Below are positions 1 through 64,000 of a stretch of 64,000 nt of DNA, one piece after another. The position numbers were made by a program, and so were the translations under genes. This DNA comes from a virus, in the IMG/VR virus record IMGVR_UViG_3300033442_000004, positions 56,773-120,772 of that record; one strand, written 5' to 3'. The notes under the pieces were generated by a model. It had not been told where the DNA came from. It saw only the letters and a list, made by a program, of their open reading frames with translations, and searched no databases. The stretch's first letter is position 1, and each line of letters opens with the position of its first letter.

Positions 1-748
1 CCTGCGATTTTCGGAGTTGAGCCAGAGCGGCACCGATCCTCGAATCAGCACCGGCGCCCTTCTTATAGCTATTGACATCTTCATCCAACGCCCCGCCGGA
101 AAGCCGAGTAGCAATGCCCTTCTTGTTGTTTTCACGCAGGTAGTGACCGAAACTGCGAAGAGCAGTTGCATACATCCTGCCGGTACTTGTCGCTGTTTCT
201 TTTTTGTACTCGTTGATGAGATCCGCGTCCTGAGGGTGAGGATTTAGCTCAGTGCGGGCTGTGACCGTCACTCCGCCCGTCGACTGGAAGGTCCGGAGAT
301 GGTTCAATGCCGCAAGGATATTCGAGGGACGCCTCTTTTCGAACTCGCGTGCATCATGGGTCAGCGACGGGTCGTTGAGCCGAGCAACAATGCTCGTTTT
401 GTTATTTGCGAGGAGCCAGCCGCCAAAGCTGCGAAGTGAAGTTAGATAGTCCCCAGCGTTGCGGTGGGTGGGGTTGCCGATAAGGGCCTTCTCAAGCCCC
501 GAAATAAGGCGAGCGTCCTCGGAATAAAGGAGATGCTTGCCCTGCCGTCCTATCAAAACCCAAGTTGACTGAGCCGACTGCAGCGCCGAGGCGGCCGGCA
601 TTGCTCCACCACCTCCATCTGAGTTGGCGATCTCGCTCAATTGCCGCTCAAAGGTCGCCGCGGCTGCGGACGGAGCCGCGGGTGAGCTCTCTTGCGGGCC
701 CGTGCTGTCCGATTGTTCATGCACCGACTTGGTCGAGGGGAAATCCAT
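1..748 (-). CDS. Probable type III effector, N-terminal part (NopD/Bel2-5-like repeat effector); runs off the left edge
   Basis: Not in the ORF track. Translated by hand from ATG at 748 (MDFPSTKSVHEQSDSTGPQESSP...), open to position 1. Two internal repeats (YLTSLRSFGGWLLANNKTSIVARL / YATALRSFGHYLRENNKKGIATRL) resemble Bradyrhizobium Ulp1-type effectors; tts box upstream. Confidence 0.7.
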   Translation of the reverse strand, partial: MDFPSTKSVHEQSDSTGPQESSPAAPSAAAATFERQLSEIANSDGGGGAMPAASALQSAQSTWVLIGRQGKHLLYSEDARLISGLEKALIGNPTHRNAGDYLTSLRSFGGWLLANNKTSIVARLNDPSLTHDAREFEKRRPSNILAALNHLRTFQSTGGVTVTARTELNPHPQDADLINEYKKETATSTGRMYATALRSFGHYLRENNKKGIATRLSGGALDEDVNSYKKGAGADSRIGAALAQLRKSQ

Positions 749-906
749 CCGTTCTCACCTTCAAAATATGAACATGGGCTTCGATCTGACATGCTGGGAA
801 TCAGCAACAAACCACCCTTTACGGCCCTCGACAGGCGCGCACCGTGAGCATCGGCAGCCGATGTTTTTGCAAGGCGACCAGCCCTGTATGTTTTGTTAAA
901 TGGGGA

Positions 907-926
907 AGCTGTCGAGAACCTGATGA
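907..926 (-). promoter_or_regulatory. tts box (TtsI-binding site)
   Basis: Minus strand reads TCATCAGGTTCTCGACAGCT versus consensus tcGTCAGcTTntcGaaAGct; about 160 bp upstream of the effector-like gene. Confidence 0.75.
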
Positions 927-1414
927 CGACAATTGCCGCGCCAAGACAGCATGGTGCATGTGCCTGCGCGCTTCGCCGTCAACAGCCGAGAGACCGAAGA
1001 TACCGAAGATTCAGAGACAAAATACTGCTTCTCATCGGTGAGGCGTACGGCCAGCTTTCGCGGCTCCAGCCAACGTCTTGACAGGATGCGCTGAACGCGC
1101 GAGGCAAAAATCGAAACGCAACCACTTTTGGTGCCTTACAATTCAGTATTGATCTTAAGACGCCTATTGCTGAATCGGCTTGCAAATTTTGGACGCCGAT
1201 CCCCCGGCTTAGGGGGGCAGAATTGCAGAATGACACCCACGTCACCCCAATAGACGAACCATTCACCTGGTCGGTGCTCGTCGTTGTCCCGGCGTCGGGT
1301 AAGCTGGGTCAATTGGGACGAACCTGTGGTTTCTGACACTCGGTGCGGGGTGGAGCGCTTCGCGCTCAGTCCATACCGTAACAGGGCGGCTGGCCTTACC
1401 GGGATTTGTAAGGG

Positions 1415-1514
1415 ACCACCGGCATCTGGTGCCGCGGCATCTCGTGCCGGTACCACCGGCATCTGGTGCCGGTACCACCGGAATCTCCTGCCGGTACCAC
1501 CGGCACCAGGTGCC
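1415..1514. repeat. Tandem ~22-bp repeats with palindromic core CGGCA-N5-TGCCG (5 copies, some degenerate)
   Basis: accaccggcatctggtgccg / cggcatctcgtgccggt / accaccggcatctggtgccggt / accaccggaatctcctgccggt / accaccggcaccaggtgcc. Confidence 0.9.
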
Positions 1515-1620
1515 TACTAACCTATCAAGAAACAACACTGAACCAACATTGAACCCAAAGAGGGTTTGCCGACCTTCGCGCTCGGCGGGTTCCAGCGTTT
1601 GCATTCCATTTGCAGAGGGC

Positions 1621-1675
1621 TTGACGGAAACTGCATATGGGGGTATCTACTGCGCTACGTTAGCATTCGTGCAAA
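1621..1675 (+). promoter_or_regulatory. Sigma70-like promoter followed by a degenerate operator palindrome
   Basis: TTGACG-N17-TATCTA, then TTAGCATTCGTGCAAA at 1660-1675, ahead of the rightward phage gene run. Confidence 0.5.
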
Positions 1676-1746
1676 CGGCCATCATCAAGCCCCCAACCCA
1701 GCCAGCCGGTTCCCGCCGGACTGGCCGGCGCGGGCAGAGGAACCCA

Positions 1747-1875
1747 ATGACCCTCACGGACCTGCAATTCGTGGCGGCACTCGGCGTGCTCACCATGAAA
1801 TTGCTCGTCCTGACCTTCGGGGCGCTCGCCATCACCTCGATGGCGTTTGTGATCACCGCCGTCTGCAAACGCTGA
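1747..1875 (+). CDS. Small hydrophobic phage protein
   Basis: GAGG upstream of ATG; 42-aa hydrophobic ORF. Confidence 0.5.
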   Translation: MTLTDLQFVAALGVLTMKLLVLTFGALAITSMAFVITAVCKR

Positions 1876-1938
1876 CACCAAGTTACCCAGAGCCCGGTCT
1901 CGCCCACGGCAGACCGGGGCACCCTTTCCGGAGCGACC

Positions 1939-2232
1939 ATGCCTCGCAGACGCCGACGCCAGGAAGAAGATCTCGTTCATGCCGCCGTCGAGGCGTTGGA
2001 GGATGAGATCCGATGCTGGCAGCAGCGGGAGAGGCCGTATTCCGGCGACATGGTCACGCTGACGCGCTGGCCGCTCAGCCGCATTGCTGGACCAATCGGT
2101 CCTGCCGAGGTCGACGCTCAGGCGATGCAGACCATCGAGCACATCGATCTTCAGAAAAACGAGGTTCCGTTCTTCCTCCGCTATCGCGGCATGGAGGCGG
2201 CGATCAAGAAGATCCGCGAGCTGGAAGCATGA
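1939..2232 (+). CDS. Hypothetical phage protein
   Basis: GGAG RBS; stop overlaps the next start (ATGA). Confidence 0.65.
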   Translation: MPRRRRRQEEDLVHAAVEALEDEIRCWQQRERPYSGDMVTLTRWPLSRIAGPIGPAEVDAQAMQTIEHIDLQKNEVPFFLRYRGMEAAIKKIRELEA

Positions 2233-2477
2233 AGCAGCTCGGTGACATCCTGCTGGGCCTCGGGCTCGGCCTCACGATCGCGGCCCTGATCGCCAACAAC
2301 TGGCGGCGGTCGAAGCCTCGCGTCCATGGCTGGAGCGAAGCCGACGCCGAGCTGCTGACGATGCCGGCGCACGAGCGCCTGGCCCGGCAGCTCGCCGTCC
2401 GGGCAGGCGCCCCCGAGTTCATGTGGCGGCGGTACACGCCGCTCGCCGTTTCGATCATCCTGAGGAAGCCGTCATGA
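2229..2477 (+). CDS. Hypothetical membrane protein
   Basis: Start MKQLGDIL with ATGA coupling; N-terminal TM segment. Confidence 0.6.
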   Translation: MKQLGDILLGLGLGLTIAALIANNWRRSKPRVHGWSEADAELLTMPAHERLARQLAVRAGAPEFMWRRYTPLAVSIILRKPS

Positions 2478-2608
2478 GCCGTCGTCGCCAGCTGCAGATC
2501 ATCCGCGATCAGATCCACGCCGAGATGCGGGACGGCCTGACGCAGACCATGCTGATCGCCTTCCTGGTGATCGCCGCGATCGACGTCATCGCCCGGAACA
2601 TCCACTGA
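2474..2608 (+). CDS. Small membrane protein
   Basis: Coupled ORF MSRRRQLQ... with C-terminal hydrophobic helix. Confidence 0.5.
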   Translation: MSRRRQLQIIRDQIHAEMRDGLTQTMLIAFLVIAAIDVIARNIH

Positions 2609-2943
2609 TGGCGCGGACTGGCAATTACCAGATCCCGTTCGACGAGGCCGGTAACCAGCTCCATTACCCGGAGGTCTGGACCTTCGTGAACGGCAAGCGC
2701 GGCGACGTCGTCTGGCGCGACAACGTGCCGTTCCAGGCCAAGCTGACCTACACCGGCTTCAACCGCGGCCGGTCGGCGGCCTACCTCGACTTCACCGACG
2801 AGAACGGCAAGTCGGTCACCTTCTTCATGAAGGACTTCGACAAGCTCGTCCCGCACCTGAGCGGGGGCGCCGTCACCGGCACATTCATCTTCGTCAAGCG
2901 CGGCCAGAACTACGGCTGCCAGCTGATCGAGCCCGTCGCGTGA
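2608..2943 (+). CDS. Hypothetical phage protein
   Basis: High GC3 codon usage; TGATG coupling. Confidence 0.7.
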   Translation: MARTGNYQIPFDEAGNQLHYPEVWTFVNGKRGDVVWRDNVPFQAKLTYTGFNRGRSAAYLDFTDENGKSVTFFMKDFDKLVPHLSGGAVTGTFIFVKRGQNYGCQLIEPVA

Positions 2944-3135
2944 GCGTCGGCCAGGGCAAGGCGCTTCGCGCTCACCAGCACAAGATGAACCGCAAGCAGG
3001 ACATCTCCGATCGCCGCGGTCGCGAGTTGCAGGAGCGCGTCGAGCAGCGCCGCATGGCGAGGCAGCTCCGCAAACCAGTTTCCAAGAGCCCGTGATCTGC
3101 TCCGAGCAGCACGGGTCCACCCTTCAGAGAGAACC

Positions 3136-3318
3136 ATGCCCGCCAAGAAGAAGACCGCCGAGAAGTCCGCAGCCGTCATCACGGTCAAGGACGCGCCCGA
3201 GATGACCAAGCGCGGCCGGCGCCAGGTCGCCGAGTGGATGCGCAAGCAGGCCGACTTCCTGGAGTTCGAGGGCAAGGCGTTCTCGAAGCGCTTCACCGCG
3301 CGCTACCTCTATCGCTGA
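3136..3318 (+). CDS. Small basic hypothetical protein
   Basis: GC3-biased ORF, coupled to a downstream start. Confidence 0.6.
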   Translation: MPAKKKTAEKSAAVITVKDAPEMTKRGRRQVAEWMRKQADFLEFEGKAFSKRFTARYLYR

Positions 3319-3336
3319 TGGCCAGCGATACCTGCG

Positions 3337-3726
3337 ATGCCTGCGGCAAAACGGAAGAAGGCGTCGCCTGGTTCGCAGCAGCCTTTCGAAAGGTACGGCT
3401 TAAAAAAGATAAGCCTGATCCCGGAAACCTCTGCGGAGGATGCGCCGGCTCCATCACCGGAAAAGAAATCGGTGCCGAAGTCTCCGGCCGAGCCAAGGCC
3501 TGATCCGATCTCGACCAGCCCGTTCGCGTTGCAAGCCTACGAGCTGATCAAGGTTCTGGATCCGCTCGTCGGTGTGGCCGAGGCGACCTTCTTCATGAAC
3601 CGCAGCAACGAAATGCTCGGCGGCATCACCCCGGTGACCGCGATCAAGCAAGGCCGGCTCGACGACGTCAAGCGCGCCGTGCGCGCGGTCGCAGCAGAGA
3701 AGGGCGTCTTCCAGACGCCGTTGTGA
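3337..3726 (+). CDS. Xre/MbcA/ParS antitoxin C-terminal (DUF2384-like) domain protein
   Basis: FFMNRSNEMLGGITPVTAIKQGRLDDV resembles the W..xPN..LGG.TP...L motif; start uncertain. Confidence 0.55.
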   Translation: MPAAKRKKASPGSQQPFERYGLKKISLIPETSAEDAPAPSPEKKSVPKSPAEPRPDPISTSPFALQAYELIKVLDPLVGVAEATFFMNRSNEMLGGITPVTAIKQGRLDDVKRAVRAVAAEKGVFQTPL

Positions 3727-3843
3727 TGAAGACCAAAACCCGGAAGCCGGCGAAGCGGTATCGACCGCTCGCTTGCGGCTGCTGCGACAGCATCGACTGT
3801 CGCGAAACCATCAACCATCAAATCGAGTGGCGCGAGGCACAAG

Positions 3844-4110
3844 ATGAGCTTGCAGACGATCACCCCGTGGTGCGCCGTAGTTGCGGCGAGCGAGACGATC
3901 GCTATGCAGTACATGGACGCCTTCAAGCTCTCGTCCGAGATCTGGGATGCGCGCCAGCACGACACGGCGCTCGGCGCCCAGTACGAGCACATCGTGCTGA
4001 TCCGGCCGCACTGGCGCATGGCGCCCGCCGAGGTCGCCCACTTCGAAAGGAACGTCCTGCCGATGTGGCTGACCCGCCTGTCGCCGAACGGCAAACTGAA
4101 AGTCATCTGA
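3844..4110 (+). CDS. Hypothetical protein (paralog of 5989-6252)
   Basis: ORF; visible similarity to 5989-6252. Confidence 0.65.
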   Translation: MSLQTITPWCAVVAASETIAMQYMDAFKLSSEIWDARQHDTALGAQYEHIVLIRPHWRMAPAEVAHFERNVLPMWLTRLSPNGKLKVI

Positions 4111-4117
4111 GGACATC

Positions 4118-4650
4118 ATGGACGCCGCCGAAGTCACCGACCACAAGCCAGTTTCGATCTGGAACAAACTCAACCCGCTATGGTGGCTCGTCGGCGATGA
4201 CGGCTGGAACGTGCCGGACGTCAACAACGGCGCGCCGTACCTGCCGGAGGTGACCAACATCTGGCTGCGGCGCTTCTACTGGTTCATCTGCCGCAACCCG
4301 CTGATGAACTTCGTCGGCTACGTGCTCGGCGTCGAGGACAAGAACTACTGGGTCTACGGCTCGGACCAGGTGCTGCGCACCACCGGCCGCGACTGCACCC
4401 CGCAGGCCTTCGGCTTCCGCTGGGCGGTGCTCGACCCGGGCGTCTCGTTCGGCGCCATCGCGGTCACGCTGATCGCCGCCGCGCTCGCATGGTTCATCCA
4501 TCCGGCGTTCGCCGTGGTCCTCCCAATCTCGCTGTTCAAGGCGGCCGGTCTCTTGTCAACTACTGGAACGGCTCTCTCGAGTTTTACCTGGGCTGGCGGC
4601 CGGCAAGCGGCGGCTTCGGCACCAAGATCATTTTCACGGAAAGCACATGA
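4118..4650 (+). pseudogene. Frameshifted membrane protein
   Basis: Plausible coding frame to ...FKAAGL (~4553). It continues in another frame as VNYWNGSLEFYLGWRPASGGFGTKIIFTEST*, ending at a TGA that overlaps the next ATG. Confidence 0.6.
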
Positions 4651-4802
4651 TCATCGAAGCCATCATCCTCGGCGTCGCTCTCTACGCCGGCCTCTCCTCG
4701 ATCGGCGACGCCATCGACAATGTCGCGGTCGGCATCGAGCAGGCCTCGCTCAACCAGATGGCGTTCTTCCAGGACGACGAAGACGACGAGGAGGGCAAGT
4801 GA
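4647..4802 (+). CDS. Small membrane protein with acidic tail
   Basis: Hand-translated MIIEAIILGVALYAGLSSIGDA...DDEDDEEGK; coupled on both sides. Confidence 0.55.
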   Translation: MIIEAIILGVALYAGLSSIGDAIDNVAVGIEQASLNQMAFFQDDEDDEEGK

Positions 4803-4896
4803 TGCCGTTCCCGCTGTCCATCTTCCTGTTCAGCTACGTGATCTGGCAGGCCTCGATCGAGCGCGCCTTCACGTTCAACCCGGTCGAGCTGCGCCC

Positions 4897-5103
4897 GTGA
4901 CGATCACCCTCAATTCCTGGGCCATCCCGGTCTTCTTGACCGCGCTGCTCTGGCTCGCCGTCCAGCTCTGGCCGGTCTCCGAGAACAACGGCGGCTTCGG
5001 CTTCAGCCAGGCCTTCGACTATCTGCTCCACGCCGTTGTCGGCATCATCGCCACGCTGGTGATCTGGCTCGTTTATTTCGCCACGCGCTTCGCCATCGGC
5101 TGA
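4897..5103 (+). CDS. Small two-TM membrane protein
   Basis: GTG start coupled to the upstream stop; two hydrophobic helices. Confidence 0.6.
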   Translation: MTITLNSWAIPVFLTALLWLAVQLWPVSENNGGFGFSQAFDYLLHAVVGIIATLVIWLVYFATRFAIG

Positions 5104-5129
5104 GCCGGCGCGCACCAAAAGCCACGCCA

Positions 5130-5636
5130 ATGAAACTGCTGCAACTCGCCCTCGCGGGCGTGCTGATGCTGTGCGCCTTGTCGCCAGCGTCGGCCAAGGA
5201 CGTGCCGGTCCAGTTCGAGTCGGGCCACAACGTCACGTTCATCACGGATGATCCCGGCGGGGTCATCGTCGAGTTCGTCAAGAAATACTCCGACATGCGC
5301 GACGCCAGGACCAAGGTCATCCTGTCCGGTGAGTGCGTCTCGGCCTGCACCCTGATGCTCGGCCTGCTGCGGCCGGAGCTGGTGTGCGCAACGCCGGATG
5401 CCGTCCTCGGCTTCCACTCGGCGTCCGTCATCACGAGGGAAGAGGGCAAGCCCGACATCGTCGAGCACGGCTCCGAAATGTCGCTGCTGGTGTTCAACAC
5501 CTATCCCGCGAAGGTGCGGGCGTTCCTTGCCGCTCGCGGCTGGAGCGGCGCGAACGCGCACCCGGACATCATCTGGGTGAAGGGAAGGCAGCTCCGGAAG
5601 ATGATCCGGCCTTGCACCGCGGCGGACCTGTCATGA
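5130..5636 (+). CDS. Secreted ClpP/crotonase-like protein
   Basis: Signal peptide; DDPGG, GECVSAC and LGFH motifs. Confidence 0.6.
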   Translation: MKLLQLALAGVLMLCALSPASAKDVPVQFESGHNVTFITDDPGGVIVEFVKKYSDMRDARTKVILSGECVSACTLMLGLLRPELVCATPDAVLGFHSASVITREEGKPDIVEHGSEMSLLVFNTYPAKVRAFLAARGWSGANAHPDIIWVKGRQLRKMIRPCTAADLS

Positions 5637-5986
5637 CGCGGCGCCGGCTACCCGATCGGCGCAAACTGCCGTCCAAGATCATGATCGGCATCTTCGTTTA
5701 CACGCTGGTGCATTGGGACGCGGCCGAGGCTGAGGAGCAGGAATGCCTGGGCCTCTGCAATCGACTGAACTTCATCATCTACGTGCGTGACGACCTTCCG
5801 GACTCGAGCTTCGCCGAAGTGCTGGAGCACGAGATCAATCACGCCTGCTGGCACGCTGCTTCGCTGAAGAGCCGAGCCGCAGAAGAGACGGTCGTGAACC
5901 GGCTGACGCCGATCATGATCATGGCTCGCCGGGACAATCCAGAAATCTACGCCTGGATCGACCGGGCGATCGCCCAGAAAGAATAG
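5633..5986 (+). CDS. Putative zinc metallopeptidase (HExxH)
   Basis: LEHEINHA motif. Confidence 0.6.
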   Translation: MTRRRLPDRRKLPSKIMIGIFVYTLVHWDAAEAEEQECLGLCNRLNFIIYVRDDLPDSSFAEVLEHEINHACWHAASLKSRAAEETVVNRLTPIMIMARRDNPEIYAWIDRAIAQKE

Positions 5987-5988
5987 CC

Positions 5989-6252
5989 ATGCTCAACGCC
6001 ATGGTCGCGTCATCGAAGACGCATGCCGCAGCCATGATCCGTTGGCTCGGCCTCAAGCCTGAGGAGTGGGAGCCGATCGCCTATGGCGATCCGATCCACA
6101 AGATGTTCGCCAACGTGCGCCTCGTGCGCCCGAGCGAAGGCGTCGAACAGGCTCACACCGACTGGGTGCTGGAGAAGCTCGTTCCATACATCTGCATGAC
6201 CTGCACGACGGTGCCGCTGAACTGGCGCATCCCGCAGGAACACGTCAGCTAA
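5989..6252 (+). CDS. Hypothetical protein (paralog of 3844-4110)
   Basis: ORF in operon. Confidence 0.6.
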   Translation: MLNAMVASSKTHAAAMIRWLGLKPEEWEPIAYGDPIHKMFANVRLVRPSEGVEQAHTDWVLEKLVPYICMTCTTVPLNWRIPQEHVS

Positions 6253-6269
6253 AAACAAGAAAGAAAAAA

Positions 6270-8543
6270 ATGACGCGACGGATATCGCGCCCGCTCTGGG
6301 CCGCGATGCGGCTCCATGAGCACAATCAAAAGCGACGTGCCGAGCTTCTCGGTGGCGTCAGTCCTCTTCCCTTCATGGGGCCTGTTGCCCTCTCAAAGGC
6401 AGCGGCCGGCGCCGCCGACGCCTGGTGCTGGTTCCACGAGCCTCGTGCTCTGTCCGTGAACGGAAAGACGTTCTTCGGCACGAACGGTTCGGACGACAAC
6501 TCGGTCCTCACCGGTCGCACCACGCTTTACGAGGTCGACGAAGCGAGCGGCTCCGTCATCAGCAAGGTCATGCAGACCAGTACGATCGCGGCCTGGTGGG
6601 CCGACGACCACGACTATCCGACGATCGTTGTGCGTCCCGACGGACGACTGATCGTGTTCTATTTCCCGCACCGCGTGGCCGCGCCGATTTATTTCCGCAT
6701 CTCGGTTGGCGTCGGCACGATGGCGCAGGGCTGGTCGCAGGAATACAATCTCGGCAATACGTCCGCGCAAGCGACGTATCCGTCGCCGGTGATCCTGTCT
6801 GGCGAGAGCAACAAGCTCTATCTGTTCTACCGCAACGGCGCGAGTTCTGGTCCGTTGTCGCTGGTGACCTCATCCGACATTGCTACAGTCGCGCCTCCGA
6901 CCGTGGATGGAGGTCCGATTGGAGCTGCGCCGACGTGGGCCGCTGAAAGGCGCCTGGCGCAGAGTACCGGCACCCAGGGCATCTACCACAAGGTCACCTC
7001 GAACAACGTCGATCGCATCGATCTCCTGATGACCGACGCGGTCGGCCCGCAAGCAGGCACGAAGACCGACGTCCGCCATGCCTACTATCAGGGTGGCCAG
7101 TGGCGCTCTTCGAGCGGAACGGCGCTCGGCGACGGTTCGACCATGATCGGCTTCACGAACTTCACGCCTGTCGCAACGTCAGGCGCTCCGGACAATCTCG
7201 GCGATATGTGGTGCTCCCACATTCAGCGCCGGCAGAACGGCATCATCGAAGCCGTCTTCTGGAGGTTCGTCTCGACGAGCGACCACCGTTGTTACTACGC
7301 ACGCTGGAATGGCACCGCCTGGTCGAAGGTGGAAGTGGATGCCGGCCAAGGAATGGGAGTTCCGGACTCCCGCGGCGGGCAAATAACGGACGGCCAGGGC
7401 CTCACTGAAGGCTACTACAGTCCGGGTTCTTTCTTCGACACCGTCGAGGAAGGGGTTCTTTACATCTCGGTCGGCAACTCCGCCAACTCGCAGCTCTTCA
7501 GGTATCGCACCATCAATGGCGGCGCCTCGTGGACCCGCCAGCGGGTAAGCGATCTCACGCAGGAAAACGTGCGCCCGGTTGTGCCTGTCGGACGCGGCAG
7601 CAAGTACTCCGTACTGTGGTTGAAGGGCGACTACCACATGTACGACTTCAACACGAACCCCGCGACGACCAACATCGGCTACACGACGCGCGTCAATGCC
7701 GCGTCGCGAGCCTACTCGGTCGCCAGCGTGAAGCCGTCTAACATCTCGGTGCCGACGATCTCCGGATCGACGGGGACGGTGGGCAACACCCTTCAGGTCG
7801 CGCTCGGATCGTGGGTCGGCGACCTTCCGATGAAATACCCCGTTCAGTGGGTGAGGGGCGGGGTCGATATCCCGGGGGCGAACTCGGTTGGATATACGAT
7901 CCAGGCCGCTGATGTCGGACGAACCGACATCGTCTGTCGGGTAACCGCGACGAACGCTCAAGGATCGACCCCGGTCCTGTCGACGCCGGCATCGGTCCTG
8001 CCGACCAACCTGGTTTCGAAGTCTGACGCGCTGGGTAGCTGGACGCTGAATGCGACGACGCAGTCGCCGAACGTCACGCTCGATCCCGTCAACAACACGA
8101 TGACGGCCGATCGGATCGTCGAGCAGGCCTCGACCAACATCCACAGCGTGGCGTCGGCGAACATCAGCTTCGTCTCGGGAACGACCTACACGTTCTCGGT
8201 CTACGGAAAGTACGAGACGGCGCAGTTCGTTCAGCTGCTGTTCGGCAGCACGGCATTCGGCAGCACCGCGTACGCAAACTTCGACCTCCAGAACGGAACG
8301 GTACAGACCGTTGGCGCAGGTGTCACTGCCAGGGCCGTCCCCGCCGGCAACGGCTGGTATCGGCTGATCATCACGGCGCCGGCAACGGCGACCGCTGCGG
8401 CTGCTGTCGGCATCTACGGTTGCACGGCCGGCAACTCGGCTCGCGCGCAGAGCTACCTCGGCGCTGTCGCGAACACGCGGCTGCTGACCGACATCCAGGT
8501 CGAGACCGGCGTCAACGCCAACGCCTACGTTCCGACGCTGTAA
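6270..8543 (+). CDS. BNR-repeat beta-propeller protein with Ig-like and carbohydrate-binding C-terminal domains (possible depolymerase/RBP)
   Basis: AWCWFHEPRA, DDHDYP, TYPSP, LYLFYR, RTINGGASW and NVRP motifs typical of BNR_4-type proteins; C-terminal TNLVSKSD...TTYTFSVY...NGWYRL domain. Confidence 0.7.
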   Translation: MTRRISRPLWAAMRLHEHNQKRRAELLGGVSPLPFMGPVALSKAAAGAADAWCWFHEPRALSVNGKTFFGTNGSDDNSVLTGRTTLYEVDEASGSVISKVMQTSTIAAWWADDHDYPTIVVRPDGRLIVFYFPHRVAAPIYFRISVGVGTMAQGWSQEYNLGNTSAQATYPSPVILSGESNKLYLFYRNGASSGPLSLVTSSDIATVAPPTVDGGPIGAAPTWAAERRLAQSTGTQGIYHKVTSNNVDRIDLLMTDAVGPQAGTKTDVRHAYYQGGQWRSSSGTALGDGSTMIGFTNFTPVATSGAPDNLGDMWCSHIQRRQNGIIEAVFWRFVSTSDHRCYYARWNGTAWSKVEVDAGQGMGVPDSRGGQITDGQGLTEGYYSPGSFFDTVEEGVLYISVGNSANSQLFRYRTINGGASWTRQRVSDLTQENVRPVVPVGRGSKYSVLWLKGDYHMYDFNTNPATTNIGYTTRVNAASRAYSVASVKPSNISVPTISGSTGTVGNTLQVALGSWVGDLPMKYPVQWVRGGVDIPGANSVGYTIQAADVGRTDIVCRVTATNAQGSTPVLSTPASVLPTNLVSKSDALGSWTLNATTQSPNVTLDPVNNTMTADRIVEQASTNIHSVASANISFVSGTTYTFSVYGKYETAQFVQLLFGSTAFGSTAYANFDLQNGTVQTVGAGVTARAVPAGNGWYRLIITAPATATAAAAVGIYGCTAGNSARAQSYLGAVANTRLLTDIQVETGVNANAYVPTL

Positions 8544-8589
8544 TCACCATCCCCGGAGCACAGAACAGGGAGCAGGGACAATGAGCCCT

Positions 8590-9871
8590 GACCGACTGCT
8601 CGGCCCGGCCTGCGGCGGGGGGTTCTCCTCCTTTACCCCGCCGCGCCCGATGACAAATCAGCTCAGCTGCAAAACATCGGGCACTTTCTCTTTACGTTCT
8701 CTTGCGGAAAAAAGTTGCCCGTTTTTGGAAACACTTTTCCGGACATGAGACGTTCCACGAACAGGTGGCGTACCGCACCGGCAACGGTGTCGGCTCTAAC
8801 GGGTAAGCCAGTAGCCCCGTAGTCCTCGTAATTCTTCAAAGCGGCCTCTGAGGAGGAACGGCTGATCCCCGTCAACGCGATGCAGTTGAGGCATAGGCTC
8901 GTCGACTTCTGGATTGGACGCGCCCCACCTGTTTGGCTCGTGATGGCACGCGGCGGCGTTATAGCGCACAGCCTATCGGCGAAGAGGTCCATGGTAAGTC
9001 GCCGACGACCGTTTGAGATCAGCGTGATGCAGATCGAGGTCGAAAGGATCCGAGTCGTCGTCCTGCGGGATGGCGACGGTCACGAGCCAACTATTATACC
9101 CCCAAGAGCGGTGACGCGACATGCGTCCAGCGCAGGAACTGCGCGATGGCGATGGTGCCCGACGAGCCCTGTAATCCGACACGAGGTGCGCCGCTCTTGT
9201 TTATCTTTCCCCCACGGTGGGCTCACCAGTTCTGCTCGCAGTAGTCTGGACCCCGTAAGCCGAACTGCAGGCCGTGGATAGGTCGATCGCGCGATCGGCC
9301 TTTTGGTTGCTGGTAACCTCCAACCCCGCAAGGGGCGGTGGCCCGAAGTGCGGGTCGAACAAAGCCAGAGCTTTTCCTCGGTGCCAGCCGATCGTCACCT
9401 GATGACATAGGGGTGGCTGGTTAAATGGGGCCATGTGCCAAGCCGAGCGCTCGCTGTTGCGAGCACAGCCCGCCACCGTCTGTTGTGGCGGGCACCAATG
9501 GAGCCCCAGGATCGTTGCTCACGACAAGCGCCCGCACTGACCATGCGCGCGTGTGACGCTCCCCTGGGCCACCCGGATCACAGATGGTCTCGTGATCTCG
9601 CGGGAGGGTGGGCGCTGTCGAGGAGCAGCAGGCAAGGCCTGGCGAAGGCCATCCTCTTCAATTCGGTCGAGGGCGGAACGGCCTCCCGCCACGCCGCTGA
9701 TCCTGAGAAGCACGTAGGGAAGGCGGCAAAGTACGAGCAATCGGAAGAGATGCGGGCACATGGGCAACCCGCCGACCGAACCAAAAGCCGCAAGGCGCAC
9801 GCCATCCCCAAGATAGGCGTCCCGACGACTGGGCAATCCGTCGCGTGAAGAAATCGGGTAGGGGCTCCATT
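8590..9871 (+). ncRNA. Array of putative structured non-coding RNA domains
   Basis: No convincing ORF. Successive domains closed by 6-11 bp terminal stems (8760/8933, 8933/9090, 9103/9199, 9212/9277, 9497/9871), with GNRA hairpins and short pyrimidine/A-rich linkers. Confidence 0.6.
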
Positions 9872-9875
9872 CTGC

Positions 9876-9948
9876 ATCGGTGAGCCAGTGGTGGTGGCAC
9901 GGTCTCCAAAACCGAAGTCCGCTGGTTCGACTCCAGCCACCGATGCCA
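9876..9948 (+). tRNA. tRNA-Trp(CCA), atypical
   Basis: Acceptor ATCGGTG/CACCGAT + G + CCA; D arm GCCA/TGGC; anticodon loop CTCCAAA; T arm GCTGG-TTCGACT-CCAGC. Confidence 0.75.
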
Positions 9949-9964
9949 ACCACTTTTAGAAGCT

Positions 9965-10393
9965 ATGTCGCAGAAGAAGGCCGATCAGCTCGGCATGCCG
10001 ATCGGTACGGCGTCCAATCGACTGGTCAAAGACATCCTATTCTCATTGATCATTGAGACCGGGAAGAACTGCTGCTTTCACTGCTCGATGCCAATGACGC
10101 GGGAAGACTTCTCGATCGAGCACAAGACGCCATGGCTCGATAGCGAAGACCCGAAGCAGATGTTCTTCGACCTGAACAACATCAGCTTCAGCCATCACAG
10201 CTGCAACGTCTCATTGGCGCGGAAGAAACGGTCGCCATGCGGCTCGCTCGCGAAATATCGGAACGGCTGCCGCTGCGACGAGTGCAAGGCCGCATCTGCG
10301 GAATACGAGCGAAGCCGAAACCAGAATTACAAGCGCCGCGGCAAACCGTGGCGTCCCAACGCACGCCCGGAGTTCGTGGCCGAAGAGGCCTGA
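9965..10393 (+). CDS. HNH-like endonuclease
   Basis: CFHC...SIEHKTPW...NISFSHHSCN; C-terminal GCRCDEC. Confidence 0.75.
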   Translation: MSQKKADQLGMPIGTASNRLVKDILFSLIIETGKNCCFHCSMPMTREDFSIEHKTPWLDSEDPKQMFFDLNNISFSHHSCNVSLARKKRSPCGSLAKYRNGCRCDECKAASAEYERSRNQNYKRRGKPWRPNARPEFVAEEA

Positions 10394-10425
10394 GCCACCG
10401 GTGCCAACAACAAAAAGAAGAAACG

Positions 10426-12483
10426 ATGAGCACGTCGCGCTATCGCGTTATTTCCCTCAGCGGGATCACCATCGGCACGGATTTCTACGATGTGAACTCG
10501 ATCGTCACCCTCACGCCCGGGGGCGCGAAGTACTTCCTACTGAACAAGCAGATCGCGCTGGCCGATGGTCAGCCGCCGGTCGGCGTTCCGGGCGGTCCGA
10601 GCGAAGACGACGTCAAGATCGAGATCTACATCAACAACATCGGCAAGACGGTTTCGCTCACCCAGCTGCGGGACATGTTCCCGAGCTTCAAGGGTGATCC
10701 CGGCGAGCAGGGCCTTCGTGGACCCGCTGGAGCGCAAGGCGCGCGAGGACCGCAGGGCGACGTCGGCCGCGGCATCCGGCTCGCCGGCATCGTCGCTACC
10801 GTGTTCGATCTTCCGCCGGCCGCCGCCGAAGGCAATGACGTCTATCTTGCCCAGGACACCGGACACGGCTGGGCCTGGACGAATGGCGCCTGGATTGACA
10901 TCGGCCCGTTCCGAGGTCCGGAAGGCAAGACTGGTCCGGCAGGCCCGAAGGGTGAGGCTGGTCCGCAGGGGCCAGCAGGCGAGCAAGGGCCTCCGGGCGA
11001 CCCTGGCGATCCATCGCTGGCTCAGCTGACCGCAGCCAACGCGGCAAGCTCGACGGCCTCCGCGGCCACGGCCTCGGACGCAGCGGACAGGGCGCTGGCC
11101 TCGGAGAATGCGGCTGCAGCTCACAAACAGGACGCCAGCGACAGCGCCACAGCGGCAGCTGCCAGCGAAGCGTCTGCGCTCACGAGCAAGATAGCGGCAG
11201 AGCAGGCGGCATCGACCGCCACCACCGTGGTGGCCAGCGCATCGGATTCTGCTGCTGCGGCGGCGACGTCCAAGACGAACGCGGCGACCAGCGAGAGCAA
11301 TGCGGCTGCCAGCGCGACTACCGCGACCAATAAAGCGGCTGCCGCTGCAACAAGCGAGCAGTCGGCTGCGACTCATGCCACCGCTGCCGGCACGTCTGAG
11401 ACCAATGCGGCCAACAACGCGACCGCCGCATCCAATTCGGCTACGGCTGCAGCGTTGTCGGAAAGCAATGCCGCGACGAGCAAGTCGGCAGCGGCTACGT
11501 CCGCTTCGAATGCATCAACCTATGCAGACAATGCGCAGGCAAGCTACACGAATGCGCTGAACGCCTACAACAACCTCAGGGGCACGTATTACGGCGCTCA
11601 GGCGACCGATCCTGCGACCGATCCTCTTGGCGCGGCCAAGGGTTCTGGTGACTTCTACTTCAACACCACGTCGCTGACCATGCGGTACTGGAACGGTACC
11701 GTGTGGGTCGACTTTCTGTTGCCTGGTGCTATCGGACAATGCAAGCTGACCATGGTCAGCTCGACATCGCTCAAGCTGATCCCGTTCAACGGCAACCTGA
11801 TCAAGATCAATGGTCAGCTGTACCAGATCCCTGCGGCCGGCATCACGCTGACCAACTCGGGATTTGCGGCTAACACGCTGTACTACATCTACATCAAGAT
11901 CGTTGGCAGCACCCTGACGCTGCAGCAGAGCCTGACGGGGCACATCACCAGCTCTTCCGCCGGCAGTGTCGGCGTCGAGGTGATGAATACCGCTGGCGGC
12001 GAAGTGTACACGCTCGTCGGCATGGTTTTTACTGGCGCATCGAGCCAGTTCTTCGACCAGCCCGACACGCGCTGGGTCCGGTCCTGGTTCAATGAGACGG
12101 GCGTTATCTTGGCGAGGTACTCGTCGACCACGGTGGCGACGACATCAGGCACGCCGATCGAGCTGGATTCGGCAGTCCGATGCTTTGCGTTGCTGTGGGC
12201 GAATGAGCAGTTCCATCAGACGATCTCGTGTTCGTGTTTCAATAACACGCTCGGGTCGCTGACGTATCTGATCGCTGGCTGGGGCAACAGCTTCGGCACC
12301 TACTATGGACTGCAGCAGTACATGCATCAGGACACGGTCTCATACGCGCGCTCGATGAGCAATTCCTGGACGCTCCAGAACGCTACCGATCAGGCAGTGA
12401 TCATCTCGATGTGGGGTCAGGTTGGGTCCGGGACGGGCTCCTATGCCTACAAATCTAACTCCATCATGACGGTGCGCCGATGA
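10426..12483 (+). CDS. Collagen-repeat, Ala/Ser-rich fibre protein (side or head fibre-like)
   Basis: GXY repeats, long AASA-type coil, [24 protein letters not shown] motif, divergent C-terminal domain. Confidence 0.8.
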
Positions 12484-12860
12484 CGTCTCTTGCAGCAGCT
12501 TTGTCTGAGCTTCGCCCCGGAGCCCAATGGGTACTCCGCGGCGATACCCTCGCCGAACTCGAATGGCTCGATACAGAGCAGGCCGTGCCGACGCAGGCGG
12601 AGGTGGATGCCTACCTTGCGACGCCAGTCGTGCCGCAGTTGGTGACGCCTCGGCAGATCCGGCTGGCGCTCTACCAGATCGGCTTGCGCCAGCAAGTCGA
12701 AGACTACGTCAACAGTCAGGACATCACCGTCCAGGATAGCTGGAACTATGCCACCCAGATCGAGCGGACCAATCCGCTCATCCTGGCCTGCAAGTTCGCT
12801 CTCGGAAAAACCGATGAGGAGTTGGACCAGCTCTTCATCCTGGCCGCGTCCATCGTCTGA
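12480..12860 (+). CDS. Fibre assembly chaperone-like protein
   Basis: VTPRQIRLAL...LDQLFILAA; paralog of the C-terminus of 33032-33607. Confidence 0.7.
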   Translation: MTSLAAALSELRPGAQWVLRGDTLAELEWLDTEQAVPTQAEVDAYLATPVVPQLVTPRQIRLALYQIGLRQQVEDYVNSQDITVQDSWNYATQIERTNPLILACKFALGKTDEELDQLFILAASIV

Positions 12861-12882
12861 GACCGCACAACGCACACCAACC

Positions 12883-12907
12883 AGGCCGTCCTTCGGGGCG
12901 GCCTTTT
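12883..12907 (+). terminator. Rho-independent terminator
   Basis: AGGCCGTCC-TTCG-GGGCGGCCT-TTT; same hairpin at 40513. Confidence 0.8.
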
Positions 12908-12924
12908 CCGTTTCAAGGACCGCA

Positions 12925-13341
12925 ATGCTGTTCTCAATCATCATGGGCATCTTGCCCAAGTTCGGGACCTCGTTCCTCGACTGGCTGAACAAGAAGACCG
13001 ACGCAGACCTTGAGAAATTCAAGACCGCGGTCGGCGGCGACGTCCAGCTGAATGTCGCCGAGCTGCGCTACAAGGTCGAGGTCGCCCGCATGGCGGCCGA
13101 CATGCGCAAGGACGATCGGGAGCACTGGTTCACCGCCTGGATGGTGCCGGTCGCCTTCGCCGTCCTGTTCTTTCACGTTGCGGCAGTCGTCTTCGACTCG
13201 ATCCCGCTGCTCGGCCATGAGGTCGGCAGCTGGAAGATTGCCGCGCTCCCCGCGCCCTACAACACCATGCAGGAACAAATCGTCCTGACGATCTGCGGTG
13301 TGGCGGGCATCTCCTCACTCAAGAAGATCTTCTCCCGATGA
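12925..13341 (+). CDS. Holin-like membrane protein
   Basis: Two to three hydrophobic segments, basic C-terminus. Confidence 0.5.
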   Translation: MLFSIIMGILPKFGTSFLDWLNKKTDADLEKFKTAVGGDVQLNVAELRYKVEVARMAADMRKDDREHWFTAWMVPVAFAVLFFHVAAVVFDSIPLLGHEVGSWKIAALPAPYNTMQEQIVLTICGVAGISSLKKIFSR

Positions 13342-13667
13342 AATCCGTTACCGACAGCTCGTTCCCCGCCGACGTTCTCCAAGCCGAGGGGCCGGTAGTC
13401 ATCAAGTTCGAGGCACGCTGGTGCCAGCCGTGCAAGGCGATGACGCCGACGCTGGACGCGATCGAGAAGGAGCTGGCCGGCAAGGTCACCTTCGTCAAGG
13501 CCGATGTCGAGCACTGCGTGGCCGCCACCCAGCGCTTCAAGGTCGGCCAGGTGCCGGCGCTCGTCGCCGTCGAGGACGGCATCGTCACATCAATGAAGAC
13601 GGGAGCTGCGCCGAAGCAGGAGATCCTGAAGTGGGTCGACCTGGCTTTCCCCGGCCTGCGAGACTGA
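13338..13667 (+). CDS. Thioredoxin
   Basis: WCQPC active site, 109 aa. Confidence 0.9.
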   Translation: MKSVTDSSFPADVLQAEGPVVIKFEARWCQPCKAMTPTLDAIEKELAGKVTFVKADVEHCVAATQRFKVGQVPALVAVEDGIVTSMKTGAAPKQEILKWVDLAFPGLRD

Positions 13668-13879
13668 TGGGCTACCGGTTCGATCTGCAGAACCGCGTCG
13701 CTGTCCACGACCACGGCTTCGTCGTCCCGATCACCGACTTCTACGACAAGTTCGGCGACTACACAGAGGACCCGGAGGAGGCTGTCGTGATCGGTTTGGT
13801 CATGCCACCGGATGGCCTGTACGTCACTCTCGATCTGCGTGACATGGACGAAGACGACATCGTCACGACGCCCCAATAA
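13667..13879 (+). CDS. Small acidic hypothetical protein
   Basis: TGATG-coupled ORF MGYRFDLQ... Confidence 0.6.
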   Translation: MGYRFDLQNRVAVHDHGFVVPITDFYDKFGDYTEDPEEAVVIGLVMPPDGLYVTLDLRDMDEDDIVTTPQ

Positions 13880-13894
13880 CAAGAAGAAAAGCAC

Positions 13895-14437
13895 ATGACT
13901 GACACGCCGCGTCGTCGGGGTCGCCCGACGAAGGAGGAAGCTGCTGCGCGCAAGGCCGCTGCAGAGGCTGCCGCCAAGAAGGAAGGCGAGGAGACTGCCT
14001 TCCTCGACGAGGTGCTTGCCGAGCCGATCAAGCGCCGCAACACCAAGCTCCAGCCGGACGAAGTGACGCTCCGAACGCTCGGCGAGCTGGGCAAGCTGTT
14101 CTGCACCCAGGAAGAAGCCGCCGCCGTGTTGGGCGTCTGCAAGAAGACCTTCTCGACCTTCCTCGGCGAATATCCCGAAGCTCGTGAGGTTTGGGACGAC
14201 GGCCTGATGCACGCGAAGGTCTCGCTCCGCCGCAAGCAGTTGGCACTCGCCGACAAGAACGCGCCCGCCGCGATCTTCCTGGGCAAGAACTACCTCGGCC
14301 AGAAGGACGAGAACACCACCAACCTCAACGTCACCAAGCCGGCCAACGAGATGACCGAGGACCAGCTCCTCGAGATCGCGGGCCAGGCCGCATCACCGCG
14401 GCAGCCGCCGGCAAAGAAGTCAGACACCGTTCACTGA
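13895..14437 (+). CDS. Terminase small subunit (probable)
   Basis: GRPT, HTH (TQEEAAAVLGV) and SLRRKQ...AAIFLGKNYLGQKD motifs. Confidence 0.75.
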   Translation: MTDTPRRRGRPTKEEAAARKAAAEAAAKKEGEETAFLDEVLAEPIKRRNTKLQPDEVTLRTLGELGKLFCTQEEAAAVLGVCKKTFSTFLGEYPEAREVWDDGLMHAKVSLRRKQLALADKNAPAAIFLGKNYLGQKDENTTNLNVTKPANEMTEDQLLEIAGQAASPRQPPAKKSDTVH

Positions 14438-14443
14438 GGCAAC

Positions 14444-15001
14444 ATGAGCTTCGTCATCAATCTCATCGGCGGCCCCGGAGCCGGCAAGAGCACCACCGCT
14501 GCAGGTGTGTTCTTCCTCCTGAAGCTCCTCAACGTCCGCTGCGAGCTGGTGACGGAGTTCGCCAAGGAGCTGACCTACGACGAGAACTGGAGCGATCTGA
14601 AGCGCCAGCTCTACGTCACGGCTGAGCAGGAGCGCCGGCAGCGGCGCCTCGTCGGCAAGGTCGACTTCATCGTGACCGACTCTCCGCTGCTGCTCGGTGT
14701 CGCCTATGTTTCCGATGAGCGCGAGCGCCACGCAGTGGAGCAGTCAGCTCGCAGCCTGTTCAACAGCTACAACAACCTCAACTTCATCATCGAGCGCGTG
14801 AAGCCGTACCAGCCGTACGGTCGCAAGCAGACCGAGGAGGAGGCGAGGGCGATCGACCAGCGCCTGTTCGACGACGTGTTCGCCCGCGAGTCCCTGATCC
14901 CCATCCGGGGCGATGAGACCGCCGCCAAGACCGTCCTTCAGGTGCTCTCGAACATGGGGCTGCTACCGGAGCTGTACGACACCTACGGCACCCCGAACTA
15001 G
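14444..15001 (+). CDS. NadR/AAA_28-like P-loop NTPase
   Basis: GGPGAGKST, EFAKEL, VTDSPL. Confidence 0.8.
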   Translation: MSFVINLIGGPGAGKSTTAAGVFFLLKLLNVRCELVTEFAKELTYDENWSDLKRQLYVTAEQERRQRRLVGKVDFIVTDSPLLLGVAYVSDERERHAVEQSARSLFNSYNNLNFIIERVKPYQPYGRKQTEEEARAIDQRLFDDVFARESLIPIRGDETAAKTVLQVLSNMGLLPELYDTYGTPN

Positions 15002-15182
15002 CGAGTGACCGATGGCTGTCGACAGGCGCGGCGCCATGGGCGTCTCCGAAAGCATCCGCCAGCAACGGCGTGAACTTTTGGAGATGAGCCAGCAGCAGGC
15101 GCGAAACTTCTCCGAAGTGAAGCGAGAGATCCAGCCGGACCCTCCGCCGATCCAAATCCAAACTCCCAAAGAGGAACTCAAG

Positions 15183-15860
15183 ATGGGACTTCCCCACCTG
15201 GTAATCGTCGGCGCCGATAAAGGCGGTGTCGGCAAGACCGTCGTGGCACGAACCGTGCTCGACTACTTCAAGGCTCAGGGCGTCGAAGCCCGAGCGATCG
15301 ACACGCAGATGCCCGAGGGCAATCTCAAGCGCTTCCATCCCGACGTGACGGAAGTGATCGACCTGTCCAGCTCGGACGGCCAGATCAAGGTGTTCGACGC
15401 GCTGCCCAGCAGCCCGGTCACCGTGATCGACATCCAGGCCGGCTTGCTGACCCCCACGCTGACCCTGCTCAGCGAGATCGGTCTGCTCGCCATGGTCGAA
15501 GACGGCAAGATGAACGTGACCGTCATGCACGTCGTCGGCAGCACCGTCCAGTCGCTGAGCGAGATCGAAGGCGCCGCCAAGATCCTCACGGGTTCCCGCC
15601 ACTTCATCGTCAAGAACCACACCAACGACGCCGCGTTCTTCGCCGGCCTCAACGTGTCAACCGACGCCCTGAAGATCGGCACCGCGCTGATCGACATCCC
15701 GAAGCTCGACGAGCGCGCCACCGAGTACGTCGAGGCAGCCGCGACGTCGTTCGCCAACTACGCCAAGACCGGCGATTCCTTCACCATGCGCGGCAAGGTC
15801 GGGTTCTGGGAGAAGGGCGTGTTCGCCCAATACGACGCAGCCAAGCTGCACATCGTCTAA
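15183..15860 (+). CDS. ParA/MinD-like ATPase
   Basis: Deviant Walker A DKGGVGKT; VIDIQAG. Confidence 0.75.
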   Translation: MGLPHLVIVGADKGGVGKTVVARTVLDYFKAQGVEARAIDTQMPEGNLKRFHPDVTEVIDLSSSDGQIKVFDALPSSPVTVIDIQAGLLTPTLTLLSEIGLLAMVEDGKMNVTVMHVVGSTVQSLSEIEGAAKILTGSRHFIVKNHTNDAAFFAGLNVSTDALKIGTALIDIPKLDERATEYVEAAATSFANYAKTGDSFTMRGKVGFWEKGVFAQYDAAKLHIV

Positions 15861-15870
15861 GGAGCAGCTC

Positions 15871-16092
15871 ATGTCTTCGATCTCGATCGTCCACCAGAAA
15901 CTGCAGGTGGAAGATGCCCGTCTCGTCACCGTGTCCGACCTCGTTCAGGACACGGACGGGAAGTGGCTCCGCATCGTCAAGTTCTACGGCGACCCGACCG
16001 TTAATGGCGCTCCGACCGCCTTCGTGGAAGTCGCCGTCCGCTCCAGCAGCAAGGCCGACCTGGAGATCCAGGCGCCGGGCTTCAAGTTCTAA
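15871..16092 (+). CDS. Hypothetical protein
   Basis: AAGGAG RBS; 73-aa ORF. Confidence 0.7.
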   Translation: MSSISIVHQKLQVEDARLVTVSDLVQDTDGKWLRIVKFYGDPTVNGAPTAFVEVAVRSSSKADLEIQAPGFKF

Positions 16093-16109
16093 TCCAGCAA
16101 ACAAGAACC

Positions 16110-16395
16110 CCGACGGGATCGCATCTGACTGCCTGTGCCGAAACTGGTCTCGGTAAGGGGTATCCGCCAAAGAACCTTCCACGAGGGCGCGGACTAAGTC
16201 GCACGTAGCAGCCTGCAAGAGCAGTCAGATCGACCGCAATACGAAGTCCTGAATCAACAGGACGATCCTCTTGGCCAGAGGGCGTGGGGTCCTCTTTTCG
16301 CGGTGACCGGTTCGCAACGGCGGCAGCGGTGGGTCTGATCAACCTTTCTGCGTCGCTCGCCAAGACGGCGGTTCGATTCCGCCGCGCCGCTCCAT
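16110..16395 (+). ncRNA. Putative structured RNA upstream of terL
   Basis: Stems ATCTGACTGC/GCAGTCAGAT (16123/16230) and TCTTGGC/GCCAAGA (16269/16365); T-loop-like hairpin CGGCGG-TTCGATT-CCGCCG. Confidence 0.5.
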
Positions 16396-16413
16396 CTCAA
16401 CAACAAGAACAAA

Positions 16414-17877
16414 ATGAACAACCTGATCGACGTCTCCCCGGAGGAGGCGGCGGCCGAACTCCTGCGTCGTCGGAGGGGCCGCGAGCACCTCATCGACTTC
16501 ACTGAGTACACGCTCCACAAATACTACGCCGACCCGTTCCACCACCTGGTTGCCCAGAAGCTGGAAGCGGTCGAGCGCGGCGAGATCAAGCGACTGATGC
16601 TGTTCGCTCCGCCGCGACACGGCAAGTCGGAGCTGTCCACCCGCCGCTTTCCCGCCTGGTACATGGCGAGGAACCCCGAGAAGAACGTCATCTCGGCATC
16701 GTACAACGGCGACTTCGCAACGACCTTCGGCCGCGACGTCCGCAACATCGTCCAGGGCAAAGAGTTCAAGACGCTCTTCCCGGACGCCAAGATCCGCTCC
16801 GACAATCGCGCTGCCGATGAATGGGAGCTGGAGAAGGGCGGCAAATACTTCGCGGTCGGCGTCGGCACCGGTACCACCGGTAAGGGTGCAAACCTGTTCC
16901 TGATCGACGATCCGATCAAGGACCGCAAGGACGCCAACTCCGCCTCATTCCGTCAGGACCAGTGGGACTGGTACCGCGACGTCGTTTACACCCGTCTCGA
17001 AGAGGACGCCGCAATCGTCCTCACGCTGACGCGGTGGCACTACGACGACATCGCCGGCCGCCTGGTCGACCTGGCGCAGTCAGGCAAGGGTTTGCCGTGG
17101 GACATCCTGTACCTGCCGGCACTGCCCTACACCAAGAAGATCAAGCGCGAGGACGGCACCGAGGATCTGATCCTCAACGACGATGGCACGGTCCCCGGCG
17201 ACGCCCTCGGACGAAAACCGAACGAGCCGTTGGCGCCGAACCGGTTCTCCTATGCGGCTCTCACCGACCGCATGGACGTTCTGGGCGAACGGTCTTTCGC
17301 TGCTCTCTACCAGCAGCAGCCGATGGCCGACGACGGCGGCATGTTCAGCGCCGCCTGGTTCGAGCAGCCCGGCGAGATGCCGGCCCGCCGCGTCCGCGTG
17401 CGCGCATGGGATTTGGCCGCGACAGCTGACGGCGACTACACGGTCGGCGTCCTGATGTCGAAGGACATGAACGGCATCTTCTACATCGAGAACGTGATCC
17501 GCTTCCGCGGCTCCGCGCTCGAAGTCGAGAAGAAGATCTTCGACACCGCGCGCAGCGACGGACACTCGGTCCAGATCGTCATCCCGCAAGACCCGGGCCA
17601 GGCCGGCAAGAGCCAGGCCCAGAATTTCATCCGCCGGCTCGCCGGCTATCGCATCAAGGCAATCCGCCCCACAGGCTCGAAGGAGACCCGCGCTGCAGCG
17701 TTCGCTGCGCAGTGCGAAGGTCGCAACGTGAAGATGGTGAAGGCGCACTGGAATGAGTGCTTCACCGATGAGTTGGAAATGTTCCCGCTTGGCACCCATG
17801 ATGACCAGGTGGACGCAGCGTCCGACGCCTTCAACGAACTCCTCGGACCTCGCAAGGCCGCGATCCTTGACTGGTAA
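16414..17877 (+). CDS. terL: Terminase large subunit
   Basis: PPRHGKS Walker A, LIDDP Walker B, WDLA and HDDQVDA nuclease motifs. Confidence 0.95.
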   Translation: MNNLIDVSPEEAAAELLRRRRGREHLIDFTEYTLHKYYADPFHHLVAQKLEAVERGEIKRLMLFAPPRHGKSELSTRRFPAWYMARNPEKNVISASYNGDFATTFGRDVRNIVQGKEFKTLFPDAKIRSDNRAADEWELEKGGKYFAVGVGTGTTGKGANLFLIDDPIKDRKDANSASFRQDQWDWYRDVVYTRLEEDAAIVLTLTRWHYDDIAGRLVDLAQSGKGLPWDILYLPALPYTKKIKREDGTEDLILNDDGTVPGDALGRKPNEPLAPNRFSYAALTDRMDVLGERSFAALYQQQPMADDGGMFSAAWFEQPGEMPARRVRVRAWDLAATADGDYTVGVLMSKDMNGIFYIENVIRFRGSALEVEKKIFDTARSDGHSVQIVIPQDPGQAGKSQAQNFIRRLAGYRIKAIRPTGSKETRAAAFAAQCEGRNVKMVKAHWNECFTDELEMFPLGTHDDQVDAASDAFNELLGPRKAAILDW

Positions 17878-17897
17878 AGTCAGGACGTCCCCAAGAA

Positions 17898-19496
17898 ATG
17901 GCCGACACTCAGATCAAATACACCCCGTCCCCCAAGACGGGTAATCCCGGGCAGCTCTCGTCTGCCGCGGAAACGATGCAGATCCGCACCGCGATGCTCC
18001 GCGCCGTCTACGGCGGCACGGAGACCATGCGGGCACAGGGCGCCACCTTCCTTCCGCAATACGAGAAGGAGTCGGACACCCGGTACCAGGCACGACTGGC
18101 TTCCACGTTCGCTCTCAACAAGCTCAGGGAGGCCGTGGATGCGGCTTCCGCCAAGCCCTTCCGAACCCTGCTGAAGGTCCAGAACGGCGATCCTGACCTC
18201 GATCTGTGGACCCAAGACATCGATTTGCAGGGCAACCACCTGCACATCTTCGGGCACCAGTATTTCAACAACTCGATGCTCGACGGCATGTGCCACCTTC
18301 TGGTGGACCATCCCGATACCTACAACATGAAGAGCCTCGCCGATCAGAAGGCATCCGGCGCTCGCCCCTTCATGAAGATGTACAAGGTCGACGACGTGGC
18401 AGCTGCCTACGACATGTATGTCGGCGGCGACACCAAGACCGTCCACGTCCGCATCCGCAGCCAGCGCGCCGAGCGCGACGGCTTCAAGGAGGTGCTCTAC
18501 AACCAGATCCGCGTGATCGAGATTGACCCGACCAAGACGTCGGGCATCGTGCAGCTCTGGGAGCAGAAGGCTCAGTCCGGCGGCTCGAACTGGGACTTCA
18601 TCGAAGAGACCCCGCTGCAGAACATGGCCGAAGTTCCCTTCGTGACCATGTATGCCGGCGAAAAGGAAGCCGACTACCTGGCTCGGCCGATCTTCATCGA
18701 TCTCGCCTACAAGCAGATCGAGCACTGGATCTCCAGCTCGGACCAGCGGTCGATCCTGTCGGCGGCGCGCTTCCCGATGCTGGCGTGCTCCGGCGTCCAG
18801 ATCGACCCGGAAGACGAGAAGCAGTTCGCGATCGGCCCCTACAAGGTGCTCTACGCGCCGGAAGCCAATGGCCGCTGGTACTACGTCGAGCCCCGCGGCA
18901 CGGCGATCGAGAGCGGCGCCAAGGATCTCGACAAGCTCGAAATGCAGATGGACATGATGGCGCTCAACCCGGTCACGGGCACGCACCGTCAGTACGTGCC
19001 GCAGAACGAGCGCGACATCCAGGAAACGCGGGTCCACTCCGTCGTCCACGACATGGCGATCAACTGCCAGGACGCGCTGGAGAAGGCGATCAAGTTCATG
19101 GGGCAGTGGACCGGCAAGGACTACAGCCAGGTCCAGGTGATCCTGAACACCGAGTTCTCGAACACCAAGGATCGAATCGAGGAGGTGAAGCAGCTCGTCG
19201 CCATGTACGAGAAGCGCGGCATCTCGCGAGAGACCCTGTTGCGCGAAGTCTACAAGCGGAACCTGCTCGGCGACGATTTCAACATTCAGAACGAGCTGAC
19301 CGCCCTGGCAGCGATCGACCAGGCCCTCACGGCCGGCACCGATCCGAACGCCAGCGCCACCGACCCAGCCGCCGCCCCGTCGAAGACGACGGACCCGGCA
19401 GCGGCCAACAGCAACACGCCTGCAAACGGAACCGGGGGTACCCCGAAGACGTTTGATTTCCCCAACAATCAGGATCGGCCCAAAAAGCAAATCTGA
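17898..19496 (+). CDS. Portal protein (DUF4055-like)
   Basis: Follows terL; GGTETMR..G..FLP..E....Y..RL N-terminus. Confidence 0.85.
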   Translation: MADTQIKYTPSPKTGNPGQLSSAAETMQIRTAMLRAVYGGTETMRAQGATFLPQYEKESDTRYQARLASTFALNKLREAVDAASAKPFRTLLKVQNGDPDLDLWTQDIDLQGNHLHIFGHQYFNNSMLDGMCHLLVDHPDTYNMKSLADQKASGARPFMKMYKVDDVAAAYDMYVGGDTKTVHVRIRSQRAERDGFKEVLYNQIRVIEIDPTKTSGIVQLWEQKAQSGGSNWDFIEETPLQNMAEVPFVTMYAGEKEADYLARPIFIDLAYKQIEHWISSSDQRSILSAARFPMLACSGVQIDPEDEKQFAIGPYKVLYAPEANGRWYYVEPRGTAIESGAKDLDKLEMQMDMMALNPVTGTHRQYVPQNERDIQETRVHSVVHDMAINCQDALEKAIKFMGQWTGKDYSQVQVILNTEFSNTKDRIEEVKQLVAMYEKRGISRETLLREVYKRNLLGDDFNIQNELTALAAIDQALTAGTDPNASATDPAAAPSKTTDPAAANSNTPANGTGGTPKTFDFPNNQDRPKKQI

Positions 19497-19534
19497 TTGA
19501 CGGGTGCAAATGCACATGGTAGGTGGCGCGTCCC

Positions 19535-19825
19535 ATGGCTGAGATCGTACTGGAACTGAAAGCCGAGCAATATTTCTGCGAGCCCTGCTCATTGAAGCAG
19601 GGCACGCTGGTGCGCGAGCTTGTGCGGATGATCCCGAAGTCCGTGGTTCTGTTCGATAAGCTGGTCGGGGACGAGTACTACTGCTGCCCGATCTGCTTCG
19701 AGCCCAAGTTCACGGTCAAGGGCAAGAAGAAGGTCAAGCATGGCGCGAAAGATCCCAAAGTGGCAGCACATTCTGAACCTGGAAGCGCGGGCGAAAGGCC
19801 TCCCGGCCCCGTACTTGTCACCTGA
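19535..19825 (+). CDS. Zinc-ribbon hypothetical protein
   Basis: Two CxxC pairs. Confidence 0.55.
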   Translation: MAEIVLELKAEQYFCEPCSLKQGTLVRELVRMIPKSVVLFDKLVGDEYYCCPICFEPKFTVKGKKKVKHGAKDPKVAAHSEPGSAGERPPGPVLVT

Positions 19826-20021
19826 CGACGATCCTCCGATGCCCTCCGGCAGCCTTCCGCGGCCGGAGGTATTGGGTGCTCCGCCCAGCGACAAACACGT
19901 CCAGCAGATAGCAGGAGATGTCAGGATGGCTCGCAACGTCGGGCTGGCCTTCCTGCTCGGGAAGGCGGTTCCCGCCCTGTTTGCGCTGTGGCTGATCTGG
20001 CTTTTCTTCGGCAAGCACTGA
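19740..20021 (+). CDS. Membrane-anchored hypothetical protein
   Basis: C-terminal TM helix. Confidence 0.5.
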   Translation: MARKIPKWQHILNLEARAKGLPAPYLSPDDDPPMPSGSLPRPEVLGAPPSDKHVQQIAGDVRMARNVGLAFLLGKAVPALFALWLIWLFFGKH

Positions 20022-20045
20022 TTTGCATTTTTCTTGGGGTTGGGC

Positions 20046-20091
20046 TTGACAGAAACCCCATATCATGCGTATAGATTTGCTTGAATGCAAA
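20046..20091 (+). promoter_or_regulatory. Promoter with abutting operator
   Basis: TTGACA-N18-TATAGA immediately followed by TTTGCTTGAATGCAAA. Confidence 0.65.
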
Positions 20092-20386
20092 TGGAGTGAC
20101 CGTGCAGCTCTTCCTCAGCAAAAACCTCGTCCAAGCCTTCCGCCTGCCACTCTGGGGTCAAGCCGCTGACGAGACGCCGCCGCAATGGCTGGTGACCCGG
20201 ATCCAATCGGGTGAGCTGGAGATGAACAGCCTGGGCGGTCTGACTTACAGCACACCGTTCGGCGTGCAGTCCTGCGCCGCGGGCGACATCGTCGTCTTCT
20301 ACGCTGACAATTCGATCGGGTTCGAGAAGCCCGAGGCCTTCGAGCGGGACTTCACTCCCGTGGAGGAAATTTCTCTGGCTGCCTGA
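20081..20386 (+). CDS. Hypothetical phage protein
   Basis: ORF with GDIVV...KPEAFERDF motif; true start may be a downstream GTG. Confidence 0.6.
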   Translation: MNANGVTVQLFLSKNLVQAFRLPLWGQAADETPPQWLVTRIQSGELEMNSLGGLTYSTPFGVQSCAAGDIVVFYADNSIGFEKPEAFERDFTPVEEISLAA

Positions 20387-20467
20387 GCGCTCGATTAGGC
20401 TCTGCCTGCGAGATCATAGGCACACCGTATGGGTGCCCGCTCAACACCAATCTCACTCCGACTTCTA

Positions 20468-20501
20468 GCCCGCCAGGATCAATCGCCTGGCGGGTCTTTT
20501 T
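20468..20501 (+). terminator. Rho-independent terminator
   Basis: GCCCGCCAGG...CCTGGCGGGT followed by CTTTTT. Confidence 0.75.
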
Positions 20502-20635
20502 GCGTCGTGGGTTCGCGCGCTCCTGGATTCCTCCGGTAGAGCGCGATTTCAGCGGTCTCAGCTCGCATCCTGCACAAGACGGGCAGAGATACCAAAGAGC
20601 GCGCCGCACGCCCGCGCCGCCGCTGAACAACTTCT

Positions 20636-20711
20636 TGGCATGTAGCTCAGCCGGTAGAGCACCTCGCTGTTAACGAGGGTGTCGCAGGTTCGAGACCTGC
20701 CGTGCCAGCCA
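20636..20711 (+). tRNA. tRNA-Asn(GTT)
   Basis: Canonical 76-nt cloverleaf, anticodon loop CTGTTAA, encoded CCA. Confidence 0.95.
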
Positions 20712-20933
20712 GTCTCGTTCATCCGCCAAGGGCGGACAGAACTCTTGGGCCGCTCAGCGGCTCACCCAATTCGCCAGCACCGATCAACCGAGCCTCCCGG
20801 GATGGGACCTCGACCGATCGCTGCTGGCAACTTCGATTCCCCCGCTCCTGGGGGATTCACCGGACCACACGGCGGGACGCCATGGGGTCCTTTTATCACG
20901 AGGGGCGGGATGCCCCGCATTTCCGGGATGGAT

Positions 20934-21821
20934 ATGCTCAAAGCAGTCGTTACTGATCTCAATGAACTCGACGAGGGCCTCCGCGGCTACTACGTGCAGA
21001 AGGACGGGAAGTTCTTCCTGAACGTCACGCCGGTCGACGGTTTCCAACTCGACAACACCCAGGGCCTGAAGACGGCGCTCGGTGCGGAACGCAACAACGT
21101 TTCCGTGCTCCAGGCGCAGCTGAAGCCCTACGAAGGCCTCGACGCCGCCGCGGCTCGCACCGCGATCGAGCGTGTCACCGCCTTCGGAGACATCACGCCG
21201 GAAGCCGCGAAGACCGCGGTTGAAACGGCGGCACGACTGTCCGCACTCGATCCCACGAAAGAGGCTGAGCAGATCGCCAACACCAAGGTCGAGACCCTCA
21301 AGGGTCAACTCCAGGCACAGTGGACTGTGCGTGAGACCGAGCTGACCACCACGGTCAAGAACCTGGAGACGGCGAACAACAGCCTGACGGGGCAACTGAA
21401 GACTTTGATGGGCGACAGCCAGATCAAGTCCGAGGTCGCAAAAGCCAACCCACTGGACGACGCGCGGGATGCCGTCGAACTCCTGGTGAGCAAGTTCGTC
21501 CGCACGTCCATGAAGGACGGGAATGTCGTCGTCGATGTCATCGACGCCAACGGCAACCCGCGCATCAAGGACCACGCGGGCACCGCGTTCACCGTCGCTG
21601 ATCTCGTCGCTGAGATCCGCGAGAGCCGCGCCGCTCTCTTCAAGCCTGACGAGAAGCGCGGCCTGGGGACCAACCCCAACACCCCCAGCAATCCGCCGGC
21701 CGGCGGGGTCGTGAACCCCTGGGCCAAGGAAACGCGCAACATCACCCAGCAGATGGTGCTGGAAAACACCAAACCCGAACTGGCCAAGCAGCTCAAGGCT
21801 GCAGCCGGCGTCACGGACTAA
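20934..21821 (+). CDS. Head scaffolding protein
   Basis: Coiled-coil protein before the capsid gene; YVQKDGKFFL and GLKTALGAER N-terminus, NPW C-terminus. Confidence 0.8.
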   Translation: MLKAVVTDLNELDEGLRGYYVQKDGKFFLNVTPVDGFQLDNTQGLKTALGAERNNVSVLQAQLKPYEGLDAAAARTAIERVTAFGDITPEAAKTAVETAARLSALDPTKEAEQIANTKVETLKGQLQAQWTVRETELTTTVKNLETANNSLTGQLKTLMGDSQIKSEVAKANPLDDARDAVELLVSKFVRTSMKDGNVVVDVIDANGNPRIKDHAGTAFTVADLVAEIRESRAALFKPDEKRGLGTNPNTPSNPPAGGVVNPWAKETRNITQQMVLENTKPELAKQLKAAAGVTD

Positions 21822-21936
21822 CACCCCAACACGCTCATTCTTCGCAACCGCCGGGACGTTCGCGCCCCGGCGTTTGCATGAATGCAAAAAGCTGCACCCA
21901 AAGAGGGCAAAGGCCAGTCAAACTCAAGAGTGAGAA

Positions 21937-22917
21937 ATGACTGAGACCCGTCTCGCGGACATGATCGTCCCGACCAAGTTCAACAAGTACGTCCAGGTTC
22001 TGTCGACGCAGAAGTCCGAGCTGTTCCAGTCGGGCATCATCACCGACCTGTCGAGCGTCATCGACTCCGAGATCGAAGGCAAGACGGTCAACATGCCGTA
22101 CTTCAACGACCTCGATGCGTCGGACGCCGAGCAGATCCTCGACGACACGACCGACCTGACCGTCAGCAAGATGACGACCGGCCAAGACGTGGCCGTGAAG
22201 CTGCTGCGCGGTAAGGCGTTCGGCTCGACCGACCTCGCGGCCGACCTGTCCGGCGCGGACCCGATCGACGCGATCGCCAACCGTTTCGCCGACTGGTGGA
22301 ACAAGCGCATGCAGACCGCTCTGCTCGCGACCCTGGCCGGTGCCATGGGCTCGACCGACATGGCGGCCAACGTCAACGACATCTCCGCGCTGACCGGCGG
22401 TGCCGAGAACTTCGACGCCGACTCGTTCATCGACGCGGCCTTCTTGCTCGGCGACGAGCAGGGCGGTCTGAACGCCGTGGCCGTCCACTCGCTGACCCTG
22501 AAGGCGATGGTGAAGGCCGACCTGATCGACTTCGTGCCCGACTCCCAGGGCAAGCTGACGGTCCCGACCTACCTCGGCAAGACCGTCATCGTCGACGACG
22601 GCATGCCGGTGACCGGTGCTGGTGCGAACCGCGTGTTCACCACCTACATCTTCGGCCCCGGCGCGATCGGTTTCGGCGAGAAGTCGCCGAAGGTGCCGGT
22701 GGAAGTCGAGCGCCAGGCTCTGAAGGGCATGGGCCAGGAGTACATCGTGAACCGCCGCCAGTGGGTCATGCATCCGCGTGGCGTCAAGTGGCTCGGCGCG
22801 AACCAGGTCGGCGTGACCCCGTCGAACACCGAGCTGGCCGACGTCGCGAACTGGAAGCGCGTCTACGACGCGAAGATCGTCCGCATCGTGGCGTTCAAGC
22901 ACAAGCTGGCCGCCTAA
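21937..22917 (+). CDS. Major capsid protein
   Basis: TRLADMIVP, MPYFNDL, VIVDDGMP, HPRG..W motifs; strong codon bias. Confidence 0.92.
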   Translation: MTETRLADMIVPTKFNKYVQVLSTQKSELFQSGIITDLSSVIDSEIEGKTVNMPYFNDLDASDAEQILDDTTDLTVSKMTTGQDVAVKLLRGKAFGSTDLAADLSGADPIDAIANRFADWWNKRMQTALLATLAGAMGSTDMAANVNDISALTGGAENFDADSFIDAAFLLGDEQGGLNAVAVHSLTLKAMVKADLIDFVPDSQGKLTVPTYLGKTVIVDDGMPVTGAGANRVFTTYIFGPGAIGFGEKSPKVPVEVERQALKGMGQEYIVNRRQWVMHPRGVKWLGANQVGVTPSNTELADVANWKRVYDAKIVRIVAFKHKLAA

Positions 22918-22952
22918 TCGTCAGCCCTCTGACGGTTAACAGCTGAAACACA

Positions 22953-22990
22953 AAACCCTCCCTGGCTCTCGCAGCTGGGGAGGGTTCTTT
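22953..22990 (+). terminator. Terminator after capsid gene
   Basis: AACCCTCCC...GGGAGGGTT-CTTT. Confidence 0.7.
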
Positions 22991-23009
22991 GTGAGTCTGG
23001 AGATCAAGA

Positions 23010-23372
23010 ATGCTCGGAGCAAAAGGCTTTCGAACCCGTGAAGCGACCGCGAACTACAAGCGTCGCATCCGTAAGCTCGTGACGGACGAGGTCCGTGCCG
23101 CACGCTTCGCCAACCTGCACGGCAATGCCGAGGCATCCCCGGAGCCGGTCGCTCCTGTCGAGCCCGTCGAGCCGGCTGCGACCGAGACCGCCCCCGAGGC
23201 CGTCGAGGAGCAGGGCGCGGAGACGAATACCGAAGACAATTCCGCTGACGAAACCGGCGATGAAGCCGGCGACGAAGGCGAGGGCGACAGCGAAGAGACC
23301 CCCGACACGGAGGGTAAGCCCGCAACGCCGAAGAAGAAGGGCGGCAAGACCGCCAAGAAGAAGTCCGAGTAA
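23010..23372 (+). CDS. Acidic low-complexity hypothetical protein
   Basis: GGAG RBS; ORF. Confidence 0.65.
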   Translation: MLGAKGFRTREATANYKRRIRKLVTDEVRAARFANLHGNAEASPEPVAPVEPVEPAATETAPEAVEEQGAETNTEDNSADETGDEAGDEGEGDSEETPDTEGKPATPKKKGGKTAKKKSE

Positions 23373-23387
23373 TCGGCAGGAGTGGTC

Positions 23388-23816
23388 ATGGGATACGCGA
23401 CGAAGGAAGACATCGACGAGCTTTACGGCACCGATCTCCTCGTCAAGATCGCTGACTACGACCGTGACGGCACGCCAGACCCTCTCGTTGTTGACAAGGG
23501 GCTTCTGGCTGCCGACGAGATTTGTGACGCCTACCTGTCCGCCCAGTACACGATCCCGGTAGTTCCCACGCCCGGCGTGGTGAAGAACTGCGCGATCGAC
23601 ATCGCGGTCTACAAGATCGCGCTCGGGCGCGGCGGGCGTACGGACGAAATGCGGGTCCGCTACGAGGACGCGCTGGCGCTGCTTGAGAAGATCTCGACCG
23701 GCAAGGTCGGCCTCGGGCTGCCGCCGGAGACCGTCGACAATGGCGACGGCACCAGCACCACGACGAACCCGAACGTCAAGCGTTCCGGAGGGTCGTTCGA
23801 CTGCGGTAGGGCGTAA
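23388..23816 (+). CDS. Mu gp36-like head-tail adaptor (DUF1320)
   Basis: YAT..D...YG, DAYL...Y..P, DIAVY, RYEDAL..L..I..GK. Confidence 0.85.
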   Translation: MGYATKEDIDELYGTDLLVKIADYDRDGTPDPLVVDKGLLAADEICDAYLSAQYTIPVVPTPGVVKNCAIDIAVYKIALGRGGRTDEMRVRYEDALALLEKISTGKVGLGLPPETVDNGDGTSTTTNPNVKRSGGSFDCGRA

Positions 23817-24286
23817 TGCCTTCCTTCAGCGTCAGGATGAATGCTGAGTCTCTAGCTCAGCTGAACAAGCGGATCACCAAGCTCCTCCAGGACGCGGAGC
23901 ACATGGAGCCGGTCTGGCAGCAAGCTGCCGAGTACATGGTCCGCTCGACGCAGAACCGCATCAACAAGACCCAGACCAGCCCGTCCGGAGAGAGGTGGGC
24001 GGGCCTCGCGGCGCTCACGATCAAGCTGAAGGGCACTGACTGGCCACTGTATGCGACCGGCAAGCTCGTCGGCGGCATCCACACTGGCGAGATCGACAAC
24101 CACGGCTTCCAGGTCGTCTCCGACGCTCCCTATAGCTCGTACGTGCAGGACGGCGTGAAGAACAGCCGCGGCAAGTACAAGAAGAAGACGACGCCGCACT
24201 CACCAGCTCGCCCGTTCATGGGCTTCTCCGCTGAGAACGCGCGGCGCATCAGCAAGATGATCCGCGATCACCTGAAGGCAACCTAA
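23816..24286 (+). CDS. Phage virion morphogenesis protein (Mu gpG/P2 gpS-like)
   Basis: SPSGERW..L, L..TG.L, PARPFMG. Confidence 0.85.
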   Translation: MPSFSVRMNAESLAQLNKRITKLLQDAEHMEPVWQQAAEYMVRSTQNRINKTQTSPSGERWAGLAALTIKLKGTDWPLYATGKLVGGIHTGEIDNHGFQVVSDAPYSSYVQDGVKNSRGKYKKKTTPHSPARPFMGFSAENARRISKMIRDHLKAT

Positions 24287-24870
24287 TGAGCGCGATCGTC
24301 AACTTCCGAAATAACATCATCGAGGCCATCAAGGCCGCGGCGCCTGAGATGCAGAACGTCGACTGGTACGATGGCCTCTTTGATGAGAAAGACATTGCAG
24401 ACTGGACGCTGAAGACGCCTTGCGCTCGCGTCGCAGTCATGAATGTCCCGACCGAGCACCACTCGACGGGCGAACTGAACGCCTGCCTTCGCGTGGTTGT
24501 CGTCATCATCGACGAGAACCGCTACGTCCAGCTGGACGGGGACGCGAACGCCTGGGACTTGGTCGAGAAGATCGCCATCATGGCGAACCTGAATACCTTC
24601 GGCGACCCCAACGCGGCACCCGCCACGAAGGTCATTTTCAAACGCATCAGCCAGCCAGAGCTGCGACGAGAAGGCATCGCCGTCGGCATCGTTGAGTGGA
24701 CCAGCGACTTGATGATCGGACGGAACCGATCAGTCGAGCGCTCGTACTTCTTCCTCAACGGTGAACGGATCAACAAGGTGCCCCGCAGCCACGTCACGGC
24801 GCTCGGCCAGATCAACCTGGCAAGCGGCGCCCACGCCGAAGAAACGCTGGACATCACCCCAGAGGACTAA
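24286..24870 (+). CDS. Probable tail terminator (Mu gp37-like)
   Basis: Position and size only. Confidence 0.55.
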   Translation: MSAIVNFRNNIIEAIKAAAPEMQNVDWYDGLFDEKDIADWTLKTPCARVAVMNVPTEHHSTGELNACLRVVVVIIDENRYVQLDGDANAWDLVEKIAIMANLNTFGDPNAAPATKVIFKRISQPELRREGIAVGIVEWTSDLMIGRNRSVERSYFFLNGERINKVPRSHVTALGQINLASGAHAEETLDITPED

Positions 24871-24876
24871 CCCGCC

Positions 24877-26283
24877 ATGCGCGCTCTACACGCGATGGAG
24901 CGGCGCATGCAGGATCTTGAACGCAAGATCCAAGGCAAGGAGCGGCTCGGTAAAATCGTCGACGTCAAGTTCGAGAAGCAGCGGTGGTACGTCAAGCTCA
25001 ACGACGGGCAGGACGACACCCCAAGCGGCTCGGGCGGCAAGCGCGGCGACACCGTGAAGAGTGATTGGCAACCGTGGAAGAGCTTCTCACACGGCACCAT
25101 CAAGTCGTCGGTCCCTCCGAAGAAGGGCCAGTACGCGCTGCTCCGCGGCGTCAACGGCATGATGGAGCTGGCGACGGCCGAGCCCTATCACTACGGCCCC
25201 GAGACCCCGTCGCCCCACGACAAGCCGGACGAAGTCGTCCACCTGGTCGAGGACGAAGAGGATCAGAAGAACAGCCAGCAAGGTGGCTCATCCGGCGGTG
25301 CCGGCGGCGCGTCCACTGAGGGCAGCGGCCAGCAGGGCGGCAACGACAAGTACAGCACCTGGCAGCGGGTCGCGAAGAACCTGCACCACCTGATCATCCA
25401 GAAGAAGGGCGCCAACATGGACGCCATGGGTGATCTCGGCGGTCTCGCTGGAATGGCTGGCCTGAACGGGCTGGACATGTCGAACTTCACCAGCGCGATC
25501 GGCAACCTCGGCAACATGGGCGGCCTCGCCAACCTGAACCTCGCCAACATCGGCGACTTCAGCCAGATCAGCAGCCTGATCAACATCAGCAACATGTCGG
25601 GCTTCGCCAACCTCGGCCAGCTCGCGCAGCTGCAGGGCCTGACCAACCTTACCTCGGTCGGCAACATCGTCCAGACCGTCCAGACAGTGCTCAACGGCGG
25701 CAGCCTTCAGGCTCCGGGCGGAGCCGCTGGCGCTGACGGGCAGGGCGCCGGCCAGAAGCAGCAGGCCTCTCGCAAGATCCCGCAGGTCGAGGAGCAAGGT
25801 CACTCCGACACCACGCAGGTGCTGACGGACCAGGAAAAGATCGTCAAGACGGTCGGCGACAAGAAGTCGTACTACCGCCAGGACGAGGACAAGGTCCATC
25901 TCCGCTACGGCGAAGATGGCTCCAAGGCCGACGTCGTCATGGACAAGGATCAGGTCAAGATCCAGTTCAAGGACAAGACAGCGGTCATCAAGTGGACCGA
26001 GAACGACCTGAACGTCTCGTTCGGCGAGGACAAGGCGAACATCAAGCTTGACGGCTCAGCCATCGTGCTCAGCCAGGGCAAGGACAAGACCAAGGTCACC
26101 ATCCAGGAAAACTACGTCGAAGTGAAGGGCGCTTCCGAGTGCTCCTGCGGCGTGGATGGGCGCTGGGTCTACATCAACAACGGCCGAGTCAACCTCGGCG
26201 TCTCCGGCCCCAAGGAAGCGGCAACGAACCGCGTCATGACCGACGCCGGCCCGTCGCAGGTCGTCTGGGCCAAGATCTCGTAA
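24877..26283 (+). CDS. Baseplate spike gpV-like, with low-complexity insert
   Basis: N-terminal OB-like region (SDWQPW...PPKKGQ), beta-helix-like C-terminus, precedes gpW. Confidence 0.75.
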   Translation: MRALHAMERRMQDLERKIQGKERLGKIVDVKFEKQRWYVKLNDGQDDTPSGSGGKRGDTVKSDWQPWKSFSHGTIKSSVPPKKGQYALLRGVNGMMELATAEPYHYGPETPSPHDKPDEVVHLVEDEEDQKNSQQGGSSGGAGGASTEGSGQQGGNDKYSTWQRVAKNLHHLIIQKKGANMDAMGDLGGLAGMAGLNGLDMSNFTSAIGNLGNMGGLANLNLANIGDFSQISSLINISNMSGFANLGQLAQLQGLTNLTSVGNIVQTVQTVLNGGSLQAPGGAAGADGQGAGQKQQASRKIPQVEEQGHSDTTQVLTDQEKIVKTVGDKKSYYRQDEDKVHLRYGEDGSKADVVMDKDQVKIQFKDKTAVIKWTENDLNVSFGEDKANIKLDGSAIVLSQGKDKTKVTIQENYVEVKGASECSCGVDGRWVYINNGRVNLGVSGPKEAATNRVMTDAGPSQVVWAKIS

Positions 26284-26298
26284 CAAGGAACAAGAACA

Positions 26299-26520
26299 AT
26301 GCCGCAATACACGGTCGACAAGGAAATCTGGCTCGGTGGGCTCAAGCAGCCCGTGGGCAAGGTCGTGACCCTCACGGAAGGCCAGGCCAAGTATCTGGGC
26401 CACGCCCTGACGAAGGTCGAAGACAAGCCGGCTCCCACCGCCAAGAAGGCAAAGGCCGCCGCGGCTCCGGCCGCTGGCGCTGTCGTGACGGAGGCTCCTG
26501 CGAATGGCGTTGGCAACTGA
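26299..26520 (+). CDS. Small hypothetical virion protein
   Basis: RBS and ORF. Confidence 0.6.
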   Translation: MPQYTVDKEIWLGGLKQPVGKVVTLTEGQAKYLGHALTKVEDKPAPTAKKAKAAAAPAAGAVVTEAPANGVGN

Positions 26521-26860
26521 GCATCTGATCGATATCGACCGGAAGACGGGCGAATACGTTCAGGGCTGGCCACGCATTAAGCAGTCCATCGAGACCATCC
26601 TCTCCACGCGCATCGGCGTTCGGCTGATGCGTCTGTGGTGGGGATCGAAATTCACCGACATGCAGGACAAGCCGGGCAACGAGGAAACCCTCATGACCGG
26701 CATGATGGCGGCGATCTCCGCCATCAACACCTACGAACCGGAGTTCAAGGTGTCCCGTGTGTCGATCGACGCATTCGACTCGTCCGGCGAGATCACCATC
26801 ACCGTTGAGGGCGTCGACCTGATCGACGCGCAGCTCAAGAGAACAAAAACAACAATCTAA
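26504..26860 (+). CDS. Baseplate gpW/gp25-like
   Basis: IKQSIETILST..G.R.MR..WGS; YEP. Confidence 0.88.
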   Translation: MALATEHLIDIDRKTGEYVQGWPRIKQSIETILSTRIGVRLMRLWWGSKFTDMQDKPGNEETLMTGMMAAISAINTYEPEFKVSRVSIDAFDSSGEITITVEGVDLIDAQLKRTKTTI

Positions 26861-26872
26861 GGCGAGGGCCTG

Positions 26873-27751
26873 ATGCCGAACTACGAGTCACCCGCGCTTT
26901 ACATCGACTTCGCGCGGCTGCCGCCGCCCGACGTCGTTGAGACCATCGACTTCGAGGTGCTGCTCAAGCGGTACCAAGACGAGGTCGTCGCCAAAAACCC
27001 GGCGCTCGCCGCTGCCGTCAAGCTCGAACAGTCGCCGACAAACGTCATTCTCGAACCGCAGGCCTATGGCGAGATGCTGGTGCGAGCCCGCATCAACTCG
27101 GCGGCTCGCGCCGTCATGCTGGCCTTTTCCAGGGGAGGCGACCTCGACAACCTGGCCGCCTTCTTCGGCGTCGAGCGTGCTGCCGGCGAGACCGACGACA
27201 GCCTGCGCCGCCGAGCCCAGCTCGCGCCCGAGGCGTTCACGACCGCTGGCTCCGAAGGCGCCTACATCTTCCAGGCACTCTCCGCCGACCCGACCAATGT
27301 CCGGGACGCCACCGCGGTCAAGATGGACGACAGGGGCAGGGTGAAGATCACCGTCATGGCGCGCGGATCCAATCCGGTGCCGACCACGGCGACCATCTTG
27401 CTGGTCCGCGACCGCATCAATTCGAGGGGCATTCGGCCGCTCACCGACGTGGTCAGCGTCGTGCCCGTCAGGCCGATCACCACCCAGATCGTCGCGAACA
27501 TCTGGCTCTATCCGGGCCCCGACGCATCGCTGGTCATGGCCGATATCGGCAAGGCGCTGCAGAAGGTCCGGGACAACGTTTCGCTGATCGGCCGGGACCT
27601 GACCAGGTCCGCGATCATTTCCGCCCTCAACCAGGAAGGCGTGCAGTCGGTCGATCTGATCTCGCCGGCCGAGAACGTCGTCGCCGGCACCGATCAGTGC
27701 GTCATCATCGAAAGCGCCGCGATCACGCCGCAGCAGCTCAGGGTGGAGTAA
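26873..27751 (+). CDS. Baseplate gpJ-like
   Basis: LPPPDVVE, G.DLDNLAA, ETDDSLR.R, AG..GAY, RPLTD. Confidence 0.92.
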   Translation: MPNYESPALYIDFARLPPPDVVETIDFEVLLKRYQDEVVAKNPALAAAVKLEQSPTNVILEPQAYGEMLVRARINSAARAVMLAFSRGGDLDNLAAFFGVERAAGETDDSLRRRAQLAPEAFTTAGSEGAYIFQALSADPTNVRDATAVKMDDRGRVKITVMARGSNPVPTTATILLVRDRINSRGIRPLTDVVSVVPVRPITTQIVANIWLYPGPDASLVMADIGKALQKVRDNVSLIGRDLTRSAIISALNQEGVQSVDLISPAENVVAGTDQCVIIESAAITPQQLRVE

Positions 27752-27752
27752 C

Positions 27753-28967
27753 ATGGCGAAGTATCCGACGCGCCTGATGGACCACATCCTGGCGCCGAAT
27801 GCGACCGAGTACGAGCGGACGCTGGCTTCCCAGGTCGATCGCCTCCTTGATCTGGACATCCCGATCCGGCTGCTCTGGAACCCGTGGGAGTGTCCGGAGA
27901 ACCTGCTGCCTTACCTGGCGTGGGCTCTCTCGGTAGACCTCTGGGACTCGAGCTGGCCGATCACCAAGCGCCGCAGCGTCGTCGCCAACGCCATCAAGCA
28001 CCACCGTCTGAAGGGCACGCTGAAGGGCATCGAGACCTATCTCGATCTCATCGACAGCAAGCTCCTGCAGGCGCAGACGCCTCCGGGCACGCTGTTCTCC
28101 GGTCCATCGCTGACCAAGGAGCAGCGCGAGTCCTGGCTGCAGAAGCTGCCGCAGGTCCGAACCTGGAAGGAATGGGAGAACGCCACCGCTGACTACCGCA
28201 TGTTCATGGGTGGTTCGCGGGCGCATTGCTTCCTCAACGGCAAGTTTCCGTACCCCAACGGTGCCGCAGAGCGAACCGCTCGCCGCGCTCGGTGGGTCGT
28301 CAACGGAGCCGAGACCGACACCAAGGTGGAGAACTACGGAAGCTACTTCCGTCTCTTCATCAAAGCTCATCTGCCTTATTCGCTGTTCTGCAACACGATC
28401 GTTCGGAAGGGCAAATTTTCGATCCCTTCGACCGCCTACAAGCGGATCGTCTCGATCGAGCCGATCATGAAAGCGCCCTGGCGCAGCTCAATCAGTCCTC
28501 AGCTGGAGCCGGTACAAGCGCAACCCGACCTGGTCACTCAGGCCGGTCACGAAAATGGAAACGCAGTCTTCTCGAACCGGGTGAACTTTCACAAGTTCTA
28601 CGTCCCGTCTCGGGCCGGCTATCGTCTCTACATGCGCTATCCGGTCTACGACGCCTCGGTCGAATATCCGGCGAAGCGCCGCTCGATCCAGTTCATGGGC
28701 GTGGGACGCTATGGCGTCAAGCCGAAGACGGCCGAGCTGAAGATCTTCATGCCGACGAAGTGGAGCAGGTTCAAGGCGCGCATCAACGAGCCTTTCGTGC
28801 CTCGCACTCGCTTTTGGACGCCGCATGATGGCTCAAGAATGGCGCAGAACCGGCATGCGGTGATCGCCGCCAAGAGGCTGTCTGACCAGATCCTGCTCGA
28901 CACCAACACCAAGCCGGGGTTCATCGCCGGCCTGCCGCGTTGGGCCGGCGACGAGATCGTCATCTGA
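27753..28967 (+). CDS. Tail protein gpI-like (extended)
   Basis: WNPWECPENLLPYLAWALSVDLWD; HRLKGT. Confidence 0.88.
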   Translation: MAKYPTRLMDHILAPNATEYERTLASQVDRLLDLDIPIRLLWNPWECPENLLPYLAWALSVDLWDSSWPITKRRSVVANAIKHHRLKGTLKGIETYLDLIDSKLLQAQTPPGTLFSGPSLTKEQRESWLQKLPQVRTWKEWENATADYRMFMGGSRAHCFLNGKFPYPNGAAERTARRARWVVNGAETDTKVENYGSYFRLFIKAHLPYSLFCNTIVRKGKFSIPSTAYKRIVSIEPIMKAPWRSSISPQLEPVQAQPDLVTQAGHENGNAVFSNRVNFHKFYVPSRAGYRLYMRYPVYDASVEYPAKRRSIQFMGVGRYGVKPKTAELKIFMPTKWSRFKARINEPFVPRTRFWTPHDGSRMAQNRHAVIAAKRLSDQILLDTNTKPGFIAGLPRWAGDEIVI

Positions 28968-29043
28968 TCAAATCAACCAATGCACATGAGCCCATTGTCC
29001 CCGAGGACAGTGGGCTTTTTCGTGCGTCAACAAGAGGCCCGCA

Positions 29044-31311
29044 ATGGACCGCAAAGTTAGATTCCGCGACTATCAGGAACAGGTCGCGACCGACCACAAC
29101 AACCTGCAGGACTATGTGCAGCAGGCGATGGACAACATCGTGTCGGACGCCGTCAGCGCAACCCGGAAGTATTCGGGCCTGATGGTCACCAAGACCGGCC
29201 AGGTCGAAGTCACGGTCGGCCAGGGTCGCGTTTACGACATGGGCGCCGTCTTCGGTCGCCGGGCGGTCCTGACGCAGTCGGTTGCCACCTACGTGGCCGC
29301 CGCAGCCCGCCGCATCGTCACCGTGTCGGCCTATGGCCAGGAAACGGAAACGGACATCGAGACCCGCGACTATCTGACCGACGTCGACACCGGCACGGTC
29401 GAGCCCCGCGCCGTGTCCATGACCGAGTCCCGCGACGCGCAGCTGGTCTTCACGGCCGGCGCTGAAGCTGCGGACCCTGTCCCTCCGGCGGTGCCAGCGA
29501 CTCACGTCGTGATCGCCAACATCATGTTGGACACCACGCAGATCATCTCGATCGACATGCAGGATCAGAACCAGGTCGTCTCGACCGACGCTCTGGACAT
29601 CCGGACCGACATGCTCGAAACCTTCCGGTCGATGATCGAGCCGCGAGTCACCTCGCTGGCGTCCGACTTGGCCGACCTCGCGAACCGCGTGAAGGGCCTG
29701 GCTGATCAGTCCGACCTCTCCCGGGTCTACCTGGACCTGGCCCGCGTGAAGGAAAGCCTGCGTTATCCGGACGACGCTTCCGGCTTCGACGCCGACTTCT
29801 TCCTGATGCCGAACAAGTCGGACTACAACAACACGCTGTTGCTCGGCTACGACGCAAAGGTCGAGGAGGGCATCCGCTTCAACGACGCCAACAAGAACCA
29901 GTTCGAGATCTCGCTGTTCTCGGCGAACGACCCGAACGCCTCGCTGGCCGGCGGCTACCTGATGCCGAAGTACGTCAACGTGCTGAAGATCCAGACTGGT
30001 GCCTACACCTCGTCGCTCGGCATCGCGCAGTACGGCTACCAGGTGCATTCGATGCAGGTCGGCTACATGGCCCGCTCGCGCGTCCGCTACGGCGGCAGCT
30101 ATACGGTCTGCACCAACGGCAACAACTTCAGCACCCCCGGTGAAGCGGTCGACACCACCAACCTGTACGACTTCAACACCACCGAGTTCACGACCGTCCA
30201 GAGCAACCCGGCGTCCTGGGATCATCCCTACGCCTGGACGCGAACGGACTACTACTGGCTCGACACCTGGCAAGAGCCGTTCATGTACGAGATCACGACT
30301 GATCTCGCGATCACTGGCGCTCAGGTGGCTCAGACCTTCCTGGTCTCGAACGACATCATCGCCACCCAGCTCGGCTTCTACATCACGGCCAAGGCCGCGA
30401 ACGAAGACATCCACCTCGCGCTCTGCGAAGTGACGGCTGGTATGCCTGACCTCACCAAGGTCTGTCTCAAGACGACCTACCCGCACTCCAGCATCGGCAC
30501 GGGTTGGAACGTCTGTCCGATCCAGCCGACCTTCCTCGGGAAGGGCAAGCGCTACGCCCTCGTGTTCATCTCGAATGCGAACCACCAGGTCGGCATGACC
30601 TCGGGTCAGTCCTATTTGGATGGCACGTTCTTCTACTCGACGGACGGCATCTACTACATGGGCGACCTGACCAAGGACATGATGATCCAGGTCTACGGCG
30701 CCGCGTTCCCGTCCTCTCAGGTCGCGATCGAGTTCGCTCCGATCAACCTCGACGGCGGATTCCGGGATATCGACATCCTGGCTGAAATGTGGGTTCCGGG
30801 TTCGTGCCAGCTGGTCTTCGAGATGCGGCCGAACGGCACCGGTCAGTGGCAGCCGCTGATCGCGGACAATGCCGGCATCCTCGCCGTCGCTCCGCCGCTG
30901 GCTCAGTTCCGGGCTCGCTTCATCGGCACGCAGGACATGCAGCCGATCCTGCATCTGACCGGATCTCGCGTCACGGTCTCTCGGCCGAAGACGGTTTTCA
31001 AGCACGTCTCGACGAAGATGACGGTGCCGGCGATGTCGGCCAGCGCGAACAACCTGACGTTCGTGAACCTGCTCGAAATGTTCGACCCGACGCCGCACAC
31101 CTACAACATGACGGTTCGGGTTGGTTCGACGGACTACACGCCGAACGCGACCGTCACCGAGCTGAAGGATGCGACCGCGAAGCGCTACCAGAAGACTTAC
31201 ACGTTCAGTCTCCCGGCCGGCACGACGCAGTTCACCATCGTCCAGAACGGAACGACCAACTCTCCGCAGGTCACGTACCACGTCGCCGAGCGGACGTTCT
31301 ACACCAAGTAA
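29044..31311 (+). CDS. Large baseplate/tail structural protein
   Basis: 755 aa, between gpI and the tail fibre; family not recognised. Confidence 0.7.
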   Translation: MDRKVRFRDYQEQVATDHNNLQDYVQQAMDNIVSDAVSATRKYSGLMVTKTGQVEVTVGQGRVYDMGAVFGRRAVLTQSVATYVAAAARRIVTVSAYGQETETDIETRDYLTDVDTGTVEPRAVSMTESRDAQLVFTAGAEAADPVPPAVPATHVVIANIMLDTTQIISIDMQDQNQVVSTDALDIRTDMLETFRSMIEPRVTSLASDLADLANRVKGLADQSDLSRVYLDLARVKESLRYPDDASGFDADFFLMPNKSDYNNTLLLGYDAKVEEGIRFNDANKNQFEISLFSANDPNASLAGGYLMPKYVNVLKIQTGAYTSSLGIAQYGYQVHSMQVGYMARSRVRYGGSYTVCTNGNNFSTPGEAVDTTNLYDFNTTEFTTVQSNPASWDHPYAWTRTDYYWLDTWQEPFMYEITTDLAITGAQVAQTFLVSNDIIATQLGFYITAKAANEDIHLALCEVTAGMPDLTKVCLKTTYPHSSIGTGWNVCPIQPTFLGKGKRYALVFISNANHQVGMTSGQSYLDGTFFYSTDGIYYMGDLTKDMMIQVYGAAFPSSQVAIEFAPINLDGGFRDIDILAEMWVPGSCQLVFEMRPNGTGQWQPLIADNAGILAVAPPLAQFRARFIGTQDMQPILHLTGSRVTVSRPKTVFKHVSTKMTVPAMSASANNLTFVNLLEMFDPTPHTYNMTVRVGSTDYTPNATVTELKDATAKRYQKTYTFSLPAGTTQFTIVQNGTTNSPQVTYHVAERTFYTK

Positions 31312-31323
31312 GGAATCCACTTC

Positions 31324-31515
31324 ATGGCAGACAACGAAAACGGGGCCGCTCCGGCGGCTCCGAGCATCGATCCGGACAAGAGCTATCGTCTGACGCTCGG
31401 CCGGGCGGTCGAAATCGCTCCCAAGATCTGGGCGCGTCCCGGAAGCGACGTGGTCGTCAAGGGTTCGCTGATCGCCGACTACGGCGATGCGGTCACCAGC
31501 TACGAAGAGGTCTAA
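31324..31515 (+). CDS. Small hypothetical protein
   Basis: ORF in tail operon. Confidence 0.6.
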   Translation: MADNENGAAPAAPSIDPDKSYRLTLGRAVEIAPKIWARPGSDVVVKGSLIADYGDAVTSYEEV

Positions 31516-31518
31516 GAC

Positions 31519-33021
31519 GTGGCTCGCCGGTTTGATCAGATTTACCGGGTAAAGCCGAGGGACAACCTCGGCGACCCCGAATATTGGAACCGGCGTTTCG
31601 ATGACATCGATCGCCGCGTTTCTTCGAACGAAGACGAACTCGATGCCATCGACGGCCTGACCGCCTACATCGAGGGTCTGGCCCTCAATCGGCTGGACCT
31701 GGTTCTGGCGCCGGCACTCGACAAGATCGCGCTGGTGTCGGAGCAGGGGTTCTTGCTTGCTCACTCCAATTCCGAGGTGACGCTGGATGTGAACACCACC
31801 CAGGTGTTCGCGATCCCCGATCTGGCGGAGCGCGAGCTGTTCGCGCCGTCGCCGTTCGTCACCATCGTTCGCAAGGGCAGTCAGACCGACTATGCCTTCG
31901 CTGAGCTGGTCGAGTGGGACCGAGACGCCGGACAGCTGACGCTGCTTCCGAGGGCGATCTTCGGCAATCCCGGCCCGTTCATCGACTGGGAAATCTACGT
32001 CGGCACCGCCATCCAGCAGGCGGTCATCGACACCCTCGCTCAGTGCGAGGCGGCCCGAGACCTGGCGCTTCAGTATAAGGCGAACACGGCTGCCGACGCG
32101 GCTTCAACTGCTGCTGATCGGACGGCTGTCGGCCTGATGAAGGGCGACACGCTGGCGGCCCGAGACCTTGCTCAGTCGTATGCAGCCGCGGCCCAGACCT
32201 GGGATCCTTCGCTCTACTACTCGAAGGTGACGGTCGACGCGACCTTCGTTGCTTTCGGCGTTGCTCAGGGATTGAGCGCGGCCCAGCAGGATCAGGCCCG
32301 GAAGAACATCGGCATTCTCCAGCAGCAGGCGATCGCTTCGGGGGTCAACTGGAACACCATCATCGCCCCGGGCACCTACTACAGCACTGTGCCGAACAAC
32401 ACCAACGCCCCGGCATCGGGGTATTGGTACCTCAGCGTTGAGTCCTACGGGTCCAGCCCGACTCACTATGCGGTTCAGCGAGCAATCCAGCTCGACACGA
32501 ACACCGCCGTCATCATGTACATCCGCGTCTTTGCGTCCGACATCTGGACGCCGTGGCGCCGGGTCATGATGGGGGTCAACAACCTCTCCGACGTCGACAA
32601 CGCCGCGCAAGCACGGGCGAACATCGGCGCGCAGGCGACCCTGGGCTACACGCCGGCCAACAAGGCTGGTGACGCCTTCACCGGCAACGTCTCGACGTCC
32701 GGCAGTTTCATCGCGACCGGCTATGTCTGGTCCTATGGTGGCGTCTGCTATCTCAACTCGGGCGGAACGGCATACATCCAAGCCCAGGGCGGCGGCAGCT
32801 ATTACCTTGGCAGCGGTGGCGTCATCTGGCACACCGGAAACATCAACCCGGTCATCAGCATGAGAGCGGTGTACGCGGGAGATTACACCGGATCGTCCAT
32901 CACCGAGCCGTTCGGCGGTTCTGCTGTCTGCACCTGTGCGATCATGGGTGCCTCGCGATACCGCTATCACCAGTATCAGCTTGCCAGTGGCGGTTGGTTC
33001 AACTTCACGGAAGTGACATAA
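31519..33021 (+). CDS. Tail fibre protein
   Basis: QQDQARKNIG, NNLSDV..AAQARANIG, GYTPANKAGD and WH.GN motifs; knob-like domain. Confidence 0.85.
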   Translation: MARRFDQIYRVKPRDNLGDPEYWNRRFDDIDRRVSSNEDELDAIDGLTAYIEGLALNRLDLVLAPALDKIALVSEQGFLLAHSNSEVTLDVNTTQVFAIPDLAERELFAPSPFVTIVRKGSQTDYAFAELVEWDRDAGQLTLLPRAIFGNPGPFIDWEIYVGTAIQQAVIDTLAQCEAARDLALQYKANTAADAASTAADRTAVGLMKGDTLAARDLAQSYAAAAQTWDPSLYYSKVTVDATFVAFGVAQGLSAAQQDQARKNIGILQQQAIASGVNWNTIIAPGTYYSTVPNNTNAPASGYWYLSVESYGSSPTHYAVQRAIQLDTNTAVIMYIRVFASDIWTPWRRVMMGVNNLSDVDNAAQARANIGAQATLGYTPANKAGDAFTGNVSTSGSFIATGYVWSYGGVCYLNSGGTAYIQAQGGGSYYLGSGGVIWHTGNINPVISMRAVYAGDYTGSSITEPFGGSAVCTCAIMGASRYRYHQYQLASGGWFNFTEVT

Positions 33022-33031
33022 GGCATCCGGC

Positions 33032-33607
33032 ATGGAGATCATCAATCACGGGACGTGGTCTGGCTATGTGCCAGACCCTTACCCGGCTAACCTTCCGCCC
33101 AACATATCGTTCGCCAAGAACGACGTGAGCGGGCGGGATTGGTACGACGCACTCTATAGTGAGACGCCGCTCTGCGCAGCCGACAGCGTCAAGGTCACCG
33201 CGACGAAAGAGGCTGATGGCTCTTGGCGCCTGCAGGCAGCGAGCGTCGATGCGACCCGCGTCTTTCCGCATAGTCAGCTACTGATCGAGATCATCGGCTA
33301 CGCCGGCACAAATCCGCAGGCCGACTTCGGTCAGAAGAGGTACGACGCGGCGACCAACACGATCTCGGAGTTCCAGAAGCCCCCGCGCTCTGTGACTCCG
33401 CGTCAGATCAGGTTGGCGCTCAACCAGATCGGCTTGCGTCAGCAGGTCGAGGACTGGGTCAAGAGCCAGGATCAGGACACCCAAGACAACTGGAGCTACG
33501 CGACTGAATTTGTCGAGGACAATCCGCTGCTCGTCGCCTGCGTCGCCGCCGTTGGAAAGACGGAAGCTGACAAGACGGCGCTCTTCGATTTGGCGCTGAC
33601 GCTCTAA
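33032..33607 (+). CDS. Tail fibre assembly protein
   Basis: Follows the fibre; GRDWY N-domain plus VTPRQIRLAL C-domain. Confidence 0.75.
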   Translation: MEIINHGTWSGYVPDPYPANLPPNISFAKNDVSGRDWYDALYSETPLCAADSVKVTATKEADGSWRLQAASVDATRVFPHSQLLIEIIGYAGTNPQADFGQKRYDAATNTISEFQKPPRSVTPRQIRLALNQIGLRQQVEDWVKSQDQDTQDNWSYATEFVEDNPLLVACVAAVGKTEADKTALFDLALTL

Positions 33608-33675
33608 GCCGACCAACCATCACCAACACTCTTCAGGCCGCTCCGAACAGGGCGGCCTTTTCTTTTGGAGAACCC

Positions 33676-35112
33676 ATGACTGTTCAATACCTCCACGGCC
33701 TCGAGACGATCGAACTCGACAGCCCTTCCGGTCCGGTTGAGACCGTCAAGTCGAACGTGATCGGCTTGGTCGGCACGGCGCCGGACGCTGACCCGGATAT
33801 CTTCCCGCTCAACACTCCAGTGGCTGTCTTCGCCGACGCACTGAAGGCGGGTCAGCTGAAGTCCACCGGCACGCTGCTCGATGCGGTCGACGCCATCTAC
33901 AGCCAGAAGTCGGCTGTGATCGTCGTGACCCGTGTCGCCGAGGGCGAGAGCCAGGAAGAGAGCTGGTCGAATGCGGTCGGTTCGCCGACTGGCAAGACCG
34001 GCGTCTGGTCGCTGCTGAAGGCGCGTCCGATGCTCCAGGTCGTGCCGAAGCTGCTCGTCGCGCCGGGTCTGACCGGCGGTCGCCCGACCAACGGTCTCCG
34101 CAACCTCGTGATCGGCGATCAGGGCACCGGCTACATCCTCGCCACCACGAACATCGTCGTGCAGGCTCCCCCGGCCGGCGGTCGTCAGGCGACGGCGGTG
34201 GCCCAGGTGGTCGGCGGCAAGCTGACCGGCGCGATCATCACCGACCCGGGCTACGGCTACACCGATCCCCCGACCGTGACCGTCACGGGCGCAGGCGCGG
34301 GCGCAACGATCACCGCGACCCTCGGTCACGTCGCCAATCCGGTCGGCGTCTCCTTCGCCTCGATCGTCGACCGCCTCCGTGCGGTGGCGTTCCTGGACGG
34401 CCCCGGCACCTCGTATGAAGACGCGGTCGAGTATCGCGGCGACTACGGCAGCCAGCGCATCTCGATCATCGATCCGGGCGTGCTGAGCTGGGATACCGAG
34501 AACTCCGTCTACGTGCAGAAGCCTGCTTCGGCCTACGCGGCCGGCATCCAGGCCCGCGTCGATGAGGAGCGTGGCTTCTGGTACTCGTTCTCGAACGAGC
34601 TGATCCAGAACATCGGCGGCCCGGCCCGTCCGGTCGACTTCATGCCGAACGACCGCGACTGCGAAGCGAACATGCTGAACAGCCAGCAGATCACCACCGT
34701 CATCCACGACGATGGCTTCCGCTTTTGGGGCGTTCGCGGCACCGGCACCGACCCGCTCTGGGCGCACCTCTCGGTCCGCCGCACCGCGGACATGGTGTAC
34801 GAGAGCCTGGAGCGCGCCGAGCGCAGCCGAATGGATAAGCCGTTCAGCCTGCAGCTGCTCGCCGACATCCAGCTCGACGTCAATTCCTACCTCCGACTGC
34901 TCCGCTCCCGCGGCGCGCTGATCGGCGGCAAGTGCTGGATCGACCCGAGCATCAACACCCCGGCGACCTTCGCTGCGGGCGAGCTGTCGGTCGACTTCGA
35001 TCTCGAACCGCCGGCGCTCCTGGAGCACCTGCAGTTCCGCGCTCGCCGCAACCCGCAGTACTACGTCGACTTCATCGAAGAGTTCAATCGGTCGATCGCC
35101 GCCAACGGCTAA
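33676..35112 (+). CDS. Tail sheath protein
   Basis: YLHGLETIE, VIGLVGTAP, GFWYSFSN, GFRFWG.R, VRRTAD. Confidence 0.95.
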   Translation: MTVQYLHGLETIELDSPSGPVETVKSNVIGLVGTAPDADPDIFPLNTPVAVFADALKAGQLKSTGTLLDAVDAIYSQKSAVIVVTRVAEGESQEESWSNAVGSPTGKTGVWSLLKARPMLQVVPKLLVAPGLTGGRPTNGLRNLVIGDQGTGYILATTNIVVQAPPAGGRQATAVAQVVGGKLTGAIITDPGYGYTDPPTVTVTGAGAGATITATLGHVANPVGVSFASIVDRLRAVAFLDGPGTSYEDAVEYRGDYGSQRISIIDPGVLSWDTENSVYVQKPASAYAAGIQARVDEERGFWYSFSNELIQNIGGPARPVDFMPNDRDCEANMLNSQQITTVIHDDGFRFWGVRGTGTDPLWAHLSVRRTADMVYESLERAERSRMDKPFSLQLLADIQLDVNSYLRLLRSRGALIGGKCWIDPSINTPATFAAGELSVDFDLEPPALLEHLQFRARRNPQYYVDFIEEFNRSIAANG

Positions 35113-35203
35113 GCCGTAGCACTCCAACAACAACCCAAAAGAGCCAACCGAGCCGCTCGATCCCCCGTGGATCGGGCGCGCTTCGGCGTGGCCGGAGAGA
35201 TAA

Positions 35204-35734
35204 ATGACCACGAGCAATCTTCGCGACTCCAACATTCTCCAGGACTTCGCCGTCTGGATCGACGGCGTCGGCAAGATCGGCGAAGCGCCGAACTTCCAGC
35301 CGCCCGAGATCAACATCGCCGTGGAAGAGTTCCGCGGCGGCGGAATGGACGGCACCGTCGAAATTCCGTTCGGCATCGAAAAGATCGAGTTCGACTTCAC
35401 GCTGCATACGTGGGACGAGCAGATCTGGACGAAGCTGGGCTACGGCCCGGGTTCGCTCGATGTGCCGATCACGTTCCGCGGCTACCTGCTCACCCCGGGC
35501 GGCGGCGACAAGGGCGTGGTTATCACCACGCTGTGCCTGGTGAAGGCGATCAAGACGGGCAAGGCGGAAGCCGGCAAGAAGGTCGAAATGACCATCAACG
35601 TCTGCGCCAACTACTACCAGCACAACATCGACGGCAATGTCGTCGCTGAAATCGACGTCTTCAACAAGGTCACCATGATCGGTGGCGTCGACAAGAGCGC
35701 GAACGCGCGCCGGATCCTCGGCTTCACCTCCTAA
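35204..35734 (+). CDS. Tail tube protein (P2 FII-like)
   Basis: EEFRGGGMDG, EIDVFN...IGGVD. Confidence 0.93.
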   Translation: MTTSNLRDSNILQDFAVWIDGVGKIGEAPNFQPPEINIAVEEFRGGGMDGTVEIPFGIEKIEFDFTLHTWDEQIWTKLGYGPGSLDVPITFRGYLLTPGGGDKGVVITTLCLVKAIKTGKAEAGKKVEMTINVCANYYQHNIDGNVVAEIDVFNKVTMIGGVDKSANARRILGFTS

Positions 35735-35816
35735 GGCTCAGCCAGGCTCCCAACTCAAGGCCCTGCCATCCGGCGGGGCCTTTTTCTTTTTCCCACAGCA
35801 ATAGGTGTGCAAACCA

Positions 35817-36092
35817 ATGGCAAACGAAATCAAGCAGGAAACCTTCAACCTCTCCCATCCCTTCGAGTACCGCGGTGCGACGTACGTCGAGATGAAGGCT
35901 CGCCGCCCGAAGGTGCGCGACCTCCGCAACTTCATCAAGAACATGGAGAAGGACGCAATCGCCGCGATGGAGAAGGTGCTCGCGGATCTCTGCGAGGTCG
36001 ACGAGAAGGTGATCTCCGAGATCGACGTCGAAGACTTCGCGCCCATGAAGAAGTGGTTCGAAGATTTTTTGAAGCCCATGGCGAGCGAATAA
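35817..36092 (+). CDS. Tail assembly chaperone (gpE-like)
   Basis: RRPKVRDL, LADLC, ID.EDF; between tube and tape measure. Confidence 0.85.
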   Translation: MANEIKQETFNLSHPFEYRGATYVEMKARRPKVRDLRNFIKNMEKDAIAAMEKVLADLCEVDEKVISEIDVEDFAPMKKWFEDFLKPMASE

Positions 36093-36253
36093 GCCGCATC
36101 ATCGCCGACGCATTCCCGGTCTTCGAGCGCTTCCACTGGACGCTCGAAACCGTGGATCGAATGGACTTCGACGACTTCATCCTCGTCGCTGACGGCGTCC
36201 AAGCACTCAATCAACGAGACGCCGAAGCAATCAAAGCTGCCCAGGGCAAATAG
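36065..36253 (+). other. -1 programmed frameshift extension (gpE'-like)
   Basis: TTTTTTG slippery site at 36065-36071; the -1 frame encodes ...FHWTLETVDRMDFDDF... Confidence 0.8.
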
Positions 36254-36294
36254 CGCCCTGGGTCTTTTCTTTTGCGCATAGCCAGGGAGCTGCA

Positions 36295-39200
36295 ATGGCC
36301 GACGAACACATGAAGATGATTGCCGAGCTGGAGTTTCGCTCCAGCGGCTCGGCGACCATCGCAGCTCTGCAGGCGAAGATTAAGGCTCTCAAGGAGCAGA
36401 TCAACAAGAGCTTCGCGAAGAACGCCATAACGACGCCGATCGTGTCGCCCCAGCTGATGAAGGATCTGCAGGGGACCGGCAAGGCCATCAACGGCCTGAC
36501 CAAGAAATACATCGACATGGCCAAGGAGGCGCGCGAGCTGGGCCAGATGAACGCGCGTGTCTACAAAGGCATGCAGCGAGACATCCAGGCGCACGCGCGG
36601 GCCTGGAAGAAGGCATCGGGCGACCAGAAGGACGACCTCGCCAAGTCGCTGAAGGAAAAGATCAAGTATCACCAGGCCTATCGGTCGGTCTACAACAAGG
36701 AAAACCAGCGCGTCTTGGGCATGACGGCGGCTCTGAATAGGGCAGAGACCGATCTGCACCTTGCCAAATGGCGCAATAGGGAACGGATTGATCGTCAGCA
36801 GCGCGCAGCCGCGCTACGATCTCGCGCCGCGTTTGCCGCATCCATGCGCACCGTCGCGGGATCAGTCCGTAGCGGCGGTTTCCAGGCTGGACTCATCGGC
36901 GGCGCATTGGCGTATGGCACCGGGCGGGCGGTCAGCTCGTCGATCCGATCGGCCACCGACATGGATCGTGCGGAAGCCAACGCCCGCATCAATATGGATG
37001 AGAAGCAGATCCCTGGCGGTTTCGCCGGTCTGCGTGAGCGCATCCTGCCGAAGTCCGTTCAGCTGGGTCAGGACCCGGCCCGGTACATGCAGACCGTGGT
37101 CGAAGCGGCCAAGGCCGGCGTCCCGGAAAACATGTCTGAGCAGACCGGCGAGATGGTCACCATGCTCGCCAAGACGTTCGGCGTCGAGGTGGACCAGGCC
37201 ATGGACGGCATGGGCTACGCGATCGCGCAGGAATTTGGTGCCGGTCGATTGAAGGACATGAGTGGTGTCCGTCGCCTCGGCAACATCGCCGCGTTCCTGT
37301 CGGCAAAGACCGCCGCTCGCCCCGACCAGATGTTCTCGTTCCTCCGCACCGGTATGGGTTCCGGCGCGCTGTTGGGCATGAACCAGCAGTCGACGTTGGC
37401 GTTCGGCGCCTCGGCCATCCAGGCCGGTGCTCAGGGCCAGCAAGCCGCTCGATTCCTAGGCAGCCTCGGTGAGACGCTCGCTGAGTTGACGATGGAAGCG
37501 AACGCGATCACCAAGAAGCATCATCGGTCCGAGAAGGACCGGCTGTTCATGAGCCTTCCCGGTCAGCTGGGGTATGGCTCGTACGGCGAAATCGAGCAGA
37601 AGCTGAAGAAGGATCCCAACAAGGGTATCTTCGACCTGATCAGCTCGTTCCAGAAGATCAAGGCGCCGCTCGATCGGCAGAAGGCGATGTCGGCAATGTT
37701 CGGCGCCGACTTCGGTCGGTTCCTGGCTAACATGATCGCATCTCCCGAGATGCTCAAGCGCACGAAGGAGCTGGCGGAGCAGGCAGCAAACCAGACTGAA
37801 GGCAACGACTTCATCAGCGAAGCGTGGGGCGAGTACAGCAAGAGCCTTGAGTTCTTGATGGGCCGCATCGGCGCCACCTGGAAGGTAATCAAGACCGAGC
37901 TGGGTACGACGTTCAAGCCGTTCGTCGAGCAGCTCAGCCTATACATCTCTGACTGGTACAACGCGGTCAAGACCGGCGGCATGAAGGACAAGCTCACCGC
38001 CGTCCTGAACGGACTGACGGAAGGCTTCCTCGGTAGACCTGGCACGTTCCGCGACCTGCTGGAGCAGATGTTCGGAAAGCCCGGCGAGGGCGGTCTCGGC
38101 AAGACCGAGACCTACTTCAAGTTCGCCCGCGGCCTTGCCACCGGCCTGCGCGAAGTCGGGGAAATGATCTCCAACGTCATGTCGAAGCTGGCGGCCTACT
38201 TCGGCGCCAACGGCGATGCAGAGGCGATGGGCCGCTTCACGGCGAAGATCATCGCTCTGGTCGGAGCGCTCGTCATCCTGGGTCCGGTCATCTCGGTCCT
38301 GTCCTCGTTCGTGACACTGGTGGGCGCCCTGGCCGCGATCTTCGGATCACCGGCACTCGCTGCCGGCGTCGCAACGGCGCTCCAGAACTCGGGCGTCAAG
38401 AAGTCGAGGATCAGGGAGAAGGGCGAGTCCTACGAGCACTGGCAAAACCGGATCGCCGAAGACAAGGCGGCTCGCGTCCAGAAGCAGTCCGGCTCGGGAT
38501 TCAACCCGGCCGACGTCCACCCGATGAACTATCTGGGTGAGAAGCTCGACAAGTTCGGCGGTAAGATCGAACGAGCTTCGCTCATGAGCACCGACTTCAG
38601 CGCTATGCGGCGCGGCGGCGGTCTCGGCTACGCCTACGAAGGTGCCGGCTCCTCTTTGGCTGGCAGCGGAGGCGGCAGCGGCATGCGTCTGCTCAGCGGC
38701 GTCGGCACTCCCGACGCCCTGATCAAGAACGTCACGCCTGGCGGCTCGCTCCCGAACTTCGGTGTCGGGACGGGCGGCATCATCGGTCGTGGTGGAAGGG
38801 TTAGCTCCGGTGTCGGCAGTGCTCCAGATGTGGGGACCAGCGTCCCAGCTGGCGGACCGGCTGACATGAGCGTCGGGCAAGGCCTCGGCGGAAGCGCCTT
38901 CCTCCAGGCTCGGCGCGCTCGCTTCGAGCAAGAGCTGAAGGACGATCCGACCCTGAGAATGCACCTCGCTGCAATGCAGGCGACCGAGGGCGCGAGCAGG
39001 GGCGGAACGATCGAAAGCCTCATGAACCGTGCGGACATGCAGGGCAAGACCATGCGTCAGATGCTCGGCTACAGCGCCGATGGCCGGATCAACCCGAGGA
39101 GCTTCTACGGACCCATCCGTCGAGGCGAACTTGGGCCGACGATCGCGCGACTGAAGCGCAATCCCACGGAGTTCGCGAAGTACGACGCGCTCACGAACCG

Positions 39201-39645
39201 CGCGCTCGCCGGCAGCCACATCATCGGTGGCTACACCGACCAAGGCCTGCCGACCGATCCGAACGGATCGGCGCGAACGGGTATCCCGGGGCTCCGCCTC
39301 CGAGATCCTCGCACGGGCAAGAAGGACGGCAACGAGTTCACCGACTGGGTCGGTCCTGGCTCAGCCTACGGCAAGGGTCGCCAAGGTGCGATCAACTACC
39401 GCAGGTTCATCGAGCAGAACATCAACGCTGTGCCGTCGCCGGCTGACGCGATCAAGAACGTTCCAGCTGCTCCGCAGACTGGCGTCCCGATGAGGGGCGA
39501 CTTTGGCGGAAGCGGTCGCGGTAGCGTCGCGATCCACATCAACGGCAACAGCCACGATCCGGAAGCTCTCGCAACGCTGGTCCAGCGCCGCGTCGACGAG
39601 CAGATGAACTGGCGGACCCACGACACGGACTCCGAATACACCTAA
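36295..39645 (+). CDS. Tape measure protein
   Basis: 1116 aa, helical and Ala/Gly-rich; position after the chaperones. Confidence 0.9.
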   Translation: MADEHMKMIAELEFRSSGSATIAALQAKIKALKEQINKSFAKNAITTPIVSPQLMKDLQGTGKAINGLTKKYIDMAKEARELGQMNARVYKGMQRDIQAHARAWKKASGDQKDDLAKSLKEKIKYHQAYRSVYNKENQRVLGMTAALNRAETDLHLAKWRNRERIDRQQRAAALRSRAAFAASMRTVAGSVRSGGFQAGLIGGALAYGTGRAVSSSIRSATDMDRAEANARINMDEKQIPGGFAGLRERILPKSVQLGQDPARYMQTVVEAAKAGVPENMSEQTGEMVTMLAKTFGVEVDQAMDGMGYAIAQEFGAGRLKDMSGVRRLGNIAAFLSAKTAARPDQMFSFLRTGMGSGALLGMNQQSTLAFGASAIQAGAQGQQAARFLGSLGETLAELTMEANAITKKHHRSEKDRLFMSLPGQLGYGSYGEIEQKLKKDPNKGIFDLISSFQKIKAPLDRQKAMSAMFGADFGRFLANMIASPEMLKRTKELAEQAANQTEGNDFISEAWGEYSKSLEFLMGRIGATWKVIKTELGTTFKPFVEQLSLYISDWYNAVKTGGMKDKLTAVLNGLTEGFLGRPGTFRDLLEQMFGKPGEGGLGKTETYFKFARGLATGLREVGEMISNVMSKLAAYFGANGDAEAMGRFTAKIIALVGALVILGPVISVLSSFVTLVGALAAIFGSPALAAGVATALQNSGVKKSRIREKGESYEHWQNRIAEDKAARVQKQSGSGFNPADVHPMNYLGEKLDKFGGKIERASLMSTDFSAMRRGGGLGYAYEGAGSSLAGSGGGSGMRLLSGVGTPDALIKNVTPGGSLPNFGVGTGGIIGRGGRVSSGVGSAPDVGTSVPAGGPADMSVGQGLGGSAFLQARRARFEQELKDDPTLRMHLAAMQATEGASRGGTIESLMNRADMQGKTMRQMLGYSADGRINPRSFYGPIRRGELGPTIARLKRNPTEFAKYDALTNRALAGSHIIGGYTDQGLPTDPNGSARTGIPGLRLRDPRTGKKDGNEFTDWVGPGSAYGKGRQGAINYRRFIEQNINAVPSPADAIKNVPAAPQTGVPMRGDFGGSGRGSVAIHINGNSHDPEALATLVQRRVDEQMNWRTHDTDSEYT

Positions 39646-39702
39646 CGCGAATAGCTCGGCCCTACGGGGCCGGGCACTCCTCCAACAATCCGAGAGGTAT
39701 CT

Positions 39703-40239
39703 ATGGCATTCATGCTGTTGGGCATGGCTCCCGTCCTTGAGAAGGGAGAGACGGCCCCCAAGGATGGCAGCGACACGATCCTCTTCTACGTTCCGCTGCC
39801 GAACCATGAGACGCCGAACTTCGAGACGATCCAGCGCGACCACCAGTTCACCTGGGTGTCGAACGATCGACTCTCTCGTGATCCGGCGATGCAGTTTGTC
39901 GGCCCCGGCGAAGAGAACGTCTCGATCGACGGTAAGCTCTACCCGTACCACTTCGGTGGCCTCGACACGATCTCGCGCCTGAAGGCAGCGGGGAGGCGGG
40001 GTAGGCCGATGGACATGATGCGGTTCTACCCGCTGAAGGACCCGGCCGGATACGCGGCTGAGTTCGTCGGGACTTACGCGATCAAGCGAGTCCGCACCGT
40101 CGAGCAGAAGATCGGCGCTGTCGGCATCGCTCAGAAAATCGACTTCACCGTGGAGCTGACTAAGTACGGAGATGACGTCTACACAGGCGGCGTCGTGATC
40201 CCGGCGGCAACCGAAGACAATTCGAAGCTGGGGATCTGA
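39703..40239 (+). CDS. Tail protein gpU-like
   Basis: W....R....PAMQFVGPGEE.V.I.G.LYP. Confidence 0.85.
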   Translation: MAFMLLGMAPVLEKGETAPKDGSDTILFYVPLPNHETPNFETIQRDHQFTWVSNDRLSRDPAMQFVGPGEENVSIDGKLYPYHFGGLDTISRLKAAGRRGRPMDMMRFYPLKDPAGYAAEFVGTYAIKRVRTVEQKIGAVGIAQKIDFTVELTKYGDDVYTGGVVIPAATEDNSKLGI

Positions 40240-40460
40240 TGTCGACTTACGTCACCAAGATCTTCGACAGGCTCGATCGCATCTGCTTCGCCAGGTACGG
40301 CAACTCGTCCAACGGCATCGTCGAGTGGGTGATCGAGCAGAACCCCGGCATCGAGCTTTACGGCATCGTGCTCCCGTTGGGCATCACCATCAACCTTCCA
40401 GACGCACCGAAGAAGCTGGACGCACCCCCGGTGCTCAAGCAGGTCTTCCTCTGGAACTGA
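40239..40460 (+). CDS. Tail protein gpX-like
   Basis: D.LD.IC..RYG, NPG, LP.G..I.LP, LW. Confidence 0.88.
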   Translation: MSTYVTKIFDRLDRICFARYGNSSNGIVEWVIEQNPGIELYGIVLPLGITINLPDAPKKLDAPPVLKQVFLWN

Positions 40461-40512
40461 TCAGCGGTATACGCGATCGCGTATAACCGCGAAATATACG
40501 CGAGAGCGTATG

Positions 40513-40541
40513 AGGCCGTCCTTCGGGGCGGCCTTTCTTTT
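40513..40541 (+). terminator. Rho-independent terminator
   Basis: UUCG hairpin followed by a U tract. Confidence 0.75.
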
Positions 40542-40555
40542 TGCGCGGAGTGTAA

Positions 40556-41668
40556 ATGGCCACCGGCTACACCCCGATCTACCGCGTCATGAAGGGCGGT
40601 ATCGATATCACGGGGAACTTCAACGACCGAACCACCCAGATCAAAGTCGAGCTGATCGCTGGCGGCGGCGAGGGCGACAACTGCACCATCACTCTCGATG
40701 ACCGAGACTGGGCTCTCGCCGCAGTCGATCCGGGTGATCAGATCGGCGTCTACCTCGGCTACAAGGAGGTGGGCCTTGCCTACCTCGGAACCTTCAATCT
40801 CACCGACGTCGTCTACAAGGGTAAGCCGCGCAGTGTGCAGCTGGTCGGCACGTCCACCAAATTCGGCGATCTGAACAAGGCGCCGACGACCAAGGAATAC
40901 ATCGGCAAGACCGTCGGCGAGATCCTCAGCGACATTGCCGGCGAGACCGGCATGGCCGTCGCAGGCGCAACCGGTCTGACTGATCAGCAGGTCGAAACCA
41001 AAAACCAGATCACCAGCAATCTGCACGTCATCAACGAGCTGGAGCGCCGCTATGGTGCCGTGGCAAAGGTGGTCGACGGCAAGCTGATGTTCGTCCCGCG
41101 CGACTCCGTCACGAACGCCAGCGGCGAGCCCGTGCCGACGCTGGTGCTCAAGCCTGAGCACTTCGGCGACTGGCAGGTCCGCTACATGCAGCGCTCTGCG
41201 TTCAGCGGCGTCAAGGCGTTCTGGTGGGATGAGCACGACAAGGTCCGTAAATGGGTCAAGTCGTCGACCGCTCCGATCGGGCAGGCCACGGGCGGCGAAT
41301 ATCCGCTCGGTGAATGGTTCAAATCGGCCGCGGAAGCGACCGCCGCCGCCAACTCCAAGATGGAAGCGTTCAACCGCGCTCAGGTCGAGGCCACGTTCGA
41401 TCTGGCGAAGGGCGACCCGTGGATCCGGGACACCCAAACCATCTCGGTGCAGGGCATGCGTGACCGCGTGAACGGCTCTTACGTCGTTCAGCGAGCGATC
41501 CACACGTACATCAAGAGCACCGGCATCCGCTCCACGCTCGAATGTCGTGGGCCCGGCAATGGCGCTGACTTCAGCGACCGTGCTGACGACCTGATGCTGA
41601 GTCCACTCCCGGGCGAAGTCATGGGCACCGTGCTGCCCGAGAAGTGGAACTTCCCCGAAGACCTCTAA
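40556..41668 (+). CDS. Baseplate hub gpD-like (late control D family)
   Basis: DNCTITLDDRD, LGYKE.GL..LGTF, KVVDGKLMF. Confidence 0.88.
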   Translation: MATGYTPIYRVMKGGIDITGNFNDRTTQIKVELIAGGGEGDNCTITLDDRDWALAAVDPGDQIGVYLGYKEVGLAYLGTFNLTDVVYKGKPRSVQLVGTSTKFGDLNKAPTTKEYIGKTVGEILSDIAGETGMAVAGATGLTDQQVETKNQITSNLHVINELERRYGAVAKVVDGKLMFVPRDSVTNASGEPVPTLVLKPEHFGDWQVRYMQRSAFSGVKAFWWDEHDKVRKWVKSSTAPIGQATGGEYPLGEWFKSAAEATAAANSKMEAFNRAQVEATFDLAKGDPWIRDTQTISVQGMRDRVNGSYVVQRAIHTYIKSTGIRSTLECRGPGNGADFSDRADDLMLSPLPGEVMGTVLPEKWNFPEDL

Positions 41669-41682
41669 CGAAAGACTCCAAC

Positions 41683-42849
41683 ATGTTAAGTAAGGAAATC
41701 GTTGACGCCATCGTGGCGGCAGCGAACGCGAACGGCTGGCCTGCGTCCGCGCTGCTCGCCGTTGTCGAATGCGAGACCTCGGGGAAGCCGTTCGAGCAGG
41801 ACAACCACACCCCCGCGCTGCTCTTCGAGCGGCACAAGTTTTATTCCGAGCTGCAGTCCCACAAGCCGATGAAGCTGAAGGACGCCATCAAGGCGGGCCT
41901 CGCCATCCCGAAGTGGAGCCGGAATACCCAGTACAAGGACCAGGGCACCTCGGCCGGTCGATTGAATGTCATCGCAAAAGCGAGGCAGATCGACGAGGAA
42001 GTCGCCAACAGAGCGGCGTCCTGGGGCCTTGGCCAAACCATGGGCTTCAACGCCGAGCGCCTGCACTACGACAACGCGACCGCCATGGTCGAGGAGCTGT
42101 CGAAGGGCGTCGCCGAGCAGATCGAGGCCATGGTCCGTGAGATCAAGTCGAGCAAGCTCGACAAGCATCTCATCGCCAAGGACTTCGCCAAGTTCGCCAA
42201 GGGCTACAACGGCGCCGGCTACAAGCAGAACAACTACGACACGCGCATGCGCAACGCGGACGCTGTCTGGGCTCGCCGCCTGGCCAACGGCTTCGAAGCC
42301 AAGCCGAGCAAGTCCGTCACGCTGGTCTATCAGACCAAGCTGAAGGAGCTGGGCTACGCGGTCGGAAAGGTGGACGGCGACTGGGGCAACCTGACGACGG
42401 GCGCGACCTCCGCATTCCAGCGGAAGGAAGGGCTGAAGATCACCGGCCATCCCAACGATGAGACCACGGCGCACCTCGACAGCGTCGGTCCCGATCAGGC
42501 CGCCGAGCCTTCGCCGGAACGCCAGACCGCGACCGTCGACGATCTCCGGACCGCCGGCTCGCAGACGATCGCGGCTGCCGACAAGGGTTCGCTGGTGTCG
42601 AAGATCCTGGTCGGTGCGGGTGCTTTGGGCGGCGCGCAGCAGACCGGCGTCCTCGACCAGGCTCAGGACATGGTCAGCAAGGCGCAGACTGCCAAGGCCG
42701 TCCTCGACTCGATCCACGACCTCGCTGCCGGCCTCGCACCGTACTGGTGGGTCGGAGTGATCGCTGTCGGCTTCATCACCTGGCAGCTCTACGGCGACGT
42801 GATCAAGCGCCGCCTCGCAGACCATCAAGCAGGAGTTCACCTTGGATAA
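41683..42849 (+). CDS. Endolysin: N-acetylmuramidase (DUF3380-like) plus PG-binding domain plus C-terminal hydrophobic region
   Basis: LFERHKF, SWGLGQTMGFN, FAKGYNG; VDGDWG..T......FQ. Confidence 0.9.
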   Translation: MLSKEIVDAIVAAANANGWPASALLAVVECETSGKPFEQDNHTPALLFERHKFYSELQSHKPMKLKDAIKAGLAIPKWSRNTQYKDQGTSAGRLNVIAKARQIDEEVANRAASWGLGQTMGFNAERLHYDNATAMVEELSKGVAEQIEAMVREIKSSKLDKHLIAKDFAKFAKGYNGAGYKQNNYDTRMRNADAVWARRLANGFEAKPSKSVTLVYQTKLKELGYAVGKVDGDWGNLTTGATSAFQRKEGLKITGHPNDETTAHLDSVGPDQAAEPSPERQTATVDDLRTAGSQTIAAADKGSLVSKILVGAGALGGAQQTGVLDQAQDMVSKAQTAKAVLDSIHDLAAGLAPYWWVGVIAVGFITWQLYGDVIKRRLADHQAGVHLG

Positions 42850-43234
42850 GGCCATCAAGGCGGCCAAGGCGATCTTCGCGACCAAGTTTGGCAAGGCCCT
42901 CGCGGCCTTGCTGATCCTGGCTGCGATCATCGCCTACGCCCACCACCGCGGAGTCGTGTCGACCACCGCCAAGTTCACCGCGCAGGTGGAGCAGCTGAAG
43001 CAGCAGCTCGCCGACGCATCAGCAACGCCGGCTCCAGTCATCCAGCAGCCCGTCTGCCCGGAACAGGAGCCCGACGTCGGCACGGCCGAACGTCTCAAGC
43101 AGGCTGAAACGGCGAAAGCCGCTCTCGAAAAGAAGGTCAAGGACTATGAAAAGCAGCTGGCTCGCCGGCCTGCGAAGGCTGGGGGTTTTGCTCTGTCTCC
43201 CGCTGACGCTCGCAGCCTGCAAAACATTCGGTGA
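42842..43234 (+). CDS. Rz-like i-spanin
   Basis: N-terminal TM plus coiled coil, after the endolysin. Confidence 0.65.
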   Translation: MDKAIKAAKAIFATKFGKALAALLILAAIIAYAHHRGVVSTTAKFTAQVEQLKQQLADASATPAPVIQQPVCPEQEPDVGTAERLKQAETAKAALEKKVKDYEKQLARRPAKAGGFALSPADARSLQNIR

Positions 43235-43439
43235 CGCCTCGCCGCAGGAGCGGATGGATATCCAGTCCTGCATGCGTCTGGCGAGCACCGTGGAGCTTCC
43301 CCCGATCAAGGCGGGTATGGATGCCCGCGTCGTGATCGCGCGATACCGGGCCGCCCTGGTGGCGGCAAACGCCAACATCAACGACACCAAGGCCTGCTTG
43401 GCCCTGCTCGACCGGGCAGAACAGGACGGTAAATTCTGA
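43146..43439 (+). CDS. Rz1-like o-spanin lipoprotein
   Basis: Lipobox LAAC; overlaps the 3' end of the i-spanin. Confidence 0.65.
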   Translation: MKSSWLAGLRRLGVLLCLPLTLAACKTFGDASPQERMDIQSCMRLASTVELPPIKAGMDARVVIARYRAALVAANANINDTKACLALLDRAEQDGKF

Positions 43440-43768
43440 TGGCTCTTGCCGACGTAACTCTCGCCGACGTGCTGAGCCTTGCTGGCCCCCTGATCGCGGT
43501 TGCCGGCGCCATCTCAGGCGTCTGGTACCGCATGGAGACGAAGGTGGAGAGCGTTCGCAAGGACGCCGCTGACTCCATCCACTCGGTCGAGAAGGAGTTG
43601 TCGAACTTCAAGATGAAGGTGGTCGAGGAGTACGCCTCCTGGGATACCGTCCGCGCGATCGAGACCCGTCTGACCGAACGGATGGACGGCCTCTCGAACC
43701 AGGTCATGGCCATGCCGGACGCGGTGGTCGACCGCATCACGAAGTTCCTCAATCTGAAATCTGCATAA
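43439..43768 (+). CDS. Membrane-anchored coiled-coil protein (possible holin)
   Basis: Single N-terminal TM, within the lysis cluster. Confidence 0.55.
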   Translation: MALADVTLADVLSLAGPLIAVAGAISGVWYRMETKVESVRKDAADSIHSVEKELSNFKMKVVEEYASWDTVRAIETRLTERMDGLSNQVMAMPDAVVDRITKFLNLKSA

Positions 43769-43864
43769 GCCCTGTGCGGGCCGGGACGCCCCGGCCGTCT
43801 ACCGACACCAAACCGCACACGCAGACCCTGAGCGCTCAGGGGCAGCCGGTGAGAGCCCGGCAAT

Positions 43865-44152
43865 CTACCTGCTCCGCAGCTCCCGCTCGAACACGTCCGC
43901 CAAGTCGGCAAACGGCTTCAGGCAAGGGGGAGCATCGGCCACCTTGTCGTTCCCGAACTTCGACTTCCGAACCTGGATGTCAATCACAGCAGCCTCGCTC
44001 TGCTTCGCCAGCTTGTAGAACGCCCGAAGGACGTCGGTCTGCATCTCGCTAATTTCTCGGACGGTTGGAAGTGGCGCACATGTCTCGGCCGACAGCGCCG
44101 CCGAGGTGGAAAGGAGCAAGGCGAACGCACCGGCAATGGTCTTGGTCATCAT
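43865..44152 (-). CDS. Secreted hypothetical protein (moron-like)
   Basis: Signal peptide MMTKTIAGAFALLLSTSAALSA; two Cys. Confidence 0.6.
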   Translation of the reverse strand: MMTKTIAGAFALLLSTSAALSAETCAPLPTVREISEMQTDVLRAFYKLAKQSEAAVIDIQVRKSKFGNDKVADAPPCLKPFADLADVFERELRSR

Positions 44153-44267
44153 GGGTCTCGCAACTGGCGAAGTGGGACCGTTTGCATTACACCTCCGTGC
44201 ATTTGCATTCAAGCAAATCCTATGGTAGTGCCTCAGGAAGAAATGCACAGCCCTTCCGAAGGAAACC

Positions 44268-46256
44268 ATGGCACCGCCGCAAACGCCATCCGCTGAACGC
44301 GCCCGCAGGAAACAGGTCATCGAAGACCTCCTGAGACAGGGGTATCACCCTCAGGGATCGCGCGGCGGGATCGCATCCGCGACGAAGACGGCCGAGCGCC
44401 AAGAGAACATCAACTATCCGAACTGGGTTCGCGCCGAAGAGGCGCTGAAGCGCAAGCGCAAAGAGAACTATGCGATCGACTGGTCGCTCTACGTTCCGCC
44501 TGCACCCAAGGCTACCGTCACCTCAGGTGGCGAAGAACTGTCCGCCGAAGAAGTCGACCCGTTGATCCGGGCGAAGACGCTCTCGGCCGAGGTTACACAA
44601 CTCATCACCCAATCGAAATACCCGGTCATCAACCCGGAAGCCGTCATCGTCGACACGCCGATGCTGCGGAGCTGGTCCGCCAAGCACCGTCGCTACGTCG
44701 AGAAGGAAGGCAAGCCCCGGACATGGATGGTCGAGACCCTGCGCGTCGCGCCGTACCGCGATCCCCGCGGCAAGAACTTCATCTTCACGGGCGCGCAGAA
44801 CGATGCGCTCCTGCACGAGGAGTTCTGGGTCAACCTGAAGGCCTACGCCGCCTACATCGACGCTGAGATCATCGTCGGTCCCTGGACCTACGAGACCCAG
44901 TGGTGGGCGGAGAACGACCCGCAGGCGCGCGAGTACGCGCCCGAGCTGGCTGAGCACCTGTGCTTCGGCCAGATGAAGATCGGCGACAACTTTGTGTTCT
45001 GCGGCGAGATGAACACGCTGCCGACCGCATCGCAGCCGATCTCCGATCTGGTCACGTACAGCCGGGGCCGCTGGGCTGTGTTCCCGCACGCCAAGCGCCA
45101 GCTGAAGAGCGTTCCGTCCAACGACCCCAACGTCCAGGCCCACCAGGTCATGACGTCGGGCGCCTGCACGCGGCCAAAGATCATCCCGCGCAAGGCGGGC
45201 GTGAAGTCGCTGTTCCACCAGGTGGTCGGCGCCACCGTGGTGCAGTTCGATGAGGACGGCGACGTCTTCTGCCGGCAGATCACGGCGGACGACCATACCG
45301 GGGCGTTCTACGACCTCGACGCCTACGTGGCGAACGCGGAAGTGACCACGGGCCACCGGGCTCGTGCGATCACCATGCCGGACCTCCACGTCCGCAAGAT
45401 GGACCAGGCCAACTGCATGGCCATCTTCGGGTGGGACATGCGTGGTGGCCGAGCGCAGTACCGCGAGAGCATGGTCGACGTCCTCGATCCGGAGAATGTC
45501 ATCGGTCACGACATCTTCGACAACGAGGCGCGGAACCACCACCACGTCCACGACAACGCCTACAGCTACGAGATGGCCTTCCGGGGCCGCGACAGCGTGG
45601 AGGAAGAAGTCGAGCAGTGCGGTCAGTTCCTGCTGACGGCGATCGGCATGGGCGCGCTGCCGATGGTCACGGTCGGCGACCGGACCTTCATCGTTGCAGA
45701 AGGCAACCACGACATCGCGCTGGAGAAGTACGCCCGAGAAGGCCGGTACCGGAACGACGGCCGGAACGTCCGCTTCGGCTTGCAGCTCGAAGACGCATAC
45801 CTGGACTACGTCGAACGGCGCTCGATCGCCATCGACAACAACCAGCCTGTGCCGCGCTTCTCGCTGCTCGAACACGCCATCCGGATGAAGTATCCGCAGC
45901 TCGGTGACAAGGTGGTCTGGTGCCATGACGGCTACAGCCACCTGATCGACGGCATCGAGGTCGGCAACCACGGCTTCCGCGGAGCGAACGGCGCCAAGGG
46001 CACCGTGGCCGGCTTCGCGCGGGCAGGGCGCAAGATGTCGATCGGCGACAAGCACAGCCCCGAGATCATGGAGGGCGTGTACGTGGCCGGCGTCATCAAC
46101 CTGCGTCACGGCTACAACAAGGGCCTGTCGGGGTGGGCGGTCACCGTGATCATCCAGTATCCGGACGGGAAGCGCTCGCTGCTGACCCTGCAGAAGGGCA
46201 AATGGCGGCCAGGGAAGCGCGTCGTGCGCGTGCCGGCGCCGTCTTTCGCTGCCTGA
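44268..46256 (+). CDS. Metallophosphoesterase, T5 A1-like
   Basis: FIFTGAQN, MNTLPTA, PDLH, GHD, EGNHD, NHG and GDKHSP motifs. Confidence 0.7.
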   Translation: MAPPQTPSAERARRKQVIEDLLRQGYHPQGSRGGIASATKTAERQENINYPNWVRAEEALKRKRKENYAIDWSLYVPPAPKATVTSGGEELSAEEVDPLIRAKTLSAEVTQLITQSKYPVINPEAVIVDTPMLRSWSAKHRRYVEKEGKPRTWMVETLRVAPYRDPRGKNFIFTGAQNDALLHEEFWVNLKAYAAYIDAEIIVGPWTYETQWWAENDPQAREYAPELAEHLCFGQMKIGDNFVFCGEMNTLPTASQPISDLVTYSRGRWAVFPHAKRQLKSVPSNDPNVQAHQVMTSGACTRPKIIPRKAGVKSLFHQVVGATVVQFDEDGDVFCRQITADDHTGAFYDLDAYVANAEVTTGHRARAITMPDLHVRKMDQANCMAIFGWDMRGGRAQYRESMVDVLDPENVIGHDIFDNEARNHHHVHDNAYSYEMAFRGRDSVEEEVEQCGQFLLTAIGMGALPMVTVGDRTFIVAEGNHDIALEKYAREGRYRNDGRNVRFGLQLEDAYLDYVERRSIAIDNNQPVPRFSLLEHAIRMKYPQLGDKVVWCHDGYSHLIDGIEVGNHGFRGANGAKGTVAGFARAGRKMSIGDKHSPEIMEGVYVAGVINLRHGYNKGLSGWAVTVIIQYPDGKRSLLTLQKGKWRPGKRVVRVPAPSFAA

Positions 46257-46285
46257 TCGTTTGCATGAATGCAAAAGGAGGAACG

Positions 46286-46753
46286 ATGAAGCCGCTCGTC
46301 TATCTGGCGGGCCCGATCTCCGGGTTCAATTTCGACGGCGCCACCAGCTGGCGCGACAGCGTGAAGGAAGTGCTCGGCGAGTGGGGGATCAAAGCCCTCT
46401 CGCCGCTGCGCGAGCAGGATCACCTGAAGCAGGTCGGCATCTTCACGAACGCCGCGGAAGAGGCTGCTCGGCTCGAGTCGCCGATGTCGATGCCCAAGGG
46501 TCTGACCATCCGCGACCGCTGGGACGCGATGCGTTGCGACGTCCTGCTGGTGAACTTGCTCGGCGCGACGACCGTGTCGATCGGCACCGTGATGGAGATC
46601 GCCTGGGCCGACTCCAAGGGCATCCCGATCGTCGCGGCGGTCGAGGAGAAATTCAATCCGCACGAGCACGCGATGCTCATGCACTGCATCGGCTATCGCC
46701 TCACCAGCCTGTGGGACGCCTGCGATGTGACCCGGCAGCTGCTTGCCTGCTGA
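46286..46753 (+). CDS. Nucleoside 2-deoxyribosyltransferase-like / NMP N-glycosidase
   Basis: VYLAGPI, RD...CD, SIGTVMEIAWA. Confidence 0.85.
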   Translation: MKPLVYLAGPISGFNFDGATSWRDSVKEVLGEWGIKALSPLREQDHLKQVGIFTNAAEEAARLESPMSMPKGLTIRDRWDAMRCDVLLVNLLGATTVSIGTVMEIAWADSKGIPIVAAVEEKFNPHEHAMLMHCIGYRLTSLWDACDVTRQLLAC

Positions 46754-46787
46754 TTTGCTTGAATTGTAACGAGGAGAGAGAAGACAA

Positions 46788-47474
46788 ATGACGGTAGTTG
46801 GACTCGCGGGATTCGCTCAGTCGGGCAAGACGACGGCGGCGCTGTACCTGGAGAAGAAGTACGGCATCCGCCGTAAGCACATCGCCGAGCCGCTGCGGGC
46901 GATGCTCGCCGTGCTGCTGCAGGCGAACGGCATGTCGTCGGCCGAGATCACCGAGTACCTGGAAGGCTCCAAGAAGGAGCAGGTCATCCCGTGCCTGGGC
47001 GTCACCTCGCGCTACGCGCAGATCACGATCGGCACCGAGTGGGGTCGCGAGCTGATCAGCCAGGATCTGTGGGCCACCACCTGGGCACGCGGCATCGCTG
47101 ACGGCGAGTCCGTGATGAACGACTCCGTGCGCTTCCCGAACGAGGCTGCGGCGATCCGCAGGCTCGGCGGCGTGGTCATCATGATCAAGCGCCCGGGAAC
47201 GAAGCCGGCGAAGTTCAAGTGGGGCAAGCTCGGCGAGTTCCTGTACGACCGGTTCGGCCTGATGTGGGGCGTCCACGACAGCGAGCGCATCGATCGCATC
47301 AAGCCGGACTTCATCATCCACAACGATGCCTCGGTCGAGCAGCTGCAGGTCGACCTCGACAGCGCGCTGGTGAAGCACAACCAGATGGTCAAGCAGACCA
47401 GCTTCGCCCACTCCAAGCGGAGCGCCGCGGCGAGCGCCGGCCTGGCCCTCGCAGCCGCCGCCACGGTGCGCTGA
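46788..47474 (+). CDS. Deoxynucleoside monophosphate kinase
   Basis: GFAQSGKTT, R..QI.IGTEWGR, SVRFPNE. Confidence 0.85.
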   Translation: MTVVGLAGFAQSGKTTAALYLEKKYGIRRKHIAEPLRAMLAVLLQANGMSSAEITEYLEGSKKEQVIPCLGVTSRYAQITIGTEWGRELISQDLWATTWARGIADGESVMNDSVRFPNEAAAIRRLGGVVIMIKRPGTKPAKFKWGKLGEFLYDRFGLMWGVHDSERIDRIKPDFIIHNDASVEQLQVDLDSALVKHNQMVKQTSFAHSKRSAAASAGLALAAAATVR

Positions 47475-47770
47475 TGCCGATGGTGCGTTGGAAAACAGAC
47501 AGCAGGCCGCAGCGTCATGGATGGGCTCCAGGTGAGTACATCCATGCCCGTTGCGTCGGTCAGCTGTGCCAGAAGCTGGATGATTCCAGCTTCATCGGCG
47601 CCAAGCGGGCGATCATGTGCGCCGACTGCGCATATGCGCTGCCGGAGCAGGTCGACAAGCCGGCACCGAAACTCACCCAGGAGAAGCTGATCGAGATGAT
47701 CAAGGACATGTTCCGACAAGTCCGGCAGATCGAACTCGCCCTGGAGGAGTTCGAGGCTCGCAAGGGATGA
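47474..47770 (+). CDS. Hypothetical zinc-binding protein
   Basis: GWAPGEY, FIGAKRA..CADCA. Confidence 0.65.
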   Translation: MPMVRWKTDSRPQRHGWAPGEYIHARCVGQLCQKLDDSSFIGAKRAIMCADCAYALPEQVDKPAPKLTQEKLIEMIKDMFRQVRQIELALEEFEARKG

Positions 47771-47946
47771 GGCTGATCAACATGAAATTGACCCGGGGTG
47801 ACGCTGAGGTGATCACCCCGGAGCAGGTATGGACGGAGATCGGGAAGATCTTCGTGCAGCGGGCTTTCGGCATGAAGCCCACGGGGCCAGCCAAGAGCGG
47901 AAGACCCCAGGTCAACGTGCGAGAGCTGCTGGCGAGGGAGGAGTGA
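47767..47946 (+). CDS. Small hypothetical protein
   Basis: Coupled ORF. Confidence 0.45.
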   Translation: MRLINMKLTRGDAEVITPEQVWTEIGKIFVQRAFGMKPTGPAKSGRPQVNVRELLAREE

Positions 47947-48314
47947 CCGGCCGCTCTATTCCTCGGCATCGCGCTGTTCGGCGCGTTGGTGTCGGTCGTA
48001 GCCTTCTGTGACAAGGACAGGAGGCTATTGACCAAGGGCGTACTCACGTTCGTCGTGGCAGGGGTTCTGGCGCTGTCCGCGTGGTGACCTCAGCCTCATC
48101 ACGTGGTTGCCGGGAAGTGACCACGTGGAAAAAAGGTGATGAGCGCTGCGGATGTTTCTACATGGGGCCTCGCGCCACCTTGCGTACCCCCCCTCCCAAG
48201 GTTTACCGCACATTTTACCCCTTGCATTCAACCGGGAATCGCAAATTCGAGAATCTCGTCGTATAAGTGGTTGCGGGGAGCGCTGCGCGGTGCGGTGCAA
48301 TAAGAGGGGGCGAT

Positions 48315-49331
48315 ATGGAAGTCCAGCTGATTGCCGTTGACCGAATCCTCTTGGATCAACGCAACCCGCGCATTGCGCACGCGACAGAGCCTTTGGCAGG
48401 CACCGTTAGCCAGGAGTGGATCACTCTCGCGCTTGGTTATTCGGCTCCAGATGATGAGGAGCGGGGGGCATCGACCAGCTATTCCAGCCTTAAAGCCTCT
48501 ATTCGGGCCAACAAGGGGATCATAAATCCCATCATCGTGACAAAAGCCTATGATGGCCGGTATGTGGTCATCGAGGGCAATACGCGCGTGGCGATTTACC
48601 GCGAGTTGGCCGAAGAAGGAGCGCCGGGTAACTGGGCCGCGATTAACGCGATAGTCCGGGAGGAAGCCGAGGAGAAAGGAGAGCATGCGATCCGCCTCCA
48701 GTCTCATTTGGTTGGTCCCAGACCATGGCGGCCATACGCGAAGGCCAAATACCTGCACGACTTGTACATTAACCAAAAGCTCTCCATTTCGGAAATTCTC
48801 GACTTTTGCGGTGGAGGGGGAAGAAGGGCGGAGATTGAGCAGTACATCGATGCGTTTAGGGATATGCATGATACGTACATTCCGCTCGCAACCGCGTCGG
48901 GCAGTCCTCCAGATTTCTCGCTCTTCAGTTCGTTCGCAGAACTACAAAGCATAAAGCCTGCTCTCGCTCGAGCCGGTTACACCCTGCACGATTTTGCCAA
49001 ATGGGTTCACGAATCCAAATTGAGCCCGCAGAACACAGTTCGGCAACTTCCTCGCATTCTCGCCAACCCGGAAGCAAAAAAGCAATTTCTCACGCACAAC
49101 GCGCGCGAGGCGTTGAAGATTCTCGATCAACCGAGCACTAGCGCCGTCATCTCAAATGCCTCCCTTGAGCAACTCGCTACCGCGCTCAGTGTAAAACTGA
49201 GGCAACTGAACTGGCCAGAGATACAGGCTATGAAGGAGGCTAAGGACGGATCCGCGAGGCTGGCCCTGCTCACCTGCTTCGATGAATTGAAGGATTTTAC
49301 GAATTTCTTAGGCGCACAGGTTGATGCCTGA
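48315..49331 (+). CDS. ParB/Srx N-terminal domain protein
   Basis: LDQRNPR, SI....GIINPIIV, VIEGNTR; GAGGGGG RBS. Confidence 0.8.
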   Translation: MEVQLIAVDRILLDQRNPRIAHATEPLAGTVSQEWITLALGYSAPDDEERGASTSYSSLKASIRANKGIINPIIVTKAYDGRYVVIEGNTRVAIYRELAEEGAPGNWAAINAIVREEAEEKGEHAIRLQSHLVGPRPWRPYAKAKYLHDLYINQKLSISEILDFCGGGGRRAEIEQYIDAFRDMHDTYIPLATASGSPPDFSLFSSFAELQSIKPALARAGYTLHDFAKWVHESKLSPQNTVRQLPRILANPEAKKQFLTHNAREALKILDQPSTSAVISNASLEQLATALSVKLRQLNWPEIQAMKEAKDGSARLALLTCFDELKDFTNFLGAQVDA

Positions 49332-49764
49332 ATCCAAGCTTCATCGGGAACTTGTGAATCGTCTAGTGACTGCGGTTCGCCCTCGACGTTCGGGGTCTTG
49401 GTTCTTGTTTGTAGATTCGAATGATGGGAGCGTCTCGGAGGGATGTCCGCCGATTTTGCGATCGGTTTGCCCCGACCTTTATGCGAGAGAGAACGTTGGA
49501 AGCCATGTGGTGATCGGCGAGGCCAAGACATCCCGCGACCTGGATAACGTTCACACTGAGAAACAATTGTACGAGTACTTTCTCCACCTGTCTAACGAGC
49601 TGTCAGGCGAACTTCTAATTGCAGTTCCTATAATGTCGGCCGGAGCGGCCCATAGGCTGTGCCGGGCAGCTAGGGCGCGGGTGGGATGTGGTGGCGTGCC
49701 ATTTGAAGTGATGGGATGGCTGTTCGGGCCTAACAAGGCGACGTGCGAGACTTGGCGTGGGTAG
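49324..49764 (+). CDS. Small PD-(D/E)xK-like protein
   Basis: PDLYA...IGEAKT. Confidence 0.55.
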   Translation: MPESKLHRELVNRLVTAVRPRRSGSWFLFVDSNDGSVSEGCPPILRSVCPDLYARENVGSHVVIGEAKTSRDLDNVHTEKQLYEYFLHLSNELSGELLIAVPIMSAGAAHRLCRAARARVGCGGVPFEVMGWLFGPNKATCETWRG

Positions 49765-51232
49765 CTATTCCTTCAAAATGGCTCATGAGCCAGAGCTAAC
49801 GGCCAAGCACGCGGCTTTTCCATATCAAGAGGAAGCTGTGGAATTCGTGTGCGGCCGGGATTTTGCCGCCATTTTCCATGAGCAAGGTCTTGGGAAGACG
49901 AAGATCGCATTCGACTGCGCCCTCAAGTGGCTGTCGACGCAGGAAGTCGATGTCGTCTTGATCGTCGCCAAGAAAGGACTCGTTGGTAACTGGCAGCGGG
50001 AATTTGAGACGCATACGCGCATTCGTCCGTTCGTGCTTAGCGAAAAGTCTGCGCAGAACTACTATGTGTTCACCACGCCGTGTCGCGTTGTGCTTGCTCA
50101 CTACGAAGCGATCAAGAAGGAAGAAAAGCGCGTACGCGCTTGGTTGAAGACAAGGAGAGTGGCCGTCTTTTTGGACGAAGCGGTGAAGATAAAGACACCA
50201 AGCGCGGATCTCGCGCAGTGCTTTTTTCGGCTGGGACCTTTGTTCGCCAAGCGCGTGATTATGACGGGAACGCCAGCGGCGAACAGGCCATACGATGTAT
50301 GGGCGCCGATTTTCTTTCTCGATCAGGGCGCGACGCTCGGAACCGACTATGATCAATTCAAGCGCAAAACCGACTTGTCGAAGGAATTCCATGGCAACGA
50401 CGTCTTGCTCGCCAACTATGGAAAGATCTTGGCCGAAGTCCAAAATAAGATTTCGGCCATTTCTGTTCGCGAGACGAAGGCGGGTGGAAGGATAACGCTG
50501 CCTTCCAAGGAGTTCGTTCGAATCGATTGCGATTGGGAGTCGAGCCAACTCGAACTCTATCGGCAAGTCAGAGAAGAACTGCGTGCTATCGTGTTTCGCG
50601 ACGGCAGGCTCATTCAGGATGATCAAGACTCGATACTAAAGCGCCTCCTGCGACTCATTCAGGTAGCATCGAATCCAAAGCTCGTTGACGAAGCATATAA
50701 CGCAGAGCCTGGCAAATTTCCTCAGCTATATGATCTACTGACGGACATCACACGCCGTGAAGAGAAGGCGATCGTCTTCACGGTGTTCAACGAAAATTCG
50801 ACCTGGCTCACCAAGAGGCTCGCTCCTTTCGGCGCTCTGTGCCTCAATGGATCGATGCCGATCGACCGGCGCAACGATACGGTGAAATGGTTTCTTCAAA
50901 ACGAGAGCGATCGCGTTCTGGTCGCGACCACCGGAGCTGCCAAGGAAGGCTTGACGCTAACAGTCGCCAATCATGTCATATTCTATGATCGTACATACAG
51001 CCTCGATGACTACTTGCAGGCGCAGGATCGGATTCACCGAGTATCACAGAAGCGGGATTGCTTCGTCTACACCATGATCATGCGGAATTCGGTAGATGAA
51101 TGGATCGATGCCCTGCTTGCTCAAAAACACCTGGCCGCGCAACTGACGCAGGGTGACATCGATAGGGAAATATATGGCGAACAGGCCGATTTCTCGTTCG
51201 TGGACATCTTGCATTCGATCTTGAGTTCTTGA
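49757..51232 (+). CDS. SNF2-family helicase
   Basis: EQGLGKT, DEAV, MTGTP, EGLTL, QAQDRIHR. Confidence 0.9.
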   Translation: MGSYSFKMAHEPELTAKHAAFPYQEEAVEFVCGRDFAAIFHEQGLGKTKIAFDCALKWLSTQEVDVVLIVAKKGLVGNWQREFETHTRIRPFVLSEKSAQNYYVFTTPCRVVLAHYEAIKKEEKRVRAWLKTRRVAVFLDEAVKIKTPSADLAQCFFRLGPLFAKRVIMTGTPAANRPYDVWAPIFFLDQGATLGTDYDQFKRKTDLSKEFHGNDVLLANYGKILAEVQNKISAISVRETKAGGRITLPSKEFVRIDCDWESSQLELYRQVREELRAIVFRDGRLIQDDQDSILKRLLRLIQVASNPKLVDEAYNAEPGKFPQLYDLLTDITRREEKAIVFTVFNENSTWLTKRLAPFGALCLNGSMPIDRRNDTVKWFLQNESDRVLVATTGAAKEGLTLTVANHVIFYDRTYSLDDYLQAQDRIHRVSQKRDCFVYTMIMRNSVDEWIDALLAQKHLAAQLTQGDIDREIYGEQADFSFVDILHSILSS

Positions 51233-51234
51233 CC

Positions 51235-52251
51235 ATGAGCCCGCACTCGGACGTAATCACGCTTAGACAAAAAGAGGTGCCTCTGGTCGTCGACAGCGTC
51301 GACAACCACAAGCTCCGATTTTACGCGGAGAATCCGCGTATCTACTCGCACATCTGGAGCGAAGGCCGCGAACCAACTCAGCAAGAGATTTTCGATGTCC
51401 TAGCCAAAACGGAGCATGTGCGAGAGGTCTTGATGCCGTCCATCAAGACAAATGGCGGATTAATCGAGCCGCTCTTGGTAAAGGGAAACGTCGTTCTTGA
51501 GGGGAACAGCCGGCTCGCTGCATACAGGTTGCTTTCCGAGAATGATCAGGAGAAATGGCGCCTTGTCCGTGTGCGGCGCCTTCCTAGTGATATCTCTGAG
51601 GCGGATGTCTTCGCCTTGCTCGGCGAATACCATATCGTTGGTAAGAAGGACTGGGCGCCCTTTGAGCAGGCTGGCTACCTATACAGACGGCACAAGACCC
51701 ATGGCATCAATGAAGCCGATCTTGAAAAGGAGATCGGACTTGGTGCGCATAAGATCAGGCACCTGATCCGCGTGTACCAATTCATGCGAGACCACAACGA
51801 TCAAAACCCGAGTCGCTGGAGCTACTACGATGAGTTGCTCAAGGGTCGGAAATTTGCGGACGCGGTCGCAAAATATCCCGACTTCAACGAGATCATCGTA
51901 GAGAAAATCAATTCAGGAGAGATTGAGCGTGCAGTGGATTTGCGCGACCGGCTGCCACTCATAACGAAAGCAGGCGGCAATACGCTGAAGAAATTCATTG
52001 CTGGCACATACTCGTTCGAAGATGCCGTGGCGGATGCACGGTTAAGAGGTGCCGGTAATTACAACGTCAAAAAGCTTCATGAATTTCGACAATGGTTAGC
52101 CGAGGCGCAGCTCGATGACGAGTTTCGATCGAGCAAAGACAAGCAGATGCTCAAGTTTGAATTGGACAAGATCAATCGCAGGGTCCGAGGACTACTGCAG
52201 GTAGTGGATGGCTCCCCGCCGCAGAAGAAGAGCGCTGCAGCGAAGAAGTAA
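51235..52251 (+). CDS. Second ParB/Srx N-terminal domain protein
   Basis: ENPRI, SI..NGGLIEPL, VLEGNSR, KDW.PFEQA. Confidence 0.8.
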   Translation: MSPHSDVITLRQKEVPLVVDSVDNHKLRFYAENPRIYSHIWSEGREPTQQEIFDVLAKTEHVREVLMPSIKTNGGLIEPLLVKGNVVLEGNSRLAAYRLLSENDQEKWRLVRVRRLPSDISEADVFALLGEYHIVGKKDWAPFEQAGYLYRRHKTHGINEADLEKEIGLGAHKIRHLIRVYQFMRDHNDQNPSRWSYYDELLKGRKFADAVAKYPDFNEIIVEKINSGEIERAVDLRDRLPLITKAGGNTLKKFIAGTYSFEDAVADARLRGAGNYNVKKLHEFRQWLAEAQLDDEFRSSKDKQMLKFELDKINRRVRGLLQVVDGSPPQKKSAAAKK

Positions 52252-52256
52252 AAGGG

Positions 52257-53756
52257 CTATTGACAAAGTCGTTGCAGAGCGGTCAGCAGTTTCCTTGCCT
52301 GCTCGCGATTTGTGACGATCTTCGCAATGAGCGACGCCGCTTCGTCAAGCGCCACGGCGGATGCTCCACGCTTTGGTGTGAGGTCAGTAAGTCGGCGTTT
52401 CAGGCGGTCGATTTTCTTCAGGAGAGGCTTCGCCTGAGTTTCGTCCTCGAGCCTCTTAACGTGCGTCTCAGCACGCAAGAGCGTCGATTTCAATCGGGAC
52501 AACTCCGCTGGATCGAACCTCTGCCGCTGCTTTAAGCGATCCTCGATCGCCTGGATTGCTTTGTCAGCGCTCACACCGTTGTTCCGAGCGACGGAGGATG
52601 TACGGCACCGGTGCGCGATCTTCGCGGCCAGCGGCCCGAGTTGAACCAGCAGGTTGTAGTAGTGGTGATTGACCTCGAAATTGTCGCGACGCCCGTTCGG
52701 GACGATTCGTTGATCTAAAACGTGTATCTCGCCTATGCTCCAGCCATTGAAGCGACGTTCTTTGAAAACGTCCTCGAACAAGTTATTCTCACCAACCTGG
52801 AGATCCCCACTTCGTGCTCTAATCCCGCTGACACCCAAGCTAGGCGGAATGCTCCTGATGTACTCGTGATCAGCGATCCAAGCGACCGCTCCCGCTCTTC
52901 CATCCACATCCGGAAATTCGACAAACTCGATGCCTTTGACGTGCAGCGCTTGCGAGGTGCTAGGAAAAACAATCTCGTCGCGGTACGGTCTAACGATCAC
53001 CTCATTGGCCACAGTCAGGTTCAGGGGAATGCTCGTCCGATGGAGCGAGAGTGTCTTGTCTATCTCGGGGCCGAAGGAAAAATCTGGAGAGAATGGAAGG
53101 GGCGCCACCTCTGACAGGTAATTTCCGATTAGTTGCTCGTTCAGCAAAACATCGTTGCGTAAACGAGAGATGTCATTTAGCCGGACTTCGAAGAAGTGCT
53201 CCGACGTTTTCGGAGCTTTCTCATGCCTGACCGTCACCGCCTGGGCGAGGACTTGTTCTAGGTTGCCGTGAAACGCCGCATCGCGCAGACATTCCCGCAT
53301 CGCCCGACTGCTCCATCTCACGATAGAGACGTCATCTTCGCCGGCTGCTTTTGTCCTGAATTCGAGTTCTTTGCAATAAGCGAGACCTGAGAGGCGGCCT
53401 ACGCCACGGAACCCGCGAGCCCCTGTGCCGCGTTTTGACGAAGCGCCAATTGCGAGGAGCGTTGAAATGACGTTTCGCTTCTTGAGGCCAGCACCATTGT
53501 CGCGAATGGTGACCGATCGAGCAGCGTGATCAAACGAAATCGATACCTCGCCGCGAGATCGGGGGCCGATCAAAGCTTGTTCACGAGCCGCATCGATGGC
53601 GTCGGCAGCATTCTGAACGTACTCCCGGTAGATGGTTACAGGAGAAACGTACATACCGCTGGAAAGGAGTTCGATGATGTCCTTTCCAACCTTGATGTCT
53701 TGGGTCGCTATGCGGCTCCAGTCATCTGCCTCTCTGCGGGGGAGAACCGACGTCAT
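52257..53756 (-). CDS. GHKL (Hsp90/MORC-like) ATPase
   Basis: REYVQNAADA, IRDNGAG, GFRGVGRL. Confidence 0.88.
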   Translation of the reverse strand: MTSVLPRREADDWSRIATQDIKVGKDIIELLSSGMYVSPVTIYREYVQNAADAIDAAREQALIGPRSRGEVSISFDHAARSVTIRDNGAGLKKRNVISTLLAIGASSKRGTGARGFRGVGRLSGLAYCKELEFRTKAAGEDDVSIVRWSSRAMRECLRDAAFHGNLEQVLAQAVTVRHEKAPKTSEHFFEVRLNDISRLRNDVLLNEQLIGNYLSEVAPLPFSPDFSFGPEIDKTLSLHRTSIPLNLTVANEVIVRPYRDEIVFPSTSQALHVKGIEFVEFPDVDGRAGAVAWIADHEYIRSIPPSLGVSGIRARSGDLQVGENNLFEDVFKERRFNGWSIGEIHVLDQRIVPNGRRDNFEVNHHYYNLLVQLGPLAAKIAHRCRTSSVARNNGVSADKAIQAIEDRLKQRQRFDPAELSRLKSTLLRAETHVKRLEDETQAKPLLKKIDRLKRRLTDLTPKRGASAVALDEAASLIAKIVTNREQARKLLTALQRLCQ

Positions 53757-55384
53757 TATGCTGCCTCCTGCCTACGACGCTTGCGTTTCAGAGTGACCGG
53801 CTCGTAGCTCTCTTCCTCTTCGAGGCCGGCGTCTTCGACGATTTCCTCAGGAGACAATCCGATCTTCGTCTGTTTCTCCGCTAGGAGACGCTTTTGTTGC
53901 ACTCGCCGAATTTCCAACTCCTCCTCTCTCGCGATAGGGATGTAAAACTCAGCTACGCCACGCACATTTGCGGGCAGGTCGCCAATCGAATTGCGATACA
54001 AAGAGGGATTGTGGCGGGACAGGAACCCGATCAGCTCCGCTCGTTCGCTCGGCGAGAGGCGGGTCAAGGAAGCACGCCACTGGTCAAGTGCGCCTCGCCC
54101 CTCGTAGCGTTCGTACCATTGTCTATTGAAGATCATGTGGTGCGGGCGCGAGAGAATGTCCTCAAATTCCTGATGGCTTCCGCCAAAGGCCGCTTTGTAA
54201 AAATCGGGTTCACCAGAGACGACGCCGCGCGTCGCCTGCAATACAAGTTGCACGGAGCGCAGGTAGTACCGATTCCACTTGTCGCCGACGTGAGAGCGAT
54301 CAGGTAAATCGGTGGGCTGGTAGCGCATAGGGAATGAATAGATGCGGATAGAAAGTTCCTCATTGAGTTTCACGTTCAGGTACATCCGCTCAAAAAGGTC
54401 CGCGGGAGAATCATGGAAGTTGTACAGCATGTAGTTCGACAGATCGTTCATGCCGAACTCGTGCGCGTAGCGGATTGCCGTTTCGTAAGGTGCTTTCAAA
54501 CCTAGATGGTCGAAGGCGATCCTCAGCGGGCTGATGCAGATCGAGGAAAGCTCGCGAAGGTACATCTTGTCCTTGCAGAGAATTCGTGCGTCTACACCTT
54601 GATTGAAGTCAACACGTCGCTGAGAGGCAACTCGCTCGTTGGAGCGTCTCAGCTTCGCGCCGCGCTCGAAACCTAGGTCTCGTATCTCTGCAATGATTTC
54701 TTTGAACCGAGATGAAGCGACAACGTTGTTGTCCATCAGTAACAGGTCGCGCCGAGGACCGTACAGTTTATCAACGGATTCCACCAATTGGGTAAGCGGC
54801 GTCGCATCGCGCTGAGCGCCCTCAAGCTTAGGCACTCCGCAAAAATGACACTTGCGAATGCATCCGCGTGAGGCGTAGGCGAAGTAGGCGTCCCGGACCG
54901 GATACTTGTACTCTATGTGCTCTAGGATGCTGTAGTCGGGGGTAAGGTCCTCAATTGGGGTGCTAGACCGGTCGTCAGCATAAAAGTCTCCGTCTTCTTC
55001 GTTCAGCTGCAGCGCGCCAGCGGGCGCCTGATCCAGTAAGCCGCGGATGAAGCGAATACCACGCCAACGGGTCTCGGTCAGAAAGCGCGAATGCATTAGG
55101 GAGGCTGCAATTCCACCAACGAATACCCGCTGGGATTGTCCTTGCACGAGGTCGAGCGCGAATTCGATTGTCTCTGCAATCTTGGGATATTCGAACGAAA
55201 AGAGGGTGGTGATGTAGATCCGGTCCCAAGATTGGAGCCGAAGGCTTTGATCAATACCCTTGGCGAATTTTACCTGATCCTTCTTGCCGTTGGGCCCGTG
55301 ATACTGGGCAATTTTCATTAGGCCGAGTGGGGGGTATTTGTTTTTGTACCCCGGCTCCAACAGCAAAATTTTCTTCCCTGGCAT
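53756..55384 (-). CDS. Radical SAM protein with cobalamin-binding-like N-terminus
   Basis: YPPLGLMKI, VGGIAASL, SRGCIRKCHFC (CxxxCxxC), DNN, DFNQGVD. Confidence 0.88.
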   Translation of the reverse strand: MPGKKILLLEPGYKNKYPPLGLMKIAQYHGPNGKKDQVKFAKGIDQSLRLQSWDRIYITTLFSFEYPKIAETIEFALDLVQGQSQRVFVGGIAASLMHSRFLTETRWRGIRFIRGLLDQAPAGALQLNEEDGDFYADDRSSTPIEDLTPDYSILEHIEYKYPVRDAYFAYASRGCIRKCHFCGVPKLEGAQRDATPLTQLVESVDKLYGPRRDLLLMDNNVVASSRFKEIIAEIRDLGFERGAKLRRSNERVASQRRVDFNQGVDARILCKDKMYLRELSSICISPLRIAFDHLGLKAPYETAIRYAHEFGMNDLSNYMLYNFHDSPADLFERMYLNVKLNEELSIRIYSFPMRYQPTDLPDRSHVGDKWNRYYLRSVQLVLQATRGVVSGEPDFYKAAFGGSHQEFEDILSRPHHMIFNRQWYERYEGRGALDQWRASLTRLSPSERAELIGFLSRHNPSLYRNSIGDLPANVRGVAEFYIPIAREEELEIRRVQQKRLLAEKQTKIGLSPEEIVEDAGLEEEESYEPVTLKRKRRRQEAA

Positions 55385-55619
55385 ACTCGGCCCCCTATTT
55401 GGGGGCCGAGCATACACCACGGAATCTGAGAATGCGATCGCAAAGTTGTGTACGCGCCGGATGCCTTGTCCAAAGTCCCAGAAGGCTGTTGAAAAGTCTG
55501 TCTGACCCAGTAGAACGCGGGTATTGCTCTTTGCATTGAAGCAAACGTCAGGGGCACATGATCCAGTCCGACCTGTGAGATGACGACCTGGGTCTCGTGC
55601 CTCGCAATCTGATGGTGCG

Positions 55620-55796
55620 TCAGGCTTTCTGGTTTCGGACGAGGCTGGCTTTCCAGCCTTTGGATTTGATGTATGCCCGCGCCTGATCGTCGGTCTTTCC
55701 GACAAGATACTTCAGGATTGGGGCCGCGCGCCGCACCACGCCATCAGTCTCGAAACCGGCCACGAAATGCGGCGCCACCACCCGGATCAAACGCAT
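55620..55796 (-). CDS. Small hypothetical phage protein
   Basis: MRLIRVVAPHFVAG...AAPILKY. Confidence 0.55.
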   Translation of the reverse strand: MRLIRVVAPHFVAGFETDGVVRRAAPILKYLVGKTDDQARAYIKSKGWKASLVRNQKA

Positions 55797-55800
55797 GGTT

Positions 55801-56325
55801 TCAGGTCGGCGAGACCCAGGCTCGGATGCGGTTGCGCGGGTAGACAGCCTCTCGAACGCGGCCGCGCGAGTTGCCGCTGATGACGATTGGATCGCCATTG
55901 GCCTTGAAGCCTGAAACTACGCCGACATGGCCGCCGCCACGGCGACCCATCGTCACGACGGCGCCCACCTGCGGGGTGATGTGTTGCTTGCGCTCCCAAG
56001 AGAGGGCGCGGTCATCGACACCAGAGGCGCCAGTGATCTTGCGGATGAATGCCGAGCACCACAGGGTGGAGCGGACGCCAACCTGGTGTGCCGTAGCACC
56101 GATGAACTGGCGGGCGCGATCTACGACGCCGCTACCGGCCTCGAAACCGCTATGGATACCCGAGCTGAAGTGATCGAAGAACGACGGTTCCTGGGCCTGC
56201 ACCACGACGCGCTGAGCGTGGTGGTGGCCGTGATGACGATGATGGTGCCTCGGGCGGGCCTCAGCGGCCGAAAAAGACGCAGCGAGGATTGCGGCGCAAA
56301 GCAGCGCCGTTGTTGACTTTCTCAA
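55801..56325 (-). CDS. Secreted CHAP/NlpC-P60-like peptidoglycan hydrolase
   Basis: Signal peptide, LWCSAF, GGHVG.V, ISGN; TTG start with AGGAG RBS. Confidence 0.75.
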   Translation of the reverse strand: MRKSTTALLCAAILAASFSAAEARPRHHHRHHGHHHAQRVVVQAQEPSFFDHFSSGIHSGFEAGSGVVDRARQFIGATAHQVGVRSTLWCSAFIRKITGASGVDDRALSWERKQHITPQVGAVVTMGRRGGGHVGVVSGFKANGDPIVISGNSRGRVREAVYPRNRIRAWVSPT

Positions 56326-56351
56326 GATTTGGACTCCTATGGGGGGCGGGA

Positions 56352-56633
56352 TCAGGCCGTTGTGCGTGCTGCGACCCGTTGGCGGTCTGCTTCGACCGCG
56401 AGGTAGGTTGGATGCTTGGTCCATTCGTCGGCGTTCTGGAGCGCGAACGCCTGCTGCACCTGCATGATGAAGAGGCGCGCGGCCTCTTCGCTCATGTCAG
56501 CGAGCACCTGCTCGCCAGAGGTCATGCGGAAGGACATCTTCGGCTCCTCACCTGTGTCGGTGTCGACGTTCTTCGCTGCGACGAACTCGATCGGCCCTGC
56601 TTTCAGTCGGGCTACTTGGACTGCTTGGATCAT
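56352..56633 (-). CDS. Hypothetical protein
   Basis: Coupled ORF. Confidence 0.6.
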   Translation of the reverse strand: MIQAVQVARLKAGPIEFVAAKNVDTDTGEEPKMSFRMTSGEQVLADMSEEAARLFIMQVQQAFALQNADEWTKHPTYLAVEADRQRVAARTTA

Positions 56634-57259
56634 GCTGCTGCCTCCACGATGGCTGGTTGGTTGTCGTTAAACTTCGAGGTCTCGTTGCCCCATGAGTCCC
56701 AGCCGGGACGCTGCTCTCGGCTGAAGATGTCGGCCTTCGGATACGGGCCAGCCATCTTCTCGGCCTCGACGTAGCCCTCGTCGGGCTTGCGCGAGTGCTC
56801 GCGGCGCGGGGAAAGGATTGCAGAGCGGATGTCGCGTGCGTGTATCTTCGGCTTGCCGACCTTTCCGATCAGGAAGGGCTCGTGGCAGTTGCGCAGCGCG
56901 TAGCCTGTGCCGAAGGTCGGCTTGCTGCCGTCCTTGACCATCTTCACCCAGACGCCCTGGGTGACGTAGGTGACGCTCCAGCGTCTGAAGCACTCGCGCG
57001 CCTGGTCGTACATCGGCGCGGTGGCGTAGAGCCAAACCCACATGCCATCGCGATGCGCGAGGCGCTCGACGTCCAGCTCGAAGATCTCTTCGAGCGTCAT
57101 CGTGTCGTAGTGCTGCTCGGCGGACTTGCTTTTGCCCTTGGCCGAATAGGTCTTGAAGGCCCACGGCGGATCGATCTTCGCGAGCCCGTAGTTGTGCTCC
57201 TTCAACGGCGCGAGGTTGAACGTCGGCGGCGGCAGGATGGGGAAGGGTTTGATCTGCAT
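56630..57259 (-). CDS. MT-A70-family adenine methyltransferase
   Basis: DPPW, HYDTM, GTGY..R...E, HSRKP, FSRE.RPGWDSWGNE. Confidence 0.9.
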   Translation of the reverse strand: MQIKPFPILPPPTFNLAPLKEHNYGLAKIDPPWAFKTYSAKGKSKSAEQHYDTMTLEEIFELDVERLAHRDGMWVWLYATAPMYDQARECFRRWSVTYVTQGVWVKMVKDGSKPTFGTGYALRNCHEPFLIGKVGKPKIHARDIRSAILSPRREHSRKPDEGYVEAEKMAGPYPKADIFSREQRPGWDSWGNETSKFNDNQPAIVEAAA

Positions 57260-57321
57260 TTTGCTCTGTTTGCATTCAAGCAAACGACAGGGCGCACGTA
57301 TCCCGTCGATGCTGATGGCGG

Positions 57322-57504
57322 TTACTTCATCAGGTCGGCGAAGGTCTTGTTGATGCGCTCGATGCGTTCGACGTTGCAGCCGTAGCACCAGGCGCCCCAG
57401 TGGGTTTTGTGGCAGGAGTTGCCGCAGCCCAGGCAGCTCGTGAGCTTGCCGGTCTTGTAGCGCTCCGGGTCACGCCACGGCTGGGGCTCGGGCGTGGACA
57501 TCAC
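57322..57504 (-). CDS. Small Cys-rich protein
   Basis: CxxC...CxxC. Confidence 0.55.
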   Translation of the reverse strand: MMSTPEPQPWRDPERYKTGKLTSCLGCGNSCHKTHWGAWCYGCNVERIERINKTFADLMK

Positions 57505-57695
57505 TTGCTCTCCGCGGCTGCGAGCGCGGCGCGGCCGGCGTCTGTGATGCGGAACTGGTTGCCGTAGGCCGGATGCCTCTCCTTCACGAAATAGCCCAGC
57601 TCGGCCAGCTTTGCGGTGGACTTCTGCTTGAACAGACCCCAGCCAGCCGGGCGCCCGGCTGCATCCTGCAGGGCTTCGATCTCGCGCTTATTCAT
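57501..57695 (-). CDS. Small winged-helix-like protein
   Basis: L..LGY...F.IT.AGRAAL. Confidence 0.55.
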   Translation of the reverse strand: MNKREIEALQDAAGRPAGWGLFKQKSTAKLAELGYFVKERHPAYGNQFRITDAGRAALAAAESK

Positions 57696-57702
57696 GGTGT
57701 CC

Positions 57703-57897
57703 TCAGCGTGGTGTGACGATGACTTCGATCTCGCGACCGATGTAGAAGGCCCGCTTGTTCCGGTCAGTCATGGGAACGTGGACGGCGATCGACATCCACG
57801 GCTGCCATTCGGCCGCGCCGACCGCGCGTCCTTGAGCCTGCACATGCAGCTTGTCCCCCAGGTCTCGTGCTTCCAGTACGTGTGCTTCAATCTTCAC
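57703..57897 (-). CDS. Hypothetical protein
   Basis: GTG start coupled to the upstream stop. Confidence 0.55.
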   Translation of the reverse strand: MKIEAHVLEARDLGDKLHVQAQGRAVGAAEWQPWMSIAVHVPMTDRNKRAFYIGREIEVIVTPR

Positions 57898-58190
57898 TTC
57901 TGCTCCTCTCGCCACTTCTTCGCTTCAGCGGTCAGCCGCTTGTCGATGATCTCGTCGTCGTTCTTGGCAGTGATCGCCTGCACCAGCAGGCCATCGGGCA
58001 GCACCGACTGGCAGGGCTGCTTCTTGTCCGGACGCTTGCAGGAAGGCTCGGTGAGCTTCTCGCGGACCACGAACATCTCGCGGTCGGGTCCGAAGCGCTC
58101 GATCAGGCCGTCCTTGCTGAGCCGGCCCTCGCGGTCACACTTCGAACATTTCACCCGGACATAGGGCAGCGGCCAGGCGCCGAGCTTCAT
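57894..58190 (-). CDS. Zinc-binding hypothetical protein
   Basis: VRVKCSKC.R.GR...LIERFG. Confidence 0.65.
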   Translation of the reverse strand: MKLGAWPLPYVRVKCSKCDREGRLSKDGLIERFGPDREMFVVREKLTEPSCKRPDKKQPCQSVLPDGLLVQAITAKNDDEIIDKRLTAEAKKWREEQK

Positions 58191-58819
58191 TCGACCTCCG
58201 TCGTGTTGATCAGCGCCCAGGACACGCCGGCCTCGTCGTAGAGCTGTCCGGCGTCGCGCACGGAGGCGGCCCAGCGGTCCTTCAGGTGCTCGGGCAGCTC
58301 GGGGGCAACGACGCGCTTGATGCCCGCCTGGATGACGTGGAGGGAGCAGCGTTTGCAGGTGATGAAGGGCCAGGTGTAGAGCGTGTAGCCGTGCAGAGGC
58401 TCGCGGGCCGTGAGGATCGCGTTGATCTCGCCGTGGACGACCAGGTCGTACTTGACCTCTCGGTTGTTCAGGCGCTCGTCGGTATCGGCGATCCCGCGAG
58501 GGAAGCCGTTGTAGCCGAAGGAGGCCATGGTCCGGTCGGGGCGGACGATGACGGCTCCTACTTTCGTGCTGGGGTCTTTTGACGCGGTAGAAACCGCCTG
58601 CGCGACCTTGAGAAAGTAGCGATCCCAGCGCTCCTGCTTGAGGCGCGCGAGTTCCAGATCGGGATCGGTCTGCAAGAAGGTCTTCAACCATGCGGCGAGA
58701 CCGGAGTTCGCAACTCGGGTTGCCAGAGAGTCAGCGATGCTGACCAATCCGCTGTCTCGCAGAAACGCGGAAACATCCGGAAATGCTGGGGTAACCTGCG
58801 GTCTGGAACCCGGGAACAT
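58187..58819 (-). CDS. dCMP deaminase-like
   Basis: SKDPSTKVGA, GYNGFPRG, HGEINA, CKRC. Confidence 0.9.
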   Translation of the reverse strand: MFPGSRPQVTPAFPDVSAFLRDSGLVSIADSLATRVANSGLAAWLKTFLQTDPDLELARLKQERWDRYFLKVAQAVSTASKDPSTKVGAVIVRPDRTMASFGYNGFPRGIADTDERLNNREVKYDLVVHGEINAILTAREPLHGYTLYTWPFITCKRCSLHVIQAGIKRVVAPELPEHLKDRWAASVRDAGQLYDEAGVSWALINTTEVE

Positions 58820-59082
58820 CGACTCTCCATTTGCTTTATGATGTTTGCATTAACGCAAACGTAGTGGCGTGACAAGAGGGGGCACGCATTTTCCTGCACG
58901 TCTCAAATCCAGACAGCTGCGACAGAAACACCGTAGAACGCTGGGCTTTGTTGCAGGTGTGGGATTAAGGTTACCGTAGTATAACGGGGAACCACGCCCC
59001 TTGCGTCTGGATGCAAATGCTAATAGCAGTCTGCGCGTAAGCCGGCTCGCCGTGGGCTGGGAACGAGAAGCATTAAAAAAAT

Positions 59083-59394
59083 ATGAAAACGTCGTTTGAA
59101 TACCGCTCATACGTCGTCAGCTTCGACGGGGCGGCCTACCGAGCCGACTCCTCTGACGGGGAGCCCTTCACAATCAGATCCAAGAACATGTTGCGCGTCA
59201 CTCGCGCGATCGACACGTTGTGGAATGCCCTTGACGGGAAGATCCCCGCGCCGGCGTGGCTGCACGGTGCAGCCGACCTCATCGACGTCGATGCCGCTTC
59301 AGAAGCGATGCTTGTGGTCGACCACACACCGACACCCGTCGTGCCTTCGTTCCCGATCGCGCCCGTGCCGGCGACGTTACAAGCCGTGGCCTGA
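59083..59394 (+). CDS. Hypothetical protein (paralog of the N-domain of 59403-60005)
   Basis: ORF divergent from the early operon. Confidence 0.65.
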   Translation: MKTSFEYRSYVVSFDGAAYRADSSDGEPFTIRSKNMLRVTRAIDTLWNALDGKIPAPAWLHGAADLIDVDAASEAMLVVDHTPTPVVPSFPIAPVPATLQAVA

Positions 59395-59402
59395 GGCGCT
59401 CG

Positions 59403-60005
59403 ATGACCACCATTTACCGCAACTACGATGTCCTGAAGCTCGGAGACGCCTTCATCGGCCAGTCGAAGGATGACGAAAGCCTGATGATCTCCCGCAGTCA
59501 GGCACGCCTGATGACCGCAATCGATCAGATGTGGGACGGCCTCGATCGCGGCGCCGCTCCCGCCTGGTTCTCCGGCAGCAGTGCGATTGATCTCGATGCC
59601 GTCAACATCGTCGATGAGAAAGACGCCCCTGAGTCAACGCCATCGGAGACCGATCCTCCTGTCGCCAAGGAATGGCGCGTTCCGTACTGGATGTTCGGTC
59701 TCGCGGCGCTCGCTGTATCTGCGCCAGTCGCGTATGCGATGGACTTCCTGCAGATCGACGCCCGGATCGACGTAATGCTCACCCTTGCGGTGTGCGCCAT
59801 CTCGATCGCCTTCGGCAGGGGCTACGCTTTGGTCATTGCCGGTATCTCCGGCTTCATCGTCAACTTCTTCACGGTCGATCCATTTTTCACCTTTACGTGG
59901 CCGACCGTCAGCGAGATCCTCAACGCCTTTCTGAACTTCGCGGCTGCCTGGGCGATGCCGCTGATCGTTACGGCTGCAGAGCGGTTTCGACCGTCAAAGG
60001 GGTGA
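59403..60005 (+). CDS. Membrane protein with DUF4118-like (KdpD TM) C-terminus
   Basis: About four TM helices with NFF.V.P.FTF motif. Confidence 0.65.
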   Translation: MTTIYRNYDVLKLGDAFIGQSKDDESLMISRSQARLMTAIDQMWDGLDRGAAPAWFSGSSAIDLDAVNIVDEKDAPESTPSETDPPVAKEWRVPYWMFGLAALAVSAPVAYAMDFLQIDARIDVMLTLAVCAISIAFGRGYALVIAGISGFIVNFFTVDPFFTFTWPTVSEILNAFLNFAAAWAMPLIVTAAERFRPSKG

Positions 60006-60627
60006 TCCCGTACGCGAGGCACCGCTTCGTCATGTCAGCGGTGCCGGCTCCGCCAGGAAAGCCAACGGCGCAATTAGGCCGGCCTTCGCGCAGCATCCGC
60101 TCGTTGCGGAATGGGCCCGCCGCCGCGTCGTACAGCTTCCCACGCCTGTTTCTTCTCACCACAGCTCCAGGCCGATCGACGTTGTCCCAATCGGCCTGGT
60201 AGGGGTCGACCGCGATGTTGCGGTCCTCAGCCCACTGGCGAGCCAGCAGATCGGCTCCCGACATCTCCCCCTCAACGATGCAGGTGATCTGCCTGCGCGC
60301 ATGGACGGCGTCGAGAACGCGATACAGCGTGCGTTCGTCGCGATAGTCCCGACCACCGAAGACGACCACGCGGTGGTTCGCCTTCAGCAGGATTGAGTCG
60401 CCATGGCAGCGATGCGGCGCGCAGAAGCAGACAAGGTCGCAGCCGGCGAGGGACGACACGTCCAATTCGGGAAGCTGCTCGCACTCGAACTTGTTGCAGA
60501 CCTGGTCACGGTCGCCATCCTTGCCGATGACGAAGCGGTTGCCCCACGGGGAGCCGCGGCCGATGTAGATCGCACCAGGGGGAGCGTCCCCATGGTGCCT
60601 GTTGTAGACTCGAGGTGCGGACATCAT
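59968..60627 (-). CDS. DUF4326 + SLOG/DUF2493 fusion
   Basis: YIGRGSPWGN...L.CFCAP..CHGD, then GGRDY, GAD.LA..WA, AGP.RN..M, FPGG.GT..M. Confidence 0.8.
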   Translation of the reverse strand: MMSAPRVYNRHHGDAPPGAIYIGRGSPWGNRFVIGKDGDRDQVCNKFECEQLPELDVSSLAGCDLVCFCAPHRCHGDSILLKANHRVVVFGGRDYRDERTLYRVLDAVHARRQITCIVEGEMSGADLLARQWAEDRNIAVDPYQADWDNVDRPGAVVRRNRRGKLYDAAAGPFRNERMLREGRPNCAVGFPGGAGTADMTKRCLAYGITPLTVETALQP

Positions 60628-60917
60628 TGATCCTTCCGCCACGGGTTTTGCTTGCCCGTTCCGCCGAATTGCTTGTCCCAGTTCCATGCGTTGGAAGCGC
60701 GATCCTCTGCGGCATTGAGCGCGTCCTTGACCTTCTCGTAGATCGCCCTTTCTTCGGCCGGGAGGGAGCGGTAGGCTTCGTTTCTCGCTGTTGATTTTGC
60801 GTAATACAGCTCCTCCGCATCCCGTTCCTTTTGCCTCTCCTCAGGTGTCATTTTGGATAGGCGCTCGTTGTCGCGAGCGATCTCTCGACGCGCTCGACCC
60901 GGATTGTTGTGTCCCAT
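60624..60917 (-). CDS. Hypothetical protein
   Basis: Coupled ORF. Confidence 0.6.
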   Translation of the reverse strand: MGHNNPGRARREIARDNERLSKMTPEERQKERDAEELYYAKSTARNEAYRSLPAEERAIYEKVKDALNAAEDRASNAWNWDKQFGGTGKQNPWRKDQ

Positions 60918-60927
60918 TGCCGCGTGC

Positions 60928-61221
60928 TCAGCGCTTCATGTCACATGTGACGGGGGAGCCCTTGAAGTCGAAGTCAGCGACGCCCTTAGTGGCGGTGCAG
61001 AAGTCGAAACCAACCCCATCCTTCTCGGCATGCCACCCGGCCTTGCCGCACTCCGTCTCCTTAATCGTGTAGACTGTACCCTTCCAGGTCAGAGTGTTCG
61101 CGGCGTCGTCCACCTTCAACGTGCTCGTCTTGCCGTGATCCTTGCAGACGTAGTTGTAGGTCGCAGCCTGGGCCTGGCTAAGACCCATGGCGAGTGCGAT
61201 CAGCAGAATTTTCTTCATCAT
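60928..61221 (-). CDS. Secreted hypothetical protein
   Basis: Signal peptide; four Cys. Confidence 0.65.
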   Translation of the reverse strand: MMKKILLIALAMGLSQAQAATYNYVCKDHGKTSTLKVDDAANTLTWKGTVYTIKETECGKAGWHAEKDGVGFDFCTATKGVADFDFKGSPVTCDMKR

Positions 61222-61231
61222 TCGCAGGTCC

Positions 61232-61582
61232 TCAATTCATCCCGTTGGGGCCGAGTCCGATCGCGGTCAGCCTTGCCTTGAGCCGCTCATCGTCCTCGCC
61301 GTCTTCACGCTTGGTCTGGTAGCACTTCGCGGCGTAGTCCAGCTGCTCACCTTCCAGGGGCTGCAGCTGTCCTTCGATGGTCTCCCGCTGCAGCTGCCGC
61401 CGGAAATTCTGGACGGGGAAGGTCCGGTCCATCCGGAGGCCCGGATTGGTGCAGACCGCCTTCACCTCGCCGCCGACGACCTCGGTGGCCTTGAAGTAGA
61501 CCCCCGAGGCAAACCCAACGCTGTCCAGTTTCGTCATGGCCATGCCGGCAATGCGGCCGACCAAATCACTCTCGTCTTGCAT
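61232..61582 (-). CDS. Hypothetical protein
   Basis: AGGAGG RBS; ORF. Confidence 0.6.
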   Translation of the reverse strand: MQDESDLVGRIAGMAMTKLDSVGFASGVYFKATEVVGGEVKAVCTNPGLRMDRTFPVQNFRRQLQRETIEGQLQPLEGEQLDYAAKCYQTKREDGEDDERLKARLTAIGLGPNGMN

Positions 61583-62020
61583 TCAGCCTCCTAAATCACT
61601 CTTCAACCAGCTCAGCTGCTGGCCCATCATCAGGCCCTCCATGGGAACGGTGACCCAGTCGAAGCGCACTTCCAGCGCCTCCATCAGGAATCGCCGATAG
61701 CTCTCTCCCGCTAGGACATGTGCCCAGGTGCCTTCAAGTCTCCGTTCGTCGATCTGGCCGATCACACGCTTGGACCACGCGAGGCGATCCGCCGTGCTCA
61801 TCCGGTTCAGGGTGCGCTCGTACGGCTTCACGAGCGTACCGGGCTCGATCAGCCCGTACTCGGCCGACAGGATGAACCAGCGCTCCGAGTTCCTCCGGGC
61901 CCACTCACGCGCCATGCGAAACCACGGCGAGATGTAGAGGTACTCGGCTAACTCCGGCGTCGAGGATTTGGTTTTGACGCAGGAGACGAACGTCACCCGG
62001 GTCGCCGTCTTCTCGTCCAT
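61583..62020 (-). CDS. DUF6884-like protein
   Basis: VSCVKTK, A..LY.S..F, ILSA.YGL, PYE.TL, G..Y, G.QL.WL. Confidence 0.75.
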   Translation of the reverse strand: MDEKTATRVTFVSCVKTKSSTPELAEYLYISPWFRMAREWARRNSERWFILSAEYGLIEPGTLVKPYERTLNRMSTADRLAWSKRVIGQIDERRLEGTWAHVLAGESYRRFLMEALEVRFDWVTVPMEGLMMGQQLSWLKSDLGG

Positions 62021-62048
62021 CGCATCTCTCTTTCTCAACGGTTCGATC

Positions 62049-62306
62049 TCAGGCTTGTTCGGCCGAGGTCGGTTTCACGGATTCGGCCTCAACGCTTCCC
62101 GAGCAGTCCCCGAAGGGGTTTGGCAGCTTCAGCATCGAGTTCTGGAAGCTGGCGAGCGCTTCCTTCGCCGCCCTGGGAGCAGCCGCGCCCAGTTGCGTTA
62201 CGACCCGTTCCAGCGAGTGCCAGTCGCCGACCACGGGCTGTTCCATCAATGCGTTCGCCCTGGCGTGCAGGTCAGCATTGCCGCGCTTGGTCACTTTCCG
62301 AGACAT
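62049..62306 (-). CDS. Hypothetical protein
   Basis: Coupled ORF. Confidence 0.55.
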   Translation of the reverse strand: MSRKVTKRGNADLHARANALMEQPVVGDWHSLERVVTQLGAAAPRAAKEALASFQNSMLKLPNPFGDCSGSVEAESVKPTSAEQA

Positions 62307-62557
62307 CAGCGGAACTCCTTGCAGGCGTCGCCGCTACGGAACGTCCCGGACGGGCAGGCCGTGCCTGGGATGTACGGGTAGGCGCGGGGCGTGTCCTTGT
62401 GGAGCGCCTCGCATTTCTTGCCGAGACCGACGTAGCCGGTCGGGCAGGCGCCCGTCCTGGTGATGGTCTCCCTGCCGTTCTTCGGAACGGGGTAGGGGGG
62501 CTCAGCCCACGCCGCCGTCGTCAGCAGCAGCGCGATCAGTGTGATGGTGGTCTTCAT
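62306..62557 (-). CDS. Small secreted Cys-rich protein
   Basis: Signal peptide; two CPxG repeats. Confidence 0.65.
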   Translation of the reverse strand: MKTTITLIALLLTTAAWAEPPYPVPKNGRETITRTGACPTGYVGLGKKCEALHKDTPRAYPYIPGTACPSGTFRSGDACKEFR

Positions 62558-62720
62558 GTTCGATTCCCTTCGCGGCCTCCCGTGCTCGGCGCCGCTCCTT
62601 GATCCTTCGGATAGTGTCCTTGACTTGTTCGATCTCGCCGGGACGCGCTCTTCTGGTTGACGGCCCAGAGCGGAACGGTTCGAAGGGGATGTAGTCGCTG
62701 TCGTCAATCAGCTGGCCCAT
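62502..62720 (-). CDS. Small hypothetical protein downstream of the integrase
   Basis: ORF overlapping the integrase stop. Confidence 0.4.
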   Translation of the reverse strand: MGQLIDDSDYIPFEPFRSGPSTRRARPGEIEQVKDTIRRIKERRRAREAAKGIEHEDHHHTDRAAADDGGVG

Positions 62721-64000
62721 AGCTTGTCTCCGATGATGCCGGTCAGTGCCGTGGCGAGAACGCCCTGCACCTCGGTTTTCTCTTTCAGCATGTCGTATTT
62801 GTCGTAGACATCGGTCACGTCGCCGTTGACGTGATCGAGGGTTGCCTTGACGCAGTCGCGCGGTGCTCCAGCCCGGCGGGCGATCGTCGCCGCGGTTCGG
62901 CGCAGGTCGTGCGGCGTGAAGTGCTCCATCTTCAGGAACTCGCGGATGCCGATGCGACCCTGCTTCGGGCGGCCGGTCAGCGCCTGCGAGATCGAGTTCC
63001 TGAGGATCGGTATCTGGTCGAGCCGCTGGGCAACCCGCTTCTCCATATTTTTGAAGCCCTGCTCAAACGGCGTTGGGAACAGCGCGATCTGGCCTTCTTC
63101 CTTGATGGCCTTCGCGATGATCTTGCCGGCGATTCCGTTGACTGGAACGATCACCTCTCGGCGCCGCTTCACCCGGATCTTCGGGATGTGCCACTGAGGG
63201 TCCTTGCCCTTGAGGCTGTGCATCTCCGTGAGCATGGCGCCGGCCGCCTGACCAGGCCGCACCATAGTCGACAGGATCAGCCGCAGCGCGCCGCGGACCG
63301 GCTCCTCGGCGGGCAGGTCAGGGTCGTAGAGCCCGTGCCAGAGGGTCTTGATCTCGCTGTCGTCGAGGACGCGCTCCCGCTTGTGCTCCTGGCCCTGCAA
63401 CGGCAGGTCGGCCAGCGGGTTGACGTCGACGTATTTCCGGCCGGGCAGCTTCGCCCACTTGAAGACCTGGAACAGCTTGGACTGGGTCCGGTTGGCCTGG
63501 ACTGGCGTGTCCTTGGCCTTCTTCTCCAGGTAGCTCATGATCTCGTCGTCGGTCAGGCTCTTGATCGGCCGGCTGCCCCATTTCTGGCGCGGCTCGCTCA
63601 GCAGCTGGACGTCGTTTTTCCAGGAGTCCAGATTGGGCTTGGAATAGCTCTCGATGTACTCGTTGCAGACGTCCTCGAACGTCTTCGTCGCGATGGTCGA
63701 GGTGACCTTGATCTTGGCGATTTTCTCCAGCCTCGGGTCGTTGCCGTTCCGGATGTCGGACCGGTATCCTCGCGCCTTCTCACGCGCCTCTTCGAGGCCG
63801 ACCTCAGGGTACTGGCCAATGGTGACACGGGCGGTGTCGTTGGCGGTGCCGCGGATCTTGTACTTGAACGAGAACGTCTTGGTTCCAGTCTCCGTGACGC
63901 GGAGCATTAGCCCAGGGACCTCGCTGTCGAAGCAGTCGAGGCGGCTTCCTTTTGGGGCCTTCGCGGTCTTGAGGAAGATGTCCGTCAGTCGCTTTTTCAT
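62708..64000 (-). CDS. int: Tyrosine integrase with arm-binding domain
   Basis: GL.LRV...G.KTF, IG.YP...L.EAR; catalytic R, HDLRRT, LDH and Y. Confidence 0.95.
   Translation of the reverse strand: MKKRLTDIFLKTAKAPKGSRLDCFDSEVPGLMLRVTETGTKTFSFKYKIRGTANDTARVTIGQYPEVGLEEAREKARGYRSDIRNGNDPRLEKIAKIKVTSTIATKTFEDVCNEYIESYSKPNLDSWKNDVQLLSEPRQKWGSRPIKSLTDDEIMSYLEKKAKDTPVQANRTQSKLFQVFKWAKLPGRKYVDVNPLADLPLQGQEHKRERVLDDSEIKTLWHGLYDPDLPAEEPVRGALRLILSTMVRPGQAAGAMLTEMHSLKGKDPQWHIPKIRVKRRREVIVPVNGIAGKIIAKAIKEEGQIALFPTPFEQGFKNMEKRVAQRLDQIPILRNSISQALTGRPKQGRIGIREFLKMEHFTPHDLRRTAATIARRAGAPRDCVKATLDHVNGDVTDVYDKYDMLKEKTEVQGVLATALTGIIGDKLWAS

What the first reader, a model, noticed from the sequence alone, without database searches (positions are those of the whole stretch)
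48315..55384. Candidate novel defence or DNA-modification system: 2x ParB-like, PD-(D/E)xK, SNF2, GHKL ATPase and radical SAM
Seen: a 7-kb block with visibly lower GC and weaker GC3 bias than the phage, inserted where the rightward and leftward phage arms converge. It has two internally overlapping operons facing each other with stops 5 bp apart: ParB-like, small PD-ExK, SNF2 and ParB-like; then radical SAM (CxxxCxxC, cobalamin-binding-like N-terminus) and GHKL ATPase (TAATG coupled). Knowledge: MORC/GHKL ATPases, SNF2 helicases, ParB-like NTPase/nuclease domains and PD-(D/E)xK nucleases recur in RM-associated and anti-phage systems, prophages carry such cassettes at hotspots, and radical SAM enzymes can modify nucleotides. 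Inference: a six-gene system in which the radical SAM marks DNA or makes a nucleotide product while the other operon restricts or senses. I know no named system with this composition.
Basis: partly seen in the sequence, partly recalled or inferred. Interest (0 to 1): 0.88.

Follow-up and report, generated by a model that had tools for sequence, protein, structure and literature searches.

The report
Prophage-borne radical-SAM/Hsp90-like defence-type cassette
A prophage carries a foreign-looking six-gene block, a radical-SAM enzyme with its own Hsp90-like ATPase plus a helicase, a small nuclease and two ParB-like proteins, that recurs as a unit in very different bacteria, has no name, and probably protects the cell against other invading DNA by unknown chemistry.

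Summary
Window 48315-55384 is a low-GC island (GC 0.52-0.56 against about 0.62; GC3 0.58-0.64 against mostly 0.72-0.93). It sits in a prophage between the rightward late genes and the leftward integrase arm. Two convergent operons end 5 bp apart: ParB-like / PD-(D/E)xK / SNF2 / ParB-like, and radical SAM / GHKL ATPase joined by TAATG.

The six genes belong together. In 80 loci found with the radical SAM, the ATPase is adjacent in 79 and the four-gene module lies within 10 kb in 36. In 80 loci found with ParB2, 54 show the radical SAM and/or its ATPase within 4 kb. Only one locus with more than 7 kb on both sides lacks them, and its ParB1 is truncated. So the radical SAM/ATPase pair is the core and the four-gene module depends on it.

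The ATPase is Hsp90-like by fold, not MORC-like. Relatives often add a DndB/DpdB-like gene, absent here, or a PIN + second-ATPase pair.

PADLOC, NCBIfam and six literature searches gave no named system. One 2026 preprint mentions an HSP90 + radical SAM neighbourhood in one line. This scan has flagged the same cassette on other DNA at least 18 times. The chemistry and the defence phenotype remain untested.

The parts
48315..49331 (+). ParB1: ParB/Srx-fold protein (338 aa from the ATG at 48315) with an EGNTR motif; paralogue of ParB2
   Evidence: Pfam ParB_N scores 23 bits, below the cut-off of 26.3. A profile of 17 homologues hits Noc (7ng0) at E 0.004 and SbnI. hhalign against the ParB2 profile gives probability 99.5%, E 8e-23, over 235 columns. 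E87 is conserved at 90% or more, and G88, N89, T90 and R91 are invariant.
49321..49764 (+). Small PD-(D/E)xK-type nuclease (147 aa)
   Evidence: No Pfam, PADLOC or NCBIfam hit. 'PD' and '(I/V)GEAKT' are conserved at 90% or more in 25 aligned sequences. The nearest named ESM Atlas clusters are all PD-(D/E)XK families, but they score 0.87-0.88, which makes them leads only.
49757..51232 (+). SNF2-family translocase/helicase (491 aa), with no fused nuclease
   Evidence: Pfam SNF2-rel_dom 2.1e-22 and Helicase_C 8.8e-18, both above their cut-offs. PADLOC matches cover only the helicase part of ZorD (1.1e-44) and DpdE (3.3e-29). GLGKT and DEAV motifs are visible in the translation.
51229..52251 (+). 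ParB2: second ParB/Srx-fold protein (340 aa) with an EGNSRLAA motif
   Evidence: No Pfam hit. PADLOC PDC-M38A gives a partial match at 2.3e-11. E91 G92 N93 S94 R95 L96 A97 A98 are invariant in 23 sequences. It is a paralogue of ParB1.
52257..53756 (-). Hsp90-like GHKL ATPase (499 aa), the dedicated partner of the radical SAM
   Evidence: HATPase_c_3 scores 40.2 bits against a cut-off of 25. E45, N49, D86, G88 and the RGFRGxGRL lid are invariant in 23 sequences. The AF2 model has pLDDT 84.6. The best Foldseek matches are Hsp90/TRAP1/GRP94/HtpG, E about 1e-13, TMq 0.43-0.48. It is adjacent to the radical SAM in 79 of 80 loci.
53756..55384 (-). Radical SAM enzyme (542 aa) with an N-terminal Rossmann-like domain and a helical C-terminal domain; the most conserved gene of the cassette
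   Evidence: C175/C179/C182 are invariant and no other Cys is invariant. The AF2 model has pLDDT 87.1. Foldseek matches are MtaB/MiaB, MgmA (9ccb), TsrM, AprD4, OxsB, CysS and TokK, with TMq 0.38-0.45. Identity to homologues in other phyla is 61-79%.
52249..52259 (.). Convergent junction: ParB2 stop and GHKL stop 5 bp apart, with no room for terminators
   Evidence: Read directly. The same convergent layout occurs in the closest relatives L004, L006 and L082.
55388..55408 (-). 8-bp GC-rich hairpin (CGGCCCCC-AAATA-GGGGGCCG) ending 3 nt before the radical SAM ATG and containing the G-run that could serve as its ribosome-binding site
   Evidence: Read directly. Not tested further.

Best explanation
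The block is a prophage-borne copy of a widespread, mobile, unnamed gene system.

Core: an obligate, translationally coupled pair. One member is a strongly conserved radical SAM enzyme that resembles class B enzymes in fold. The other is its own lineage of Hsp90-like GHKL ATPase.

Accessory arm in this copy: a DNA-directed module of two paralogous ParB/Srx-fold NTP-binding proteins, a small PD-(D/E)xK nuclease and an SNF2 translocase. This module is almost never found without the core, whereas the core is often found without it.

Most likely mechanism (inferred, not shown): the ATPase gates or delivers the radical SAM enzyme, which makes a covalent change on DNA. The ParB-like pair then loads on DNA and, with the SNF2 motor and the nuclease, destroys DNA in the 'wrong' marking state. 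The lysogen is thereby protected from other phages or plasmids. The evidence does not decide whether the mark is put on the cell's own DNA (restriction-modification logic) or on the invader (mark and destroy).

Shown: the gene set, the linkage, the asymmetric dependence, intact catalytic motifs, the folds and the mobility.
Inferred: defence, DNA as the substrate, and the division of labour.
For: (1) Linkage from the radical SAM side.
- The genome-contig scan gave 260 confirmed relatives, of which the best 80 were kept.
- The GHKL gene lies next to the radical SAM in 79 of 80 loci; the exception, L008, ends at the radical SAM.
- The four-gene module lies within 10 kb in 36 of 80 loci.

(2) Linkage from the ParB2 side.
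- The metagenome scan gave 574 relatives, of which the best 80 were kept.
- 50 of 80 loci have the radical SAM 29-3,770 bp from the module, and 4 more have the ATPase at a contig end.
- Of the 26 loci with neither, 25 have one flank shorter than 2.2 kb.
- Only L158 has more than 7 kb on both sides and lacks both. Its ParB1 match starts at query residue 90.

(3) Whole genomes.
- ParB2 was found in 3 of 401 genomes sampled from one class.
- The radical SAM was found in 3 of 401 genomes sampled from one order. The centre genome is counted in both.
- In G185, G231 and G509 the two genes lie 29, 31 and 159 bp apart. G504 has the radical SAM without ParB2.

(4) The linkage is not one frozen block.
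- The module sits upstream on the same strand in 23 loci, upstream opposite in 5, downstream same in 4 and downstream opposite in 3.
- Arrangement needs at least 8 changes on the radical SAM tree.
- Presence or absence of the module needs 16 changes in 64 loci, against a shuffled mean of 21.5.

(5) Each ATPase lineage has its own partner.
- On a tree of 113 ATPases, the labels 'follows radical SAM / PIN / HerA' need 2 changes on 106 rows. The minimum over 200 shuffles is 26.
- The 33 PIN partners form one side of a branch with support 97.

(6) Catalytic motifs are intact in all six proteins.

(7) The order of conservation fits an enzyme with a fixed substrate plus faster-evolving DNA-handling parts. 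Identity to homologues is 61-79% for the radical SAM, 41-62% for GHKL, 34-52% for SNF2, 26-49% for the ParB proteins and 26-37% for the nuclease.

(8) Partner genes in relatives are nucleic-acid directed: DndB/DpdB-like (Pfam DndB 6.8e-10; PADLOC DpdB 1.8e-18), PIN_8 (4.1e-22) and a HerA/DndH-like ATPase (2.8e-40).

(9) Mobility.
- The island is low in GC and sits inside a prophage.
- Relatives lie on plasmids (L026, L029), in several phyla, and in 3 close viral contigs that each also carry the ATPase and ParB/SNF2 genes (only the first 24 of those 80 viral loci were examined).

(10) Complex prediction, radical SAM 1-503 with GHKL 1-497: weak support only.
- The median score is 0.33 (runs 0.50, 0.00, 0.33) and the best of 3 controls is 0.00.
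- The mark was reached by 58 of 80 solved complexes and 2 of 110 mismatched pairs. At 0.60 or under it was reached by only 7 of those 80 solved complexes and by both mismatches that passed.
- The runs agree in at least 0% of their contacts, and the partner's pLDDT is at least 75.
Against: - No phenotype, no chemistry and no expression data exist for this copy.
- No defence library recognises the radical SAM, the ATPase or the small protein.
- The radical SAM's best structural matches act on tRNA, proteins or small molecules, not on DNA, and TM-scores are only 0.38-0.45.
- Hsp90-type ATPases are protein chaperones, so the pair could be an enzyme plus its maturase or gate, with no DNA contact.
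- 12 of 80 loci show the core without the four-gene, PIN, DndB-fusion or HerA modules within 10 kb. The core may therefore act alone.
- Earlier notes of this scan (e1-2377112 and e1-901465; not re-tested here) report two results against simple restriction-modification logic. A later check priced the 'self-mark that shields from the neighbouring cutters' reading at 12 in 100. The radical SAM gene was the broken one in 4 of 8 damaged rows, 3 of them beside whole cutter genes.
- In my own 184 examined loci I saw no clearly broken radical SAM. I saw two frameshifted or truncated SNF2 genes and one frameshifted ATPase, all in long-read MAGs where errors are likely. My data cannot settle this point.
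- Related sequences share ancestry, so the tree-shuffle counts overstate independence.
Confidence: 0.45

Rival explanations
1. Nucleotide-product model. The radical SAM enzyme, gated by the Hsp90-like ATPase, converts a free nucleotide into either a chain-terminating analogue or a signal. The ParB/Srx-fold proteins, whose fold binds NTPs, act as receptors that switch on the SNF2 motor and the nuclease.
For: - OxsB is among the structural matches. From memory, it is a cobalamin-dependent radical SAM that acts on deoxyadenosine phosphates to make an antiviral nucleoside.
- The known radical SAM defence enzymes, the prokaryotic viperins, make nucleotide analogues (recalled). Ophion's radical SAM works with a PRTase and a PHP domain (passages read).
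- Three kinds of ParB-superfamily partner recur beside the core: ParB1/2, DndB-like, and a 789-aa DndB fusion. This fits a shared ligand.
- The model explains why the four-gene module needs the core.
- The very high conservation of the enzyme fits a universal small substrate.
Against: - Many loci pair the core only with PIN + ATPase and have no ParB-fold protein.
- No nucleotide kinase, phosphatase or transferase recurs in the 80 loci.
- No receptor domain of a known signalling defence system was matched.
Confidence: 0.17
2. Enzyme-plus-chaperone effector model. The Hsp90-like ATPase is a sensor or gate, and the radical SAM, like the PIN and HerA partners of its paralogues, is itself the toxic effector. 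It would damage DNA, RNA or a protein on infection (abortive infection). The four-gene module would be an add-on that clears the damaged nucleic acid.
For: - Paralogous ATPase lineages each follow one enzyme (radical SAM, PIN_8 nuclease or HerA-type translocase) in partner-specific clades.
- The core occurs without other modules in 12 of 80 loci.
- A 2026 preprint reads its three-gene PAACC + HSP90 + radical SAM neighbourhood as effector systems held in check until infection (section 32 read).
Against: - The radical SAM is far more conserved than effectors in arms races usually are.
- Complex prediction gave weak support only.
- No toxicity data exist.
Confidence: 0.15
3. Phage self-protection. 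The prophage uses the radical SAM pair to hypermodify its own DNA so that it escapes host restriction. The block is then counter-defence rather than defence.
For: - The island lies in a prophage next to a phage DNA methyltransferase.
- It is kept at the same place, about 91% identical, in a related prophage of a cultured isolate.
Against: - Close orthologues are overwhelmingly chromosomal or plasmid-borne. Only 3 of the 80 best viral hits are close (62-64% identity).
- The tightly linked nuclease and SNF2 module has no role in self-modification.
- The composition of the island marks it as cargo, not a core phage function.
Confidence: 0.06
4. Two unrelated systems that merely sit side by side in a hotspot.
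For: They are two separate, convergent operons. The core occurs without the four-gene module in 44 of 80 loci.
Against: - 54 of the 55 informative ParB2-anchored loci hold the core within 4 kb.
- In 3 of 3 sampled whole genomes with ParB2 the genes are adjacent, although each gene occurs in under 1% of sampled genomes.
- The linkage persists through at least 8 changes of arrangement.
Confidence: 0.03

Closest known systems
Dpd system (DpdA/B/C 7-deazaguanine DNA modification with DpdD-K restriction)
   Same: - Both combine a ParB-fold protein beside a DNA-modifying activity with an SNF2-type helicase. PADLOC DpdE models match the SNF2 at up to 3.3e-29.
- The DndB-like gene of relatives matches PADLOC DpdB at 1.8e-18.
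- Both are mobile multi-gene islands.
   Different: - The provirus record has no TGT/DpdA family gene (0 matches, with controls positive in 14 of 14 genomes) and no DndB-family gene.
- The DpdE matches cover only the helicase part.
- Dpd, as I recall it, has no radical SAM or Hsp90-like ATPase within the system.
- The NCBIfam DpdE score is 28.3 against a cut-off of 500.
Dnd / Ssp phosphorothioate systems (DndABCDE with DndFGH)
   Same: - The logic is similar: an Fe-S enzyme, a DNA-handling ATPase and a ParB-superfamily protein (DndB), with optional, separable restriction modules.
- Modification modules are often found without restriction modules (passages of PMC10853773 read). This parallels the asymmetry I measured.
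- A HerA/DndH-like ATPase occurs in 4 of 80 related loci.
   Different: - None of the six proteins matches a DndA, C, D or E model in PADLOC.
- The Fe-S enzyme here is a true radical SAM with CxxxCxxC, not a PP-loop protein.
- The ATPase here is of GHKL type, not SMC/ABC type.
Class B (cobalamin-dependent) radical SAM enzymes (MgmA 9ccb, TsrM 6wte, OxsB 5ul2, CysS 9n1d, TokK 7kdx)
   Same: An N-terminal Rossmann-like domain followed by the radical SAM core. Foldseek E values are 8e-9 to 4e-5 and TMq is 0.36-0.44. NCBIfam gives weak hits to B12-binding radical SAM models around the cluster motif.
   Different: - No Pfam B12-binding hit.
- MiaB/MtaB and AprD4 match equally well.
- Sequence identity is 11-16%.
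- The helical C-terminal domain and the conserved VEDAGL tail have no counterpart that I tested.
- The substrate and cobalamin use are unknown.
Hsp90-like and MORC/paraMORC GHKL ATPases of conflict systems (Tiamat; Hsp90-like defence proteins)
   Same: A GHKL ATPase with intact motifs in a mobile, defence-like setting. The fold is closest to Hsp90. The Tiamat preprint (passages read) places 'putative antiphage Hsp90-like proteins' next to Hsp90.
   Different: - No fused nuclease, HD or phosphoesterase domain.
- PADLOC gives only marginal TmtA hits, E 0.005.
- Here the ATPase is a separate protein always encoded after an enzyme gene.
'PAACC + HSP90 + Radical SAM' three-gene neighbourhood (bioRxiv 10.64898/2026.10.19.760177, section 32)
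   Same: It is the only printed mention I found of an HSP90-type gene linked to a radical SAM gene in an immunity context.
   Different: - It is one sentence with no accession in the text I could read, and the supplements are closed. I cannot tell whether it is the same pair.
- No cyclase-like gene is present in this window, and no PAACC sequence was available to test.

Membership tests
Radical SAM superfamily | CxxxCxxC motif that binds the 4Fe-4S cluster | tested here: met
   C175, C179 and C182 are invariant in 21 of 21 sequences.
Radical SAM superfamily | Pfam PF04055 at or above its gathering score | tested here: not met
   16.8 bits against a cut-off of 29.5. The fold search nevertheless returns radical SAM enzymes at E down to 6e-9.
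Class B cobalamin-dependent radical SAM | N-terminal cobalamin-binding Rossmann domain | tested here: inconclusive
   A Rossmann-like N-domain is modelled and resembles MgmA, TsrM and OxsB. It resembles MiaB/MtaB and AprD4 equally. There is no Pfam B12-binding hit. Cobalamin binding cannot be tested here.
Methylthiotransferases (MiaB/RimO/MtaB) | Second, N-terminal three-cysteine auxiliary cluster | tested here: not met
   No invariant cysteine outside C175/C179/C182.
GHKL ATPase superfamily | Bergerat-fold motifs (N box E/N, G1 DxGxG, G2 lid) and a Pfam HATPase_c_3 hit | tested here: met
   E45, N49, D86, G88 and the lid glycines are invariant. HATPase_c_3 scores 40.2 bits against a cut-off of 25.
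Hsp90/HtpG family proper | Full-length match to the curated family model | tested here: not met
   NCBIfam PRK14083 scores 65.6 bits against a cut-off of 455, and HtpG scores 40.3 against 371. Only the fold is Hsp90-like.
MORC ATPases | GHKL plus S5-fold module closest to MORC/MutL | tested here: not met
   All rows printed in the Foldseek table (ranks 1-49, with gaps where further chains of listed entries are omitted) are Hsp90-family chains. No MORC or MutL chain is among them.
SNF2 family | SNF2-related N-lobe and Helicase_C above the Pfam cut-offs | tested here: met
   80 bits and 65 bits.
Zorya ZorD | Equivalog score and a fused Mrr-like nuclease | tested here: not met
   NCBIfam ZorD scores 66.9 bits against a cut-off of 1500. 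PADLOC matches cover only model positions 436-883 of 908. The protein has 491 aa and no extra domain.
Dpd system | DpdA (TGT-family transglycosylase) present | tested here: not met
   0 matches to PF01702 in the provirus record, with controls positive in 14 of 14 genomes. The host chromosome outside the record was not searched.
Dnd system | DndB-family gene, and DndA/C/D/E | tested here: not met
   PF14072 gives 0 matches in the record. None of the six proteins hits a DndA, C, D or E model in PADLOC. Other ORFs of the record were not scanned for DndA/C/D/E.
ParB/Srx superfamily | ParB N-domain with the arginine-bearing GxxR box | tested here: inconclusive
   ParB1 scores 23 bits against a cut-off of 26.3, and ParB2 has no Pfam hit. 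The ParB1 profile hits Noc at E 0.004. The EGN(T/S)R motif is E at 90% or more plus invariant GNTR in ParB1, and fully invariant in ParB2. The two are paralogues. No structure model was made.
PD-(D/E)xK nucleases | Catalytic D ... (D/E)xK motif in a restriction-endonuclease-like fold | tested here: inconclusive
   The motif PD ... GEAK is conserved at 90% or more in 25 sequences. The fold was not modelled. Atlas look-alikes are PD-(D/E)XK families, but only at 0.87-0.88.

The most novel reading that the evidence does not exclude
The radical SAM enzyme, working with its dedicated Hsp90-like ATPase, writes a chemically new covalent mark on DNA by radical chemistry. The ParB-like/nuclease/SNF2 module reads that mark. 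This would be the first immune system in which a radical SAM enzyme takes the place of the DNA methylase, possibly marking the invader rather than the self.
Probability: 0.25. Interest if true: 0.9.

Novelty: new variant of a known kind. Interest (0 to 1): 0.72.

Why it matters
If the cassette defends cells, it adds a widespread system to bacterial immunity. I found it in several phyla, on plasmids and in prophages. Its constant core, a radical SAM enzyme with its own Hsp90-like ATPase, has no characterised counterpart.

The enzyme is 61-79% identical between phyla, which points to a fixed and important substrate. Finding that substrate could reveal a new DNA or nucleotide modification.

The measured asymmetry gives a clear genetic prediction that can be tested: the nuclease/helicase arm needs the core, and the core does not need the arm.

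This copy is useful in practice. It is the minimal six-gene form without the DndB-like gene. It is carried by a prophage, and a cultured isolate holds a related prophage with the same island at the same place.

Tried and rejected
- Phage collection: megablast of the island found nothing.
- Named systems: PADLOC and NCBIfam gave none.
- Literature: six searches found no description of the gene set.
  - Ophion is a radical SAM defence system with PHP and PRTase partners, so a different composition (passages read).
  - PMC10853773 on Dnd, PMC3226654 and the Tiamat preprint were read as passages and do not describe it.
  - All other papers were seen only as search listings.
  - Supplements are closed. 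The supplementary data of the ParA preprint might identify its HSP90 + radical SAM neighbourhood.
- PDB profile searches: the radical SAM gave only marginal hits around the cluster motif (best E 0.012). ParB2 gave nothing meaningful.
- Genome sampling: the class-wide and order-wide samples gave too few positives (3 of 401 each) for a contingency table. I used them only as base rates.
- Island boundaries: no flanking direct or inverted repeats stand out.
- Promoters and terminators: promoter-like sites numbered 2, against 4.3 expected from shuffles. Terminator-like sites numbered 15, against 8.4 (sd 2.7) expected. I did not examine whether any of them lies at an operon end.
- Broken genes: the screen gave mostly natural stops at the ends of alignments. 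The three real breaks lie in long-read MAGs, and I draw nothing from them.
- Expression: no RNA holder was listed.
- Reads: all four runs laid are contigs, so nothing can be said about transcription.
- I considered and rejected chance adjacency, MORC identity and methylthiotransferase identity (see the membership table).

Full report
WHAT IS THERE

The window is the right-hand 64 kb of an IMG/VR provirus record of 120,772 bp. From 48 to 55 kb the GC content per kb falls to 0.523-0.562, against 0.59-0.68 in the rest of the window. The third-codon GC of the six genes is 0.58-0.64. Six of eight flanking phage ORFs have 0.72-0.93; two low ones, 0.45 and 0.59, may be wrongly called frames.

On the left, PHROGs names + strand late genes: an endolysin, a DNA transfer protein and a dNMP kinase. 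On the right it names - strand genes: a DNA methyltransferase at 56630-57388 and an integrase at 62708-64000.

The genes are as described:
- ParB1, 48315-49331 (+)
- a 147-aa protein, 49321-49764 (+)
- SNF2, 49757-51232 (+)
- ParB2, 51229-52251 (+)
- the radical SAM, 55384-53756 (-)
- the GHKL ATPase, 53756-52257 (-)

I read the junctions directly. The two operons stop 5 bp apart. The radical SAM stop overlaps the ATPase start as TAATG.

WHAT THE PROTEINS ARE

SNF2. Both lobes are above the Pfam cut-offs.

ATPase.
- It has HATPase_c_3 above its cut-off, and the Bergerat motifs are invariant in 23 homologues.
- Its AlphaFold model (pLDDT 84.6) is closest to Hsp90, TRAP1, GRP94 and HtpG, with E about 1e-13 and TMq 0.43-0.48. 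No MORC or MutL chain appears among the rows listed.
- It is Hsp90-like in fold but fails the curated Hsp90 models.

Radical SAM.
- It is weak in Pfam, at 16.8 bits against a cut-off of 29.5.
- C175/C179/C182 are invariant and no other cysteine is.
- Its model (pLDDT 87.1) matches enzymes that carry a Rossmann-like N-domain before the radical SAM core. These are MtaB/MiaB, MgmA, TsrM, AprD4, OxsB, CysS and TokK, at TMq 0.38-0.45.
- The lack of a second cysteine triad argues against a methylthiotransferase. Cobalamin use cannot be decided here.
- In the main clade, a conserved VEDAGL motif lies at the end of a stretch with no confident structure (pLDDT under 50 for residues 504-535).

ParB1 and ParB2.
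- They are paralogues (hhalign 99.5%, E 8e-23).
- They carry an EGN(T/S)R box: invariant in ParB2, and in ParB1 E at 90% or more with GNTR invariant.
- ParB1 has marginal similarity to Noc and SbnI.

Small protein. PD and GEAKT are conserved in 25 sequences, the signature of a PD-(D/E)xK nuclease. I did not model its fold.

DO THE SIX GENES BELONG TOGETHER?

Radical SAM family. It is large and strikingly conserved. 7,838 of 8,000 scored candidates matched, and the best 120 were 72-100% identical.

Loci anchored on the radical SAM. A scan of one genome per species gave 260 relatives, and I kept the best 80, which come from several phyla and two plasmids.
- The ATPase follows the radical SAM in 79 of 80 loci. 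The exception ends at the radical SAM.
- By clustering all ORFs of these loci, the following lie within 10 kb:
  - the four-gene module in 36 of 80;
  - a PIN_8 protein with a second, paralogous ATPase in 34 of 80 (both modules in 14);
  - a DndB/DpdB-like gene just upstream of the radical SAM in 35 of 80;
  - a 789-aa DndB fusion in 19 of 80;
  - a HerA/DndH-like ATPase with a third ATPase paralogue in 4 of 80 (family);
  - none of the four-gene, PIN, DndB-fusion or HerA modules in 12 of 80.

Loci anchored on ParB2. This is the reciprocal test, using a ParB2 alignment (574 relatives, best 80 kept).
- 50 loci hold the radical SAM 29-3,770 bp from the module.
- 4 more hold the ATPase at a contig edge.
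- 25 of the remaining 26 have a flank shorter than 2.2 kb.
- Only L158 has more than 7 kb on both sides without either gene. There the ParB1 match lacks the first 89 query residues.

Whole genomes.
- Each gene occurs in 3 of 401 sampled genomes.
- Where ParB2 occurs, the radical SAM lies 29-159 bp away (G185, G231, G509). One genome, G504, has the radical SAM without ParB2.

Conclusion. The pair is the core, and the four-gene module depends on it but not the reverse.

The linkage is not a single frozen block. Four arrangements occur (23, 5, 4 and 3 loci), with at least 8 switches on the radical SAM tree. Presence of the module needs 16 changes in 64 loci, against a shuffled mean of 21.5. These counts come from a FastTree tree of very similar sequences and from related loci, so they are indicative only.

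THE ATPASE LINEAGES

On a tree of 113 ATPases, those that follow a PIN gene form one side of a branch (33 rows, support 97). The labels radical SAM / PIN / HerA need only 2 changes on 106 rows, while 200 shuffles need at least 26. Each enzyme therefore has its own ATPase lineage, which argues for specific enzyme-ATPase partnerships. Shared ancestry inflates this contrast.

Complex prediction for the radical SAM (1-503) with the ATPase (1-497) gave weak support only.
- The median score is 0.33 and the best control is 0.00.
- The mark was reached by 58 of 80 solved complexes and 2 of 110 mismatched pairs. At 0.60 or under it was reached by only 7 of those 80 solved complexes and by both mismatches that passed.
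- The runs agree in at least 0% of contacts, and the partner's pLDDT is at least 75.

THIS COPY

It is the minimal form.
- The whole provirus record has no DndB-family gene and no TGT/DpdA gene.
- Its closest relatives, L004, L006 and L082, share the convergent layout and the short 499-500-aa ATPase.

Phage carriage of the main clade is rare. Only 3 of the 80 best viral hits are 62-64% identical. All three also carry the ATPase and ParB/SNF2 genes (I examined the first 24 of those 80 loci).

Laying public contigs on 44-60 kb showed that a coded run of a cultured isolate holds a related prophage.
- One contig of 68,666 letters follows the window from 44298 to 58576.
- It covers the whole island, 48227-55465, in a single piece with 623 other letters and 6 gaps, about 91% identity.
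- The neighbouring phage genes are about 86-88% identical.
- Window 47327-48226 is replaced there by 423 other letters.
- The island is therefore an established, well-kept part of this phage lineage.

HOW IT MOST LIKELY WORKS

What is shown:
- a mobile cassette;
- an obligate enzyme-ATPase pair;
- a DNA-directed nuclease/translocase arm that depends on the pair;
- intact catalytic motifs throughout.

What I infer, at about 0.45: the ATPase gates or delivers the radical SAM enzyme, which changes DNA covalently. The two ParB-like proteins load on DNA and, with SNF2 and the nuclease, destroy DNA in the wrong marking state.

The polarity of the mark is open. The rarity of orphan four-gene modules fits restriction-modification logic, but it equally fits an effector arm that is useless without the core's product.

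Earlier notes of this scan report evidence against a simple self-shield. The radical SAM gene was the broken one in 4 of 8 damaged rows, and a later check priced that reading at 12 in 100. I did not re-test this, and my own screen for broken genes was uninformative.

Rivals:
- a nucleotide product or signal read by the NTP-binding ParB folds (0.17);
- the radical SAM as a gated toxic effector, like the PIN and HerA partners of the paralogous ATPases (0.15);
- phage self-modification (0.06);
- chance adjacency (0.03).

COMPARISON WITH WHAT IS KNOWN

The nearest systems in logic are Dpd and Dnd: a ParB-fold protein, a modifying enzyme, an ATPase and separable restriction modules. Their defining genes are absent, and the matches to DpdE and ZorD cover only the shared helicase core.

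No paper among those searched describes the gene set. One sentence in a 2026 preprint lists a PAACC + HSP90 + radical SAM neighbourhood. I cannot tell whether it is the same pair, because the supplements are closed.

This scan found the same cassette before on other DNA: 18 findings in at least 14 genomes, with the same general reading. I file it as a new variant of the modification-linked, multi-gene defence kind. If the chemistry proves to be a radical-SAM-written DNA mark, it would be new in kind.

Noticed in passing
window 44298-58576 (island part 48227-55465): A coded public run of a cultured isolate (X3, 'organism A') has one 68,666-letter contig with a related prophage. It carries the same island at the same place. 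The island is about 91% identical (623 other letters, 6 gaps) and the flanking phage genes are about 86-88% identical. Window 47327-48226 is replaced there by 423 other letters.
   Followed up: partly
window 55388-55408 (- strand): A perfect 8-bp GC hairpin (loop AAATA) ends 3 nt before the radical SAM start codon and contains the G-run that could be its ribosome-binding site. It may control translation, or it may terminate the upstream gene.
   Followed up: no
L016:13237-16732 and 33 other related loci: A PIN_8-domain protein of about 620 aa is followed by a second, paralogous Hsp90-like ATPase in 34 of 80 radical SAM loci. These ATPases form their own clade. Whether this pair also occurs without the radical SAM pair was not tested.
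   Followed up: partly
L072:13171-17172, L078:4761-8631: A HerA/DndH-like ATPase, a third ATPase paralogue and an unassigned protein of about 290 aa sit next to the radical SAM pair in 4 of 80 loci. A DUF5131 gene (PADLOC PDC-M41B/M30B, E 1e-102) lies nearby in some of them.
   Followed up: no
window 53756-53850 (radical SAM C-terminus, residues about 504-542): In the main clade a conserved 'VEDAGL' motif followed by acidic residues lies at the end of a stretch with no confident structure (pLDDT under 50 for residues 504-535). The motif is absent from the divergent clade at 36-43% identity. It could be a docking motif.
   Followed up: no
L158:7245-10975: This is the only four-gene module with more than 7 kb on both sides and no radical SAM or ATPase nearby. 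Its ParB1 match lacks the first 89 query residues (ORF of 281 aa), so it may be a decaying orphan.
   Followed up: partly
L168, L171, L173-L175, L177 (viral contigs): Divergent radical SAM genes (31-43% identity) in viral contigs sit beside a related ATPase in the reverse order, ATPase first, and without the ParB/SNF2 module.
   Followed up: no
L143:4071-8118, L150, L152, L155, L141: In some metagenome loci the four-gene module is followed by a divergent, shorter radical SAM (37-43% identity, 396-477 aa) with no detectable ATPase hit. In L143 an 855-aa ORF follows instead.
   Followed up: no
window 56630-57388 (- strand): A phage DNA methyltransferase (PHROG 359, E 5e-66) lies about 1.2 kb from the island on the integrase-side arm.
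   Followed up: no
window 9876-9948 and 20636-20711: The prophage carries tRNA-Trp and tRNA-Asn genes.
   Followed up: no
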